Origin: Polynucleobacter corsicus
Lineage (GTDB): Bacteria; Pseudomonadota; Gammaproteobacteria; Burkholderiales; Burkholderiaceae
Reading direction: 5' to 3'
DNA length: 32,000 nt
Assembly (NCBI RefSeq): GCF_018688255.1
Contig: NZ_CP061314.1
Span: forward strand, 2,000,659 to 2,032,658
In this document: positions 1 through 32,000 of the stretch, in pieces
Layout of the letters: every line of letters starts with the position of its first letter
How positions within the stretch are numbered: the first letter of the stretch is position 1
Notes under the pieces: model-generated
The model's input: only the letters and a program-made list of their open reading frames with translations
The model's database searches: none
What the model was told of the DNA's origin: nothing
Translations under genes and position numbers: made by a program

Positions 1-107
1 GTCTTTTTAGATGGACTTGGGCTTTGAGCAAAAGTTTGCGCACTAGAAGCAAGAGCAACACCAACAGCAGAGGTTTTTAAGAAATTACGGCGGGAAGATT
101 GAGTCAT
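1..107 (-). CDS. N-terminal fragment of a Tat-exported protein; the gene runs off the left edge
   Basis: Reverse-strand ATG at 107-105 gives MTQSSRRNFLKTSAVGVALASSAQTFAQSPSPSKK. This has a twin-arginine motif (SRRNFLK), a hydrophobic core and an AxA-like site. It is missing from the ORF track because it is truncated. Confidence 0.6.
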   Translation of the reverse strand, partial: MTQSSRRNFLKTSAVGVALASSAQTFAQSPSPSKK

Positions 108-232
108 ACTAGCTCCATTGATAGATAACTAATTTATAGCAGATCCCCAAACATCAAAACCACTCGGAGGTGATTTTGGTATTTCTTAATGGTCCACGGC
201 GAAATCGACCAGGAGCCTTGGATTGGTTTACG

Positions 233-799
233 TTATTTACAGGCTATTGCCATAGATGCTCTACTTTCTCTGGCCTTTTGAGCCATGAATTCAAAACGCT
301 CCCTAAGGTTGTTTTTCATAAAGTACTCAATGATGCTCGAGGGAATAAGGGTATGAGGCTCAACTAAAGCCTCATACCTAAAGATAGTTGAATCTTTGTC
401 TGGGAGAAGTTTCCAGCTACCTTTGTAGTACTTGGTATCGCCGCTAATTTGCTCAAAAGCCACCAAACGATTTGGTACCTCGGTGTATTCAATAGTAGAT
501 TTGAGCTCAATTAGAAAAAATAGAATTTGTTCTTCGATGACTCTATACACCCTCACCTTATTACCAAACCTAGAGATCACTTTTGATTCCAGTATTCCGG
601 GTATATTTTTTGCGCCCTCATAAGCAGTAATGAAAGCAAAAGCGCTACAGATATTTATTGGCACAGTGTAGGAAGCATCTATCTGAATGCGGCCATCAAT
701 TGCCCTAGTGCTCACGTGAACATCATAGGGATTTGAGTTTTCTTGTGCGTAGACCTGGGAAAGGAGCAAAACTAGGGCTACAGGAAAAATCCATTTCAT
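233..799 (-). CDS. secreted hypothetical protein, possibly SRPBCC/START-like fold
   Basis: 188-aa ORF with a clear Sec signal (MKWIFPVALVLLLSQVYAQ). Length and a Y-x-G-x-W-x-L pattern are reminiscent of SRPBCC proteins. The fold assignment is weak. Confidence 0.45.
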   Translation of the reverse strand: MKWIFPVALVLLLSQVYAQENSNPYDVHVSTRAIDGRIQIDASYTVPINICSAFAFITAYEGAKNIPGILESKVISRFGNKVRVYRVIEEQILFFLIELKSTIEYTEVPNRLVAFEQISGDTKYYKGSWKLLPDKDSTIFRYEALVEPHTLIPSSIIEYFMKNNLRERFEFMAQKARESRASMAIACK

Positions 800-825
800 T
801 TATGAATTTTAAAAGTATATTGAAT

Positions 826-906
826 TTGTCGTTTTAAACGACATTACCAGCACAAGGATGAATAATTGAAGTGTCCTTTTAAAGGACGGTCCATGATGGG
901 GATATC
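826..906. repeat. dual-palindrome intergenic repeat, copy 1
   Basis: Palindrome 1 is GTCGTTTTAAACGAC (828-842). Palindrome 2 is GTCCTTTTAAAGGAC (873-887). The conserved tail is CATGATGGGGATATC (892-906). Nearly identical to copy 2 at 4763-4842. Confidence 0.85.
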
Positions 907-989
907 TGAGACTAATGACCTCCTCCCAATAAATTGGACACCCTAAATTAGAAAAAATCGGCGATATTATCCCTAAGGAGGGGTGCGCC

Positions 990-1256
990 ATGAAGAGGTC
1001 AAAGTTCACAGAAGAGCAGATTAGTTTTGCATTGCATCAAGTCGATACCGGTACTTCGGTTGATGAGGTCTGTCGTAAGATCGGTATCGGCCAAGCTACT
1101 TTCTACAACTGGAAGAAAAAATATAGTGGCCTGGGTATTTCTGAGCTCAGACGCTTAAAGCAACTCGAAGAAGAGAACCGCAAGCTCAAGCAGTTGGTGG
1201 CTGATCTGAGTCTGGATAAAGCCATGCTGCAGGATGTTCTGCGAAAAAAGCTTTAA
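990..1256 (+). CDS. IS3-family transposase OrfA (HTH plus leucine-zipper region)
   Basis: 88 aa. FTEEQISFALHQV...ATFYNWKKKY is the typical IS3 OrfA HTH. It is followed by the coiled-coil LKQLEEENRKLKQLVADL. Confidence 0.9.
   Translation: MKRSKFTEEQISFALHQVDTGTSVDEVCRKIGIGQATFYNWKKKYSGLGISELRRLKQLEEENRKLKQLVADLSLDKAMLQDVLRKKL
1244..1250 (+). other. programmed -1 ribosomal frameshift heptamer A AAA AAG
   Basis: A6G lies in the orfA zero frame (cgA AAA AAG ctt taa), 4 nt before the orfA stop. orfB is open in the -1 frame across this point. Confidence 0.7.
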
Positions 1257-1306
1257 GGCCGGCGCAGCGTAAGCTGCTGGTCGGCCATCTCATTAAGCAA
1301 TACCGA

Positions 1307-2113
1307 GTGAGTGTGCAGCGCGCTTGCGCAGTATGCCAGCAAGCACGCTCAACCTGGTATCACAAACCCAAAGGCAAGCCATTCGATGTTCCTCTGAAGG
1401 CAAGGTTGCAAGAGATTGCCCGAACCCGTATTCGATATGGATTTAGGCGGATGTACATTCTAATTCGTAGGGATGGTTGGGTGGTCAATCACAAGCGGCT
1501 GTATCGCCTATATCGTGAAGAAGGCTTGAACCTTCGGTGCAAGCGGCCTAGGCGTCGCAAGGCAGCAGCCAGTCGTATGGAGAGGCCCATTCTGACAGGT
1601 CCTAATCAAGCATGGAGTATGGACTTCGTATCGGACGCCTTATTTAACGGCAATAAGTTTCGAGCCTTAACTTTGATAGATAACCACACCCGTGAGTGCT
1701 TGGCGATCTATCCCGCGCAAAATATTCGAGGTGATGATGTCGCATATTTACTAGGGCATATTGTTTTGCAAAGAGGTAAACCTTTGTGGATTCAAGCAGA
1801 CAATGGGCCGGAATTTATTTCCATTGCACTCGATCGCTGGGCTTATGACAACCAAGTCATCTTAGATTTTTCAAGGCCAGGAAAACCCACTGACAATGCC
1901 TTTATTGAATCCTTCAACGGTAGCTTACGAGACGAATGCCTGAACGTTCATTGGTTTATGTCGCTGGAAGACGCACAGGAAAAGCTTGAAAACTGGAGAC
2001 AGGATTACAATTGTTTTAGACCGCATTCATCACTAGGGGATCTCCCGCCAGCGATGTTTGCAAAGTCCTTTTGTAGTTCAACCACATCGCCTGATTTTCT
2101 AGCTCAGAGCTGA
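1307..2113 (+). CDS. IS3-family transposase OrfB (DDE/rve catalytic core), probably made as an OrfAB fusion
   Basis: DDE-type motifs WSMDF, IQADNGPEF and ESFNGSLRDE. The frame is -1 relative to orfA. The annotated start is only the first ATG in the ORF track. Confidence 0.9.
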   Translation: MSVQRACAVCQQARSTWYHKPKGKPFDVPLKARLQEIARTRIRYGFRRMYILIRRDGWVVNHKRLYRLYREEGLNLRCKRPRRRKAAASRMERPILTGPNQAWSMDFVSDALFNGNKFRALTLIDNHTRECLAIYPAQNIRGDDVAYLLGHIVLQRGKPLWIQADNGPEFISIALDRWAYDNQVILDFSRPGKPTDNAFIESFNGSLRDECLNVHWFMSLEDAQEKLENWRQDYNCFRPHSSLGDLPPAMFAKSFCSSTTSPDFLAQS

Positions 2114-2147
2114 CCGATTTGAGGGTGGAGGTCACTAAGGGGTCCAA

Positions 2148-2181
2148 CCCAAAAGAAAATAGCCCAACAAGTGGGCTATAG
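2148..2181 (-). terminator. displaced copy of the tRNA-Phe terminator hairpin
   Basis: CCCAAAAGAAAATAGCCCAACAAGTGGGCTATAG is identical to 4874-4907 and matches the hairpin downstream of the intact tRNA (11886-11913). Confidence 0.6.
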
Positions 2182-2196
2182 GTGTACGACCCGTGG

Positions 2197-2454
2197 TTCT
2201 TGGTGGCCCGGGGCGGAATCGAACCACCGACACAAGGATTTTCAAATATCCTCCGATAGACCGCTTTCGCTTTAATTTCAAAGGCTTGAGTGACCAGTCT
2301 CGACTTGTCTAAAAATTGTGCGTCCTTGTGCCGGTCAAATTTGGCAATGAAATCAGAATCTTGCGAGGGACTATTTTTCCGTGTGTACAGATTGTGTCGC
2401 CATACCCTACCAGTCAATCACCATAGTGTCTATGAATGTCGTTTTAAACGACAT
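2197..2454. repeat. 258-bp repeat, copy A (tRNA-Phe 3' half plus about 190 bp plus palindrome 1)
   Basis: Differs from 7133-7390 at only two positions by manual alignment. Ends in the 19-nt palindrome ATGTCGTTTTAAACGACAT (2436-2454). Confidence 0.9.
2201..2245 (-). pseudogene. tRNA-Phe 3'-half fragment (CCA end to anticodon loop); att remnant
   Basis: 45 nt identical to 11923-11967 of the intact tRNA. Identity stops inside the anticodon loop, and there is no 5' half. Confidence 0.85.
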
Positions 2455-2540
2455 AGAATCCCAATCTCTCCAATTGAGATTCATTCTCAATTATATGCTA
2501 AGATGAGAACAATTCTCATTAAGCATATTTGGCATTTAAG

Positions 2541-3980
2541 ATGTTTTTCTCATTTAGCACCAACCACACAGCCTTTTTCAGCCTAGTTAGCTCCCTTTGC
2601 TTGGTTGGGCTATCTTTGCCTGTCTATGCCGAGTCCCCCGTAAGCGATACCCCAATCGTTTTAGCTGAGTCACCCGTCAGTAGCGCTCCCACCATCGACA
2701 GTCCAGTCGCTCTCGAAAGTGCATCAGAGCAATGGAGTGTTCATGGGCAAGCAACCTACATCAATCAATTTAAAAATAACTTTAATTCTCCCTATTACGG
2801 ATCTAAGAGTCTTTTAAATAAATCTGATGGCGATATCTCTAAAAGCTATACCTTCTCAGCCACAGCATTTTTAGGAACGAGGCTATGGGAGGGTGCTGAA
2901 GCCTATATCAACCCTGAGATGTTTGAAGGCATTCCCTTTTCCGGTCTCAGCGGATTGGGTGGTTTTAGTAATGGTGAGCTACAAAAAGGAACGGCAATTC
3001 CACCAATCTATTACATGGCAAGAATGTTTTTACGCCAGACCTTTGGCTTTGGTGGCGGACAAGAGCATATCGAAGGTGTTGCTAATCAGTTAGCAGGTAA
3101 TGTAGATAAACGTCGCCTTGTAGTGACATACGGAACATTCTCGGCATTAGATTTCTTTGATGCCAATGCCTATAGCCATGATCCTCGCACACAGTTTTTA
3201 AACTGGTCGCTCATGGCCAGCGGTGCTTATGACTATGCCGCCAACTCTCGTGGCTACACCTATGGCTTTGTAGGCGAGTATTACCATGATGAAGAATGGG
3301 TGATGCGCCTAGCTCGATTGGCTATGCCCAAGTCACCAAATTCATTAGCCCTAGACTATGACCTCACACAGCAGTACGGCAATACAGCCGAGATAACTCA
3401 CCTTCATACGATTAATGGACAAGCTGGTAAGGCTCGAGTTCTAGTCTTTCAAAATCGCGGAATCATGTCTACCTATAACAATGCGATGAATTTTGGCCAA
3501 CAGAGCAATACCACTCCAGACATCTTAAGCACACGATATGGGTATCAAACTAAATGGGGCTACGCATTAAATGGCGAGCAAGCAATTACAGAAAATATTG
3601 GCGCCTTTGGAAGGTGGAGTTGGAATAATGGCCAAACTGAAACGCAAGCATTTACAGATATCAGCAATTCATTATCTGGCGGCCTATCCATTAAAGGTGC
3701 TGGTTGGGGAAGACCACAAGACACTATTGGAATTGGTGCGGCACTCAATGGAATCTCATCACAACAAATTAGCTACCTACAAAAAGGTGGTGTAACGATG
3801 TTCATTGGCGATGGCAGACTCAACTATAAGAAAGAACAAATCTTTGAAACTTTCTACAGCTGGAATGTTTATAAGAGTCTGTCGCTATCTGCCGACTATC
3901 AGCGTATCGCAAATCCTGGATACAACACAGATCGTGGGCCAGTCAATTTCTATGGATTAAGAGCCCACATTGAAATGTAA
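2541..3980 (+). CDS. carbohydrate-selective porin, OprB family
   Basis: Signal peptide ends ...LPVYA-ESP. OprB-type motifs are FLNWSLMASGAYDYAANSRGYTYG and a beta-barrel C-terminus. ATG 2541 is preferred over the TTG at 2529. Confidence 0.8.
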   Translation: MFFSFSTNHTAFFSLVSSLCLVGLSLPVYAESPVSDTPIVLAESPVSSAPTIDSPVALESASEQWSVHGQATYINQFKNNFNSPYYGSKSLLNKSDGDISKSYTFSATAFLGTRLWEGAEAYINPEMFEGIPFSGLSGLGGFSNGELQKGTAIPPIYYMARMFLRQTFGFGGGQEHIEGVANQLAGNVDKRRLVVTYGTFSALDFFDANAYSHDPRTQFLNWSLMASGAYDYAANSRGYTYGFVGEYYHDEEWVMRLARLAMPKSPNSLALDYDLTQQYGNTAEITHLHTINGQAGKARVLVFQNRGIMSTYNNAMNFGQQSNTTPDILSTRYGYQTKWGYALNGEQAITENIGAFGRWSWNNGQTETQAFTDISNSLSGGLSIKGAGWGRPQDTIGIGAALNGISSQQISYLQKGGVTMFIGDGRLNYKKEQIFETFYSWNVYKSLSLSADYQRIANPGYNTDRGPVNFYGLRAHIEM

Positions 3981-4006
3981 TCGCATTGATCCTTTATAGT
4001 GCCGAC

Positions 4007-4759
4007 ATGTCTCTTTTGCGATGTTCACTTAAGCCCCTCAAGTTAGCGCCTTATTTGCTTTGCTTGAGTAGCATTGTATTTGCGGCACCTTTTGAGATTA
4101 AGGTTCACGACGAACTCATTGCAGAATATCAAGAATCTGCTTTTGAAGTAGAAACAAACTTATTTCAAGCTCCGGCGTCCCAAGGCCTAAAGTCAAATGT
4201 CTTTCAAACTAGGCTTGAGTATAGCTATGGTATTACTGAAAAAAGTGAGATTGGTGCCAACATCTACTTGAGCAACTACAACGGCGTGAGCTATGTTAAC
4301 GGTGGCAAGATAAGTCATATGTATATTCCAACTCATGATGAGGAGGGCTTATGGCACTACGGGGTGAAGAATGAGATTAATTACATCAAAGATGTAGGCG
4401 GCACAGAAACTACCTTTTATGAATTAACTCCTATCTTGGCACTTCAACTTCAAGACTGGAGATTTACCATCAACCCAAGCGTTGATGTGACATTAAATAA
4501 AAATAGCTCAGCTACATTTTCGCCGTCTGCTAAAGTGGCTTATGAGCTAACGCATGCCGTTGATGTTGGTATGGAGTACTACGGAGATAACCTGCCTAAT
4601 AAAAGTTTATACAACATCTCTCAACAGCCCCATACTGCCTATCTGGTCATGGATGCCAAACATGGCAAGTCATCGTTTAACTTTGGTATTGGTAAAGGTG
4701 TCACGGCTAATAGTGACAATTGGGTGATTAAACTCATAGCCTCACTGAGCTTTAATTAG
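4007..4759 (+). CDS. hypothetical exported protein, possibly an outer-membrane beta-barrel
   Basis: Signal-like N-terminus (LAPYLLCLSSIVFAAP). Alternating hydrophobic pattern rich in Y/G/N. Lies 26 nt downstream of the porin. ATG 4007 is preferred over TTG 3986. Confidence 0.5.
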   Translation: MSLLRCSLKPLKLAPYLLCLSSIVFAAPFEIKVHDELIAEYQESAFEVETNLFQAPASQGLKSNVFQTRLEYSYGITEKSEIGANIYLSNYNGVSYVNGGKISHMYIPTHDEEGLWHYGVKNEINYIKDVGGTETTFYELTPILALQLQDWRFTINPSVDVTLNKNSSATFSPSAKVAYELTHAVDVGMEYYGDNLPNKSLYNISQQPHTAYLVMDAKHGKSSFNFGIGKGVTANSDNWVIKLIASLSFN

Positions 4760-4762
4760 TGA

Positions 4763-4842
4763 TATCGTTTTAAACGACATTACCAGCACAAGGATGAATA
4801 ATTGAAGCGTCCTTTTAAAGGACGCTTCATGATGGGGATATC
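4763..4842. repeat. dual-palindrome intergenic repeat, copy 2
   Basis: Palindrome 1 is TCGTTTTAAACGA (4765-4777). Palindrome 2 is AGCGTCCTTTTAAAGGACGCT (4806-4826). The tail CATGATGGGGATATC is at 4828-4842. Confidence 0.85.
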
Positions 4843-4880
4843 CCGCTCTAATGGCGTCTAACCCTGCCAAGACCCAAAAG

Positions 4881-4937
4881 AAAATAGCCCAACAAGTGGG
4901 CTATAGAGATTCTTGGTGGCCCGGGGCGGAATCGAAC
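4881..4937 (-). pseudogene. terminator hairpin plus 24-nt tRNA-Phe 3' fragment (CCA end to T-loop); att remnant
   Basis: 57 bp identical to 11890-11946. The tRNA part is 4914-4937, and identity ends inside the T-loop (..AATCGAAC). Confidence 0.8.
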
Positions 4938-5015
4938 TAGGGCCGAGGATGCCTGATCCAAGCTCTTTTTAATTTCGTTGTACTCAAATCGAGCTTTTGG
5001 ATTTACCTTGGAATG

Positions 5016-5417
5016 TTACTGAGCCCATTGCTCACAAAGTACAGTTGGGTTTCCATAGCCCCGCCCATTTTCCATTCCAGAATTCATGCAATAGTTAAAT
5101 CTTTCTAAAGCACGCCCAGTTAAGCCTGTGTTGTATACGCCCGCTCCTGACGTTCCTACTGAAGGAGGCGGCCCCCCAGAGCAAACCAATTGACCGTTTT
5201 GTGCAGAGATATTCGTACATTGGGTGGCATTTGTAAGTCTTGCCGCTACCCATTGGCCTCGCCCATTCTGACAAGACGCTACCATAGTTGTCCCCTCCAT
5301 AGCTGATGCTTGACATGAATTAGACCAATTGCCAGGAATCATTCGATATGGCTGAGCATTTGTCTGAAATGCAAGAAGTGTGAAGAAAGTAAAAACCGAT
5401 ACTCTAAGAAATAACAT
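5016..5417 (-). CDS. small secreted Cys-rich protein with a cyanovirin-N-like (CVNH) half-repeat pattern
   Basis: Sec signal is MLFLRVSVFTFFTLLAFQTNAQ. NWSNSCQASAMEGTTMVASCQNGRGQWVAARLTNATQCTNISAQNGQLVC resembles the CVNH pattern sC..(g)..L.A.C....G.w....L...C..i.N.nG.L. The domain call is tentative. Confidence 0.55.
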   Translation of the reverse strand: MLFLRVSVFTFFTLLAFQTNAQPYRMIPGNWSNSCQASAMEGTTMVASCQNGRGQWVAARLTNATQCTNISAQNGQLVCSGGPPPSVGTSGAGVYNTGLTGRALERFNYCMNSGMENGRGYGNPTVLCEQWAQ

Positions 5418-5536
5418 GGCAGTTCCTTTTAATTATTTAAATATCCGTTGGTGATAAGAACAAACTTAATCTCCCTCTCTTTGGAGGCTGTACTTCAGAG
5501 TGAAGTCATACTGTCTGGCAAAAAGCATGCTGGACA

Positions 5537-6784
5537 TTAACGCAAGAGAATTCCTGGTGATACTGGGATACTGCCAGGGACTTTATTAAGGCTTAGTAAT
5601 TGCGAAATAATCTTCAAGACCATTGGCGAATAGCCGTTATCGTTTGCTGGAATACTATGAACATCGTCATCAATATTTTTTACTCTTGCAAAATTTTTAT
5701 TACTTGAGTCATTTTTTCTGACAATCAATAAGGCATATTGATTTTCTTGGCCGATTTTTCGAGCTTGAGTAGTTGCTGATGGAGGCAATGTAACAATGAA
5801 GGGGTTTTCTTGATTCTGGGCGGATACTACCTGTCCAAGATATTCGAAGACTGTATTGGGTGATCGAATGGTTAAGATTAGTTCAGATTTAGAGCTCTTA
5901 TTTTTAGGGGCGTTTAGACTTGCTTTGCAAAAAATGTCAGAGCTAAATTCTTCTTTAACAAAGTTGGCAAATTTGTTCTCATCAACGCAAATCTTAAATT
6001 GAGGTTGCAGTTGCATTTGGCCGTACATTCCACCATAAGCACCGGATGATCCACCATACCCGCCATACCCACCTGGACTTTGATAAGACGATGGCATGTT
6101 AGGTTGTGAATAGTTTGCTGTTCTACCTAATGCAGGAGAACTATTTTTCTTTGGCCCCTCTTTGACCTGATCAACAGTCAAGCCGTAACTTAGCAACTTA
6201 TAAAGCTCGGCTTGGAAGGCGGGATATTCTGGTAAAAGCGGATTGTTTATATACCGAGTAGATTTACCATCAGCTTGCTTAATTTCAATTGAAGCAACTA
6301 CTAGACTAAACATTACCTCTCTTGGGATGTTATCGGAAATAAAAAACTTGGCAGTTCCAATAGGGATTTGAGATAAAAATCCTTGCAGAAAAGTGGCATT
6401 ATCAAGTGAGGACTGGGAAAAGTTAAAACTATTACCAAAGGATGGTGCAAGAGTCGGGCTAAGTGAGCTTATGCCAAGAGGGCCGCCCGCAAGTCCTCCA
6501 ATGAAACCATTCATTGATGGACCTAATCCTGTATTAAAACTTACATTTCCAGATCCATTGATGCTGGGAATATCTAGAAAACTTAAAGGGCGCTCATTGG
6601 ATGCGCGGATGATATTAATCAGGATGCTATTTAATTGGTACTGCTCCAAAATGATAGCGTAGCGTGCCGACATCTCTGTAAAGTCTGGAGTGACGGGAGT
6701 AGTGCAACCCCCAATCAATATTGTTATTGAAATTGAGCTACAAATTGCTTTGATGCCATTAATGATGGTGGAATTCACTGACAC
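5537..6784 (-). CDS. lipoprotein of unknown function with a Gly/Tyr-rich low-complexity segment
   Basis: Lipobox-like ILIGGC near the N-terminus. Internal SYQSPGGYGGYGGSSGAYGGMYGQMQ. I recognise no family. Confidence 0.6.
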   Translation of the reverse strand: MSVNSTIINGIKAICSSISITILIGGCTTPVTPDFTEMSARYAIILEQYQLNSILINIIRASNERPLSFLDIPSINGSGNVSFNTGLGPSMNGFIGGLAGGPLGISSLSPTLAPSFGNSFNFSQSSLDNATFLQGFLSQIPIGTAKFFISDNIPREVMFSLVVASIEIKQADGKSTRYINNPLLPEYPAFQAELYKLLSYGLTVDQVKEGPKKNSSPALGRTANYSQPNMPSSYQSPGGYGGYGGSSGAYGGMYGQMQLQPQFKICVDENKFANFVKEEFSSDIFCKASLNAPKNKSSKSELILTIRSPNTVFEYLGQVVSAQNQENPFIVTLPPSATTQARKIGQENQYALLIVRKNDSSNKNFARVKNIDDDVHSIPANDNGYSPMVLKIISQLLSLNKVPGSIPVSPGILLR

Positions 6785-6920
6785 CCCAAGAATTGAACTA
6801 TGTTCGAAATCTAGGTCGGTAGGTTTGGCAAGATGCCAAGTCAGCTCAGAGGTCTGTTGGAATCATACTAACTGATTACAGTTGGTGATGGAGTATATAA
6901 AGGGTAAACACTTGAAATAT

Positions 6921-7053
6921 TTGTCGTTTAAAACGACATCGCAAGCACCGGCCCTAGATGACAGTCGCTTAAATAGACGCAGGACCGACACAGGGATGAC
7001 AAATCCCCAATAAATAAAGCGTCCTTTTAAAGGACAGTTCATGATGGGGGGAT
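6921..7053. repeat. dual-palindrome intergenic repeat, copy 3 (expanded spacer)
   Basis: Palindrome 1 is GTCGTTTAAAACGAC (6923-6937). Palindrome 2 is GTCCTTTTAAAGGAC (7021-7035). The tail CATGATGGGGGGAT is at 7040-7053. The spacer is about 50 bp longer than in the other copies. Confidence 0.8.
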
Positions 7054-7132
7054 GTGAACGGCAACTGTAAACTATGTGGTCGGTACCGGACGTAAAGCAT
7101 GTGTCCGGTACGGACCCGGTACGGACCGGTAT

Positions 7133-7390
7133 TTCTTGGTGGCCCGGGGCGGAATCGAACCACCGACACAAGGATTTTCAAATATCCTCCGATAGACCGC
7201 TTTCGCTTTAATTTCAAGGGCTTGAGTGACCAGTCTCGACTTGTCTAAAAATTGTGCGTCCTTGTGCCGGTCAAATTTGGCAATGAAATCAGAATCTTGC
7301 GAGGGACTATTTTTCCGTGTGTACAGATTGTGTCGCCATACCCTACCAGTCAATCACCATAGTGTCTATGAATGTCGTTTAAAACGACAT
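7133..7390. repeat. 258-bp repeat, copy B
   Basis: 256/258 identical to 2197-2454. Ends in the palindrome ATGTCGTTTAAAACGACAT (7372-7390). Confidence 0.9.
7137..7181 (-). pseudogene. tRNA-Phe 3'-half fragment; att remnant
   Basis: 45 nt identical to 11923-11967, diverging inside the anticodon loop. Confidence 0.85.
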
Positions 7391-7404
7391 TTCAACTGGC
7401 GTTC

Positions 7405-8451
7405 TTAAATTAGCGGTGGGAATGTATACCCATCAACTTTAAATACTTTTAAGCAAGCGTTAACGACATCAGCATCAAATAGCTTGTCACTACCCATAGC
7501 GATTTCTTCTAATGCGGCATCTATACCTTTACCTTTTCTGTAAGGGCGATCAGATGACATTGCCTCTACTGTGTCTGCCACACCCAGAATACGAGCCTCC
7601 TCACAGACAATATCGCCTTTAATTGCGTTGGGGTAGCCACTGCCATCCAAACGCTCATGATGCTGAAGAACTGCTTGAGCAATATTCCAAGGAAAGTGAA
7701 TATGTTTGAGCATGTCATAGCCAGCTTGAACATGATTCCTAAGCATGGCGACCTCAAAGTTGCTTAGGGCGATGGGCTTTGTGAGAATTTCTGCGGAAAT
7801 AGAAATTTTGCCAATATCGTGAACTAAGGCGGCCATACGAACACCTTCAATGGTATGTATGGGCAAATTCATTTCCGTGGCAATTGCCACAGCCAAATTT
7901 GCCACGCGCTTTTGATGTCCGCCCGTATATGGATCGCGAGCAACAATGACATTGGCTAAAGTGTCAACCATTTCGTTCATAGAAATGTTGACTGAGTGCT
8001 GATACTCGAGCAACTCCTTTTCTAGCTTTTTTCTATCTGAGATGTCGCGAATATTACATTGAATAACGCGGTCGCCATTAACGCCATAGGCATTGCTGAT
8101 AAACTCTACATTAATAATCTCTTCATCTTTTCGTTTTAATGGGAGATCTTCATAGCGTATGTAGCCCTTGTCTTTGAGCACGGTAAAGGCTGTTAAAGCC
8201 GCGGCTTTATCTACCATCGCGCCAATTTCCCACAACTCTTTACCGATGAGCTCATCTCTTGTAAAGCCCAGTAGGTTAGTAATGAATGGATTAGCGTCTT
8301 GAATGACTCCCGTTTGAAAATCAAGTATCAAGATACCATCTTGAGCGGTCTCAAATAATCGCCTATAGCGTAGCTCTGATTGTTTGGCTAACTGTTCTTT
8401 GTTTAAATCGTTTGTCATCAATATATTTGGTGAAATCAATAAATCCACCAT
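7405..8451 (-). CDS. PAS-domain HD-GYP protein (predicted c-di-GMP phosphodiesterase)
   Basis: N-terminal PAS ([16 protein letters not shown]...[25 protein letters not shown]). HD-GYP motifs are VHDIGK and [11 protein letters not shown]. Confidence 0.9.
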
Positions 8452-8554
8452 CCTCTTGATTTCAGTGTATACCCATTAATTCTGATGGTTATAGACTTTT
8501 AGTCTATTTAAGAGCTTAATTGAATCAATCTATCTTTTAGATGCGAGGAATATT

Positions 8555-9394
8555 TTGTACATAGCAATTAGCCTTTACAGCTTGTCTTTACTTTGCCAGG
8601 TTGTCGCATCATTAATTAGTCTTTCGTTATTTCGATATTCAGCAAAAGTATATCGTTTTCCTTGGCTTTTACTCGCTATAGGCTTGGCAATGATGATTGG
8701 GCGAAGAATGAATCCCATTCTTCATATATTCGAAACCGATCATTATGATTTAATAGACGCCCTCTTATCTCTACCAATTTCTGGTTTTTTATTACTTGGA
8801 GTGCTTGGTCTTAGAAAATTACTCCTCAAGTCTGACGATAAACAACTGACACTTGAAACTCTTGCTCAATTTGACCCCCTCACCAACAGCTTAAGTCGCA
8901 CTGAAATTCTTTATCGAGCCTCTGAAGAAATTGATCGATCACGCAGAAATAAACATTCCTTTGCGCTTTTAGAAATGGACATTGACCATTTTAAAAATGT
9001 AAACGATCTGCTTGGTCATCATGTTGGCGATGAAGTCTTAATTAATTTAGTAAGGCACTCCCAAGAAGCCCTTCGCTCTATCGATTCAGTTGGACGAATT
9101 GGTGGAGAAGAATTTCTAATTCTTTTGCCAGAAACAGAAGCCGAGGGAGCCGCTCAAATTGCCGAGCGTTTGCGTAAACATATTGCTAACGCGATAAATG
9201 ATACGAGCGCCCCAATACCAGTAAAAATCACCATTAGTATTGGGGTGACGATTTTTGAGCCAAATGAAAACCATAGAATTGCGCGTGGAATAGTGCTCAA
9301 TGAACTCATGAATAAAGCTGACTTAGCAATGTATCAAGCTAAAAATGAAGGGCGAAATCGTGTTGCCTTTTGGAGCGCCTCTACCCCCCCTTAA
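8555..9394 (+). CDS. membrane-anchored GGDEF diguanylate cyclase with an I-site
   Basis: Hydrophobic N-terminal helices. Active site is GGEEF, preceded by RSID (RxxD) five residues upstream. TTG start lies 5 nt after GAGGA. Confidence 0.85.
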   Translation: MYIAISLYSLSLLCQVVASLISLSLFRYSAKVYRFPWLLLAIGLAMMIGRRMNPILHIFETDHYDLIDALLSLPISGFLLLGVLGLRKLLLKSDDKQLTLETLAQFDPLTNSLSRTEILYRASEEIDRSRRNKHSFALLEMDIDHFKNVNDLLGHHVGDEVLINLVRHSQEALRSIDSVGRIGGEEFLILLPETEAEGAAQIAERLRKHIANAINDTSAPIPVKITISIGVTIFEPNENHRIARGIVLNELMNKADLAMYQAKNEGRNRVAFWSASTPP

Positions 9395-9406
9395 GAGGGC
9401 ATGATA

Positions 9407-10351
9407 TTAAAAAGGAATGATTAATTCTTCCATCACATAGCGATAAAAGTAATTGGGGCCTAAAAACCCAGCAGACTTTCCATAACCAGCACGAGTCTTA
9501 AAGTAATAGTCATTTGATGCTACCGGACTGGTTGCCGCGAACTCATAAAGTTGTGTAGTGGTACTTGGATCTTGATTGACTGTTTGCCGCCCAACACCTG
9601 CTGTGCCACTGAGCATCCAACCCGCCATTCTTTTTCTTGCCCCAAACGCAATCATCGTTTCGTTATAGGTTGATGGGTTGAAATAGTTATTAGCAACATT
9701 GGTATTGGTATCCCTAAATTGGCGATAACGCAGTTGCGCCGTTAGCCCGTAGTCTGGCACTAGGTCGTAAATGAGCTTTGCCCTCACTATTGGCCTTGTA
9801 TTAGTGTCAGAGAAATACATATTGGCACCCATCAATATCGCAGTTAAACGCTCAAGAACTTGTTGCTCAATGCTCACTCCGCCAAGCGTGTAATAGATTC
9901 CATTGTTTAAGGAGTTTTGCGTCTCCACTCTATCTCGATTAACAATCACTTCAGCTTTTGTAGAGTCTGTTACGCGAAATCCATAATTACTATCAGTTGT
10001 AACTAATTGATGGCTATTCTCAGTGTTGTAACCAATATTGAGGTTATAGCCTAGAGCTGTTCGCGGATTAATTGCCTTTGTCATTAACGTATATTGCTCA
10101 CCTGTTGAGCTCCAGCCGCCTTGCGTAAAGTAATTGTGCTGATAGGTAATGCCTGTATATTTTTCACCATGCTCGTACAAAGGTAGGTAGCCTGCCTTGT
10201 ATTTGTATGTAGAAAACCCTTCGCTATCGGAGCTGAAATACACATTCGGCACTGAAATAGCCTGCTTTGTTTGCTCTGTCTCTTCTTCGGCATTCGCATG
10301 AGAACTAAACAGTATGGAGATCATTAGAAAAATCTGAACTATTCTTTTCAT
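9407..10351 (-). CDS. outer-membrane beta-barrel protein of unknown family, coupled to the GT2 synthase
   Basis: Signal peptide is MKRIVQIFLMISILFSSHANA. Y/G/N/T-rich alternating pattern with a C-terminal ...ELIIPF. ATG 10351-10349 overlaps the synthase TGA (10350-10348) as ATGA. Confidence 0.7.
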   Translation of the reverse strand: MKRIVQIFLMISILFSSHANAEEETEQTKQAISVPNVYFSSDSEGFSTYKYKAGYLPLYEHGEKYTGITYQHNYFTQGGWSSTGEQYTLMTKAINPRTALGYNLNIGYNTENSHQLVTTDSNYGFRVTDSTKAEVIVNRDRVETQNSLNNGIYYTLGGVSIEQQVLERLTAILMGANMYFSDTNTRPIVRAKLIYDLVPDYGLTAQLRYRQFRDTNTNVANNYFNPSTYNETMIAFGARKRMAGWMLSGTAGVGRQTVNQDPSTTTQLYEFAATSPVASNDYYFKTRAGYGKSAGFLGPNYFYRYVMEELIIPF

Positions 10352-11649
10352 TTCGTTCCCCAAGATTTACGAAGATTTAACAGCTCAGAAAAATATCCAT
10401 AAACACAAGCGGGCTGAAGCACTAAGCCATAGGCAAAAACATAGGATAAGAAGCCCAACATATTTGCCCGGACCGTTAAATGCTCAGCATTAAACATCGC
10501 CTTGCCCTTTAAATACATTTGCCAATTGAGTAAAAAAGCCATCGGCAATAGTGATAGCGTCATGGGGCCTGCTATCCAATAGATGCCAAAACAAGCCAGG
10601 ATTAGTCCAGGGATAAATCCAAAAGTAAAAGCAATATCCATTAGTGGAAACAATGTATTCCACCAAATGTATAGTGTTGAAAATCTTGGCTTAACAAGAA
10701 TCGTGGGGTTGTCCTTAAAAGCTTCTATCAATCCCCGTGACCAACGCCTTCTTTGGTGTATGAATTTACTTAAAGTATTGGGGCAATCCGTAAAAGCCAA
10801 AGCATCCTCAGCATGTCCCACTCTATAGCCTGCTGACAAAATTCTCCAAGTCAGTACGATATCTTCACCGACCATCTCTGGCCAACCGCCCAATTCCAAA
10901 ACTGTTTTACGGTCATACAAAGAGAATGCGCCTTGGGCAACTAAAGTACCTTGGAATAAAGACTGAATTCGCTTGATAGTCGCAATACCTAAAAAGTAAT
11001 CCCACTCCTGCGCCTTGGTAACCCAGTTTTCTCTTGAATTGCGAATGAGAATTTCTCCAGCAACTGCTTTGGTATTGATTGGATCGGAGAGGTATCGACC
11101 AACTAAGTGACGGACGCCATCTTTCAATATATAGCTATCAGCATCGATTGAAATAATAATATCCGTCGTACATTTTGCCAAACCATGATTGAGAGCGGAC
11201 GCTTTGCCACCGTTACGCCCTAAATCAATGAGCTCTAAATTGGGATGAGCCAACTGTAATGCTTTAACAGAATCGACAGTCTTATCACTAGAGCCATCAT
11301 TAATCACAATGATGCGAATATCTGCTGGGTAATCCTGTAGAAAAATTCCTGACAGAGATGAAGCTATTGATGCCCCCTCGTTATAGGCGGCGATTAATAT
11401 AGTGACCGGAGGGTAATGCTGATCAAGTATCACTTTTGGGCGGCGATCTAGTAGAAGAGCCATGGCCACAAAAGCATTCATAAAGCCTGGAACAATAGCT
11501 ACAAATGTAATGACGAAATAAGCGAGGAATGTTCCTATTTCATTGCTCAGGTCTGAATACCAGGGCTGGGAATGCCAAAAAGAAAATCCCATCCAACTTA
11601 AGGAAAATAGTAGTGAAACGATAAATTTTCCTTTTACTGAAAAATACAA
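10348..11649 (-). CDS. family-2 processive beta-glycosyltransferase (PgaC/IcaA/NodC-like synthase)
   Basis: N- and C-terminal TM helices flank a GT-A domain. Motifs are ILIAAYNE, INDGSSD, SIDADS, GED and QRRRWSRG (Q-x-x-R-W). Confidence 0.85.
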   Translation of the reverse strand: MYFSVKGKFIVSLLFSLSWMGFSFWHSQPWYSDLSNEIGTFLAYFVITFVAIVPGFMNAFVAMALLLDRRPKVILDQHYPPVTILIAAYNEGASIASSLSGIFLQDYPADIRIIVINDGSSDKTVDSVKALQLAHPNLELIDLGRNGGKASALNHGLAKCTTDIIISIDADSYILKDGVRHLVGRYLSDPINTKAVAGEILIRNSRENWVTKAQEWDYFLGIATIKRIQSLFQGTLVAQGAFSLYDRKTVLELGGWPEMVGEDIVLTWRILSAGYRVGHAEDALAFTDCPNTLSKFIHQRRRWSRGLIEAFKDNPTILVKPRFSTLYIWWNTLFPLMDIAFTFGFIPGLILACFGIYWIAGPMTLSLLPMAFLLNWQMYLKGKAMFNAEHLTVRANMLGFLSYVFAYGLVLQPACVYGYFSELLNLRKSWGTK

Positions 11650-11701
11650 AGGATTCCACCAAAATTTATAATTGTTCAGAATACTCCCTGATGGGATTGT
11701 T

Positions 11702-11785
11702 TTGTCGTTTTAAACGACATTGACTGACACAGGGATGTTTAATTGACATGTCCTTTAAAAGGACATTTGATGACCCTGATATCCC
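11702..11785. repeat. dual-palindrome intergenic repeat, copy 4 (divergent)
   Basis: Palindrome 1 is GTCGTTTTAAACGAC (11704-11718). Palindrome 2 is ATGTCCTTTAAAAGGACAT (11748-11766). The tail is degenerate. Confidence 0.75.
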
Positions 11786-11885
11786 AGTCTAGAACCAGAG
11801 TGGCTGAATCCTGATTGACGGATTAAATCTATGGGATTTGACTAAACATGCTAGGCGCAAGGTCTAAGCACCATTAAGCACTAGA

Positions 11886-11913
11886 AATAAAAATAGCCCA
11901 ACAAGTGGGCTAT
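11886..11913 (-). terminator. Rho-independent terminator of tRNA-Phe
   Basis: On the minus strand: ATAGCCCA-cttgt-TGGGCTAT followed by TTTTTATTT, 9 nt after the tRNA 3' end. Confidence 0.75.
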
Positions 11914-11922
11914 AGAGATTCT

Positions 11923-11998
11923 TGGTGGCCCGGGGCGGAATCGAACCACCGACACAAGGATTTTCAATCCTCTGCTCTACCGACTGAGCTACCAGGCC
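11923..11998 (-). tRNA. tRNA-Phe (anticodon GAA), 76 nt with encoded CCA
   Basis: Reverse complement is GGCCTGGTAGCTCAGTCGGTAGAGCAGAGGATTGAAAATCCTTGTGTCGGTGGTTCGATTCCGCCCCGGGCCACCA. It folds as a cloverleaf: 7-bp acceptor stem, anticodon loop TTGAAAA, T-loop TTCGATT. Confidence 0.95.
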
Positions 11999-12002
11999 AA
12001 GA
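11960..12002. repeat. attL-type 43-bp direct repeat (tRNA-Phe anticodon loop to 5' end plus 4 nt)
   Basis: ATTTTCAATCCTCTGCTCTACCGACTGAGCTACCAGGCCAAGA is identical to 22025-22067. Confidence 0.85.
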
Positions 12003-12007
12003 CTGCT

Positions 12008-12013
12008 ATTATA
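12008..12013 (-). promoter_or_regulatory. candidate -10 box (TATAAT) driving tRNA-Phe, supplied by the island side
   Basis: On the minus strand TATAAT sits 9 nt upstream of the tRNA 5' end. A second TATAAT (22074-22079) sits 10 nt beyond the displaced 5'-half copy. The -35 is weak. Confidence 0.4.
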
Positions 12014-12265
12014 CGCAAACTGTTCTTAAAGCTGTTAAAAAATCCTCTACTGTGCGTTTCCACCTTGTAGTTATCAGCCTTTCTGCTGTATGCACGCTAT
12101 ACAAAATAGTTTTCACTGTGTCCATTTTGTCCCACTGTAAAAACCCTGCGTTTACTTAAACCACACCCTACAAGCACACAAAACCTACCAAAATATTGCT
12201 GTTAGCAGTTGTAGCACACCAAAAATCAGGTTGTCCTTGTACTGTGCTGACACTACGCTATAAAA

Positions 12266-13519
12266 ATGCGTCGTCCGTTTACACAGTTAGTTAAAGCACA
12301 AGGTACAAGTAGCAACAGCCTCACCACCTTACAAAATGACAACATTGTGTACTTGCGCGACGGAGAGGTAGTGCTGTACAAGCGTGAAAACAGTAGCGTA
12401 TGGCAGATGCGCTACAGGCTATATGACAAGGAGTGGCGCAGGGTAAGCACAAAGCATCACAACATAGACTACGCAATACGAACAGCAGGCGACATATATG
12501 ACGAGGCGAGATTTAGAGAGCGTTTAGGATTGTCGTTCACTCGTCGCAAGTTTGGTGCTATCGCTAAAGTTTGTTTACAAGATATAAGAACAGAAATAGA
12601 CGCTGGCATAAAGCCAATGACTAACAGCGACTACACAAGAGCAATAAACAAATATCTTATTCCGTTTTTTGAAAACTACTATATAGAAAATATAGACGCA
12701 GAAGTAATGCGTCAATATGAAGTGTGGCGCAATGAACTAATGAAACGCATTCCGTTAGCGAGTACATTAGCAACTCACGCAAGCGCATACAGACGAGTGA
12801 TAGACACAGCAATACAGCGTGGATGGTTGAGCGAAAACTTACCTACAGCACAAATGAGTAGGCGTGGAGAGAAAGGTAAGGCGCGACCAGGCTTCACGCG
12901 AGCAGAGATTGATTACTTGTTAGATTTTTTAGATAGCTACAGTAAAGGTGGGCACAGTGCTCGCGCAAAAGAAATGCGCTTGTTGAGTAGAGACTACATA
13001 GAGTTATTGATTGGTACAGGTATGCGCTGTGGCAAAGAGAGCCTACACATTAAATGGAAGCACATAGAGTGGTACATAGACAGCAACACAGCAAAACGGT
13101 ACCTGCGTATATGGGTAAGCGGAAAAACAGGCGCACGCCACCTAATTGCTAAGCACAAAGTACAAGAAGCATTAGAGAGATTAATAAGTAGAGAGCCAAT
13201 ATTTAATGGCAAAACATTGGACATGGTGCTAGCAGAGAAGCATGATGTTTATTTGTTTAAGCTATCTGACGGCGATCGTCCAAAGAGCTTTCACACAACA
13301 TTTAATTGGCTAATGAAAGCAAGTGGCTTACTTAAAGATGCGGCTACAGGACAGAACAGAACACAATACAGCCTGCGCCATACCTATGCCACCCTAGCAC
13401 TTACTGATGGCGGCATGGATGTACATACACTAGCAAAGCAAATGGGAACAAGTGTTGGGATGCTTGAAAAACATTACAGCAAGCTAACGGCGACAATGGC
13501 GGCGGATAGATTGGCTTAA
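12266..13519 (+). CDS. tyrosine-type site-specific integrase
   Basis: 417 aa. C-terminal catalytic signatures are GMRCGKESLHIKW (R), YSLRHTYAT (H-x-x-R) and MGTSVGMLEKHYSK (Y). Lies adjacent to attL. Confidence 0.9.
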   Translation: MRRPFTQLVKAQGTSSNSLTTLQNDNIVYLRDGEVVLYKRENSSVWQMRYRLYDKEWRRVSTKHHNIDYAIRTAGDIYDEARFRERLGLSFTRRKFGAIAKVCLQDIRTEIDAGIKPMTNSDYTRAINKYLIPFFENYYIENIDAEVMRQYEVWRNELMKRIPLASTLATHASAYRRVIDTAIQRGWLSENLPTAQMSRRGEKGKARPGFTRAEIDYLLDFLDSYSKGGHSARAKEMRLLSRDYIELLIGTGMRCGKESLHIKWKHIEWYIDSNTAKRYLRIWVSGKTGARHLIAKHKVQEALERLISREPIFNGKTLDMVLAEKHDVYLFKLSDGDRPKSFHTTFNWLMKASGLLKDAATGQNRTQYSLRHTYATLALTDGGMDVHTLAKQMGTSVGMLEKHYSKLTATMAADRLA

Positions 13520-13539
13520 GCGTAAATTTTTTTTACGCT
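13519..13539. repeat. 21-bp palindrome family, copy a (AGCGTAAA-ttttt-TTTACGCT)
   Basis: 8-bp inverted arms and a 5-nt T-rich spacer. Overlaps the last base of the integrase stop codon and lies 10 nt from the REase stop. Confidence 0.85.
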
Positions 13540-13549
13540 TGCCACTTAG

Positions 13550-14602
13550 CTAAAGTCTTATTAACAAGTTAAATTTGAAAAACTTATCATCAAAAACCTT
13601 TCCGAAGTCATGCCGTGTTGTGCTTGCCGTATCAAAGAAGCTATGCTCAAAAAGATAGTCATTAAGGTTGGTGTTGGATTGGGTATCGTCTAAATAAAAA
13701 CTAGCTAATTTGCCATCAGCCTTAACTACGATCATTCCACCGTTCGCCGATAAGGATCCATTCCAAAGATCTCGTGGCACCATACCAAATGCTGTAGCTG
13801 TCAAAAATTTAGAAATGATCTTTTGGTAGTCACTTGTATTGGTGAAATTGAAAGGGTTTTTATTCGCCACAATCGCCAATAAATCTTTTATATATTTTTC
13901 CCTATTGCTGGCTCCATAGTATTCAACAAGTAAGCGACTAATAAGAATTTCTAAATTTTGATCCACCCTTTGTAAGTTTTGCTTGTATGTTTGATTAACA
14001 GAGCCGAGATGCTTCAGTGGCAATGACTTAACAAGTCTGCCTAAATTTTTAGGTGTCGGGTCGGCTATGCTAATTTTAGAGGGTGCTTCATATAAAAAAT
14101 TAGTGGATTGTGAGGCGTTTAATAAAGAAGTTGCGCCACCTAAATTACTTTTGATGCTAAAGCCTTTTATGGCTTTGGTTTGACTGGCTGAGTCATAGAT
14201 CTCTAGCTTAATATCACTTTTTTCAGAGCGAGTTGCTTTTATTTGAGGATTAAAAAAGTCATTCCACAGACTATCAAGCTGATTAAAGCTAAAGGTTGTT
14301 GATGTGGAAGTTTGGATCTGTTGGAAAAGGCTTGTAGCAATACCTTTTACATCACCAATTGGAATGCTGTTGTTTTGCCCATCATAGTTAGCAATAACAG
14401 AATCATTTTGAACAGCTAAGCTAACAAATTTATTGGGAGCATCTGTGGGTATAAGGATTGAATGAACTTTATATTGACTGGTATTTTGGTCGGCTAAAGA
14501 TTTGTCGGACAAAATAAAATTGGCATTACCAATCAGAGCAAGAAGCGCATACGCCTCACTCCATTCACCACGATTCATTGTTAAGTTTTGTATCCTGCTC
14601 AT
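13550..14602 (-). CDS. type II restriction endonuclease, HpaII-like family (predicted CCGG)
   Basis: 350 aa, immediately downstream of the C5-MTase. The N-terminal NRGEWSEAYALLALIG matches the KGEWSE-Y-x-L-K-LL signature I recall for HpaII-family enzymes. The lack of CCGG in the island is consistent with this. Confidence 0.65.
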   Translation of the reverse strand: MSRIQNLTMNRGEWSEAYALLALIGNANFILSDKSLADQNTSQYKVHSILIPTDAPNKFVSLAVQNDSVIANYDGQNNSIPIGDVKGIATSLFQQIQTSTSTTFSFNQLDSLWNDFFNPQIKATRSEKSDIKLEIYDSASQTKAIKGFSIKSNLGGATSLLNASQSTNFLYEAPSKISIADPTPKNLGRLVKSLPLKHLGSVNQTYKQNLQRVDQNLEILISRLLVEYYGASNREKYIKDLLAIVANKNPFNFTNTSDYQKIISKFLTATAFGMVPRDLWNGSLSANGGMIVVKADGKLASFYLDDTQSNTNLNDYLFEHSFFDTASTTRHDFGKVFDDKFFKFNLLIRL

Positions 14603-14625
14603 AAAAGGCAGGATACATCAAACTA

Positions 14626-15558
14626 TTAATTTTTAGAACTTTTAATATATTTGATAATTGATTTAGCAACTTCTTGTATCGCATCAACGGCAACACTATT
14701 ACCAAGCTGTTTCATTGCCTGACCTTTGGCAACAGGAAATTGAAAATCATCAGGGAATCCCATCATCTTCTTCCCTTGTTCAACGCCCAACCTCTTTACT
14801 TGTCCATCCACTAAGTAAGCATCCCAATTTCTTCTATCATCTATGCCTGAGCCTTTTCCTCCAACCCGAAGAGTAAAGCCAATCTCCCGAGAACATTCAC
14901 CACCCCAAACATCAGACATATTAAATTTCAATTCTTTTTTGTCAGGAAATTGAAATGGCTCTTTGTAATCATCTTCTTTGCGGAAACCAATAATAAAAAT
15001 TCTCGGTCTATGCTGTGGTAGCCCGTAGTCAGAAGCTTTCACGACCTTGTAGTGAATGTCATACTCAAGTTCTACTTGTAGTATTTGCTTAATTACATCA
15101 AATGTTCTGCCAGTGTCGTGATTTTGTAGGTGCCTTACATTTTCCAAAAAAAATGCTTTGGGTCTCTTAGTTTTTAATATGTCTCTAATGTGAAAAAACA
15201 TATTACCCCGTGACTCATGTTCTTCATTAAATCCCTTTTTATGTCCAGCCTGTGAGAAAGGCTGACAAGGAAATCCCGCACAAAGAATGTCATGATCAGG
15301 AATATCATCAGGATCAATATTTGTAATGTCGTCATTAAATAAGGGACTATCAAACATATCTTCGCTAAACAAGTTAGGCGAGATGGACTTAAAGTTTTCT
15401 TTATAAGTCTTGCGGGCGAAAGGATCTTTCTCAGACGCAAATACGCATTCACTCCCTTCATTATGAAATGCGATGTGGAAGCCGCCAATTCCTGCGAACA
15501 GATCAATAAACTTAAGTTTATTTTTGTTTGATTTGGATGGTTTGCGTGTTTTATTCAT
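14626..15558 (-). CDS. DNA (cytosine-5)-methyltransferase
   Basis: Canonical C5-MTase motifs: I DLFAGIGGF, IV GFPCQPFS, VI ENV, VIII QHRPRIFIIG, X GNSVAV. The variable region is short. Confidence 0.92.
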   Translation of the reverse strand: MNKTRKPSKSNKNKLKFIDLFAGIGGFHIAFHNEGSECVFASEKDPFARKTYKENFKSISPNLFSEDMFDSPLFNDDITNIDPDDIPDHDILCAGFPCQPFSQAGHKKGFNEEHESRGNMFFHIRDILKTKRPKAFFLENVRHLQNHDTGRTFDVIKQILQVELEYDIHYKVVKASDYGLPQHRPRIFIIGFRKEDDYKEPFQFPDKKELKFNMSDVWGGECSREIGFTLRVGGKGSGIDDRRNWDAYLVDGQVKRLGVEQGKKMMGFPDDFQFPVAKGQAMKQLGNSVAVDAIQEVAKSIIKYIKSSKN

Positions 15559-15589
15559 AGTGATTTATTTTTTAATTATATTGTCTTTT

Positions 15590-15610
15590 AGCGTAAATAT
15601 TTTTTACGCT
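15590..15610. repeat. 21-bp palindrome family, copy b (AGCGTAAA-tattt-TTTACGCT)
   Basis: Lies between the MTase start (15558) and the stop of the 279-aa gene (15617). Confidence 0.85.
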
Positions 15611-15616
15611 TATTTT

Positions 15617-16456
15617 TTACTTACTCTTCTTTGTTCCTGTTGGTCGCCCAGCTTTACGCTTATAAGGGGTTGTTATTGCTTCAGTAAAGTTCTTATCGGA
15701 TGGGAATCTTCCTCTTGCCGCATTCTCAGCAACTAATGACGCACAGCGAATCAATCTGCTTGCGGCAATGCTAAGCAATTCTTTTCTATCTGCTAATTCA
15801 GCCTCTAATATGTCGCCCGCCTCTGACTCAATAAATGACTGTGCTGGGATAAGTCTTAGGTGATTGCCAATTTTCCAAAGTGGCACATCCTTCTTATATA
15901 AGCGTAATGCGGTTAATCCATTCTGTAATGTATCAATGCGCAATTTACTATTTGACAGTTGGTATAAGGGCGCTACTTGTTTTGGCAGATCTGCTGAAAA
16001 TCCATAACCCTCTAATTGCTTGCGTAGTTGTTTAAGTGCTTGCGGAAGAGTTAGATTAAGAGGTAATTCAGCCACTACTGAATTAACTCCCGCCCATTCA
16101 TTTATTAATTGCTTTTTAGTTGAATCTAAAACGCCTACAACATTGACTTTTGGTAATGGCGCACTTATCCCATATAACCGCATGCCTATCTCACCCCACC
16201 AGTCTGCTTCCCGCATTTTGTAGATTGGACCAAAGTCACTTACAACTTGCGCTACATCCTTAAAGTCTTTTGGTAATGGGTAGGGTGATTTTTGCTTAGC
16301 TAATTTACGCATTACAGCTTCATAGCTGGGACTTGCTTTTAGGTAGTCACAAACCAAGTCATATCGCAAATCAGGTTTAACTGAAATTCCAGTCTGTTCA
16401 TAGCTTGCCTCCAATGACATAAGGCGTGGGAGAGGTTTTCGTCCTAAATTAGCCAT
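15617..16456 (-). CDS. hypothetical protein with a basic AT-hook-like C-terminal tail
   Basis: 279-aa ORF with no overlapping alternative. The tail YKRKAGRPTGTKKSK contains a GRP core. I recognise no family. Confidence 0.6.
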   Translation of the reverse strand: MANLGRKPLPRLMSLEASYEQTGISVKPDLRYDLVCDYLKASPSYEAVMRKLAKQKSPYPLPKDFKDVAQVVSDFGPIYKMREADWWGEIGMRLYGISAPLPKVNVVGVLDSTKKQLINEWAGVNSVVAELPLNLTLPQALKQLRKQLEGYGFSADLPKQVAPLYQLSNSKLRIDTLQNGLTALRLYKKDVPLWKIGNHLRLIPAQSFIESEAGDILEAELADRKELLSIAASRLIRCASLVAENAARGRFPSDKNFTEAITTPYKRKAGRPTGTKKSK

Positions 16457-16596
16457 TTAATATTAACAAGTATAGATAAATTATCTCATCATAATAATTC
16501 ATGTTAATAAATCTTACAATAGATACATAGATTGAACAAAGCAACACAGTTCATCCCTCTTTAACAATTAGCAAATTTTTGTAGTAGCAGTAAGCA

Positions 16597-16617
16597 AGCG
16601 TCAATTTTTTTGACGCT
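16597..16617. repeat. 21-bp palindrome family, copy c (AGCGTCAA-ttttt-TTGACGCT)
   Basis: Sits in the divergent intergenic region, 72 nt upstream of ATG 16689. Flanked by direct TAGCAGTA octamers. Confidence 0.85.
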
Positions 16618-16688
16618 TAGCAGTAGTCAGTGTGTAAGCAATTTAGCAAGCACGCTTTTAATCAACGCCATTTCTTAAGGAGATAAAC

Positions 16689-17501
16689 ATGGCTAAATCA
16701 GTAAGCAGTAAAACAGCATTGTCCGCACAATCAATCATTGAGAAAGCGGATGCTTTAGTAAAACAGCGTGAAAACTTTGAACAAAATGAATACGCACGCA
16801 GTAATCAGCGTTTGTATGAAATTTTGGCGCAAGTGTTAGAAATGTATGAACAAGCAAGTATTAGCAAAACAACTTTGTCTGAAACTGTTAAGCAAATGAA
16901 GGCTAAGTTAGAAGCAAGTAAAGTGCGTGTTCAGACTAATACGCTGGCATTAACACTATTTGTGCGCTATGTATTCCGCACTGATAGACAACGCAGTATG
17001 AACTACAGCAGAACTTTACAGGCGGCTTTACAGCAAGGCATTAATGCTAAGCAGTTAGCGCAGTTTGTAGAGGACTGTGGCGGTGTAGAGCAATGTAAGA
17101 AGCGTTTTACTAAATCAGAGAAGGTTGTGGCAAAGGAAACTGTTATTGCTAACAATCTAGCTTTAGTAGATGACACATTAGCTAGCTTAGCTGAAAACCC
17201 ATTAGCAACATTTAAGGTTCCTAATAGTGTTGTAGCTACTACCTATGACAAAGAGTTTGTATTTGTAATTGGTAAGGCTGACAAGCAAGGCAACATTAAG
17301 GCGCTTGGTGCTGTGCCAGCATATTCAGCGGGCATGGCTAAGTGGGCTAAACAGCAATTAGCCTTGTTTATTAGTAATCAGCAGGCAATTACTAAGAAGC
17401 ATGCTAATGCTAAGCGCAAGGACACAGCACTTGCTACCGCAAAGTCTGCCGCAAAAAGCAAAACGCCCACTGAAACAGTAGGCGAATTGTTAGCGGCTTA
17501 A
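16689..17501 (+). CDS. hypothetical protein, first gene of a two-gene operon with the AAA+ ATPase
   Basis: 270 aa, with AAGGAG 6 nt upstream of the ATG. Appears helical with a basic Ala/Lys-rich tail. I recognise no family. Confidence 0.6.
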   Translation: MAKSVSSKTALSAQSIIEKADALVKQRENFEQNEYARSNQRLYEILAQVLEMYEQASISKTTLSETVKQMKAKLEASKVRVQTNTLALTLFVRYVFRTDRQRSMNYSRTLQAALQQGINAKQLAQFVEDCGGVEQCKKRFTKSEKVVAKETVIANNLALVDDTLASLAENPLATFKVPNSVVATTYDKEFVFVIGKADKQGNIKALGAVPAYSAGMAKWAKQQLALFISNQQAITKKHANAKRKDTALATAKSAAKSKTPTETVGELLAA

Positions 17502-17570
17502 CTTACAAAAGTGTTTTGAAACTTGGGCTGGGTGTTGGCGCACTCAGCCCACAAACAAAGGATAACTGAT

Positions 17571-18227
17571 ATGAATAGTAATTTCAAGTATCGCCCTCAG
17601 ACTATAGATGAGTTTGTTTTTGCTACACCTAAATTGGAGACACAAATCAAACGCTATACGCAGGGTAAGTCATTATTACCATTGGTGCTATATGGAGCAT
17701 ATGGGACTGGCAAGAGTTTATTGGCAGACTTAATTCCAAAGGCATTAGATGGCGCAGATGTAAAAGTTAATTACATCAACGCAGAAGAATTAAACAATGC
17801 TAATGATGTGCGTAAAAAGTTTTTTCGCTCTGTTCAATTTGATAAGTTCTTTACAACTAATGGACAAAAACACAACTACACCGTAGTAGAGGAGGTTAAT
17901 TTTGATCCTAAAGCAAAGGGCGCATTACGAGTGTGCTTGGATGATATGGCTGAGCGAGAACTGTTTATCTTCACAACAAATGAAGTTGATAAGATAGATA
18001 AAGGCTTGCTTAGCAGAGCTGAAGTAGTTGAAGTATTGCCTGCGCCACCTGATCGTTTCTTCCCTCGCGCACAGCACATATTACGCAGTGAAGGAGTTGA
18101 TTTAGAAGACAGTGTCTTGCGTGATGTGTTGGAAACAGTGTATGAGAACGATTATGATAATCGTGCCTACTATCGTGCTTTAGATGAAATTATTGAAGCA
18201 TGGAATGACAACACACTACAGCAATAA
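17571..18227 (+). CDS. clamp-loader-like (RFC small subunit / T4 gp44-like) AAA+ ATPase lacking the collar domain
   Basis: FKYRPQTIDEFVF (RFC box II, compare gp44 KYRPSTIDECIL). Walker A is GAYGTGKS, Walker B-like is VVEEV, sensor-1 is FTTN, and the SRC-like arginine finger is SRA. ATG 17571 has AAGGA 8 nt upstream. Confidence 0.7.
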   Translation: MNSNFKYRPQTIDEFVFATPKLETQIKRYTQGKSLLPLVLYGAYGTGKSLLADLIPKALDGADVKVNYINAEELNNANDVRKKFFRSVQFDKFFTTNGQKHNYTVVEEVNFDPKAKGALRVCLDDMAERELFIFTTNEVDKIDKGLLSRAEVVEVLPAPPDRFFPRAQHILRSEGVDLEDSVLRDVLETVYENDYDNRAYYRALDEIIEAWNDNTLQQ

Positions 18228-18230
18228 TCA

Positions 18231-18251
18231 AGCGTAGATTTTTTTGACGCT
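18231..18251. repeat. 21-bp palindrome family, copy d (AGCGTAGA-ttttt-TTGACGCT, imperfect)
   Basis: Starts 4 nt after the ATPase stop. Has one mismatch and one G-T pair in the arms. Confidence 0.75.
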
Positions 18252-18259
18252 TAACTTTT

Positions 18260-18293
18260 AAGCCCGCTTATTAACTTAGGCGGGCTTTTTTTA
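18260..18293 (+). terminator. Rho-independent terminator between convergent genes
   Basis: AAGCCCGC-12 nt-GCGGGCTT followed by a T7 run. Confidence 0.8.
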
Positions 18294-18857
18294 TACCAAC
18301 TCAACAGCCTTACGCATCATATCGTCCGACGCAAAAATATAGATGGAAGTTGTCTGTATGTCCTTATGTCCCATTAAGTGCTGTAGTACCTTAATACCCA
18401 CACCATTGCTTGCTAAGTTCGTTGCGAAAGTCCTGCGTCCGCTATGTGATGAGGCTTTAATACCTGCTTTGCGATAGAGCCAAAAGAACCATTGTGTCAG
18501 CGTGTTAGCAGAAAACCCATTTGACTTTTCTGTAGCAAACAAAGGCAGTGATGTGTCTTTAGGTGAGTAATGCTTTAAGTAAGTAGCTAATTCAGTTCGT
18601 AGCTTTTCATTTACAAACACCACCCTTCCTTTGTTGCCCTTCGTTTGACTGGCAGATAAGCGTATCTCGCTTTTAATCGTTCCATCTTCATTTCGCACAT
18701 CGCATATTCTTAGTGCGGCAATCTCCCCAACTCGCATCCCACTCCAACAGCTTGTCAGTAGCATCGCCCTGTTTCTAATGCTGTATTTCTGTTTTGTGCT
18801 GATGTAGCGCAATACCATATCTATTTCTGATTGATTTAATGTTTTTGCTTGTGCCAT
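18291..18857 (-). CDS. small tyrosine recombinase, catalytic domain only (FimB/FimE-sized)
   Basis: 188 aa. Catalytic residues are present: GMRVGE (R), TKGNKGR (K), HSGRRTFAT (H-x-x-R), LMGHKDIQTTSIYIF (H..Y). There is no N-terminal core-binding domain. Confidence 0.85.
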   Translation of the reverse strand: MAQAKTLNQSEIDMVLRYISTKQKYSIRNRAMLLTSCWSGMRVGEIAALRICDVRNEDGTIKSEIRLSASQTKGNKGRVVFVNEKLRTELATYLKHYSPKDTSLPLFATEKSNGFSANTLTQWFFWLYRKAGIKASSHSGRRTFATNLASNGVGIKVLQHLMGHKDIQTTSIYIFASDDMMRKAVELV

Positions 18858-19161
18858 TTTCTTGCTCCATAAAAGAATTTATTGTTATTAGTATGTTTTC
18901 TTATTAGCAAAATTCCTACCGAAAAATGGCAGAAAAAGATCTTCCATAAATCAATGACTTACGCAGTCAAAGTAGCTCGTTATAAGAATTTAGTAATTTT
19001 CTTATTACGCCGTAGTCAATAAGCCACACCTATAGCAAGCCCTATACGCTTTTATTTAAGCGTTCTGTAGCTTGGGTATTAACTTAGTCGGAATTTTGCT
19101 TTGTAGCGTTGATTTGATGTATTGCTGTGCTACGCTTATAAAACCAACGCTAAAGGACTAT

Positions 19162-19650
19162 ATGAGTGATATGTATTTGACAGAAGCTGACTTTAATTTT
19201 CAGAGTGATAACGCTGAATTAAGAGAGAAGGCTGAAAATATTGTCAATTTCACAAGCTCAGTCCTTTTAGATTTAAGCGACGAAGATATTGACGCTATCA
19301 AGCAGTTAGAGGACATATTTCTATCTTTACAAGATTCCTTATTTTCAAATTCAGACACAATATTAAAAAGTAAGCGTTTGGGTTTTACGGAAGAAGATAA
19401 AAAGAAGTTAGATGAACTACAAATAATTCTTTTAGATAAGTGGAAAGAATTTGGATTCACCGAAAGCTTCTTTCATCGGCTATATCAAGTTCAGCGCCAA
19501 TTGAATGGTTCTGAATTAAACGCCAATCAGAGCGAACGCTTAGATTTGTTATTTCAAATACTTAATGAACAGAAAACCCTTGTAATTGCTTTCAATGTAA
19601 TGCGTAGTAAGGATCGCCCTGTGATATTGGATGTAGAAGAATATATGTAG
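19162..19650 (+). CDS. hypothetical acidic helical protein
   Basis: ATG 19162 has AAAGGA 6 nt upstream and is preferred over the upstream TTG 19072. No recognisable motifs. Confidence 0.5.
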   Translation: MSDMYLTEADFNFQSDNAELREKAENIVNFTSSVLLDLSDEDIDAIKQLEDIFLSLQDSLFSNSDTILKSKRLGFTEEDKKKLDELQIILLDKWKEFGFTESFFHRLYQVQRQLNGSELNANQSERLDLLFQILNEQKTLVIAFNVMRSKDRPVILDVEEYM

Positions 19651-19684
19651 ATATATGCCACGCAAAATTTCAGGTAGTAGCTGT

Positions 19685-19754
19685 AAATTTTTGTAGCGCA
19701 GTTTTTAAGGGGTGCGTAGATCTTAGCCACTGGTGATTTAATCTAACCACACCC
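19685..19754 (+). repeat. ~70-bp degenerate direct repeat, copy 1
   Basis: Shares the identical blocks TGTAGCGCAGTTTT and TTAATCTAA, in the same order and spacing, with 21613-21682. Lies just after the stop of 19162-19650. Confidence 0.6.
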
Positions 19755-19756
19755 TA

Positions 19757-20071
19757 TTAAGCCGAATCTATTACATCTCCGTTGCCATCTTCTAATTGAT
19801 AGACATGTTCTGTGGTGCCTTTGCGATCACTGAACCAATCATCATCTTCATAGTTTTCATATTCAATGTGATAAAGCATCTTATAAAGTTCAAACCAAAC
19901 ACTTGGGTCTGATGGTGCTTCGTCAGGATATTCCTCCAAATCTTCACCACTACTTTGTTCTACACGAGATTTAAGTGCTTCCCATTGATCTTGATCTTCT
20001 GTATCAAACTCTTCCCAAAATGATTGAATAACAGTTTGATATAGATCTTGTTTCGCTTTGAACTTAGGCAT
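19757..20071 (-). CDS. small, highly acidic protein (candidate DNA mimic / anti-restriction-like)
   Basis: 104 aa, with AGGAA 7 nt upstream of the ATG. I count about 29 D/E against 8 K/R, with aromatic residues interspersed (EYENYEDDDWF). Confidence 0.6.
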   Translation of the reverse strand: MPKFKAKQDLYQTVIQSFWEEFDTEDQDQWEALKSRVEQSSGEDLEEYPDEAPSDPSVWFELYKMLYHIEYENYEDDDWFSDRKGTTEHVYQLEDGNGDVIDSA

Positions 20072-20815
20072 TGTAAATTCCTATTAAGTTGAGAAATCAA
20101 ATAAGTTATTACATTGATAGGCGAAATACATTCGCCTGTGATTTCGCTTGCGCTCATCACCTTTTCTTCTCTAACTATACTAATAAAATATTAAGCTGAG
20201 TTAATGCTTAATGAACTTTTGATAGATTCAACCTACACTGAGCCTTAAGCAACAGGCTCAGTTATAGAAAAGTTCTTTTGATGAGTTCTTTACTACACCA
20301 CTATAAGCACAACCAATTGGTAAGGGCGGTTTCGCTATCTCCTTTTATGTGCGGCTTAAAACGCAACAATGACAAAAGCAATAAGTGGCTACCTTTATCT
20401 TGTTTGAAAGTTGCTGTGTAAGCAGGGCTTTCTCGTGACGCTCACAGCCCTATAGGCTGTCGTCTTTGTGCTGTTCATATACTTGATTCAATTAGTTAGC
20501 AAAGCTAATAGCGTCCTGTTAAGGATAGTGAATACAAGTCTCTGCTACCGCACAGAAATTCCATCCCTGTGACTCTTAGTCCAGTTTTAGGGCGACATAA
20601 CAACTGAGTGTCGCTACTCGTTATCGGTAGTAATTGTTGGCATATAGAGCTTTCTTCTGTTCTATTTGTCTAATTTATTTATACAAGTGATAAGAATAGA
20701 AATAAGAATCTGGCTTTTTATTTGGTAAGAATGGGGCTTTGTCCGTAAGCCTCTTGTCCAGTTAAAAACTCTGGCAATAAATTAAGTGTGTTCATTAACT
20801 TATAGGAGAAATAGC

Positions 20816-21256
20816 ATGAGCACATTAAGCACTTTGAAGTTGGTAGCAGTAAAAAAGCCAACCCATATACCAGCACTACAGCATCGCCGTAATAAGCTGT
20901 CTAACAAGTTATGGGAGCAAATCAATTTGGCGCAAAGTCAAATTGATGGCAAGCCGTTTGTAGTAATGAAGTTTCGCTCGGTTAAAGATATTGAAACGGG
21001 CTTACGCAAACAAGTAGAAATTCCCAAACGCATTAAAGCGTGGTGGTTTGTAGCAGACACAGGCAAGGTTTGCTTTTCTGTGAAATACGGCACACGCACT
21101 TTGGAGTTGGCGAAAGGCAAACCCAGTGTTCAAGTAGAAAGCGCAGAAGACTTAGTTAAAGCATTAACTGCCATTAAGTCAGCAGTGGAAGCTGGTGAGC
21201 TTGATAGTCAAATTGAAGAAGCAAGCAATGCGCTACGCAAAGGATTTGGCAAATGA
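20816..21256 (+). CDS. hypothetical protein, first of three translationally coupled genes
   Basis: ATG 20816 has TAGGAG 7 nt upstream. 146 aa. Its stop overlaps the next ATG as ATGA. Confidence 0.6.
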   Translation: MSTLSTLKLVAVKKPTHIPALQHRRNKLSNKLWEQINLAQSQIDGKPFVVMKFRSVKDIETGLRKQVEIPKRIKAWWFVADTGKVCFSVKYGTRTLELAKGKPSVQVESAEDLVKALTAIKSAVEAGELDSQIEEASNALRKGFGK

Positions 21257-21396
21257 AGCAATACAGGCTATGGGTACGCATCAATCAAACGCAAACAGCC
21301 AATACGATTGTGTTTGCGGACAATGCGTATACGGCAAAGCAATTAGGTGAGGCGCAGTATGGAGCTGGTAATGTGCTGAACTATACGGAAGTATGA
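21253..21396 (+). CDS. 47-aa small protein, below the ORF-track cutoff
   Basis: MKQYRLWVRINQTQTANTIVFADNAYTAKQLGEAQYGAGNVLNYTEV. ATGA overlaps both the upstream stop (21253-21256) and the downstream start (21393-21396). Confidence 0.5.
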   Translation: MKQYRLWVRINQTQTANTIVFADNAYTAKQLGEAQYGAGNVLNYTEV

Positions 21397-21614
21397 GTAG
21401 TGCTTTAGTGGGGGCTGGGTTAAATACTTGTATGCGCTTTTATGAATTTGCCCACACCCCCACAATCAAGCCTATCAAGCCAATGAACCCACAGCAATAT
21501 CGCCTGTATAGCCTAAAGCGCAACAAAGAAAATGCTAAGAAGGCTTATAAGGCTGAGAAGGATAGGCAGACTGTAGCTAAAGCACAGCAACAGATTTTCA
21601 AAGCTACTCACTAA
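21393..21614 (+). CDS. small basic hypothetical protein
   Basis: 73 aa with a Lys-rich C-terminal half (KRNKENAKKAYKAEKDRQ). Coupled to the 47-aa ORF. An internal start at 21432 is possible. Confidence 0.45.
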   Translation: MSSALVGAGLNTCMRFYEFAHTPTIKPIKPMNPQQYRLYSLKRNKENAKKAYKAEKDRQTVAKAQQQIFKATH

Positions 21615-21682
21615 AAATCTGTAGCGCAGTTTTCAAACGCCACGCAGAACCTAACCCCCACCAGTTTTAATCTAATACCCCC
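21613..21682 (+). repeat. ~70-bp degenerate direct repeat, copy 2
   Basis: See 19685-19754. It starts at the stop codon of 21393-21614. Confidence 0.6.
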
Positions 21683-21796
21683 CAATAACTATTAAATGTG
21701 AAATATGTGTTTTGACGCAAAAAGCGTGGGTTTTTGGCAGTTTTTATATGTATTTTTATTTTGGTATGAGTGGGGACGAGAGGCTATGCTGAAATG

Positions 21797-21817
21797 GGCG
21801 TAAATTATTTTTACGCT
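21797..21817. repeat. 21-bp palindrome family, copy e (GGCGTAAA-ttatt-TTTACGCT)
   Basis: The first base is G instead of A; otherwise the architecture is the same. It is the last copy before attR. Confidence 0.75.
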
Positions 21818-21935
21818 ACTCAACATACTTTCTGCCAGCACCATAAAACACTTTTTCAACACACCAAGCAATATTTTTTTCTGCGCTGTATCAATAGAAA
21901 ACGCTTGTAAATATTTTTACTGTGTAAGTTTTTTA

Positions 21936-21962
21936 GTGTCACTGTGTCACACAGCGTGTCAC
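21936..21962 (+). promoter_or_regulatory. three direct GTGTCAC heptamers, candidate arm-type recombinase/RDF binding sites near attR
   Basis: GTGTCAC occurs at 21936, 21944 and 21956, and overlaps the palindrome CTGTGTCACACAG. Related YACTGTG motifs lie at 21918 and 21940, and near attL at 12048, 12114, 12133 and 12240. Confidence 0.35.
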
Positions 21963-22024
21963 GCACCACTTTGCTATCGCCCTGCGAAGCATATAAACAT
22001 TGGGCTTTTGACTACCGTAGGAGT

Positions 22025-22067
22025 ATTTTCAATCCTCTGCTCTACCGACTGAGCTACCAGGCCAAGA
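22025..22067. repeat. attR-type 43-bp direct repeat (displaced 5' half of tRNA-Phe)
   Basis: Identical to 11960-12002. There is no tRNA 3' half next to it. Confidence 0.85.
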
Positions 22068-22179
22068 GCTGGAATTATAAATGAAACTGTGCTTCTGCCT
22101 GAAAAACATGCTGGCTGAGGTGGGTTGTGTCGATTTGATGGCTTTAGGATTCCCCGGGTCAGCCAAAATATATCGGCGC

Positions 22180-23067
22180 CTATTCTGCAATAAAGGTATT
22201 TTCCAGCCTGCCAATACCACCCATTTCTACCACCACCACATCGCCATTCACTAGATATTTTGGCGGCTTAAATCCGATTCCAACACCTACGGGAGTGCCG
22301 GTGGCGATGATATCGCCGGGATAAAGAGTAATGCCAGCGGAAACTGTTGCAATCATGTTGGGGATATCAAAGATCAGATCCTTCGTGTTGGAGTTCTGGC
22401 GTAACTCACCATTCACCCAGCATTTCACTGAAATATCCTCTGCATTAACTTGATCAGCAGTAACGACCCAAGGACCCATAGGGCAGAAAGTGTCAAAGCT
22501 CTTACCAAGAAACCATTGCTTATGACGCTGCTGCCAATCTCTAGCAGTCACATCATTGATGGCAGTGTAGCCCCATACATGCTTCATTGCGTCAGCCTCA
22601 CTAATACCTTTTCCACCCTTGCCAATAATGATGGTTAATTCAGCCTCGTAATCAATTGCTGTTGAAACTGCAGTGGGAATGATGACATTCGTATTAGGCC
22701 CCGTAACAGATTCAGGAGGCTTCGTAAAAAAGATGGCATGTGACGGAATATCTTCACCAGGCTTAGCGCTACCGTCAAATCCACTATTAGAAAATTCTTT
22801 TGCATGCTCATGATAATTTTTTCCTACACAAAAGATATTTCTTCTGGGTCTTGGGACTGGAGCTAACAAGCGAATGGCGGAAAATGCATGGGTTGCCACT
22901 GGCTTAGATAACTTTCCCGCTAAATCTGCGCGCAATATTGCCACTACGCCATCCTCGCTGACATCTACACCCAAATCCAACTCTTCAACAGATTTACCAT
23001 CCTCAGAGATTGAGCCAATCCGGGTTTTACTGGGGTCATTGAGCAGAGAAAATGTAGCGTATTTCAT
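22180..23067 (-). CDS. fumarylacetoacetate hydrolase (FAH) family protein
   Basis: 295 aa. FCVGKNYHEHAKEF and the downstream DYEAEL / GTPVGVG patterns are typical of FAH-family hydrolases/isomerases. Confidence 0.88.
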   Translation of the reverse strand: MKYATFSLLNDPSKTRIGSISEDGKSVEELDLGVDVSEDGVVAILRADLAGKLSKPVATHAFSAIRLLAPVPRPRRNIFCVGKNYHEHAKEFSNSGFDGSAKPGEDIPSHAIFFTKPPESVTGPNTNVIIPTAVSTAIDYEAELTIIIGKGGKGISEADAMKHVWGYTAINDVTARDWQQRHKQWFLGKSFDTFCPMGPWVVTADQVNAEDISVKCWVNGELRQNSNTKDLIFDIPNMIATVSAGITLYPGDIIATGTPVGVGIGFKPPKYLVNGDVVVVEMGGIGRLENTFIAE

Positions 23068-23169
23068 GGTTTTGTCTCCATTTGGGATTTTGTCTTAAAA
23101 ACCCTAGGTTTTAATGCTCAAGATTGTAGTAGAGTAAAAAGGAAATCAAATAATAACCAAGTAAATACT

Positions 23170-24144
23170 ATGAGACAAAAAATTGTTTCCGGCTTAATGC
23201 TTGCCAGCTTAGCCTTATTTTCTCCCCATGGCTTTTCTCAGGAAGCATGGCCAACCCGGCCAGTCACCATGGTCGTCCCATTCCCACCTGGGGGCGTAGC
23301 AGACGCTGTAGGCAGACCTGTTGCTGAAGCTATGTCACGCATTCTGGGGCAGTCGGTTATTGTTGAGAACAAGAGCGGTGCTGGTGGTGGTATTGGCATG
23401 GCATCTGTCGCTAAATCTAAGCCTGATGGCTATACAATTTTGATGGCGCTCTCTTCGATCTCCATTATTCCTGAAGCAGATAAGGTGGTTGGTCGAGAGC
23501 AGTCTTTTCAATTGAACCAGTTAAAACCAATTGCGCGCTTTACTGCCGACCCAACAGTATTGGTTGTCAGGACAGACAGCCCATGGAAGGACTATAAATC
23601 GTTTGTAGCGGCGATGCGCGCAAATCCAGGCAAATACAATTTTGGCTCCTCCGGAAATTATGGGACGATGCATGCACCAATGGAAATGCTGAAGTCATCC
23701 GAAAAGTTTTTTATGGTTCATGTTCCTTATACCGGGGCCGGCCCAGCCATTATTGGTTTATTAGGTGGCCAGGTAGATGCTTTGGCTACCGGGCCATCGT
23801 CCATCGTTCAACAAATTAAAGCCGGCAAGGTTCGAGCTCTCGCGCATTGGGGCGATGGACGACTAGCAAGCATGCCTGAAGTACCTAGCTTCAAGGAGAT
23901 GGGCGTAAAGATCGAGTTTGCTCAATGGGCGGGCTTATTTGTTCCTAGCGCAACTCCCGATGTAATCACGAGCAAGCTACGCGAAGTAGCCAAACTTGCA
24001 GCAAATGATGATCGTGTCCGATCGGTAATTAATGGTGCTGGTAGTCCAATTCAATATCTAGATGCACCAGAATTTAAGGTGTATTGGGATAAGGAATCAG
24101 CTCAAATGATTGATGTTGTAAAAAAAATTGGTAAGGTTGAATAA
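23170..24144 (+). CDS. Bug-family (TctC-like) tripartite tricarboxylate transporter substrate-binding protein
   Basis: Signal peptide followed by WPTRPVTMVVPFPPGGVADAVGRPVAE...ENKSGAGGGIG, the hallmark Bug N-terminus. 324 aa. Confidence 0.92.
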   Translation: MRQKIVSGLMLASLALFSPHGFSQEAWPTRPVTMVVPFPPGGVADAVGRPVAEAMSRILGQSVIVENKSGAGGGIGMASVAKSKPDGYTILMALSSISIIPEADKVVGREQSFQLNQLKPIARFTADPTVLVVRTDSPWKDYKSFVAAMRANPGKYNFGSSGNYGTMHAPMEMLKSSEKFFMVHVPYTGAGPAIIGLLGGQVDALATGPSSIVQQIKAGKVRALAHWGDGRLASMPEVPSFKEMGVKIEFAQWAGLFVPSATPDVITSKLREVAKLAANDDRVRSVINGAGSPIQYLDAPEFKVYWDKESAQMIDVVKKIGKVE

Positions 24145-24953
24145 TGAATTGTCATCGCTTATTTAAATTCCTATGTCTTGCATCTTTTATGGTGCCTCTA
24201 CTTGCACAAGCAGCTAATGTTCAGGAGCAAATGGCAGAATCGCCAGCAGTGAAAGCTGCGGTGGAGGAGCTTGTACTTGCAAACCATATTTTGTATGACC
24301 AGAATGCAGTAGATGGATATGGTCATATTAGTATTCGAAATCCAAACAATCCCACCACTTTCTTCCTGGCCAGAAGCGTTGCCCCTTCAGTTGTGACTGT
24401 TGCGGACATTATGGAATTTGATATGAATGGCAAAGCCTTGCATGGTGATACTCGAACAGCCTACGGCGAGCGATTTATTCACAGCGGCATATTGCGCAAT
24501 CGCCCTGATATTAATTCCGTAATTCATGGACATGCCGCTCCAATACTGCCATATGGCATGACTGGATCTACCTTAAAGCCTGTCTACCATATGAGTGCAT
24601 TTTTGGGCGAGGGTGCGCCAATATTTGAGATCCGAAATTTTGCAAAGCCTAATATTGATACAGATATGTTTGTTAGCAATAATGATCTGGGAGATGCTCT
24701 ATCAAAAACCATGGGACTACAGTACTTTGTGCTAATGCGTGGCCACGGTTATGCAGCGGGTGCTGACTCCATTAAAAAAGCTGTGTTCAGATCTGTTTAT
24801 GCCATTCAGAATGCCAGCATTCAGTCCGAAGCAATGAAAATGGGCACAGTGCAATACCTCACACCTGGCGAGGCAACAGCATCTCAAGAGACTATTGAAA
24901 AGACTATTGGACGTCCTTGGCAGCTTTGGAGCGAGCGGGTTAAAAAACCTTAG
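24144..24953 (+). CDS. class II aldolase/adducin family protein (start uncertain: 24144 or 24231)
   Basis: DGYGHISIRNP...IHSGILRNRPDINSVIHGHA matches the class II aldolase fold. The long form adds a Sec-like signal peptide. ATG 24231 has CAGGAG 4 nt upstream. Confidence 0.85.
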   Translation: MNCHRLFKFLCLASFMVPLLAQAANVQEQMAESPAVKAAVEELVLANHILYDQNAVDGYGHISIRNPNNPTTFFLARSVAPSVVTVADIMEFDMNGKALHGDTRTAYGERFIHSGILRNRPDINSVIHGHAAPILPYGMTGSTLKPVYHMSAFLGEGAPIFEIRNFAKPNIDTDMFVSNNDLGDALSKTMGLQYFVLMRGHGYAAGADSIKKAVFRSVYAIQNASIQSEAMKMGTVQYLTPGEATASQETIEKTIGRPWQLWSERVKKP

Positions 24954-27154
24954 TCAGTAGGCGCCATGGTTTTAGCTCGCGCAGTATGTAATTTTCTATA
25001 GCTATCAATCAAGCGGTGATGCCTATCGAGGCCCTCCAGCTTCATGCTGGTGGGGGTCAAACCATAGAAGCGAGTAGCTCCATCTACGGACCCCACTACA
25101 GCATCCATTCTCTCGTTACCAAACATTCTTCGTAAATTGACTATGTAGTTATTAAGCTCCAAGTCATCAGCTAGCGCTATCTCTAAAACTGCATTTAAGG
25201 CCTGATAAAACAATTTGCGCTCGACTGTATTGTCGTTGTACTGAAGAAAAGCGCCAACGAGCTCATGGGCCTCATCAAGTTGCCTTAAGGCAAGATGAAT
25301 GAGTAGCTTTAGCTCCAATACTGTTAGCTGGCCCCAAGGGGTATTTTCATCAAACTCGATGCCGATTAGTGTGGCGATATCGCCGTACTCGTCCAGCTCA
25401 TTATTTTCTAAGCGCTCAAGTAGTGCGCCTAAGCTTGCATCATCTAAAGTCGATATATTCAAAATATCGGCACGGAACAACAATGCTTTATTCGTATTGT
25501 CCCAAACTAAATCTTCAATTGGATAAACTTCAGAATAGCCTGGTACCAAGATTCGACATGCAATTGCCCCTAGCTGGTCATAGACTGCAACGTAAGATTC
25601 TTTGCCAATAGATTTAAGAATGCCGAACAAGGTTGCCGCCTCTTCTTCATTCGAGTTTTCACCTTTGCCAGAAAAATCCCACTCAACAAAATCGTAATCT
25701 GATCTTGCACTAAAGAAGCGCCAAGAGACGATGCCGCTCGAATCAATAAAGTGTTCAACAAAGTTATTTGGCTCAGTGACCGCTTCACTTGCAAAAGTGG
25801 GTGTGGGCAAATCGTTGAGACCCTCAAAGCTGCGCCCCTGCAGTAGCTCAGTCAAACTCCGCTCCAACGCCACCTCTAAACTGGGGTGTGCACCGAATGA
25901 AGCAAATACTCCACCTGTTCTTGGGTTCATCAAGGTAACGCACATGACTGGATATACACCACCTAGTGAAGCATCCTTGACCAGCACTGGAAAGCCCTGC
26001 TCCTCAAGGCCCTGAATGCCTGCCAAGATACTGGGGTACTTTGCAAGCACCTCCTGCGGAACATCTGGCAAGGAAATTTCACGTTCAAGGATTTCACGTT
26101 TAACTGCTCGCTCAAATATCTCAGATAAGCATTGCACTTGGGCTTCGGCCAGTGTATTGCCAGCGCTCATGCCATTGCTGACATAGAGGTTTTCAATCAG
26201 ATTCGATGGAAAATATACAGTCTCACCATCGGACTGGCGCACATATGGCAAGGAACAAATCCCGCGCTCGCCATTACCAGAATTGGTGTCAATTAAATGC
26301 GAGCTACGTAGCTCGCCATCAGCGTTAAAAATACCCAGGCAATACTCATCCAGTATTTCCTTAGGTAAGCCATCTTTAGAGCCTGGCTTAAACCAACGCT
26401 CATTTGGGTAATGGACAAAAACGCCATTGGCGATCTCTTCACCCCAGAATGCGCCCGCGTAGAAATGGTTATTGCTCAGTCGCTCGATATACTCACCCAA
26501 AGCTGAAGCAAGGGCGCTTTCTTTTGTAGACCCTTTGCCATTGGTAAAACACATTGGTGAGTGGGCATCGCGAATATGTAAAGACCATACATTCGGAATT
26601 AAATTACGCCATGAGGCAATCTCAATCTTAATCCCCAGATTAGCCAATACGCCAGACATATTGGCAATAGTTTGTTCTAGCGGTAAATCCTTGCCAGCAA
26701 TGTAAGTGCTCGAGTTTGAGTCTGGCTTTAAAGCCAATAAAGTTTGAGCATCTGCATCTAGGTTTTTAACCACCTCAATGACAAACTCTGGGCCTGCTTG
26801 CACGACCTTCTTCACGGAACAGCGCTCGATGGAACGCACAATGCCCTGACGATCGTTGGCAGAAATGTCTTCCGGCAGTTCAACTTGAATTTTGAAAATC
26901 TGCTGGTAACGGTTTTCTGGATCGACAATATTATTTTGAGATAGGCGAATGTGCTCGGTTGAGATATTGCGCGTATCGCAATATAGCTTCACAAAATAGG
27001 CCGCACACAGGGCTGACGACGCTAAGAAATAATCAAAAGGTCCCGGGGCTGAACCGTCACCTTTGTAACGGATGGGCTGATCAGCAATCACCGTGAAGTC
27101 ATCAAACTTGGCTTCAAGGCGCAGCTTGTCGAGAAAATTAACCTTTATTTCCAT
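24950..27154 (-). CDS. OsmC-domain / YcaO-domain fusion protein
   Basis: N-terminal OsmC pattern (GSAPGPFDYFLASSALCAAYFV...ERCSVKK). A YcaO domain follows (GKGSTKESALASALGEYIERLSN). 734 aa. Confidence 0.85.
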   Translation of the reverse strand: MEIKVNFLDKLRLEAKFDDFTVIADQPIRYKGDGSAPGPFDYFLASSALCAAYFVKLYCDTRNISTEHIRLSQNNIVDPENRYQQIFKIQVELPEDISANDRQGIVRSIERCSVKKVVQAGPEFVIEVVKNLDADAQTLLALKPDSNSSTYIAGKDLPLEQTIANMSGVLANLGIKIEIASWRNLIPNVWSLHIRDAHSPMCFTNGKGSTKESALASALGEYIERLSNNHFYAGAFWGEEIANGVFVHYPNERWFKPGSKDGLPKEILDEYCLGIFNADGELRSSHLIDTNSGNGERGICSLPYVRQSDGETVYFPSNLIENLYVSNGMSAGNTLAEAQVQCLSEIFERAVKREILEREISLPDVPQEVLAKYPSILAGIQGLEEQGFPVLVKDASLGGVYPVMCVTLMNPRTGGVFASFGAHPSLEVALERSLTELLQGRSFEGLNDLPTPTFASEAVTEPNNFVEHFIDSSGIVSWRFFSARSDYDFVEWDFSGKGENSNEEEAATLFGILKSIGKESYVAVYDQLGAIACRILVPGYSEVYPIEDLVWDNTNKALLFRADILNISTLDDASLGALLERLENNELDEYGDIATLIGIEFDENTPWGQLTVLELKLLIHLALRQLDEAHELVGAFLQYNDNTVERKLFYQALNAVLEIALADDLELNNYIVNLRRMFGNERMDAVVGSVDGATRFYGLTPTSMKLEGLDRHHRLIDSYRKLHTARAKTMAPTD

Positions 27155-27258
27155 GGGAATAATTCCGAAATGATATGGGCGCTATTATCCGTCGCAACGG
27201 TGATGCCATGTACTACATCAACAGCCTCTAGATCATTCGCGGCAATGATGGGAAGGCC

Positions 27259-27939
27259 TTATTGTTCAGCTTTATTGCGCGAGGTATCGATTCCTAGAGC
27301 TTTTAGCTTGCGATATAGATGAGTCCGCTCGAGACCAGTGTATTCAGAAATTTTGGTCATGCTGCCACCCATGATGATCATTTGATGTTCGAAGTACGCT
27401 TTTTCGAATAAGTCCCTAGCCTCACGAAGCGGCAAATCAAAATAGGTTTTTGCAATTCCACTGATGTACTCACTACTCTGAACTTGAGAGGCTTGTTCAC
27501 TGACCACTGCTTTTGTACTTGGGCTTGATGAAGGCGTCACTGACACTTTTTCTTCGGCGGACTCAACATACTTGGGGGAGCTTTCCAGGGCCTTACTCAC
27601 CGTCTTGAGTAACTTTTGGAGTGCAATTGGCTTTTCTAAGAAATTGAGTGCGCCTATACGCGTAGCTTCAACAGCTGTGTCAATCGTGGCATGTCCTGAC
27701 ATCATCACCACAGGCATGGTGAGTTGCCCAGTTTTAGACCACTCCTTCAATAAACTAATTCCATCGACATCTGGCATCCAAATATCCAGCAAGACAAGAT
27801 CTGGGCGCATTTGTTCACGAATTGTACGGGCCTGCATAGCACTCTCAGCCGCATACACGGTATGGCCCTCATCCGTCAGAATCTCATTGAGAAGCTCACG
27901 AATACCCATCTCATCGTCGACCACCAGAATACTTGCCAT
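27259..27939 (-). CDS. ntrX: NtrX-like response regulator: REC plus Fis-type HTH, no central AAA+ domain
   Basis: REC domain (ILVVDDE...LLDIWMPDVDG...MSGH). C-terminal part is LREARDLFEKAYF...ISEYTGLERTHLYRKLKALGI. At only 226 aa there is no room for a sigma-54 AAA+ module. Confidence 0.8.
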   Translation of the reverse strand: MASILVVDDEMGIRELLNEILTDEGHTVYAAESAMQARTIREQMRPDLVLLDIWMPDVDGISLLKEWSKTGQLTMPVVMMSGHATIDTAVEATRIGALNFLEKPIALQKLLKTVSKALESSPKYVESAEEKVSVTPSSSPSTKAVVSEQASQVQSSEYISGIAKTYFDLPLREARDLFEKAYFEHQMIIMGGSMTKISEYTGLERTHLYRKLKALGIDTSRNKAEQ

Positions 27940-27941
27940 TC

Positions 27942-30236
27942 TTATGCTGCCTCTTTTGCCAGATTCATAAACAATATTGATACTTTTGCACCGATTACCT
28001 CATCCGCCTGCATGCGGTTCCGGATTTCGATTTTGGCACCGTGATCATCTACGATCTTCTTCACCACCGCCAATCCCAATCCAGTGCCCTTACTCTTCGT
28101 TGTTACATAGGGCTCAAAGGCTCTTGCCATTATCTTAGCTGGAAAACCTGAACCGCTATCACTTATTGTTAAACGCACCGCATTTTGTGGCACGCCATTC
28201 AATTCGCCATAAGGCACTAATTCTGTTTTTACTTCAACCGGCTCTGATTGATGAACGCCCTCAAGAGTAGCATCTTGGGCATTTTGCAAAAGATTGTGAA
28301 TAATTTGTCTGAGTTGCGTAGGGTCGCCCATAATATTTGGGACGCGTGGGTCCAGATGGGTCTTTATGGGGCTTCCTTCATACAAGCCCAGAATCTCTTG
28401 CGTCAAAGTATTGATCGAGACAGGTCTCAATTGCGGGCTTGGCGTCTTAGCAAAGTCTCTGAAGTCATTCACCATCTGCTTCATAGCCTGTACCTGCCCA
28501 ATGATGGTTTCCGTACTGCGATTCATCATCTCTTCCTGCTCAGGACTCAGCTTACCAGCCAGCTTATGCTGCAGCCTCTCTGCTGAAAGCTGTATTGGGG
28601 TGAGTGGGTTCTTAATCTCGTGTGCTAGACGTCTAGCCACCTCACTCCAAGCAATCGAGCGCTGCGCACTCACTACGTCGGTGATGTCATCAAACACCAC
28701 CATGCGCAAATCTGCCGTCAATTCAGTTCCACGGATAAACAAAGTAACGCCAGGCTCGTTTTCAAACTCGTTTGTACTATGAAGCTGAATCTGCTTTTGC
28801 CATACTGGTACTGATGTATTTTTATCTTTTGCCGCTTGACCGCCCTCTATGCCAACAGCCAGCTTCATAGTGGCAAAGCCCTCTTTAATCGCATGATCAA
28901 ACTCGATAAGGCTGGGGCTATCACTTAAAGGACGCCCATCCATTTGCGTTAAATCTTGCCCAAAGATACGATCAGCACCGGCATTACTTGAAACCATATT
29001 GAAATTCTTATCGAAGATGCAAACTCCGGCGGTTAAATTGCCTAATACTGTCTCTAAAAATGATTTGGATTCTTGTAGGGAGGTTCTAGTATCAGCAAGC
29101 TGACGAGTCATCACATTAAATTGACGCGTCAACATTCCCAGCTCGTCACCCGTATCTAACTCGGGCTTAGGTGATAAATCACCCTGAGCAACAGCCTGCG
29201 TTCCTTTTAAAAGCATCAGTAGGGGCCGGGCCAGCTGACGACCCAGAATTAAGGCCAAAGTAACGGCAACAAATAAAGCAAAGAACAAGGTTAAGGTCAG
29301 CGTACCCACAAACATTTTTCGTAAGCCTGTCCGTCCCAATGACTTCTCTTGATAGTCGCCATAGGCCGACTCAACCGCAACAATGTTCTTAGCCAATGGC
29401 CCAGGGATGAATCGCACCAACTGCAAAATATATTTATCGTCGACATCTTTGCCAGAGGCCTGTTTTTTACGAACAATCGGCACAATCGCTCTTACTCGAT
29501 AGCCGCGTTTACCACCATCCACTTCAATTTGGTCTATGAAGGTAATGCCTTTCTTTTTAAACGCATCTGCAATTACATCGGGGCTGGGCGCAGGAAAATA
29601 TTTGTTGGGCCTTGACTCACTTGTCATTATTAGGCTGCGCTGTATGTTAAATAGACTTACCTCTTGAATGCCGAATTGATTACGAACCTTCATCACCATG
29701 GTGCCAACCTGATCGGTAGTCGTACCAGGTGGAACGCTGACGATTTGCTCAGCTATATAGTTTCCCTCAGACAGAATTTCTTCTTGAGCAACTCGCAAGG
29801 TAACGCGCCCTAATTCAAGGCCTGCATCTAGTGCGGACTCTACCTGAACATCAAACCAGGTTTCAATACTGCGGGATACGAACTGTAGAGAAACTCCGTA
29901 CAAAATCAATCCCGGGACAACCCCAACTAAAGCAAAAATCATTGCCAACTTTGCCACTAGGCGTGTTCCGAAATATCCCTTTCGCCAACGAATTGCGATG
30001 ACAATCACTAAGGTCAAAATGACTAAAGTCAAACAAATACCAACCACCACATTAGCTGCATAAAGCCAAATAAAGTAGTTATCAAAAAACTCGGTATTAG
30101 ATGTTGCAATTGACAAGAGTGCCAACAATAAAAGCGCAAAAGCACCAATCAACACCATCGCCGTGGGCAACGCACGCCTTTTCCAGGCGTCTTTCTCAAA
30201 CGCATTTGACCCAATGAAGTCTAAAGAGATCTTCAT
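27942..30236 (-). CDS. ntrY: NtrY-like sensor histidine kinase (TM-HAMP-PAS-HisKA-HATPase)
   Basis: N-terminal TM helices and an H-box VARRLAHEIKNPLTPIQLSAERL. The ATPase has N/G boxes (HNLLQNAQDA, DSGSGF, GTGLGLAVV). Confidence 0.88.
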   Translation of the reverse strand: MKISLDFIGSNAFEKDAWKRRALPTAMVLIGAFALLLLALLSIATSNTEFFDNYFIWLYAANVVVGICLTLVILTLVIVIAIRWRKGYFGTRLVAKLAMIFALVGVVPGLILYGVSLQFVSRSIETWFDVQVESALDAGLELGRVTLRVAQEEILSEGNYIAEQIVSVPPGTTTDQVGTMVMKVRNQFGIQEVSLFNIQRSLIMTSESRPNKYFPAPSPDVIADAFKKKGITFIDQIEVDGGKRGYRVRAIVPIVRKKQASGKDVDDKYILQLVRFIPGPLAKNIVAVESAYGDYQEKSLGRTGLRKMFVGTLTLTLFFALFVAVTLALILGRQLARPLLMLLKGTQAVAQGDLSPKPELDTGDELGMLTRQFNVMTRQLADTRTSLQESKSFLETVLGNLTAGVCIFDKNFNMVSSNAGADRIFGQDLTQMDGRPLSDSPSLIEFDHAIKEGFATMKLAVGIEGGQAAKDKNTSVPVWQKQIQLHSTNEFENEPGVTLFIRGTELTADLRMVVFDDITDVVSAQRSIAWSEVARRLAHEIKNPLTPIQLSAERLQHKLAGKLSPEQEEMMNRSTETIIGQVQAMKQMVNDFRDFAKTPSPQLRPVSINTLTQEILGLYEGSPIKTHLDPRVPNIMGDPTQLRQIIHNLLQNAQDATLEGVHQSEPVEVKTELVPYGELNGVPQNAVRLTISDSGSGFPAKIMARAFEPYVTTKSKGTGLGLAVVKKIVDDHGAKIEIRNRMQADEVIGAKVSILFMNLAKEAA

Positions 30237-30814
30237 CGTTTAATCAAGTTAGGGCCGTTTGGTGAAAACGGAAAGCGTACCCAGTCGCTTGTGACATTCC
30301 AATCGCGATTGTTGAGCGCATTTACCTGAAATGGTTTGGGCAACTTACTTAAGTCCAAGCTCATCTTTAACGCTGCAGTGTAAGACTTGCTCGAATCAAT
30401 TTGGCCGCCATCAATTACCCGCCAACCCCCAATACTTCCCACGGCCTGCAAAGCCTCAGATATCGTGTTTGCAGAAAAAGTAAAGCCTTCAGAAGCAATA
30501 CGGTATTGCTGAGTCATTGGCTGATAAGAAAGGCGGGTTGATCGCTGAGCAAGCGCAGGCTTTTCATCAAACCAGTACCAACGTGACCGCGTCACATCAA
30601 ACTCAGTTTGAAAATATAAAACTACGCCTTTTTGAACGGCATCCTCTAAGCCCGGGGTTAGCTCGATCTTAAATGTGGCATTCAGAAGCCAATCGTTATC
30701 CACCCGCTCCAGATCAGCAGTCTTGAGCTTGATTCCCTCTGCACTTGCCGCGACAGAAAATAGGCTCAGGGCCATCAAGACACAAAGGGTGAATTGTTTA
30801 ATGCCTTGGCTCAT
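30233..30814 (-). CDS. DUF4390-like periplasmic protein
   Basis: 193 aa with a signal peptide. Overlaps rsmB upstream and ntrY downstream by 4 bp each. The position between rsmB and ntrY is the one typical of betaproteobacteria. Confidence 0.65.
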   Translation of the reverse strand: MSQGIKQFTLCVLMALSLFSVAASAEGIKLKTADLERVDNDWLLNATFKIELTPGLEDAVQKGVVLYFQTEFDVTRSRWYWFDEKPALAQRSTRLSYQPMTQQYRIASEGFTFSANTISEALQAVGSIGGWRVIDGGQIDSSKSYTAALKMSLDLSKLPKPFQVNALNNRDWNVTSDWVRFPFSPNGPNLIKR

Positions 30815-32000
30815 GGCCCATTTTTCTTAAACAAAGCATAGTAAAAACCGTCATTTAGCTCAGCAGGCAAAATTTGCCCCGGTGCGCTTAATCGTAATGC
30901 ATCAGCATGCTCTTCAGCGAACCATGTTGCCTGCTCCTCACCCTCCTCTGGGAACACAGAGCAAGTTACATACAAAAGTGTGCCACCGACCTTCAGGATC
31001 TTCCAGGCTTGCTCCAGAATAGCGCGCTGCCTCAGTTGCAAAGCCTTAATATCCGCCTCACGCCGCAAAAATGGAATGTCTGGGTGCCTTGCAACAATGC
31101 CCGAGGCAGAGCAAGGTGCGTCCAAAAGAATTTTGTCAAATAACTTGCCATCCCACCATGCTGCCTTTGAGGCATCGCCACGCACAACGCGAACGGCATC
31201 AGACTGCAGACGCAAGCGGTCTAAGTTGCCGCCGATTTTTCCGAGACGCTCACCGTCGAGCTCCAAAGCAGTCATATCGCATTGCGCCAACTCTAGTAAG
31301 TGGGCAGTTTTTCCGCCAGGTGCAGCACAGGCATCCAATATGCGCTCACCCGGTTTTGGATCGAGCAATACAGCTGCAATTTGTGCCCCTGCATCTTGAA
31401 CAGAAACTGCGCCACTATAAAAGCCCGGTAAGTCTGAAACTGGCAAGGCCTCGTGTAATAACAAAGCAGACTCTAATGTGACCCCAGCGATACTATCGAT
31501 CGCTTCGGCTTTGATACCAGCCTCATGCAATAACTCTTGATATTCCTTACGCGTATGTTGTTGAGCATTTACCCGCAAAATCAAAGGTGCCCGCCGGCCT
31601 TGCTGAATCAACATTGCTTGCCAAGCCTTTGAATAGTTTCGCTTCAGGCTAGCTCGCCACCAGGGCGGGAAAAACATGGGAACAGGGTCTGGTGGATAAG
31701 GCTTTTCGTTCTCAGCCTGCACCGCGAGGCTTACCTTGCGAAGCACTGCATTCACTAGGCCTTTGGCATACATTGTGGGCTCATATTCGCTACAAGCTTT
31801 TACAGCTTGGTCAACGATCGTATGCGCTGCATAACCCTTGCCATCAGATCCACTTTGCAAAAATAAAGCAATCGCAACACTTAATAAGTGCTCTACCTCT
31901 GGTGGGGGCGTCTTGGGAATAAATTGTTGAATGAATTCGTGTGATCTCACCCACTTGCGTAAGGCATCAAATGTGAGACTTTGAACAATAGGCCGCTCAT
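30811..32000 (-). CDS. rsmB: 16S rRNA (cytosine967-C5)-methyltransferase RsmB; 5' end lies outside the window
   Basis: SAM motif DACAAPGGKT and catalytic DAPCSASG and TCS. The reading frame stays open upstream of the GTG at 31950 to the window edge, so the N-terminus is truncated here. Confidence 0.88.
   Translation of the reverse strand, partial: ERPIVQSLTFDALRKWVRSHEFIQQFIPKTPPPEVEHLLSVAIALFLQSGSDGKGYAAHTIVDQAVKACSEYEPTMYAKGLVNAVLRKVSLAVQAENEKPYPPDPVPMFFPPWWRASLKRNYSKAWQAMLIQQGRRAPLILRVNAQQHTRKEYQELLHEAGIKAEAIDSIAGVTLESALLLHEALPVSDLPGFYSGAVSVQDAGAQIAAVLLDPKPGERILDACAAPGGKTAHLLELAQCDMTALELDGERLGKIGGNLDRLRLQSDAVRVVRGDASKAAWWDGKLFDKILLDAPCSASGIVARHPDIPFLRREADIKALQLRQRAILEQAWKILKVGGTLLYVTCSVFPEEGEEQATWFAEEHADALRLSAPGQILPAELNDGFYYALFKKNGP

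Follow-up and report, generated by a model that had tools for sequence, protein, structure and literature searches.

Three integrase-less blocks standing side by side at the tRNA-Phe gene of Polynucleobacter corsicus were probably inserted successively by tyrosine-integrase recombination at this gene, the integrase being supplied in trans. The window analyzed is a stretch of 32,000 nt, to which all coordinates refer, and the region studied (826-11998) would be one half, the 3' side, of a composite hot spot for integration into tRNA-Phe of the Polynucleobacter chromosome. The genus is one of the most abundant bacterial genera in fresh water, with an ecological micro-diversity that has been attributed to small genomic islands. 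The locus shows island building at base-pair detail, with one tRNA gene, both of its sides, and two crossover points in use; short integrase-less blocks, which bring porin, c-di-GMP signaling, and polysaccharide genes, are piled up there and move between diverged lineages. The arrangement looks like CIME-like or tycheposon-like accretion, a known kind of mobile DNA that is unusually clear and widespread here, and the CIME-like accretion put forward in the original prediction, which was made from the sequence alone, is supported.

Genomic Context of the tRNA-Phe Locus

A single tRNA-Phe(GAA) gene was located by ARAGORN at 11923-11998 on the minus strand. Exact copies of the 24-mer at its 3' end start at 2201, 4914, 7137, and 11923, and no occurrence was found in 100 shuffles. 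Three of the four copies belong to displaced fragments on the minus strand. Those at 2201-2245 (the oldest junction, where the array ends distally) and 7137-7181 (block 3/block 2 junction) comprise 45 tRNA-identical nucleotides each and stop in the anticodon loop; that at 4914-4937 (block 2/block 1 junction) comprises 24 nt and stops in the T-loop. The blocks are thus marked by exact 45-, 24-, and 45-nt repeats of the tRNA 3' end, as predicted and as for a tRNA-integrating island. Re-alignment of 2197-2454 with 7133-7390 reproduced the 256 identities in 258 positions given originally; one of the two mismatches falls at 2282/7218 and the other at 2445/7381, in the central position of a palindrome. 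The terminator hairpin ATAGCCCACTTGTTGGGCTAT with its T-run was found in three copies (11893-11913, 4884-4904, and 2159-2179), each after the tRNA or a fragment. The associated "dual palindrome" of the original prediction corresponds to two elements, Pal1 (GTCGTTTWAAACGAC, six copies) and Pal2 (GTCCTTTWAAAGGAC, four copies), with none of these 10 sites expected by chance.

Structure and Gene Content of the Blocks

Block 1 begins with a P arm at 2246-2455 on the minus strand (A-type arm258), which is identical to 7182-7390 in 207 of 209 positions and ends in Pal1 (2437-2453). Its cargo (2456-4760, plus strand) encodes an OprB-family porin (2529-3980) and a 257-aa outer-membrane-like protein (3986-4759), followed by the P' arm (4761-4913, minus strand) with the terminator (4884-4904), Pal2 (4809-4823), and Pal1 (4763-4779). 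Block 2 has a P arm of the short T-loop type (4938-4990, minus strand), which reads ...GGATCAGGCATCCTCGGCCCTA in the tRNA sense, then the fragment, and fits the consensus of about 30 such metagenome arms. The block 2 cargo (5016-6784, minus strand) comprises genes for a 415-aa lipoprotein-like protein (5537-6784) and a 133-aa Cys-rich secreted protein (5016-5417), both with no Pfam matches; the P' arm (6920-7136, minus strand) contains a GC-rich hairpin (~7080-7130), Pal2 (7021-7035), and Pal1 (6922-6938). In block 3, the P arm (7182-7391, minus strand) is again of the A-type arm258, with Pal1 (7373-7389) at its distal end and a core-proximal GCGGTCTATCGGAGGATAT that is kept across the arm family. 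The cargo (7392-11700) lies on both strands and includes a PAS and HD-type (HD_5) protein gene (7405-8451, minus), a GGDEF cyclase gene (8555-9394, plus), a gene for a 318-aa secreted protein (9407-10363, minus), and a GT2 glycosyltransferase gene (10348-11649, minus). The P' arm (11701-11922, minus strand) carries the terminator hairpin (11893-11913), Pal2 (11750-11764), and Pal1 (11703-11719). No Pfam family was assigned to the 257-aa protein of block 1 or the 318-aa protein of block 3.

The distal flank unit (826-2200, minus strand) consists of the terminator (2159-2179), an IS, Pal2 (873-887), and Pal1 (827-843), the last just upstream of a gene for an SRPBCC (polyketide-cyclase-like) protein (233-799, minus strand), a conserved chromosomal neighbor that closes the array in many Polynucleobacter. 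The IS3-family IS occupies 916-2134, with a CTAA target duplication, and contains orfA (990-1256) and orfB (1307-2113). The layout of three fragment-bounded blocks proposed earlier holds, but this splitting of the leftmost unit had been overlooked.

A Pfam search of every block ORF with 100 aa or more revealed no recombinase in the three blocks, and four tyrosine recombinases used as queries (tblastn and jackhmmer) had no matches within 826-11922; in the whole window, they matched only 12266-13519 and 18291-18857. The predicted lack of an integrase in every block was therefore borne out by all three methods. The blocks combine features of CIMEs: no integration, excision, or transfer genes were detected by Pfam, tblastn, or jackhmmer, and the flanks are attL and attR of an integrase-bearing family, in the form of tRNA fragments with P and P' arms.

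Island E1

An integrase-bearing island of 10 kb, E1 (12003-22021, plus strand), uses the same anticodon loop from the 5' side of the gene; it falls just outside the coordinates covered by the original prediction and is absent from it. E1 encodes its own integrase (12266-13519; Phage_integrase, phrog_1), whose gene lies 268 nt past the tRNA 5' end, an HpaII-like restriction-modification pair (13550-15558), a clamp-loader-like AAA+ protein (17523-18227), a 188-aa XerD-like recombinase (18291-18857), a Polynucleobacter-1 RNA (20481-20619, minus strand), and a DUF6641 protein (20786-21256). Its far att site is a displaced 5' half of tRNA-Phe (22022-22067, minus strand), a 46-nt repeat with one mismatch to 11957-12002. 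Positions 32-76 of the present tRNA-Phe, the 3' part, were supplied by block 3, and the 5' part with 4 nt upstream by E1. No relaxase or type IV secretion genes were found in E1 with Pfam, NCBIfam, and PHROGs, and on the replication side, profile searches of this type detected only the clamp-loader-like AAA+ protein in the E1/E2 core. The identity of the E1 integrase to phage integrases in the collection searched was at most 26.5%. It is 46% identical to the 424-aa integrase family cognate to the blocks (see below), the E1 arms differ and lack Pal1 and Pal2, and the crossover region is read in the opposite orientation; any helper in the genome of the window is therefore only putative. At corresponding places, E1 carries palindromes of a family of its own, one of them ~215 nt from the crossover. 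The related contigs L019 and L022 do not contain E1.

Distribution in Related Genomes and Metagenomes

The 20-mer spanning the arm/tRNA junction was detected in 109 metagenome contigs, and ~9 nt beyond the searched pattern were at least 95% conserved among 98 distinct arm copies. Among the 62 blocks with complete boundaries (0.5-9.9 kb), only one, of 9.7 kb, had an integrase, although counts of integrase-less and integrase-bearing elements are biased by the lengths of metagenome contigs. The cognate island family (8-10 kb) encodes a 424-aa integrase and has the same junction and homologous arms as the window. Its members, e.g., in L191, L149, and L122, are bounded by Pal1-arm-junction and T-Pal2 arms, which identifies the arms in the window as genuine att arms, and are arranged in the order T-Pal2-int...DUF6641-Pal1-cargo-Pal1-arm-junction. 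An integrase with homologous arms, of the kind that the original prediction proposed to look for in the genome, was found in metagenomes; the window has no such integrase.

The arms fall into subtypes. Next to subtype A, that of the window, an integrase core was found in none of the 15 informative cases, and next to subtype B in 21 of 22. The A-type arms, 81-92% identical, adjoin at least 21 unrelated cargos. The first ~105 nt of the A-type arm are 81-90% homologous to the region directly upstream of the integrase gene in L187 and L145, which links the integrase-less and integrase-bearing forms and, by sequence similarity, suggests one ancestral deletion. However, the arm subtypes are segregated, and no cargo common to an integrase-less block and an integrase-bearing element was found, so neither deletion of the core nor capture is directly documented. 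The two arms of the window are 99% identical, against a family median of 67% identity to the window's copy; this agrees with the recent events proposed earlier, but could also be explained by intragenomic gene conversion.

The arm consensus AGGATnAGnCATCCTnGGCCC is common to the 24-nt fragment of the window and about 30 other fragments, 22-26 nt in length, and the T-loop junction class with its conserved arm also occurs in an isolate genome (CP061287). Since these fragments recur with a common arm consensus, the T-loop crossover represents a real second class and not an ad hoc deletion, a later deletion having been one of the two explanations offered originally for the two crossover positions.

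Both empty and occupied sites were found rather than the same blocks everywhere, so that the original prediction withstood its own refutation test. Locus L192 is empty and consists of tRNA-Phe, 92 nt, and the SRPBCC gene; L191, L190, L193, L194, L195, L196, and L160 are occupied, with differing contents. The SRPBCC proteins of L191 and L192 are identical, and their 92-nt flanks are the same but for one base. The insertion in L191 is limited by the tRNA at the anticodon loop and by an arm with the displaced 45-nt 3' fragment, so that the empty site equals the occupied one minus the element and one repeat. Insertions in the relatives likewise start at the anticodon loop and finish with a displaced 3' fragment. 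Over 2759 nt, the whole of block 1 matches L160 at 91.3% identity; the SRPBCC gene flanking the array there reaches just 67%, with an additional block lying between this gene and the block 1 homologue. The same cargo was also seen in different arrays (C5, C1, C3, and C13).

Model of Integration and Alternative Explanations

In the favored model of successive integration, the attP of an incoming circle would have a P arm on one side of the crossover region and, on the other, a P' arm with the new tRNA 3' part, terminator, Pal2, and Pal1. Integration would restore the tRNA and move the old 3' part and all behind it away from the gene, so that the internal junctions become attP-like hybrids, in which the P arm of the newer element is joined through the tRNA fragment to the P' arm of the older one. 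This hybrid nature of junctions between two neighboring elements was also not mentioned in the original prediction. From the nesting of the tRNA fragments, the blocks are placed in the order 1, 2, 3: block 1 (2246-4913) would have entered at the anticodon loop, block 2 (4938-7136) at the T-loop, leaving just 24 nt on block 1, and block 3 (7182-11922) at the anticodon loop again. The IS would have arrived after the blocks. The cognate recombinase for blocks 1 and 3 would be the 424-aa integrase of the 8-10 kb island family. Against the model, the survey detected neither excised circles nor contigs with terminal overlaps, and Pal1 or Pal2 is missing from many integrase-less blocks elsewhere, as in decaying remnants.

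This loss of palindromes would also fit in situ decay, the classical origin of CIMEs, whereby complete islands arrived and lost their integrase and core by deletion to leave immobile scars; such an origin is possible but appears doubtful. The three-step scenario is the textbook one (PMC5704250), a T-loop-type arm in L191 is fused directly to Pal2 with loss of the tRNA fragment, and in L187 and L145 the integrase leader is joined to the distal part of an A-type arm. Decayed B-type islands, however, would leave B-type arms, which does not fit the distribution of the integrase between subtypes or the A-type arms beside so many unrelated cargos; moreover, blocks 1 and 3 keep complete arms and undecayed fragments, and tblastn and jackhmmer found no integrase remnant in the blocks of the window. 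Homologous-recombination shuffling, in which the att units are mere homology anchors for DNA from other Polynucleobacter with no site-specific step, is unlikely. The arms and fragments (45-260 nt, 80-99% identical) are long enough for anchors, break points of homology are enriched 6-fold at Pal1, 3.5-fold at fragments, and 3-fold at the anticodon-loop crossover, block 1 lies between diverged flanks in L160, and additive flexible islands are on record for the genus (bioRxiv 10.1101/2022.03.25.485477). Nevertheless, shuffling leaves unexplained the precise fragment ends at the anticodon loop or T-loop in every block and the nested 45/24/45 pattern predicted by sequential integration.

The enrichment at Pal1 is expected in any case, as the conserved arms end there, and this weakens a further proposal, quite improbable overall, that the 17-21-nt Pal1, found at the border of every cargo, is the site of the 188-aa XerD-like recombinase of the helper islands and that cargo is swapped there in the manner of integrons, within a constant 560-bp att backbone. 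Pal1 does flank the cargo of blocks 1 and 3, as it does in many relatives, and also lies between most modules of the integrase island; the E1 palindromes occupy equivalent places, and the Pal1 beside the SRPBCC gene is hybrid-like, its left half matching a P' arm and its right half the native flank. However, inversions between Pal1 sites, which a perfect palindrome should permit, were not observed among the 109 loci, one Pal1 falls within the reading frame of the integrase, and A and T are equally frequent as the centre base, giving no asymmetric spacer. An assembly artefact, with the repeats being mis-joined reads of one repeat, can practically be dismissed: two 258-bp repeats 99% identical lie 5 kb apart and related contigs often break at repeat units (L019 and L022), but the architecture recurs in over 100 independent contigs from metagenomes, as well as the finished isolate chromosome CP061287, and the cargo is unique to each block, with P' arms that are likewise distinct.

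Returning to successive integration, blocks 1 and 3 would behave as a hitch-hiking cargo lineage, since subtype A occurs only in integrase-less form and with many cargos. It is conceivable, if rather speculative, that the A-type blocks are a self-perpetuating non-autonomous cassette lineage, which spreads among Polynucleobacter species with an integrase borrowed from resident islands and acquires new cargo at its Pal1 borders, with tRNA-Phe as an integron-like platform. In such a lineage, the ~560-bp backbone (Pal1, arm, crossover, tRNA 3' part, terminator, Pal2, and Pal1) would have been born once, by internal deletion in an integrase island, and the platform would be complemented by even smaller single-gene T-loop cassettes. 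If the A-type blocks are truly mobilized in trans, they would be a tyrosine-integrase counterpart of MITEs or integron cassettes and allow cheap trading of single traits between streamlined genomes, and the conserved junction found in the metagenomes could serve as a practical tag for flexible genes in lakes.

Comparison with Known Systems

CIMEs and the tandem accretion of ICESt1/ICESt3-type elements were reportedly described by Pavlovic in 2004 and Bellanger in 2011. As in that system, the blocks keep attL and attR without integration genes, stand in tandem with integrase-bearing kin at the same target, have internal hybrid att sites, and show evident accretion and deletion, in line with the CIME definition and accretion/deletion scenario (PMC5704250). 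In contrast, the host here is a streamlined betaproteobacterium of fresh water and the target one of its tRNA genes, and searches of the helper islands with Pfam, NCBIfam, and PHROGs found no conjugation genes. The integrase-less forms also have an arm subtype of their own and at least 21 cargos, and so look more like a lineage that propagates than like single products of decay. Tycheposons, the tRNA-proximal flexible islands of Prochlorococcus (Hackl et al., bioRxiv 10.1101/2020.12.28.424599), share successive integrations that drive older elements inward, partial tRNAs between elements, degenerate remnants, and ecologically relevant cargo in a planktonic, streamlined host. They differ in that the core here consists of the clamp-loader-like AAA+ protein, the 188-aa XerD-like recombinase, DUF6641, and the Polynucleobacter-1 RNA instead of a primase/helicase, both tRNA halves are used, and palindromes lie between modules. 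Additive flexible genomic islands are known in Polynucleobacter (Hoetzinger 2017 and Lopez-Perez 2013, via bioRxiv 10.1101/2022.03.25.485477); the portion of this flexible-island literature covered here does not describe the att anatomy, arm subtypes, two crossover classes, or integrase-less lineage.

The small units, mostly of 1-4 genes, with short structured repeats and a recombinase platform alongside resemble integron cassette arrays. Unlike integrons, the locus has no IntI, attI, or attC; the recombination sites consist of tRNA fragments and their 50-260-nt arms, cargo genes point either way, and Pal1 is a perfect 17-21-nt palindrome rather than attC. Integron-integrase models gave only 60 bits against a cut-off of 265, on the E1 188-aa recombinase alone, and an integron was rejected. 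Burkholderia P2-like prophages, from the same bacterial family, carry a 45-46-nt tRNA-Phe 3' segment beside the integrase gene, implying the same anticodon-loop crossover, but the match is confined to the tRNA part (93.5% over 46 nt), and the arms, integrase, and cargo are unrelated.

Architecture of the tRNA-Phe Array

The sole tRNA gene in the window, tRNA-Phe(GAA), is located at 11923–11998 on the minus strand. Its final 24 nt were found in four perfect copies in the window (starting at 2201, 4914, 7137, and 11923) and in none of 100 shuffles. The fragments at 2201–2245 and 7137–7181 are 45 nt long, with identity back to the first anticodon-loop base, and the identity of the 24-nt fragment at 4914–4937 reaches into the T-loop. 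The sequences 2197–2454 and 7133–7390 were identical at 256 of 258 positions. A terminator hairpin lies behind tRNA-Phe and behind two of its fragments. The window has six copies of one palindrome, Pal1 (GTCGTTTWAAACGAC), and four of another, Pal2 (GTCCTTTWAAAGGAC), all of them between 826 and 11764. Read in the tRNA sense (right to left in the window), each unit comprises the tRNA or a 3′ fragment, the terminator hairpin, Pal2, Pal1, and cargo, followed by Pal1, a ~210-nt arm, and the 3′ fragment that opens the next unit. From this constant order, the intercargo sequence can be described as a ~560-bp block with Pal1 at either end. The 24-nt fragment at 4914–4937 has no 210-nt arm and is preceded instead by the short sequence GGATCAGGCATCCTCGGCCCTA.

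Three cargo blocks are delimited in this way: block 1 (2246–4913; an OprB porin and a 257-aa protein), block 2 (4938–7136; two secreted proteins), and block 3 (7182–11922; PAS-HD, GGDEF, a 318-aa protein, and GT2). No recombinase was detected among their ORFs. The original prediction, made from the sequence alone, had described tRNA fragments of these lengths, each with a terminator and/or palindromes, a nearly identical 258-bp arm repeat, and blocks devoid of integrases; since the exact 24-mer matches with 100 shuffles, the direct comparison of the repeats, the mapped terminators and palindrome copies, and the ORF content agree with it on all these points, that description was accurate.

The leftmost unit (826–2200) is split by an IS3-family insertion sequence (916–2134; orfA 990–1256, orfB 1307–2113) with inverted repeats TGACCTCC... 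and a 4-bp target duplication CTAA, which sits between the terminator and Pal2 of this distal unit. With the insertion sequence removed, the unit is 90% identical to 4761–4913. At its end, the insertion sequence matches part of the metagenome locus L182 with 97% identity. The 258-bp repeat was also considered as a known RNA and as a protein-coding sequence, and both were rejected: Rfam gave nothing above threshold in the arms, and the ORF crossing the repeat (2016–2417) had no Pfam match. Its matches on phages or plasmids were confined to the tRNA part.

Related Occupied and Empty Sites

The flanking FAA-hydrolase gene assigns the window to Polynucleobacter; the closest DNA matches are 83–86% identical, and the comparisons cover related populations. 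Exact copies of five window proteins, SRPBCC, FAA hydrolase, the PAS-HD protein, and the integrase among them, were sought in public assemblies, with no hit. The SRPBCC gene at 233–799 is a conserved chromosomal gene of Polynucleobacter; the related loci L192 and L191 share an identical SRPBCC protein with each other. L192 represents an empty site, in which tRNA-Phe is followed by 92 nt and SRPBCC. In L191, ~9.3 kb lie between tRNA-Phe and the 92 nt of L192 (one base different), and this insert terminates in Pal1, the arm, the junction, and a 45-nt fragment. The contents of the tRNA-Phe/SRPBCC site differ again in further contigs and in the finished chromosome CP061287. The same design with other cargo was observed in L022 (tRNA-Phe, terminator, Pal2, Pal1, two secreted proteins, Pal1, arm, and 45-nt fragment). 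Block 1 recurs in L160 with 91.3% identity over 2759 nt; the SRPBCC flank of that locus is just 67% identical, and an additional block is present between the block 1 homologue and SRPBCC. The invariant set of blocks that would speak against the proposed accretion of att-flanked elements was thus absent from relatives, with L192 empty and L191 and others variably filled.

The 5′ flank of tRNA-Phe is variable too, as shown by its neighbors: a YcaO gene abuts tRNA-Phe in L192 (1–1236), whereas class II aldolase, TctC, and FAA-hydrolase genes intervene in the window (22180–24953), and the FAA-hydrolase gene has no adjoining tRNA-Phe in most Polynucleobacter genomes.

Integrase Island E1

The original prediction described the blocks correctly but overlooked an integrase just past the 5′ end of the tRNA. 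A gene encoding a 417-aa tyrosine integrase (12266–13519) begins 268 nt past the tRNA-Phe 5′ end; it points away from this end. The tRNA-Phe 5′ half with 4 nt upstream (11957–12002) recurs at 22022–22067 (46 nt, one mismatch), and this direct repeat implies that a 10-kb island, E1 (12003–22021), occupies the same anticodon loop and carries the tRNA 5′ half. Islands usually carry the tRNA 3′ part, and the polarity of E1 is the reverse. The E1 empty site is represented by the MAG contigs L019 and L022, in which tRNA-Phe directly adjoins the FAA-hydrolase gene.

The island contains an HpaII-like restriction–modification pair (restriction endonuclease and C5 cytosine methyltransferase, 13550–15558), a clamp-loader-like AAA+ protein, a 188-aa XerD-like recombinase, DUF6641, and the Polynucleobacter-1 RNA (Rfam RF01718; 20481–20619, minus strand). 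For the E1 integrase, a sequence search retrieved no relative of solved structure. In E1 and L122, the two islands in which its copy was positioned, the Polynucleobacter-1 RNA lies 115–170 nt upstream of the DUF6641 gene in divergent orientation; of 10 related integrase islands examined for it, L187, L149, L155, L183, and L124 contain it as well. Given this recurrence, the RNA looks like a core part of the island family.

E1 has a palindrome family of its own (GCGTNAA, T-rich centre, TTNACGC; GCGTAAA...TTTACGC), which differs from Pal1. Its copies (13508–13541, 15579–15612, 16586–16619, 18220–18253, and 21798–21816) occupy intergenic borders and a place ~215 nt from the E1 crossover, and their positions mirror those of Pal1 in a related island family with a 424-aa integrase.

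Cognate Integrase and Arm Subtypes

In ~25 contigs, the sequence upstream of the junction is an 8–10 kb island with the E1 gene set. Its integrase comprises 424 aa and is 46% identical to that of E1; the island also encodes AAA+, two unknown proteins, the 188-aa recombinase (51%), the Polynucleobacter-1 RNA, and DUF6641 (58%). From the tRNA 3′ part, the island proceeds through terminator, Pal2, integrase, core genes, and DUF6641 to a Pal1, a little cargo, a second Pal1, the arm, and the junction. By this match, the borders of the window blocks correspond to the P′ and P arms, which flank the crossover in the attP of the 424-aa island family. The core-proximal arm sequences of E1 (CTACCGTAGGAGTAT) and of the 424-aa family (CTATCGGAGGATAT) are similar. 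Relative to the integrase gene, the two read the loop oppositely, and hence one island type carries the tRNA 3′ part and the other the tRNA 5′ half.

The arms divide into subtypes, those of blocks 1 and 3 belonging to subtype A. Among junctions with enough upstream sequence, the island core preceded none of the 15 of subtype A and 21 of the 22 of subtype B. The A-type arms (81–92% identical to those of the window) adjoin at least 21 unrelated cargos. In L187 and L145, the stretch immediately preceding the integrase gene is homologous (81–90%) to the first ~105 nt of the A-type arm. The proximal half of this arm aligns with B-type arms at roughly 60% by visual comparison and has the motifs TTCTGATT, AAATTTTGACCG, and GCGGTCTATCGGAGGATAT in common with them. 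Two scenarios fit these sequences: the A-type backbone may have originated from a deletion that brought the stretch preceding the integrase gene into contact with the proximal arm, or a deletion may have fused an A-type block to an adjoining island. Direct proof of a core deletion was not obtained, as cargo located beside the integrase module never recurred in the bounded integrase-less blocks in which it was sought.

Junction Survey and T-Loop Class

The 20-mer CGGAGGATATTTGAAAATCC, joining the arm and the anticodon loop, was present in 109 metagenome contigs and 0 viral contigs, diverged junctions being missed by this exact search. When the tRNA halves, the tRNA fragments, and both palindromes were mapped on the 109 contigs, 62 blocks bounded on both sides emerged, from 0.5 to 9.9 kb in length, among which the share of small blocks is inflated by the shortness of metagenome contigs. 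The cargo fell into 130 clusters among 258 segments, and the same cargo recurs across different arrays. A search for contigs representing a single block as a circle or with a tandem junction found none.

Fragment lengths fall into groups of 45 nt and of 22 or 26 nt. A conserved arm (AGGATnAGnCATCCTnGGCCC) precedes about 30 of the short fragments, in many cases with a palindrome resembling Pal1 ~35 nt away. Because so many short fragments share the conserved arm, the T-loop crossover forms a recurrent class, in line with the two crossover positions originally suggested; the 24-nt fragment of the window agrees with its consensus. An integrase of this class was not found, and the only other recombinases seen (L150 and L173) belong to other junction types. 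T-loop blocks with one to five genes were observed in CP061287 and L196. These compact blocks (L196 1–2230; L195 5169–10000, from CP061287) have a ~40-nt arm, the last 22 nt of the tRNA, and a terminator; L196 comprises two blocks with a single gene each, and those of L195 have up to five genes. They resemble integron cassettes, one example being in the finished genome of a cultured isolate (CP061287).

Palindromes Pal1 and Pal2

Several roles for the palindromes were rejected. They are not genome-wide REP elements: of 80 Polynucleobacter/Burkholderiales loci, 78 have neither, and their occurrence is restricted to the surroundings of tRNA-Phe. As an intrinsic terminator, Pal1 forms a weak hairpin (−7.8 kcal/mol) without a U-tract; Pal2 is more terminator-like. 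A shufflon-like inversion site was discarded, since an inverted segment flanked by Pal1 was seen in no locus except L104. This palindromic contig (5514 nt) has the junction on both strands and 1344-nt inverted terminal copies; it is the sole apparent case of inversion among the loci and is probably chimeric, a product of assembly.

The centre base of Pal1 is A or T in equal numbers (65:65). Pal1 is found at most module borders of the 424-aa integrase island, and empty sites have a half-site ~30 nt ahead of the SRPBCC gene. One perfect Pal1 lies within the 424-aa integrase reading frame (WQCRFKRHD; codons for CRFKRH, about residues 57–62), as in L122 2177–2191, L149 268–282, L191 1657–1671 (oriented coordinates), and others. 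This position is near the probable end of the N-terminal domain, and the corresponding place of the E1 integrase has no palindrome.

Proposed Mechanism and Alternatives

The att logic of the locus is described here along the general lines of arm sites of the lambda type and of sublocation classes in tRNA genes. On integration at the anticodon loop or T-loop, the P′ arm of the element would restore the tRNA and the old 3′ part would be displaced. In consequence, the newest element would adjoin the tRNA gene and the internal junctions would be attP-like hybrids, which would explain why the terminator and palindromes accompany each fragment. Judging by the fragments, block 1 would have arrived first, at the anticodon loop, then block 2 at the T-loop, leaving 24 nt of the block 1 tRNA part in place, and finally block 3 at the anticodon loop, displacing a 45-nt part with its final 24 nt from block 2; such an order would yield the nested 45/24/45 pattern. 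E1 could have arrived at any time relative to the blocks. Blocks 1 and 3 retain complete arms, lack any trace of an integrase, and belong to an arm subtype that was never seen joined to one; they are best read as putative non-autonomous elements whose movement would depend on an integrase provided in trans. The E1 enzyme is a candidate helper for them, although the E1 arms carry neither Pal1 nor Pal2.

Simple in situ decay of complete islands explains some of the relatives but leaves the segregation of arm subtypes unexplained. Exchange by homologous recombination via the conserved units probably contributes to the variation, although the precise nested fragments would not be produced in this manner. 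A cassette system based on Pal1 has a low probability. Homology break points are six-fold enriched at Pal1, but the conserved arms end there anyway. The palindrome is more likely to be an operator or architectural protein-binding site than a recombination site. An assembly artefact is excluded, as the architecture is present in a finished genome and in independent contigs numbering more than 100.

Comparison with Known Systems

The locus works in the manner of CIME/ICE accretion (PMC5704250) and of the tycheposon islands of Prochlorococcus (bioRxiv 10.1101/2020.12.28.424599), and it fits the ‘additive’ islands described for Polynucleobacter (cited in bioRxiv 10.1101/2022.03.25.485477). It differs from known systems in the helper core module, in the use of a single tRNA at two crossover points and through either half, in the punctuation of modules by palindromes, and chiefly in a distinct, cargo-rich, integrase-less arm lineage. 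Burkholderia P2-like phages also carry this 45–46-nt tRNA-Phe segment, and in phages of the Burkholderia pseudomallei group (H1–H8) the 46-nt tRNA-Phe 3′ segment overlaps the integrase annotation; this phage segment indicates that crossover at the anticodon loop of tRNA-Phe is common to unrelated integrases in the same bacterial family.

Follow-up and report, generated by a model that had tools for sequence, protein, structure and literature searches.

The segment 12003-22024 of the window (the whole 32,000-nt stretch of Polynucleobacter corsicus DNA that was analysed, positions being counted from its first letter) is very probably an integrase-mobilised island, inserted in the 5′ half of the host tRNA-Phe(GAA) gene and supplying that gene with a 5′ half and a promoter-like upstream region. 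The evidence comes from the repeats that bracket the segment, from relatives without the island and from a family of similar islands on the same side of a tRNA gene.

Layout of the tRNA-Phe locus

One intact tRNA-Phe(GAA) gene was identified by ARAGORN at 11923-11998 on the minus strand (Rfam tRNA, 68 bits), and its sequence was the same as that of tRNA-Phe in island-free relatives. A terminator-like hairpin with a T-run lies on its 3′ side (11893-11913, minus strand), and the same hairpin follows tRNA-Phe in the relative L007. No second tRNA gene was found in the window by ARAGORN, the island itself being without a complete one. An exact 43-mer was present as a direct repeat with two copies in the window, at 11960-12002 and 22025-22067; 43-mer matches numbered zero in every shuffled window, and the similarity extended to 46 nt when one mismatch (11959/22024) was allowed. 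The exact block comprises positions 1-39 of tRNA-Phe(GAA) and four upstream nucleotides (TCTT), so that the repeats from the anticodon loop to the tRNA 5′ end plus 4 nt, reported in the first-pass annotation, were confirmed to the nucleotide. The copy at 11960-12002, read from tRNA position 39 to position 1 and into the 4 nt, forms the attL identity block, and that at 22025-22067 forms the attR identity block, which holds the displaced host 5′ half with its own 4 nt. The tRNA-Phe gene is a hybrid, with the 3′ part (11923-11959) from the host and the 5′ part within the attL block. Between the repeats lies a 10,022-bp segment of low GC content, 0.36-0.40 against 0.43-0.47 in the flanks.

The locus was then set against the Islander definition of tRNA-gene-targeting islands (PMC4383910). 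The full tRNA gene (11923-11998, minus strand) is accompanied by a co-oriented 5′ fragment (22025-22063, minus strand) upstream in the tRNA sense, a tyrosine integrase gene (12266-13519) lies within the interval, and occurrence is sporadic, the island being precisely absent from seven relatives (L007, L009, L010, L014, L015, L016 and L019). The block shared by attL and attR takes in the 5′ part of the tRNA gene, as in the reversed orientation of the Zhao & Williams (2002) type, and likewise for tRNA-Leu in L128.

Empty sites and the crossover region

Sequence comparison with these relatives, a step suggested in the first-pass annotation, confirmed that 12003-22024 is an insertion and that the intact tRNA-Phe now has island DNA upstream. 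All seven carry a single intact tRNA-Phe and no 5′-half copy. In L007 (P. bastaniensis), the closest relative among them, which shares 7 kb of right flank with the window at 91% identity, the sequence in front of tRNA-Phe is the one that occupies 22068-22105 in the window. This native upstream region (minus strand), now apart from its gene, also matches the sequence upstream of intact tRNA-Phe in L009, L010, L014 and L015. Since the single tRNA-Phe of island-free relatives is preceded by the sequence from 22068 onwards, the DNA between the repeats is the inserted part, and the claim that the island sits upstream of tRNA-Phe and rebuilds its 5′ half was borne out. An exact-protein look-up of the flank gene returned no match, and a matching empty site within the same population did not come to light.

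The window also contains two 37-nt copies of the tRNA-Phe 3′ half, both exact (2201-2237 and 7137-7173), and their identity to the tRNA begins at the anticodon loop, with TTGAAAA. The 5′-side and 3′-side identity blocks both reach the anticodon loop, and therefore their common segment is the octamer 11960-11967 (TTGAAAAT in the tRNA sense, minus strand), the sole segment shared by both in the alignment, bounded by the mismatch at 11959/22024. The 3′-side fragments end at 11967 and the 5′-side repeat starts at 11960, an overlap that had been noticed from the window alone and that holds exactly. Strand exchange probably took place within this octamer. In terms of the tRNA sublocations of Williams (2002), the end of the identity block falls within the anticodon loop, after position 39; the boundary is identical in all Phe islands and falls after CTCAAAA in Leu islands. 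The block does not run from the crossover to the tRNA 3′ end, as in the classical arrangement, but to the 5′ end. Around TTTTCAA in the attP of the window island there is a dyad, GAGTA/TCCTC, which matches at 4/5 and has no conserved second arm in other island lineages, and for this reason the placing of the crossover rests on the block boundaries and not on recognisable core sites.

Gene content and ends of the island

A full-length tyrosine integrase of 417 aa, with matches to SAM-like N-terminal domains, is encoded at 12266-13519 on the plus strand (Pfam PF00589, PF14659 and PF13102; phrog_1), 263 nt away from the 5′ end of the tRNA, and homologues of 415-417 aa covered 100% of it. Next to it lies the cargo, an HpaII-family restriction endonuclease (13550-14602, minus strand; PF09561, E = 2e-62) and a C5 cytosine DNA methyltransferase (14626-15558, minus strand; PF00145, E = 5e-77; TIGR00675). 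The backbone includes two conserved genes within 15617-17501, for proteins of 279 aa (minus strand) and 270 aa (plus strand), with 76% nucleotide identity to the L016 island; neither protein had a family match in Pfam, NCBIfam or PHROG searches. It further includes a clamp-loader-like AAA+ ATPase (17523-18227, plus strand; PF00004; phrog_168, E = 7.5e-25) and, as a marker of the island family that is present in related islands, a DUF6641 protein (20786-21256, plus strand; PF20346; phrog_31551). A small Xer-like tyrosine recombinase of 188 aa with only the catalytic domain (18291-18857, minus strand; PF00589, E = 9e-29; XerA/XerD-like in NCBIfam) is kept across the family, in L001-L006, L087, L090 and L128. 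The Polynucleobacter-1 RNA motif RF01718 was detected within the island at 20481-20619 (minus strand; 101 bits vs a gathering score of 37), and also in the L016, L096 and L099 islands.

The left attP arm (12049-12246, plus strand) contains three co-oriented ACTGTG motifs, at 12049, 12115 and 12241, and the right arm (21919-22024, plus strand) contains two ACTGTG and three GTGTCAC motifs, its end being conserved in related islands (ACTCCTACGGTAGTCAAAAGCCCAATG...). Together the arms hold five copies of ACTGTG, against 0.27 expected from its density in the window, and CACTGTG is partly conserved in the alignment of related island junctions. From these counts we infer that the ACTGTG motifs are candidate arm-type integrase sites.

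Related islands at two tRNA genes

More than 20 related islands were placed on the same 5′ side of a tRNA gene, and in freshwater Polynucleobacter, as in related Betaproteobacteria, the family is common. The layout of a minus-strand tRNA-Phe, an integrase gene diverging from its 5′ end and a 5′-half copy at the far end was found in L001, L002, L087, L090, L095, L098, L099, L100 and L102. In L128 an island with the same backbone lies at tRNA-Leu(CAA), flanked by exact 39-nt copies of tRNA positions 1-39; both of its upstream regions carry the element GCCATAAT, TG-extended on the island side. The integrases at tRNA-Leu(CAA) are about 52-56% identical to that of the window. A sister island in L016, with the same backbone and a 47%-identical integrase, occupies the classical position downstream of tRNA-Phe, its integrase lying 127 nt past the tRNA 3′ end, and this lineage apparently uses the same crossover site. 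In a midpoint-rooted neighbour-joining tree of 11 integrase sequences, the 5′-type integrases clustered apart from the two 3′-type relatives.

Site re-use was seen in L091, L095 and L003 as tandem arrays or attP-like junctions. The junction in L091 runs from the island right end through a 5′ half into the upstream region; the two ends of L091 agree at only 141/144 positions, as might be expected of a tandem array no less than of a circle. A scan of viral contigs gave no match to the attP junction of the window island. The island may still be competent for excision.

Two other origins of the layout were weighed. If the copy at 22025 were left over from a second tRNA-Phe gene that arose by an old tandem duplication and then decayed, the DNA between would be ordinary variable chromosome. 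A pair of old gene copies would also show similarity that goes on, in diverged form, past the exact repeat and upstream of it, as is seen here. This scenario, raised in the first-pass annotation against its own reading, is excluded by the empty sites, seven relatives having one tRNA-Phe and no remnant; moreover, at each locus with an island the copy breaks off exactly at the anticodon loop, the layout recurs at tRNA-Leu, and an intact integrase adjoins the junction in every case. We regard it as barely credible. Hardly stronger is the case for RecA-dependent homologous recombination with a circular element carrying a tRNA-Phe fragment, or for a fixed, immobile remnant, the integrase being irrelevant in either event. 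An identity of 43 bp could in principle support homologous recombination, and the viral-contig scan did not yield a circular form, yet the boundary falls on the same anticodon-loop nucleotide in Phe and Leu islands of different hosts, the integrase clade tracks orientation, the integrase is full length, presence or absence varies between close relatives, and tandem arrays exist. All this makes such an origin very improbable, and the integrase-mobilised island is the reading followed below.

The upstream region supplied by the island

On the island side, a -10-like hexamer TATAAT lies at 12008-12013 (minus strand), 9 nt from the tRNA 5′ end, and ACAGTTT lies at 12017-12023. Beside the displaced half, TATAAT lies at 22074-22079 (minus strand), 10 nt from its 5′ end, and ACAGTTT at 22084-22090. 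Both pairs were thus read where the first-pass annotation had placed them. The hexamer was kept in all island-side junctions examined: TAnAAT was located 9-14 nt from the tRNA in more than 20 island copies, representing about 12 distinct variants, as TATAAT or, in L087 and L090, TACAAT, and the leader between hexamer and tRNA differed in sequence and length among the copies. In all of them the hexamer sits within what looks like a diverged version of the native upstream sequence. A bipartite sigma-70 scan gave no match in the island or the native tRNA-Phe upstream region, neither of which has a recognisable -35 element, and in island-free strains the native region is likewise -10-only in appearance.

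It had been proposed that the attP region mimics the tRNA promoter. The conservation of TAnAAT across more than 20 copies is compatible with the promoter part of this idea; the resemblance itself is better read as homology. Because ACAGTTT is shared, a T-run occurs near -40 on both sides and the two regions are nearly identical in L090 and L002, the island upstream region seems to be a homologue that has diverged from the native one, not a case of convergent mimicry.

Homology raises the question of whether the island hexamer is only inherited, with tRNA-Phe transcribed from elsewhere in the island or expressed poorly. The absence of a promoter-scan match and of a -35 element speaks for this, as does the clear homology to the native upstream region, and some of the conservation could be mere recent descent. 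However, the hexamer is retained where surroundings and leader length have diverged (e.g. L107/L109, L087, L090 and L103), and island-free strains likewise appear to have only a -10 element at the native promoter. Read-through into tRNA-Phe is unlikely, because the nearest island gene, that of the integrase, points away from the tRNA. Genomes as small as these would be expected to have a single, essential copy of tRNA-Phe, which also counts against mere inheritance. We therefore consider an idle hexamer improbable; the island hexamer would then be the working promoter of tRNA-Phe.

Discussion

Nearly all phages and islands that target tRNA genes replace the 3′ part of the gene, and the usual explanation is that the host promoter then stays in charge. 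The present family has adopted the opposite, 5′ solution, repeated in nature at two tRNAs by an element with a homologue of the tRNA upstream region. In the mechanism that we propose, site-specific recombination by the tyrosine recombinase would put the 10,022-bp genomic island at 12003-22024 into the host tRNA-Phe(GAA), with the crossover in the anticodon loop as in classical anticodon-loop integrators and the target orientation reversed. The attP would carry tRNA positions 1-39 and a diverged upstream region with a TATAAT -10 element, and neither a 3′ half nor a terminator. At attL the host 3′ half would be joined to a 5′ half and promoter from the island, and at attR the host 5′ half, with the native promoter still attached, would have been moved to the island's far end.

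A bolder reading, to which we give only a small chance, is that this exchange of promoters is functional and not merely tolerated. A freshwater betaproteobacterial integrase clade would have switched to the 5′ halves of Phe-GAA and Leu-CAA tRNA genes, and therefore transcription of the host tRNA, which is probably single-copy, would pass to the island, while the strong, growth-rate-controlled native tRNA promoter would fire through the displaced 5′ half into the island right end. Through such a reciprocal swap, island maintenance, gene expression or excision could become tied to the growth state of the host, and losing the island's promoter region could be lethal. Pairing with the 3′-half sister islands of L016 would then provide a natural setting in which to ask why integration at the 3′ half predominates. 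In any case, the 5′-type and 3′-type sisters are a tractable test of what sets the target orientation of tyrosine integrases, 5′-half islands supply integrase/att pairs of unusual geometry, and they are a caution for island-finding software restricted to 3′ fragments.

Comparison with known systems

Integration at the 5′-distal side of tRNA genes is called "considerably less frequent" than at the 3′ side in PMC6563490, which cites Zhao & Williams (2002) and archaeal cases. While 3′ duplication is indeed the norm, as the first-pass annotation had it, the 5′ case is less new than was implied there: it is a rare configuration, already described, and no principle is overturned, since it has been on record since 2002. 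The element of Zhao & Williams (2002, J Bacteriol 184:859) reportedly has, like the window island, a tyrosine integrase and a shared block that covers the tRNA 5′ part; both are located on the upstream side of the gene and have to provide whatever precedes it. New in comparison are a clade of more than 20 copies at Phe-GAA and Leu-CAA and a sister island of classical orientation at the same tRNA. The earlier element reportedly differs from the window island in host, tRNA and integrase lineage.

In the classical anticodon-loop class (Williams 2002, NAR 30:866, as represented in PMC12884075 and PMC6563490, which cite it), the block likewise has its boundary in the anticodon loop and integration regenerates the tRNA, and the 2201-2237 and 7137-7173 fragments of the same window follow this pattern. 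There the block extends to the 3′ end, whereas that of the window island extends to the 5′ end, and for that reason the island must supply a promoter and not a terminator. The same rare 5′-side use of tRNA genes is known from archaeal integrators (Krupovic & Bamford 2008; Krupovic 2010; Gaudin 2014; Cossu 2017; CalSub-E1), as summarised in PMC6563490. Those elements differ in their archaeal hosts, in other integrase types and in tRNA promoters of another kind. Replacement of the 5′ end of an essential gene together with delivery of a new promoter is also found in the SXT/R391 integrative conjugative elements at prfC, which, unlike the window island, have a protein-coding target, are large and conjugative, and use an unrelated integrase. 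[quoted passage not shown] Both are unusual solutions for integration into an essential tRNA gene, but the window island rebuilds the tRNA and carries no complete copy, and so stands apart from that system.

Direct repeats at the tRNA-Phe gene

The only tRNA detected in the window by ARAGORN was tRNA-Phe(GAA) at 11923-11998 on the minus strand, and a repeat finder revealed a 46-nt direct repeat with one mismatch between 11957-12002 and 22022-22067. Within this repeat, an exact 43-bp block was found twice in the window, at 11960-12002 (attL) and 22025-22067 (attR), just as the first-pass annotation had described, and no match to it was obtained in any dinucleotide-preserving shuffle. Read in tRNA sense, the block opens with four nucleotides from upstream of the gene (TCTT) and continues through tRNA positions 1-39, from the acceptor and D arms to the 5' strand of the anticodon stem and its loop, ending one base further on. 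The window also carries two exact 37-nt copies of the tRNA-Phe 3' half (2201-2237 and 7137-7173), whose identity with the gene runs from the anticodon loop TTGAAAA to the 3' end plus AAGAA. Because the 3' identity starts at the anticodon loop, the 5' and 3' blocks overlap solely at 11960-11967, in agreement with the earlier proposal that both sets of events crossed over in one anticodon-loop octamer.

On the 3' side, a shorter tRNA-Phe fragment (4914-4937) accompanies the two 37-nt halves, and two of these three fragments are located inside a 267-nt repeat of 98% identity (2188-2454 and 7124-7390). No recognisable integrase was seen in the segments between the fragments, which encode porin, HD-GYP, GGDEF and GT2 proteins. 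Two palindromes, TGTCGTTTTAAACGACA (six copies: 825-845, 2435-2455, 4761-4781, 6920-6940, 7371-7391 and 11701-11721) and GTCCTTTTAAAGGAC (four copies: 861-909, 4797-4845, 7009-7057 and 11738-11786), form inverted repeats of about 43 nt bounding 2436-6939 and 7347-11745, and the segments so bounded could be another kind of cassette or mobile unit. An IS3-family transposase gene (rve, rve_3, HTH_21; 990-2113) lies directly beside the leftmost fragment.

Empty sites in related genomes

The response regulator of the right flank was used as query against species-representative genomes, and Polynucleobacter loci were returned, the best match being that of P. bastaniensis (L007) with 98% protein identity. 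Seven loci (L007, L009, L010, L014, L015, L016 and L019) contained one intact tRNA-Phe and no 5'-half copy. The P. bastaniensis locus was 91% identical to the right flank of the window over 7 kb, and the sequence immediately before its tRNA-Phe, ...ACACTTTCATTTATAATTCCCAACTCTT, matched window 22068-22105 and not the stretch beginning at 12003. These empty sites together with the upstream match define attB and identify 12003-22024 as an insertion. The copy at 22025 might otherwise have been the remnant of a decayed second tRNA-Phe gene, but this is excluded by the sites having one tRNA and no 5'-half copy. The feature is real, and its earlier reading as an island lying upstream of tRNA-Phe and rebuilding the 5' half of the gene is essentially correct. 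At five further loci (L008, L012, L013, L017 and L018) the 5' half stood alone beside the conserved flank, so these sites hold islands that extend past the flanking sequence retrieved. The junction of the island right end with the 5' half gave no match in a viral-contig scan.

Directly beyond the native tRNA-Phe upstream region, a 2.9-kb stretch (22106-24971) is missing from P. bastaniensis, where 92 nt are present instead. It encodes a FAH-family hydrolase, a TctC/Bug-type binding protein and a class II aldolase-like protein; neither an integrase nor a repeat was seen in it, and an exact-protein look-up of the right-flank FAH-family gene gave no match.

Gene content and distribution of the island

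The interval between the repeats measures 10,022 bp, with a GC content of 0.36-0.40 against 0.43-0.47 in the flanks. A full-length tyrosine integrase gene (12266-13519, plus strand) begins at a distance of 263 nt from the 5' end of the tRNA and is directed away from it. The island 12003-22024 further encodes a HpaII-family restriction enzyme, a C5 cytosine methyltransferase, two conserved proteins of unknown function, a clamp-loader-like AAA+ ATPase, a DUF6641 protein and a 188-aa Xer-like recombinase having the catalytic domain only (18291-18857, minus strand).

Homologues of the integrase numbered more than 3,000 and were mostly from freshwater metagenomes, the named ones being from Polynucleobacter. 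The same layout, with tRNA-Phe on the minus strand and the integrase diverging from its 5' end, was found in two named Polynucleobacter genomes (L001 and L002) and in metagenome contigs (L004, L005, L087, L090, L092-L100, L102 and L109); where the contig was long enough, the 5'-half copy was located 5.5-19 kb away. The conserved backbone consists of the large integrase, DUF6641 and, encoded on the opposite strand, the small recombinase; the cargo varies. At the junctions in L091, L095 and L003, the island right end is followed by the 5' half and then by another island or the upstream region, which suggests tandem arrays and hence repeated use of the regenerated site.

The catalytic-domain-only recombinase (188-195 aa) is kept across the family alongside the large integrase. 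In the metagenome contig L087 (12319-16389), the segment running from DUF6641 to the small recombinase has, with respect to the integrase, the opposite orientation to that in the window, which hints at an invertible or rearranged module. An Rfam scan also revealed a Polynucleobacter-1 RNA motif (RF01718) at 20481-20619 on the minus strand, an orphan motif described as a candidate cis-regulatory RNA (Weinberg 2010). The motif and the DUF6641 gene are divergently oriented and some 170 nt apart, and the motif was also present in related islands (L016 19928-20065, L096 4762-4900 and L099 4768-4906), both in those with the integrase beside the tRNA 5' end (5'-type) and in one with the integrase beside the 3' end (3'-type). 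At the gathering score, none was detected in L001, L002, L003, L087, L090, L095, L098, L100 or L128.

The upstream region carried by the island

The first-pass annotation had suggested that the attP region mimics the tRNA promoter. Both minus-strand TATAAT hexamers on which this was based are present, the one at 12008-12013 at a distance of 9 nt from the start of the tRNA and the one at 22074-22079 at 10 nt from that of the displaced half, with ACAGTTT upstream of both (12017-12023 and 22084-22090). For comparison, the 70 nt preceding each tRNA-Phe 5' end and each 5'-half copy were extracted. Host-side junctions and empty sites had CAGTTTCATTTATAATTCC...TCTT in common; island-side junctions had ACAGTTTGCGTATAAT and then a leader that varied (9-14 nt), with an extra AAAT before the tRNA in some. 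A TAnAAT hexamer was retained in all of the approximately 12 distinct island-side variants (mostly TATAAT, TACAAT in L087 and L090), while the leader and the more distal sequence diverged, as was also evident in a multiple alignment. ACAGTTT and a T-run near -40 were common to the island and native upstream regions, and in L090 the two were nearly identical over about 25 nt.

From these alignments, we read the attP region as holding a diverged copy of a tRNA-Phe upstream region, its likeness to the tRNA promoter being probably one of homology, and the -10 element as probably kept by selection. In Polynucleobacter sp. MWH-CaK5 (L002; 9735-9773 and 15850-15888), the island side carried the genus-consensus "native" CAGTTTCATTTATAATTCC and the host side TATAGTACAATTC, which suggests that islands bring along upstream regions acquired in other host species. 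Neither the island nor the native upstream region had a recognisable -35, and both failed a bipartite sigma-70 scan, which leaves the island promoter a putative one; since island-free strains have a native promoter of this very form, the negative scan says little.

Proposed mechanism of integration

Integration most likely took place by a tyrosine-recombinase exchange in which attP and attB crossed over within the anticodon loop. Such a crossover point is supported by the constant block boundary after position 39 in tRNA-Phe and tRNA-Leu islands, and by the loop octamer being the sole segment in common with the window's classical 3' blocks. The attP of the window's island has an imperfect second stem arm (GAGTA versus TCCTC), and conserved dyad symmetry at attP was looked for across the island lineages and not found. 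Co-oriented ACTGTG motifs in the two arms (five, versus 0.27 expected from the motif density in the window) are candidate arm-type sites. In the integrated state, the host tRNA takes its 5' half, and would take its promoter, from island DNA, and the native promoter is directed into the island. No terminator was found there, and the predicted RNA from this promoter through the displaced half into the island showed no unusual structure on folding (z = 0.61).

Islands at tRNA-Leu and a sister island in the classical orientation

Integrases about 52-56% identical to that of the window adjoin the 5' end of tRNA-Leu(CAA) in six loci (L089, L120-L122, L127 and L128). The 11.5-kb island of L128, which has the small recombinase and DUF6641, is bounded by two exact 39-nt copies of tRNA-Leu positions 1-39. 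A GCCATAAT -10-like element occurs in both upstream regions of this locus, where the surrounding sequence is about 80% similar, and is TG-extended on the island side. In L128 (1119-2774) and L089 (2839-4425), classical P4-type (Arm-DNA-bind_3) integrase islands were also found on the 3' side of tRNA-Leu(CAA), so that the occupation of one tRNA gene on both sides recurs.

In Polynucleobacter sp. MWH-HuK1 (L016), the 5' side of tRNA-Phe is empty, and an island at 10778-20678 shares its backbone with window 15641-20730 at 70-80% nucleotide identity. Its integrase, 47% identical to that of the window, begins 127 nt beyond the 3' end of tRNA-Phe and is co-directional with the tRNA, which is the classical arrangement; the fetched loci stop short of the far ends of this 3'-type island and of the tRNA-Leu island in L089. 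In L119, a 45%-identical integrase adjoins tRNA-Met at its 3' end. Nine 5'-type integrases separated from the two 3'-type ones (L016 and L119) in a small neighbour-joining tree. Given this split and the classical island on the same backbone, orientation seems to belong to the integrase/attP module, and this module to be exchangeable on one island backbone. A 15-nt match of the window's native upstream region to L016 20513-20527 fell inside the DUF6641 coding sequence and was dismissed as chance.

Comparison with known systems

Integration on the 5' side of a tRNA gene is a known but rare configuration. A 5' fragment lying upstream of the tDNA is among the configurations that the Islander algorithm expressly allows (PMC4383910). 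Integration into the 5'-distal part of tRNA genes is described in PMC6563490, which cites Zhao & Williams (2002) and archaeal cases, as considerably rarer than 3' integration; Williams (2002) is likewise cited here after PMC6563490. What is new here is a large, abundant clade with the 5'-side configuration at two tRNAs, comparative evidence pointing to a conserved, element-borne putative -10, and a sister island in the classical orientation at the same tRNA gene.

Follow-up and report, generated by a model that had tools for sequence, protein, structure and literature searches.

Palindromic 21-bp sites at module boundaries of a Polynucleobacter island family, with an AT-hook protein as candidate binder

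RESULTS

Palindromic sites of a tRNA-Phe island

A ~10-kb island of Polynucleobacter corsicus, whose integration target is tRNA-Phe, carries 21-bp palindromic sites that are real, family-wide, element-specific, positionally fixed, and not hairpin-constrained, and that coincide with recombination breakpoints. We tentatively favor, as a quite possible explanation, that these palindromes are double-stranded binding sites of the island's AT-hook protein P279 and mark module boundaries; this operator idea is rated slightly above dedicated recombination. The window that we analyzed spans 32,000 nucleotides (Table 1). Its tRNA gene points away from the island, and attL and attR are 98% identical over 46 nt. 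The window lacks a left-end site, which most relatives have between the tRNA-Phe terminator and the start of the integrase gene, a position that fits the P279-operator reading.

Table 1. Features of the island and its flanks (positions in the window)
Feature	Position	Strand	Basis or remark
tRNA-Phe(GAA), integration target, 5' half overlaps attL	11923..11998	-	ARAGORN; Rfam tRNA, 68 bits
attL, direct repeat of tRNA-Phe 5' half up to anticodon loop	11957..12002	.	repeat family D4
Integrase, 417 aa, tyrosine recombinase with N-terminal extension	12266..13519	+	Pfam Phage_integrase and SAM-like domains; PHROG integrase
Site 1 AGCGTAAATTTTTTTTACGCT	13519..13539	.	motif search; 10 nt from endonuclease stop
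HpaII-like restriction endonuclease (cargo)	13550..14602	-	Pfam RE_HpaII, E 2e-62
C5 cytosine DNA methyltransferase (cargo)	14626..15558	-	Pfam DNA_methylase, E 5e-77
Site 2 AGCGTAAATATTTTTTACGCT	15590..15610	.	motif search
P279, 279-aa protein, candidate site-binding protein	15617..16456	-	alignment; co-occurrence with sites
Site 3 (S3) AGCGTCAATTTTTTTGACGCT, divergent P279/P270 intergenic region	16597..16617	.	motif search
P270, 270-aa helical protein	16689..17501	+	179 homologs, none named
Clamp-loader/RFC-like AAA+ ATPase	17523..18227	+	Pfam AAA; PHROG 168; NCBIfam RFC small subunit below cutoff
Site 4 (S4) AGCGTAGATTTTTTTGACGCT, 3 nt past ATPase stop	18231..18251	.	motif search
Canonical intrinsic terminator, 11-bp stem and T-run, directly after site 4	18260..18294	+	terminator/folding analysis
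REC188, 188-aa Xer-like tyrosine recombinase, catalytic domain only	18291..18857	-	Pfam Phage_integrase, E 9e-29
Conserved noncoding REC188 leader	18858..19100	-	conserved across >30 loci
Polynucleobacter-1 RNA (Rfam RF01718)	20481..20619	-	101 bits vs. gathering score 37
DUF6641 protein	20786..21256	+	Pfam PF20346; PHROG 31551
Site 5 (right-end site) GGCGTAAATTATTTTTACGCT, ~205 nt inside attR	21797..21817	.	motif search
attR, second tRNA-Phe 5'-half copy	22022..22067	.	repeat search

The five 21-bp AGCGT-N11-ACGCT sites of a preliminary description all exist, where 0.01 would be expected by chance (0.01 matches per window at ≤2 mismatches; 0 of 100 shuffles reached 7). The longer consensus given there, AGCGTMAA-N5-TTKACGCT, is exact in sites 1, 2, and 3 and one base off in the remaining two, site 4 having AGCGTAGA and site 5 beginning with GGCGT. 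Two further matches at two mismatches, at 17809 and 19276, both lie within coding sequence and are probably due to chance; a sixth AGCGT-N11-ACGCT palindrome (4806-4826) lies outside the island. All five copies are intergenic, and the spacers are T-rich on the plus strand throughout, as had been noted (TTTTT, TATTT, TTTTT, TTTTT, and TTATT). The gaps reported around the R-M pair were likewise confirmed, at 10 nt (13539 to 13550) and 31 nt (15558 to 15590), the latter separating site 2 from the methyltransferase start downstream of it. Site 1 shares its first A with the integrase TAA stop, and integrase-stop sites are also present in five related loci (L007, L047, L053, L055, and L057); site 2 lies 6 nt past the stop of the 279-aa gene; S3 has one orientation across 26 loci and is surrounded by ~200 nt of conserved sequence; and the S4 position is a cargo hotspot in relatives.

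Among the island genes, the methyltransferase is 88 to 93% identical between islands whose integrases are just 41 to 48% identical. The mechanical ORF of the AAA+ ATPase opens at a TTG (17523), and its true start is likely the ATG at 17571. P270 matched no family, and its AF2 model (pLDDT 82) had no PDB match. REC188 is far below the cutoff for the NCBIfam XerA/XerD models; it is conserved, and its active-site residues are present in an alignment to PDB XerA/XerD. The Polynucleobacter-1 RNA was found in all eight family-1 loci tested.

The comparison set comprised 62 related loci (509 kb), in which [AG]GCGT-N11-ACGC[TC] matched 155 times, against ~2 to 4 expected by our own estimate. The pentamers are fixed by the search pattern. 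Of 230 relaxed matches, 196 have the 11-bp spacing, a strong preference that speaks for recognition by a protein rather than of a hairpin, and the AGCGTM half-sites vary independently on either side of an A/T-only center. A motif common genome-wide, the outcome against which the preliminary description had set its own interpretation, was not what we saw: ~219 kb beyond the outermost sites held three AGCGT-N11-ACGCT matches, corresponding to a ~50-fold lower density. The sites occupy fixed positions, namely the island ends, the integrase stop, the P279 stop, the P279/P270 intergenic region, and the position after the ATPase/f7 operon; in a subfamily 2 locus (L063), all four sites read are at gene 3' ends.

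The least probable of the explanations that we considered is that these are selfish miniature palindromes of the REP/RAYT type, copying into intergenic DNA and mobilized by an island protein. Such copying would fit the ~31-nt segment holding site 1, which is absent from four relatives with the same integrase/R-M junction, as well as the occurrence of both orientations and the bracketing of the P279 gene itself by sites, which in several loci are inverted, as in a REPtron. However, the positions are orthologous and fixed across dozens of loci, the motif is confined to elements, copies are neither tandem nor clustered, and there is no HUH/Y1 transposase, with P279 having a single His.

P279 as candidate binder of the sites

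We infer P279 to be the binder from its co-occurrence with the sites in only three subfamilies. Subfamilies 1 and 2 contain both P279 and the sites, whereas neither the sites nor the 279-aa AT-hook protein was found in subfamily 3. Subfamily 3 does have an integrase (43% identical), a small recombinase (67 to 72% identical), and the DUF6641 protein (kept in all three subfamilies); the sites follow P279 rather than the recombinases. A stand-alone integrase unit (L083) has two sites, each with a pentamer mismatch, and no P279 among the called genes of its 16-kb locus.

The alignment of P279 shows an invariant C-terminal AT-hook (RKAGRPxG), and by our own reading of the sequence, the protein also has a putative helix-turn-helix-like stretch. 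That sites flank the P279 gene as well is a further point in favor of P279. A P279 dimer would bind two AGCGTM half-sites held 11 bp apart, with the helix-turn-helix-like region reading the AGCGT pentamers and the AT-hook sitting in the A/T-rich minor groove. Several observations count against this arrangement. Searches of Pfam, NCBIfam, and PHROG gave no family match for P279, and its AF2 model (pLDDT 82) had no fold match in PDB or BFVD, so that no DNA-binding fold or family is assigned. The pentamer centers are 16 bp apart, or ~1.5 helical turns, and a simple dimer would therefore need strong DNA distortion. Further, the P279 promoter region of subfamily 2 contained no site on inspection, which makes P279 a poor fit to a classic autoregulated repressor.

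Constraint on the palindromes as hairpins

It is very improbable that the palindromes act as hairpins in RNA or single-stranded DNA, whether as REP-like 3'-UTR stabilizers, as terminators, or as attC-like folded recombination substrates. Most sites do lie 0 to 30 nt from a stop codon, the window copies have folding energies of -6 to -12 kcal/mol, with z-scores between -2.8 and -6.9, and the subfamily 2 arms are perfectly complementary, with AAA/TTT changed to TAC/GTA. However, of 51 unique sites, 17 have a Watson-Crick pair at 6-16, next to the 5-bp outer stem, versus 18.4 in shuffles; this chance-level complementarity, along with weak folding, disfavors the mRNA-stabilizer alternative that had been offered initially. 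The outer stem never covaries in the related loci, the commonest S3 and S4 variants have conserved mismatches, and the commonest S4 variant folds weakly (-6.3 kcal/mol). Moreover, just one of the five copies has a T-tail, S4 has its own canonical terminator behind it (duplicated along with the site in L015), and S3 and the left-end site are upstream of genes. An Rfam search assigned none of the five sites to a family; a below-threshold anti-hemB match (18228-18294; 20.8 versus 49.5 bits), which covers site 4 and its terminator, was the sole overlap.

Module exchange at the sites

As proposed earlier, functional blocks are set off from one another by the sites. Block-wise variation among related islands occurs at these same positions. 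Homology between islands breaks at site edges, where HSP ends pile up: at site 2, HSPs on the R-M side end at 15610 or 15618 and those on the 279-aa-gene side start at 15584 to 15590, and the homology of the window with L011 and L027 (86%) ends exactly at 21817. Twice, cargo together with one more copy of the site occupies the precise position of a site that carries nothing in relatives. L065 has 1.7 kb of cargo and one extra 21- to 24-bp site where L064 and L066 have a single site; in L015 and L022, site-containing repeats enclose an R-M cassette, with the backbone arm (AGA) in the first copy and the cassette arm (AAA) in the second copy of L022. The window lineage has one historical crossover in a 26- to 31-nt interval (18226-18256) containing site 4, and nonhomologous left flanks meet S4 at the identical nucleotide. 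The left/right relatedness correlation is low at S3 (r = 0.45) and S4 (r = 0.21), compared with 0.81 to 0.95 at 10 of 11 control positions and 0.50 at the eleventh, inside REC188. In the circular form, the integration module of the window is bounded by sites 5 and 1. The central-sequence classes match the hotspots, with TTATT at the ends and around the left cargo and TTTTT at S4 and its cassettes.

All of these observations, together with the conservation of REC188 and its aligned active-site residues and a 16- to 17-bp arm spacing that resembles dif, speak for dedicated site-specific recombination, which we consider a serious rival, somewhat less probable than the P279 reading. The palindromes would then be core-type sites, with inverted arms around a short A/T overlap, cut and rejoined by the island tyrosine recombinases (REC188, possibly targeted by P279, or the integrase), and the island would be a cassette array subject to insertion, circle excision, and exchange, like integron cassettes or the pdif modules of Acinetobacter. 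For L065-type cargo with one site copy, and for the shared S4 abutment, a dedicated recombinase is simpler than the P279 reading. However, subfamily 3 has close homologs of both recombinases without sites, and many variable junctions have no site, including the integrase stop in most loci, the position upstream of REC188, the f7 indel, and the subfamily 3 hotspot. P279 module swaps end 16 to 48 nt left of S3 and not within it, and the L015 cassette repeat, at 62 bp (site plus terminator), is longer than the site, so that its crossover may have occurred outside the site. Between identical sites, related loci showed neither deletion nor inversion variants, and the sole deletion that turned up (L072 type) begins and ends outside sites. 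To our knowledge, 8-bp arms and a 5-bp spacer are shorter than in any characterized tyrosine-recombinase site. Of the recombination interpretation first put forward, the block boundaries, the direct copies at cargo, the site 4 crossover, and the conserved REC188 thus stand in its favor, while polarity, site-free junctions, and subfamily 3 speak against it, as does the supposed scar ACGCTT-N6-AAGCGT (19046-19063), which is part of the ~240-nt conserved REC188 leader.

The uniform spacer polarity, on which that interpretation drew, is a property of the window and not of the relatives. Their left-end sites are inverted relative to the right-end sites (19 of 21 end sites carry the same 21-mer, marking both ends in inverted orientation), cargo-adjacent sites flip, and the sites after the P279 stop take two orientations against the same flank (8:5). 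Conservative recombination with an asymmetric overlap cannot yield such flips. The subfamily 2 site is nearly a perfect palindrome (8+5+8), in which a single central base defines the "orientation." Since orientation should not matter to a symmetric binder, free orientation counts for one.

Alternatively, the sites may be passive linkers with no dedicated protein, short shared borders that allow host homologous or microhomology-mediated module exchange, much like the "boundary sequences" proposed for mosaic lambdoid phages. We consider this improbable. Breakpoints do coincide with the longest stretches of conservation (the 62 nt of site plus terminator; S3 ± 100 nt), and cargo is also exchanged at site-free places. 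However, linkers would need neither a palindrome nor fixed pentamers, an 11-bp spacing, or an A/T-only center; this design is kept across islands with proteins just ~50% identical, and in the absence of P279, the sites are degenerate or missing. Moreover, RecA-dependent exchange usually requires more than 21 bp.

DISCUSSION

Among known systems, the stoperators of mycobacteriophage L5 and other cluster A phages, 13-bp asymmetric sites of the repressor gp71 whose orientation follows transcription, similarly consist of many short copies dispersed through the element, mostly in short intergenic gaps at gene ends, and a transcription stop upon binding of an element-encoded protein is proposed for the island sites as well. 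In contrast, the island sites are 21-bp palindromes oriented independently of transcription and coincide with module-exchange points, and the candidate binder P279 has no repressor-like fold match. The KorB/KorA operators of IncP plasmids, too, are palindromes dispersed over the backbone, and they serve a global regulator that the element itself encodes; while some occupy promoters, others are distant from any. However, KorB is a ParB-family protein with known folds, to which P279 shows no detectable relation, and we know of no KorB operators that serve as module junctions.

On the side of recombination, the pdif sites of Acinetobacter plasmids are 28 bp long (11+6+11), resemble chromosomal dif, and use host XerC/XerD. 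In both systems, short inverted-arm sites in either relative orientation bracket cargo modules (R-M and toxin-antitoxin genes in the islands) that recur in different backbones, and an Xer-like recombinase is suspected, with the mechanism unproven. The island sites differ in length (21 bp; 8+5+8) and sequence, the island recombinase is catalytic-domain-only, and one subfamily keeps it without sites. Integron attC sites are 57 to 141 bp long, all point one way, and are recognized by structure as folded single strands by IntI, which carries a specific extra domain. The islands share with integrons a site at the cassette 3' end, often overlapping the stop codon, arrays of site-separated units, and a hotspot adjoining a tyrosine recombinase gene, whereas their cargo is multigene, has its own promoters, and runs in both directions, and the integron integrase model, whose cutoff is 265 bits, gives REC188 a score of 60. 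Like FimB/FimE, REC188 is ~190 aa long and lacks an N-terminal core-binding domain, but it reaches just 40 bits with the invertase model (cutoff, 221), and no invertible segment was found.

Under the favored P279 reading, the sites would act as boundary operators: they follow almost all transcription units at their 3' ends, lie at both island ends, and, in the subfamily of the window, also occupy the divergent P279/P270 control region. The bound protein may insulate or silence neighboring units and would prevent read-through across the island borders in either direction. No other sequence is common to otherwise unrelated modules, and the sites are therefore places of module exchange, at which modules would be gained, lost, and swapped via short-homology or homology-facilitated recombination; slippage deletion between direct copies would also remove them. 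The islands that carry these sites are a previously undescribed modular integrative family in Polynucleobacter and other freshwater bacteria.

Gene content and layout of the island family

The island in the window begins and ends with a 46-nt direct repeat equal to the 5' half of tRNA-Phe (coordinates are collected in the table below). It encodes, in order, an integrase; an HpaII-like endonuclease and a C5 methylase (the R-M pair); P279, a protein of 279 aa; P270, a helical protein of 270 aa; a clamp-loader-like AAA+ ATPase; and REC188, a 188-aa tyrosine recombinase comprising only a Xer-like catalytic domain, in which the aligned active-site residues are present. These are followed by two small ORFs, the Rfam motif Polynucleobacter-1, and a DUF6641 protein. 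P270 is 100% identical to a Polynucleobacter corsicus protein; neither P270 nor P279 has a family match, and the predicted structure of P270 gave no PDB match at E ≤ 0.001. An exact look-up of P270 in public assemblies gave no record. Searches yielded 179 homologues of P270 and 169 of P279, and >3,000 proteins match REC188 at E ≤ 1e-10; the island family is common in lake metagenomes.

ORF calling, clustering, and mapping over the related loci gave a constant family layout: (i) on the left, tRNA-Phe with a terminator, an inverted left-end palindromic site, the integrase, variable cargo (mostly R-M), and a site; (ii) in the middle, P279 (minus strand), site 3, P270, the ATPase, ORF cluster f7 in some loci, and site 4 with an intrinsic terminator; and (iii) on the right, optional cargo with a further site, REC188 (minus strand), variable genes, the Polynucleobacter-1 RNA, DUF6641, a right-end site, and attR. 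The RNA scored 86-103 bits in all eight window-type loci tested (L003, L004, L011, L014, L018, L019, L022, and L045) and is a fixed part of this family, always situated between the genes for the small recombinase and DUF6641. It was not found at the gathering score in L063 and L067, two loci of the subfamily 2 described below, and in the literature searched it appears only as an orphan candidate RNA.

Because the island occupies the 5' side of the intact tRNA-Phe gene, having duplicated its 5' half, it must supply the tRNA promoter; on the minus strand, a TATAAT precedes the tRNA 5' end by ~8-10 nt. Relatives such as L019 have the usual 3' half of the tRNA, from the anticodon loop onwards, with the relative orientation reversed, which amounts to one target loop with the opposite tRNA half captured. 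The REC188 gene is preceded by a ~240-nt non-coding leader that is conserved in >30 loci, with the common motifs ACGCTTAAATAACAGCGT, TGTAGGGCTTG, and GTAAGTCATTGATTT, parts of which are kept even in distant relatives. A ~75-nt segment ending in TTTAATCTAACCACACCCTAT occurs twice in the window with 71% identity, and just before the integrase gene there is a third 21-mer of similar sequence; all three may be integrase arm-type sites. A closely related island on a Polynucleobacter genome contig, L082 (GCA_018881695.1), has an extra 341-aa integrase adjoining DUF6641, as part of ~1.1 kb that the window lacks. Its small recombinase is 98% identical in protein to that of the window, but the DNA is only 84-90% identical, and there is therefore no recent exchange to map.

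Palindromic sites in the window and in related loci

The preliminary description had reported five copies of a 21-bp palindrome between the gene blocks, and our pattern scan of the window bore this out, with three exact copies of AGCGTMAA-N5-TTKACGCT and two copies with one mismatch. When ≤2 mismatches were allowed, the window held 7 matches, as compared with 0.01 expected, a number never reached in shuffles. All five good copies are intergenic, and the two additional matches, each with 2 mismatches, both lie within coding sequence. The first base of site 1 falls within the TAA stop codon of the integrase, and the R-M pair is indeed as tightly bracketed as had been claimed, with gaps of 10 and 31 nt.

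The motif search of related loci, which the preliminary description had proposed, was carried out on 5 genome and 57 metagenome loci (509 kb), fetched by means of an alignment of P270 homologues, and it revealed the sites to be family-wide. The pattern [AG]GCGT-N11-ACGC[TC] occurs 155 times in these loci, whereas 2-4 occurrences are expected by chance (our own estimate), and their consensus, read in the T-rich orientation, is yAAGCGT-A-(A/G)-A-TTTTTTT-(T/G)-ACGCTTr. Outside the outermost sites, only 3 strict matches were found in ~219 kb, i.e. ~1 per 100 kb, as opposed to 1 per 2 kb inside the elements. The chromosomal flanks of the window, L003, L004, L012, and L027 are free of the motif, except for one non-palindromic match in L027 and a sixth AGCGT-N11-ACGCT in the window. 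The latter has a G+C-richer centre and is palindromic over a perfect 25 bp, GAAGCGTCCTTTTAAAGGACGCTTC, with a chance expectation of 0.02 per window; it lies between convergent ORFs of unknown function, and the genes around it lack homologues in all fetched loci. It may represent a solitary target site or a relic, or may have arisen by coincidence. Viral contigs, scanned for the motif and for relatives of P270, gave no match.

Coordinates of features in the window and in related loci
Feature	Locus	Position	Strand	Remarks
Island	window	~11957-22067
Att repeats	window	11957-12002; 22022-22067
Site 1	window	13519		exact
Site 2	window	15590		exact
Site 3	window	16597		exact
Site 4	window	18231		one mismatch; begins AGCGTAGA
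Site 5	window	21797		one mismatch; begins GGCGT
Two-mismatch matches	window	17809; 19276
Sixth palindrome	window	4806-4826		outside island
21-mer upstream of integrase	window	12151-12171
REC188 leader	window	18858-19100
Repeated ~75-nt segment	window	19684-19757; 21612-21686
Polynucleobacter-1 (RF01718)	window	20481-20619	-	101 bits
Region compared for tRNA halves	L019	4837-5067
Stretch with extra integrase	L082	6920-7945
Element at rpoD	L083	7424-13472
Site-integrase-site unit	L083	4302-5830
Deletion derivative	L072	153-543

Probable recognition of the sites as duplex DNA

The window copies can fold, with energies of -6.3 to -12.2 kcal/mol, and only copy 2 passes a terminator scan. A role of the sites as hairpin elements is nevertheless very improbable: pair 6-16, which adjoins the 5-bp outer stem, is Watson-Crick in 17 of 51 unique strict sites (18.4 in shuffles), the commonest variants of sites 3 and 4 carry conserved mismatches, and a distinct canonical terminator comes after site 4. 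Each arm of a site is independently AGCGTM, and the Rfam search returned no family for the palindromes. The chance-level pairing, the conserved mismatches, and the terminator at site 4 favour recognition as duplex DNA by a protein. The sites are very probably element-specific duplex protein-binding sites, located at the boundaries of modules and transcription units.

Other signals were considered and rejected. The TTGACG of the right arm resembles a -35 element, but no acceptable -10 follows it, and a promoter scan found fewer promoters than in shuffles; readings as IHF, LysR 'T-N11-A', or sigma-54 sites fit poorly by eye.

Association of the sites with P279

P279 is a candidate binder of the sites. 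Its C-terminal AT-hook, R-K-A-G-R-P, is invariant in the alignment, where we also read the stretch LQNGLxALRLY-x6-W-IGNxLRL as putatively helix-turn-helix-like. Family searches gave no match, nor did its predicted structure against the PDB and BFVD at E ≤ 0.001, nor its sequence against phage records. Among plasmids, only three weak Bradyrhizobium matches (27% identity) were obtained, one of which lies near a truncated tyrosine recombinase, among IS elements.

Two of its homologues, P0212 and P0231, led to subfamily 2, in which the P279 gene converges on that of a 190-aa recombinase. This subfamily has DUF6641 but neither P270 nor the ATPase, and its integrase (448 aa) is 34% identical to that of the window. 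The sites of this subfamily, AGCGTTAC-TTTAA/TTAAA-GTAACGCT, have unchanged pentamers and spacing, symmetrically altered inner arms, and asymmetry at the central base alone. Subfamily 3 (L083, L084, and L085) has inserted at the 3' end of rpoD, where its att repeat is AGAAGCTCTTWAGTTTGTCGCTTCT. Its integrase is 43% identical and its small recombinase 67-72% identical, and it also has DUF6641 and a slot for variable cargo; neither P279 nor AGCGT palindromes are found inside these elements. L083 also holds a stand-alone unit of an integrase between two sites, each with one pentamer mismatch, and no P279 is present among the called genes of this 16-kb locus. From these patterns, the sites co-occur with P279, and not with either recombinase.

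The symmetric end sites around attP in L019 had raised the idea of arm-type integrase sites. As a general explanation, we rejected it because internal sites exist and because the integrase of subfamily 3 goes without sites.

Exchange of modules at the sites

Related islands were also compared for block-wise variation, as had been suggested, and homology was found to break at site edges, with mosaic protein identities. Ends of BLAST HSPs between loci cluster 10-11 nt from site centres, with 8.8% of them lying ≤12 nt from a site, as against 1% of random positions and 4.4% of random intergenic ones. Homology blocks in the window have edges at 13519/13540, 15584-15590, 15610/15618, 18223-18231, and exactly 21817. 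Between the window and L027, identity is 42% for the integrase, 92% for the methylase, 28% for P279, 73% for P270, and 93% for REC188; the methylase is 88-93% identical among islands with integrases of 41-48% and P279 proteins of 25-28% identity. Left and right relatedness correlate weakly at the sites (r = 0.45 at site 3 and 0.21 at site 4), whereas 10 of 11 control positions inside modules gave r = 0.81-0.95, and one, inside REC188, gave r = 0.50.

Site-flanked cargo is present in the window, L007, L015, L022, L047, and L065. To the left of site 4, the window resembles L028, L001, and L002 (0.90-0.93 identity); to the right of it, the window resembles L027 and L024 (0.88, versus 0.63-0.65 for the others), and informative positions place the switch within 18226-18256. 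At least five non-homologous left flanks (three ATPase 3' variants and the ORF clusters f7 and f10) adjoin site 4 at the identical nucleotide, and the GCG-TAA or GCG-TAG of the site encodes the Ala-stop end of several unrelated ORFs. At the position of site 4, which is single in L014 and eleven other loci, L015 and L022 contain an R-M cassette, flanked by a repeat of 62 bp (site plus terminator). In subfamily 2, L065 harbours exactly one extra site along with 1.7 kb of cargo, which comprises an RNase T-like gene and a toxin-antitoxin pair (VbhA/zeta), whereas L064 and L066 have a single site at this position, with flank homology restarting at the site edges. A systematic search for empty versus occupied sites yielded two clean events only. 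That the sites are passive linkers is quite improbable; we rank this reading, along with hairpins and selfish palindromes, below boundary operators and dedicated recombination.

Possible boundary operators or recombination sites

The reading that we rate highest, though tentatively, is that P279 would bind the sites as boundary operators, and that module exchange would follow as a by-product of the short homology that the sites share. It draws on co-occurrence, free orientation, cargo junctions devoid of sites, and placement at island ends and unit ends. Dedicated site-specific recombination at the palindromes, which is rather unlikely, would agree with the exact site duplication in L065 and the single-nucleotide junctions at site 4, and would employ a recombinase that is otherwise unexplained. 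Against it stands, first, orientation: the uniform polarity described for the window holds there, with T-rich 5-nt centres on the plus strand in all copies, and backbone sites keep one orientation, but in relatives the sites after the P279 stop occur 8:5 in two orientations relative to the same flank, and those after ORF cluster f19 also flip. Conservative recombination with an asymmetric overlap cannot alter the relation of a site to its flank. Second, many variable junctions have no site, namely the integrase stop in most loci, the REC188-DUF6641 region, and the f7 indel. Third, site 3 is embedded in a conserved control region of ~200 nt, and exchanges of the P279 module stop short of it, 16-48 nt to the left; no sharp identity switch was seen exactly at site 3, the switches falling either there or in the P270 coding region. 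Finally, the related recombinases of subfamily 3 lack sites, and the sole deletion derivative found among the loci ends outside them.

This derivative (L072-L079) is decayed and abundant in one lake series; it connects the small recombinase, at codon ~100, with the region upstream of P279, with loss of site 4, the ATPase, P270, and site 3, and in L079 an IS lies just upstream. P279 contigs without P270 and the ATPase had been considered as products of a site 3 x site 4 deletion, but the deletion is illegitimate, with both ends outside the sites.

A more elaborate form of the recombination reading, which we consider unlikely, is that the islands are cassette arrays built by a new, minimal site-specific recombination system in which P279 guides REC188 to 21-bp AGCGT-N11-ACGCT sites. 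REC188, without a core-binding domain of its own, would obtain its site targeting from a separate AT-hook protein, P279, and the two would insert, excise, and exchange modules (integration module, R-M, and toxin-antitoxin). If true, integrons and pdif modules would be joined, in functional terms, by a third kind of cassette system.

Comparison with known systems

Among dispersed operators, the sites come closest to L5 stoperators and IncP KorB operators, and among cassette junctions, to pdif modules and integron attC; by the features tested, the system belongs to none of them, and the literature searched contained no description of the island family or the motif. Against integron integrase models, REC188 scored 60.5 bits (cutoff 265, TIGR02249) and 34.5 bits (cutoff 435, NF011946), over the C-terminal catalytic stretch only. 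attC sites are 57-141 bp long and imperfect, with conserved structure and variable sequence, whereas the sites here span only 21 bp, their AGCGT/ACGCT pentamers are fixed, and pair 6-16 shows no pairing constraint. An integron cassette is mostly a single ORF without a promoter, and cassettes share one orientation downstream of Pc, unlike the cargo here, which is multi-gene and on either strand. Xer/pdif sites have 28 bp, with 11-bp XerC and XerD arms and a 6-bp centre; those here have 8+5+8 = 21 bp and, in our own comparison, are unrelated in sequence to the dif consensus. The recombinase of such systems is a full-length XerC/XerD (or XerS, XerH, or XerA), whereas REC188 scored 105 bits (cutoff 330) for XerD and 111 bits (cutoff 220) for XerA, aligning only to the catalytic half (residues ~100-290 of XerA/XerD). 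As with pdif modules, however, site-bounded modules recur in different backbones.

The sites resemble stoperators in having many intergenic copies throughout the element and not in the host chromosome. Stoperators block elongation when the repressor of their element is bound to them. They are asymmetric, with their orientation tied to the direction of transcription, whereas the sites are palindromic; in the window, all have the same plus-strand orientation however the genes run, and beyond the P279 stop the orientation varies. REP/RAYT systems have hundreds of copies genome-wide, often clustered, together with a Y1 HUH transposase; here, the low density outside the elements in the fetched loci is accompanied by no HUH motif or related family match, and selfish mini-palindromes are a very improbable reading. 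Intrinsic terminators combine a G+C-rich stem with a downstream T-run on the transcribed strand, a form that the scan recognized in a single copy. In shufflons (Rci/sfx), segments between inverted sites occur in both orientations, whereas backbone order and orientation are identical in related loci here, except in the distant L061.

Significance

Polynucleobacter is a dominant freshwater bacterium with a streamlined genome, in which strain differences lie mostly in genomic islands. The family described here carries defence cargo (R-M and toxin-antitoxin) as well as the orphan Polynucleobacter-1 motif, and its sites offer a precise handle on how islands are partitioned and rebuilt. If a recombinase acts on the sites, the islands would represent a new cassette system, in which both the enzyme and the site are unusually small; if they are boundary operators bound by P279, this protein would have a new DNA-binding fold, a clean target of 21 bp, and a stoperator-like logic outside phages.

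What the first reader, a model, noticed from the sequence alone, without database searches (positions are those of the whole stretch)
15617..18227. Orphan clamp-loader-like AAA+ ATPase with two unknown partner genes next to the R-M system
The 218-aa ATPase has RFC/T4-gp44 signatures: KYRPQTIDEF, Walker A GAYGTGKS, sensor-1 TTN and an SRA arginine finger. It stops before the collar domain that assembles clamp-loader pentamers. No clamp, polymerase, primase or helicase gene is in the island. It forms an operon with a 270-aa protein of unknown family. That operon is transcribed divergently from a 279-aa unknown with an AT-hook-like tail, across a 232-bp control region that contains palindrome copy c. 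The module sits directly beside a restriction-modification pair in a tRNA-borne island. It could therefore be an uncharacterised anti-phage or anti-plasmid module, or alternatively the replication or regulation unit of a satellite-like island.
Basis: inference. Interest (0 to 1): 0.65.

Follow-up and report, generated by a model that had tools for sequence, protein, structure and literature searches.

The report
Core genes of a mobile defence island
The clamp-loader-like ATPase and its two unknown neighbours are not a defence system; they are conserved core genes of a small, apparently undescribed family of mobile islands that insert into tRNA genes of freshwater bacteria and carry swappable anti-phage genes.

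Summary

The defence reading is not supported. In 15 or more related loci the same block recurs:
- 279-aa gene (-), 270-aa gene (+), AAA+ gene (+)
- next to a 188-aa Xer-type recombinase that has only the catalytic domain
- usually with the Polynucleobacter-1 RNA (Rfam RF01718), DUF6641 and a large integrase.

The genes between the integrase and the 279-aa gene change from island to island: HpaII R-M, another type II R-M, type I R-M, PDC-S37/S57, or non-defence genes. The trio is therefore island backbone and the R-M pair is cargo.

The window island spans about 12003-22067, bounded by a 46-nt repeat of the 5' half of tRNA-Phe.

The 270- and 279-aa proteins give confident AlphaFold models, but no sequence or fold relative was found in Pfam, PHROGs, PDB or (279-aa only) BFVD. 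The ATPase keeps every catalytic residue.

Most likely (inferred) the trio is the ATP-driven maintenance or replication-and-control module of the excised island. A role as helper of the small recombinase is the main rival.

I found no published description of this island family. I rate it a new variant of a known kind, of moderate to high interest.

The parts
11923..11998 (-). Intact tRNA-Phe(GAA). Its 5' half (11957-12002) is the left copy of the island's 46-nt att repeat. A TATAAT lies on island DNA just upstream of the tRNA.
   Evidence: ARAGORN; Rfam; repeat D3; sequence
12266..13519 (+). Large tyrosine integrase (417 aa), inward-facing at the island end. This module is exchanged between related islands.
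   Evidence: Pfam Phage_integrase plus SAM-like domains; only its 3' end is homologous at DNA level to L001/L002; different integrases
13550..15558 (-). Cargo: HpaII-type restriction endonuclease (13550-14602) and C5 cytosine methyltransferase (14626-15558).
   Evidence: Pfam RE_HpaII 2e-62 and DNA_methylase 5e-77; this slot holds other systems in related islands
15617..16456 (-). p279: backbone protein of unknown fold with a conserved AT-hook-like KRKAGRPxG tail. Probably a DNA-binding regulator.
   Evidence: 169 homologues; invariant residues; AF2 pLDDT 88.7; no PDB or BFVD fold match; no family
16457..16688 (.). 232-bp divergent control region. Palindrome AAGCGTCAATTTTTTTGACGCTT at 16596-16618; sigma-70-like promoter for p279 at 16507-16480.
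   Evidence: the palindrome is at the same position in L001 and L002
16689..17501 (+). p270: helical backbone protein, first gene of the operon. Arg-rich conserved core; C-terminus ends ...LLAA.
   Evidence: 179 close homologues; 992 clusters by profile search; AF2 pLDDT 86.6; no fold or family match; C-terminal AA statistics
17571..18227 (+). Collarless RFC/gp44-like AAA+ ATPase (218 aa) with Walker A, Walker B Glu, sensor 1, Arg finger and sensor 2 all intact.
   Evidence: family alignment A3
18231..18287 (+). Palindrome copy (18231-18251) followed by a separate canonical intrinsic terminator (18260-18287).
18291..18857 (-). Small tyrosine recombinase (188 aa). Xer-type catalytic domain only, no core-binding domain; the catalytic motifs can be read in the sequence (by eye). 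Always adjacent to the trio.
   Evidence: Pfam 9e-29, residues 6-175; aligned to XerA 99-274 and XerD 109-287; synteny
19072..20071 (.). Variable small accessory ORFs: 192 aa (+) and an acidic 104 aa (-).
   Evidence: no families; the 192-aa ORF is found in L001, the 104-aa ORF in no other locus searched
20481..20619 (-). Polynucleobacter-1 RNA (RF01718), a backbone non-coding RNA inside a conserved non-coding stretch of about 700 bp.
   Evidence: Rfam 101 bits, E 1.6e-21; same place in L001, L002, L005 and L007; over-represented in metagenome and metatranscriptome contigs
20786..21614 (+). DUF6641 protein (20786-21256) and a conserved 73-aa ORF (21393-21614): backbone genes at the far end of the island.
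   Evidence: Pfam DUF6641 1.5e-13; phrog_31551; synteny
22022..22067 (-). Right att copy: a partial tRNA-Phe with an exact match to positions 1-39 (22025-22063). Ordinary chromosomal genes follow.
   Evidence: FAA hydrolase, TctC, aldolase and YcaO to the right

Best explanation
The 279-aa, 270-aa and AAA+ genes are the conserved core of a family of 7.5-11 kb islands. These islands integrate into the anticodon-loop region of tRNA genes in Polynucleobacter and other freshwater Proteobacteria. The rest of the core is the adjacent catalytic-domain-only Xer-type recombinase, the Polynucleobacter-1 RNA, DUF6641 and a 73-aa ORF. The R-M pair beside the trio is exchangeable cargo in a fixed slot between the large integrase and the 279-aa gene.

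Shown: the trio is backbone, is under purifying selection, and the ATPase is catalytically intact.

Inferred mechanism:
1. The large integrase excises the island.
2. p270 and the collarless RFC/gp44-like ATPase, co-transcribed, form an ATP-dependent DNA-loading or remodelling complex. This complex maintains, and most likely replicates, the circular element by recruiting host replication factors.
3. p279 is the DNA-binding regulator, with an AT-hook tail and a possible helix-turn-helix. It controls the divergent promoters, perhaps through the AGCGT-N11-ACGCT palindromes.
4. The small recombinase resolves multimers.
5. p270 is kept short-lived through its ssrA-like C-terminal -LAA/-AA tail.

My confidence is about 0.9 that this is a backbone or life-cycle module and not cargo defence. 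It is about 0.35 for the replication mechanism specifically.
For: Synteny. p279(-), p270(+), AAA+(+) and the small recombinase occur together in every locus with enough flank:
- L001, L002, L003, L005, L007/8, L009-L013 and L019/20 at 53-91% protein identity
- L014, L016 and L017 (all four genes) and L015 (no p279 detected) at about 25-34% identity, from Methylophilaceae, Rhodospirillales, an unclassified Pseudomonadota MAG and another Polynucleobacter.
- L017 is a minimal element of about 7.5 kb made almost only of these genes plus the integrase.

Variable cargo in the same slot:
- HpaII R-M (window, L001, L019)
- two REases plus an MTase plus EVE (L002)
- type I R-M (L007)
- PDC-S37 (E 7e-79) plus PDC-S57 (L005)
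- an OMP beta-barrel protein plus an unknown (L003).

Island limits: the 46-nt repeat 11957-12002 / 22022-22067.

ATPase: invariant Walker A, E108, T135/N137, R149 and R198 across the family, including members at 24-27% identity.

The three families are of similar size (216, 179 and 169 hits).

The layout (integrase, leftward gene, divergent rightward operon) matches that of SaPI/PICI regulation and replication modules (general knowledge) and the tycheposon definition (preprint 10.1101/2020.12.28.424599).

In L018 a serine resolvase lies near the p279/p270 pair and no small tyrosine recombinase was detected. This fits a generic multimer-resolution role (one case only).

p270 C-terminus: 63 of 125 distant cluster representatives end in AA, and 64 of 119 close ones end in LAA.
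Against: - Replication is not demonstrated. No iterons or tandem repeats typical of an origin were found.
- There is no primase, helicase or initiator domain.
- The ATPase and p270 have no relatives on 72,556 plasmids.
- No data on a circular form or on copy number could be obtained. Only metagenome contigs hold the sequence.
- Clamp-loader-clade AAA+ proteins without a collar are not known to assemble, and no clamp partner is encoded.
- p270 and p279 have no recognisable DNA-binding fold by Foldseek.
- The strict adjacency of the small recombinase fits the recombination-helper rival equally well.
- The ClpXP-degron reading of the -AA tail and the operator reading of the palindromes are inferences only.
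Confidence: 0.55

Rival explanations
1. Recombination-helper machine. The trio works with the catalytic-domain-only small recombinase. p279 and/or p270 supply the DNA binding that the recombinase lacks. The AAA+ ATPase controls synapsis, directionality or target choice, in the way TnsC, MuB or IstB control their transposases.
For: - The small recombinase is adjacent to the trio in every tyrosine-recombinase-bearing locus, even where gene order is rearranged. In L014, L016 and L017 it sits on the other side, so the trio is inverted relative to the small recombinase, DUF6641 and the integrase.
- It covers only the Xer catalytic domain.
- The AGCGT-N11-ACGCT palindromes lie at module borders and near att sites.
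- Integrase and cargo modules have clearly been exchanged between islands.
Against: - Four or five palindrome copies lie in the same orientation in one island, so an active recombinase using them would delete the backbone.
- The palindromes are not consistently at cargo borders (none in L002).
- L018 has a serine resolvase instead.
- No clamp-loader-clade ATPase is known to regulate a tyrosine recombinase.
- A complete large integrase is already present for integration and excision.
Confidence: 0.2
2. Stand-alone defence or phage-interference module. A truncated gp44/RFC-like ATPase with two partners senses or poisons phage replication, for example by interfering with a T4-like clamp loader. 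The island carries it as fixed anti-phage equipment.
For: - About 31% identity to T4-like and cyanophage clamp-loader (gp44-type) genes.
- The island is clearly a defence-gene carrier.
- Satellites are known to encode interference functions in their backbone (general knowledge).
- The novel proteins have no other assigned role.
Against: - No convincing PADLOC match; only weak generic P-loop/AAA hits, best E 1.6e-4.
- It is equally similar to archaeal and eukaryotic RFC, so it is not specifically phage-derived.
- p270 and p279 have no phage relatives.
- The trio is invariant across islands whose defence cargo turns over. It is present in the minimal element L017 that carries almost no cargo, and is always coupled to recombinases.
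Confidence: 0.12
3. Transcription and immunity control only. The trio regulates island induction together with the Polynucleobacter-1 RNA, with the ATPase as a signal-dependent switch, and has no direct role in DNA replication or recombination.
For: - Divergent promoter architecture with a palindrome overlapping a -35-like TTGACG.
- AT-hook tail on p279.
- Labile-looking p270 tail.
- RNA-based immunity is known in satellite P4 (general knowledge).
Against: An RFC-type AAA+ with an intact arginine finger and sensor 2 implies an oligomeric DNA- or protein-remodelling motor, not a simple regulator. There is no evidence linking the RNA to the trio beyond co-residence.
Confidence: 0.08

Closest known systems
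RFC small subunit / phage T4 gp44 / bacterial gamma-tau clamp-loader ATPases
   Same: The N-terminal KYRP box, Walker A and B, sensor 1 (TTN), SRC-type arginine finger (SRA) and lid with sensor 2. Aligned over residues 6-185 to RFC small subunit.
   Different: No collar (domain III). About 218 aa against 320-340. No clamp, polymerase or second clamp-loader subunit nearby. Scores lie far below the equivalog cut-offs. Encoded in a mobile island with two fold-orphan partners.
Tycheposons (Prochlorococcus and other marine bacteria; Hackl et al., preprint 10.1101/2020.12.28.424599)
   Same: Inward-facing tyrosine integrase at one end, flanking full and partial tRNA copies, tandem pile-up at a tRNA, a small conserved core module, and exchangeable cargo, in a streamlined planktonic host.
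   Different: The hallmark replication genes of tycheposons (primase, helicase, polymerase) are absent. The core here is the AAA+ trio, a small Xer-like recombinase and an RNA. Cargo is mainly defence, not nutrient uptake. The integrase lineage was not compared.
Phage-inducible chromosomal islands and other satellites (SaPI, PICI, P4)
   Same: Size of about 10 kb, an integrase, a divergent regulatory region followed by a rightward operon where satellites keep their replication genes, accessory defence genes, and (as in P4) a small structured RNA.
   Different: No pri/rep, terS, capsid-remodelling or AlpA genes. The 270- and 279-aa proteins have no phage-record matches and the 270-aa marker has none in IMG/VR viral contigs. 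No helper phage is known.
Gamma-mobile-trio (GMT) islands of Vibrio
   Same: The concept: three conserved core genes including a tyrosine recombinase, carrying variable defensive cargo (general knowledge).
   Different: No match to GmtX or GmtZ. Only a weak catalytic-motif hit of the small recombinase to GmtY (E 6.6e-6 against a cut-off of 340 bits). Different proteins, different hosts, tRNA-targeted.
AAA+ regulators of transposition (TnsC/TniB, MuB, IstB)
   Same: A small AAA+ ATPase encoded next to the element's recombinase and small partner proteins. This is a possible functional analogy.
   Different: Those belong to other AAA+ clades and work with DDE transposases. IstB and DnaC models hit only at E around 1e-3.

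Membership tests
Clamp loader (RFC / gp44-62 / gamma complex) | AAA+ module with RFC boxes: KYRP, Walker A and B, sensor 1, SRC arginine finger, sensor 2 | tested here: met
   all motifs present and invariant in the family
Clamp loader (RFC / gp44-62 / gamma complex) | C-terminal collar domain that assembles the pentamer | tested here: not met
   The protein ends at residue 218. PHROG 168 matched over profile positions 14-209 of 314, and RFC over chain residues 10-188 of 319. All family members are 217-242 aa.
Clamp loader (RFC / gp44-62 / gamma complex) | Score above the curated family threshold | tested here: not met
   NCBIfam RFC small subunit 53.6 bits against a cut-off of 303; dnaX 32 against 250
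Clamp loader (RFC / gp44-62 / gamma complex) | Loads a sliding clamp; encoded with a clamp, polymerase or wrench subunit | tested here: not met
   No such gene among the island ORFs scanned or in the genes called in related loci. The biochemical activity is not testable here.
Known anti-phage defence systems (PADLOC-DB 2.0) | Significant match of the component proteins to a defence-system model | tested here: not met
   p279 and p270: no hits. ATPase: only generic P-loop/AAA hits, best E 1.6e-4 to TRIP13 over 47 residues.
Defence cargo (behavioural criterion) | Variable presence in an otherwise conserved island | tested here: not met
   The trio is constant. The neighbouring slot is the variable one.
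Phage satellites (PICI / SaPI / P4 / PLE) | Integrase and att sites | tested here: met
Phage satellites (PICI / SaPI / P4 / PLE) | Primase or replicase, and packaging or capsid-redirecting genes | tested here: not met
   None detected by Pfam, PHROGs or NCBIfam
Phage satellites (PICI / SaPI / P4 / PLE) | Found in virus particles or viral contigs; helper-dependent induction | tested here: inconclusive
   No relative of the 270-aa marker in IMG/VR, but the scan relies on two peptide patterns. Induction is not testable here.
Tycheposons | Inward-facing site-specific integrase at one end, partial-tRNA att sites, cargo | tested here: met
   definition read
Tycheposons | Shared hallmark gene set (primase/helicase etc.) and tycheposon-specific integrase lineage | tested here: not met
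   No primase or helicase. The integrase phylogeny was not tested.
GMT islands | GmtY, GmtZ and GmtX core proteins | tested here: not met
   NCBIfam: only a sub-threshold GmtY hit for the small recombinase; nothing for the other proteins
Polynucleobacter-1 RNA (RF01718) | Covariance-model score above the Rfam gathering threshold, full-length match | tested here: met
   101.2 bits against 37, model positions 1-141 of 141; also met in four related islands
Xer-type tyrosine recombinases (small recombinase) | Catalytic domain with the R-K-H-R-H-Y residues | tested here: met
   Pfam 9e-29; XerA and XerD alignments. I read the motifs GMRVGE, HSGRR and GH...SIY by eye in the translation.
Xer-type tyrosine recombinases (small recombinase) | N-terminal core-binding domain | tested here: not met
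   188 aa; aligned only to XerD 109-287 and XerA 99-274

The most novel reading that the evidence does not exclude
The trio plus the catalytic-domain-only recombinase and the Polynucleobacter-1 RNA would be a previously unrecognised type of mobile-element core machine. In it, a collarless RFC/gp44-like AAA+ motor is assembled by two fold-orphan proteins. It either loads host replication factors onto, or drives recombination of, a tRNA-half-swapping island that shuttles defence systems among abundant freshwater bacteria. This would define a new element family parallel to tycheposons and PICIs, and would give the orphan RNA motif its first biological context.
Probability: 0.35. Interest if true: 0.8.

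Novelty: new variant of a known kind. Interest (0 to 1): 0.6.

Why it matters
- Polynucleobacter is among the most abundant freshwater bacterioplankton. How its defence genes move is poorly understood.
- This island family appears to be a compact vehicle for R-M and candidate defence systems, and it uses core genes unlike those of known satellites, ICEs, tycheposons or GMT islands.
- It supplies a genomic context for the Polynucleobacter-1 RNA, whose function has been unknown since 2010.
- It points to a protein family of about 1000 clusters (p270) that has no Pfam model.
- It gives a natural example of a clamp-loader-clade ATPase working outside a clamp loader.
- Practically, it warns against calling conserved island backbone genes 'new defence systems' only because they sit beside R-M genes.

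Tried and rejected
- **Known family for p270 or p279.** Pfam, PHROGs, NCBIfam, PADLOC and PDB sequence searches gave nothing. Pfam, PHROGs and PDB also gave nothing for 66 distant p270 relatives, and Pfam nothing significant for six distant p279-like and four distant p270-like proteins. Isolated weak hits (DNA_pol3_delt_C E 0.017, bacHORMA_2 E 0.008, HmvA E 0.053) were treated as noise. They were single, sub-threshold, and not matched by the predicted secondary structure or by Foldseek.
- **Fold matches.** Foldseek against PDB for both models, and against BFVD for p279, gave best E 0.4-3 and TM 0.1-0.2.
- **p270 and p279 as paralogues.** hhalign probability 0.2.
- **Plasmid or phage origin.** No tblastn matches for p270 in plasmids or phages, for p279 in phages, or for the ATPase in plasmids. 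None in IMG/VR for p270.
- **Origin-like iterons.** TRF found only three weak arrays, all near attR.
- **Circular form or copy number from reads.** Only metagenome contigs were available. The odd joints seen were not interpretable as attP.
- **Palindromes as cassette borders or recombination sites.** In the window the copies at 13519 and 15590 bracket the cargo. This does not hold in L002, and only one border holds in L001. All window copies are in the same orientation.
- **Palindromes as plain terminators.** Rejected for the copy at 18231, which is followed by a separate canonical terminator, and for the copy at 16597, which lies between divergent starts.
- **Literature.** No paper was found describing this island or DUF6641. 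Hoetzinger et al. 2017 on Polynucleobacter islands was not held.
Full report
**1.

The three ORFs are at the stated coordinates. The ATPase is best read from the ATG at 17571 (218 aa), because homologues are mostly 217-222 aa and most begin MN(T/S)xxKYRP.

It matches phage clamp-loader PHROG 168 at E 6e-25 over profile positions 14-209 of 314. It matches RFC small subunit in NCBIfam at 1.7e-14, far below the equivalog cut-off. In PDB it matches RFC small subunit 2chg at E 8.6e-11, aligned over residues 6-185. It is about 31% identical to clamp-loader (gp44-type) genes in 562 phage records.

It therefore consists of the AAA+ base and lid only, with no collar. An alignment that includes relatives at 24-27% identity keeps these residues invariant: Walker A, the Walker B Glu (E108), sensor 1 (T135, N137), the SRC-type Arg (R149) and sensor 2 (R198). 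This is an active, oligomerising ATPase, not a relic.

The other island ORFs scanned carry no clamp, polymerase, primase or helicase domain. The divergent intergenic region is 232 bp and contains the palindrome 16596-16618.

**2. What surrounds it.**

A 46-nt direct repeat, 11957-12002 and 22022-22067, bounds an island of about 10 kb. The repeat is the 5' half of tRNA-Phe; the exact match covers positions 1-39. The crossover therefore lies in the anticodon stem-loop region.

Unusually, the island supplies the 5' half of the reconstituted tRNA, and island DNA carries a TATAAT just upstream of it. To the right lie ordinary metabolic genes.

Gene order in the island:
- integrase (417 aa)
- HpaII-type REase and C5 MTase
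- p279 (-)
- p270 (+)
- ATPase (+)
- small recombinase (188 aa, -)
- two small ORFs
- about 700 bp of non-coding DNA
- DUF6641
- a 73-aa ORF.

**3. The trio is backbone and the R-M pair is cargo.**

The three proteins have 216, 179 and 169 homologues in the large protein collection. The named hits are from Polynucleobacter; most of the rest come from unnamed metagenome contigs.

Genomic contexts and a scan of GTDB genomes followed by phmmer on all ORFs show the same block everywhere: p279(-), p270(+), AAA+(+), an optional 105-aa gene, the small recombinase, then DUF6641 and the 73-aa ORF, with a large integrase at one end.

The slot between the integrase and p279 holds different genes in different islands:
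- HpaII R-M (window, L001, L019/20)
- MTase plus two REases plus EVE (L002)
- type I R-M (L007/8)
- PDC-S37 (E 7e-79) plus PDC-S57 (L005)
- an OMP beta-barrel protein plus an unknown (L003).

The integrase is also exchanged. Only its last ~200 nt are homologous at DNA level between the window and L001 or L002. L019 carries the same cargo and backbone with a 403-aa integrase. The target also varies: tRNA-Phe, Met, Lys or Arg, duplicating either the 5' or the 3' half.

Distant versions at about 25-34% identity keep p270, the ATPase and the small recombinase together, with p279 too in all but L015. They come from Methylophilaceae, Rhodospirillales, an unclassified Pseudomonadota MAG and another Polynucleobacter. 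In three of them (L014, L016, L017) the trio is inverted relative to the small recombinase, DUF6641 and the integrase. L017 is a minimal element of about 7.5 kb with almost no cargo.

**4. A known but unexplained RNA belongs to the same backbone.**

Rfam places the Polynucleobacter-1 RNA (RF01718) at 20481-20619(-) with 101 bits. It sits at the same position in L001, L002, L005 and L007.

The describing paper gives no function. It notes only an association with a gene family distantly like a cyanophage locus (PMC2864571 supplement).

In lake metagenomes this region has about 30 times the k-mer depth of the trio. In three of the four metatranscriptome contig sets it is the best-represented part of the island apart from the tRNA repeat, covering 20219-20622. 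Contig data of this kind are only suggestive.

**5. The partner proteins.**

Both give confident AlphaFold2 models: p270 pLDDT 86.6, p279 pLDDT 88.7 with pTM 0.80. Neither has a Foldseek relative in PDB, nor does p279 in BFVD. Neither has a match in Pfam, PHROGs, NCBIfam, PADLOC or PDB sequences. They are not paralogues of each other.

A profile search finds 992 p270 clusters at 50% identity; nearly all of those listed are 240-300 aa and match in a single stretch. Sixty-six distant members still have no consistent Pfam, PHROG or PDB match.

p270 has an Arg-rich invariant core. It also has a strikingly conserved C-terminal -AA: 63 of 125 distant representatives, and LAA in 64 of 119 close ones. 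From general knowledge of ClpX recognition signals I read this as a possible ssrA-like degron. That is inference.

p279 has an invariant AT-hook-like tail and, by eye, a helix-turn-helix-like segment around residues 174-200. That too is inference.

**6. The small recombinase.**

It aligns only to the catalytic domains of XerA (99-274) and XerD (109-287). In the translation I read, by eye, GMRVGE, HSGRR and GH...SIY, which fit the catalytic residues. It lacks a core-binding domain.

**7. The palindromes.**

AGCGT-N11-ACGCT occurs 5 times in the window against 0.01 expected: four copies in this island, plus a GGCGT variant at 21798, and one in a neighbouring island. Copies recur at equivalent places in L001 and L002, including the divergent promoter region and sites near att.

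The copy after the ATPase gene is followed by a separate canonical terminator, so these are not simply terminators. They do not consistently bracket cargo, and in the window all have the same orientation. That argues against recombination sites. Operator or architectural sites for p279 are my best guess, and this is inference.

**8. Mechanism.**

Shown:
- backbone status
- co-inheritance of the trio and the small recombinase across deep divergence
- an intact ATPase
- a p270-ATPase operon divergent from p279.

Inferred as most likely: the trio is the maintenance or replication-and-control module of the excised circle.
- p270 plus the ATPase act as an ATP-driven loader or remodeller.
- p279 acts as the regulator.
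- The small recombinase acts as a multimer resolvase. A serine resolvase accompanies the p279/p270 pair in L018 (a single case).

This matches where SaPI, PICI and tycheposon-type elements keep their replication genes.

Against it: no origin-like repeats were found, there are no plasmid relatives, and there are no data on circles or copy number.

The main rival is a helper machine for the domain-poor small recombinase. A defence or interference role is the weakest reading.

**9. Comparison and novelty.**

In function and layout the island is closest to tycheposons and PICI-like elements, and conceptually to GMT islands. It shares none of their hallmark proteins.

The ATPase works like, but is not a member of, the clamp-loader family: the collar, the thresholds and the partner genes all fail. 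I found no paper describing this element.

Verdict: a new variant of a known kind, namely a tRNA-targeting integrative island with a new core module. The biochemistry of the core remains open.

Noticed in passing
window 20481-20619 (-), with conserved flanks 20219-20622: Polynucleobacter-1 RNA (RF01718), function unknown since 2010, is a fixed backbone element of this island family. Metatranscriptome contigs cover a longer stretch than the Rfam motif.
   Followed up: partly
window 11957-12002 and 22022-22067; L001, L010, L020 versus L002, L003, L012, L015: The island duplicates the 5' half of the tRNA (positions 1-39), and island DNA carries a TATAAT just upstream of the reconstituted tRNA. 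Related islands duplicate the 3' half instead. Use of the 5' half is unusual for tRNA-targeting integrases.
   Followed up: partly
window 2201-2245, 4914-4937, 7137-7181: Three further partial copies of the tRNA-Phe 3' half delimit segments in which no integrase was found. These carry a GT2 glycosyltransferase, GGDEF, PAS/HD-GYP and OprB porin genes. tRNA-Phe is thus a two-sided insertion hotspot.
   Followed up: partly
window 4806, 13519, 15590, 16597, 18231 (and the variant at 21798): The palindrome AGCGT-N11-ACGCT occurs 5 times against 0.01 expected. Copies sit at module borders, in the divergent promoter and near att sites, and also in L001, L002 and L012. Its function is unresolved.
   Followed up: partly
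window 827, 2436, 6922, 7371, 11703; L001 4385; L002 15153, 19066, 19475; L010 2736: A second repeated palindrome, TGTCGTTT(W)AAACGACA, is scattered through the neighbouring islands and other Polynucleobacter loci. Similar TGTCG...CGACA palindromes lie next to the p279-like gene in L016 and L018.
   Followed up: no
window 17472-17501 (C-terminus of p270): The p270 family ends in -AA or -LAA far more often than expected (63 of 125 distant cluster representatives), although the preceding tail is variable. This may be an ssrA-like protease tag.
   Followed up: partly
window 19757-20071 (-): A strongly acidic 104-aa ORF with no family match, not found in any other locus searched. It could be a DNA-mimic-type anti-restriction protein, which would make sense on an element that moves between R-M-bearing hosts.
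   Followed up: no
L001 10669-10986, L002 10668-10985, L005 10665-10982, L019 11632-11949: A 105-aa gene directly follows the ATPase gene in several related islands. It is absent from the window island, L003 and L007.
   Followed up: no
L014, L016, L017: In distant relatives the p279-p270-AAA+ segment is inverted relative to the small recombinase, DUF6641 and the integrase.
   Followed up: partly
L018 3756-4310: In a Methylomonas MAG the p279/p270 pair is accompanied by a serine resolvase and a P4-type integrase. No AAA+ gene and no small tyrosine recombinase were detected.
   Followed up: partly
L009, L010, L013: Contigs encoding p270 at 53-81% identity to the window's Polynucleobacter-type protein are labelled as Rhodobacteraceae, Bordetella parapertussis and Planctomycetota MAGs. 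Mis-binning is likely, or else wide horizontal spread.
   Followed up: no
L020 (9,991-bp metagenome contig), positions 62-100 and 9901-9939: One island copy is flanked on both sides by tRNA-Phe 5'-half copies. The contig then runs into DNA identical to the window island's right end, which suggests tandem islands in opposite orientation at the same tRNA.
   Followed up: partly
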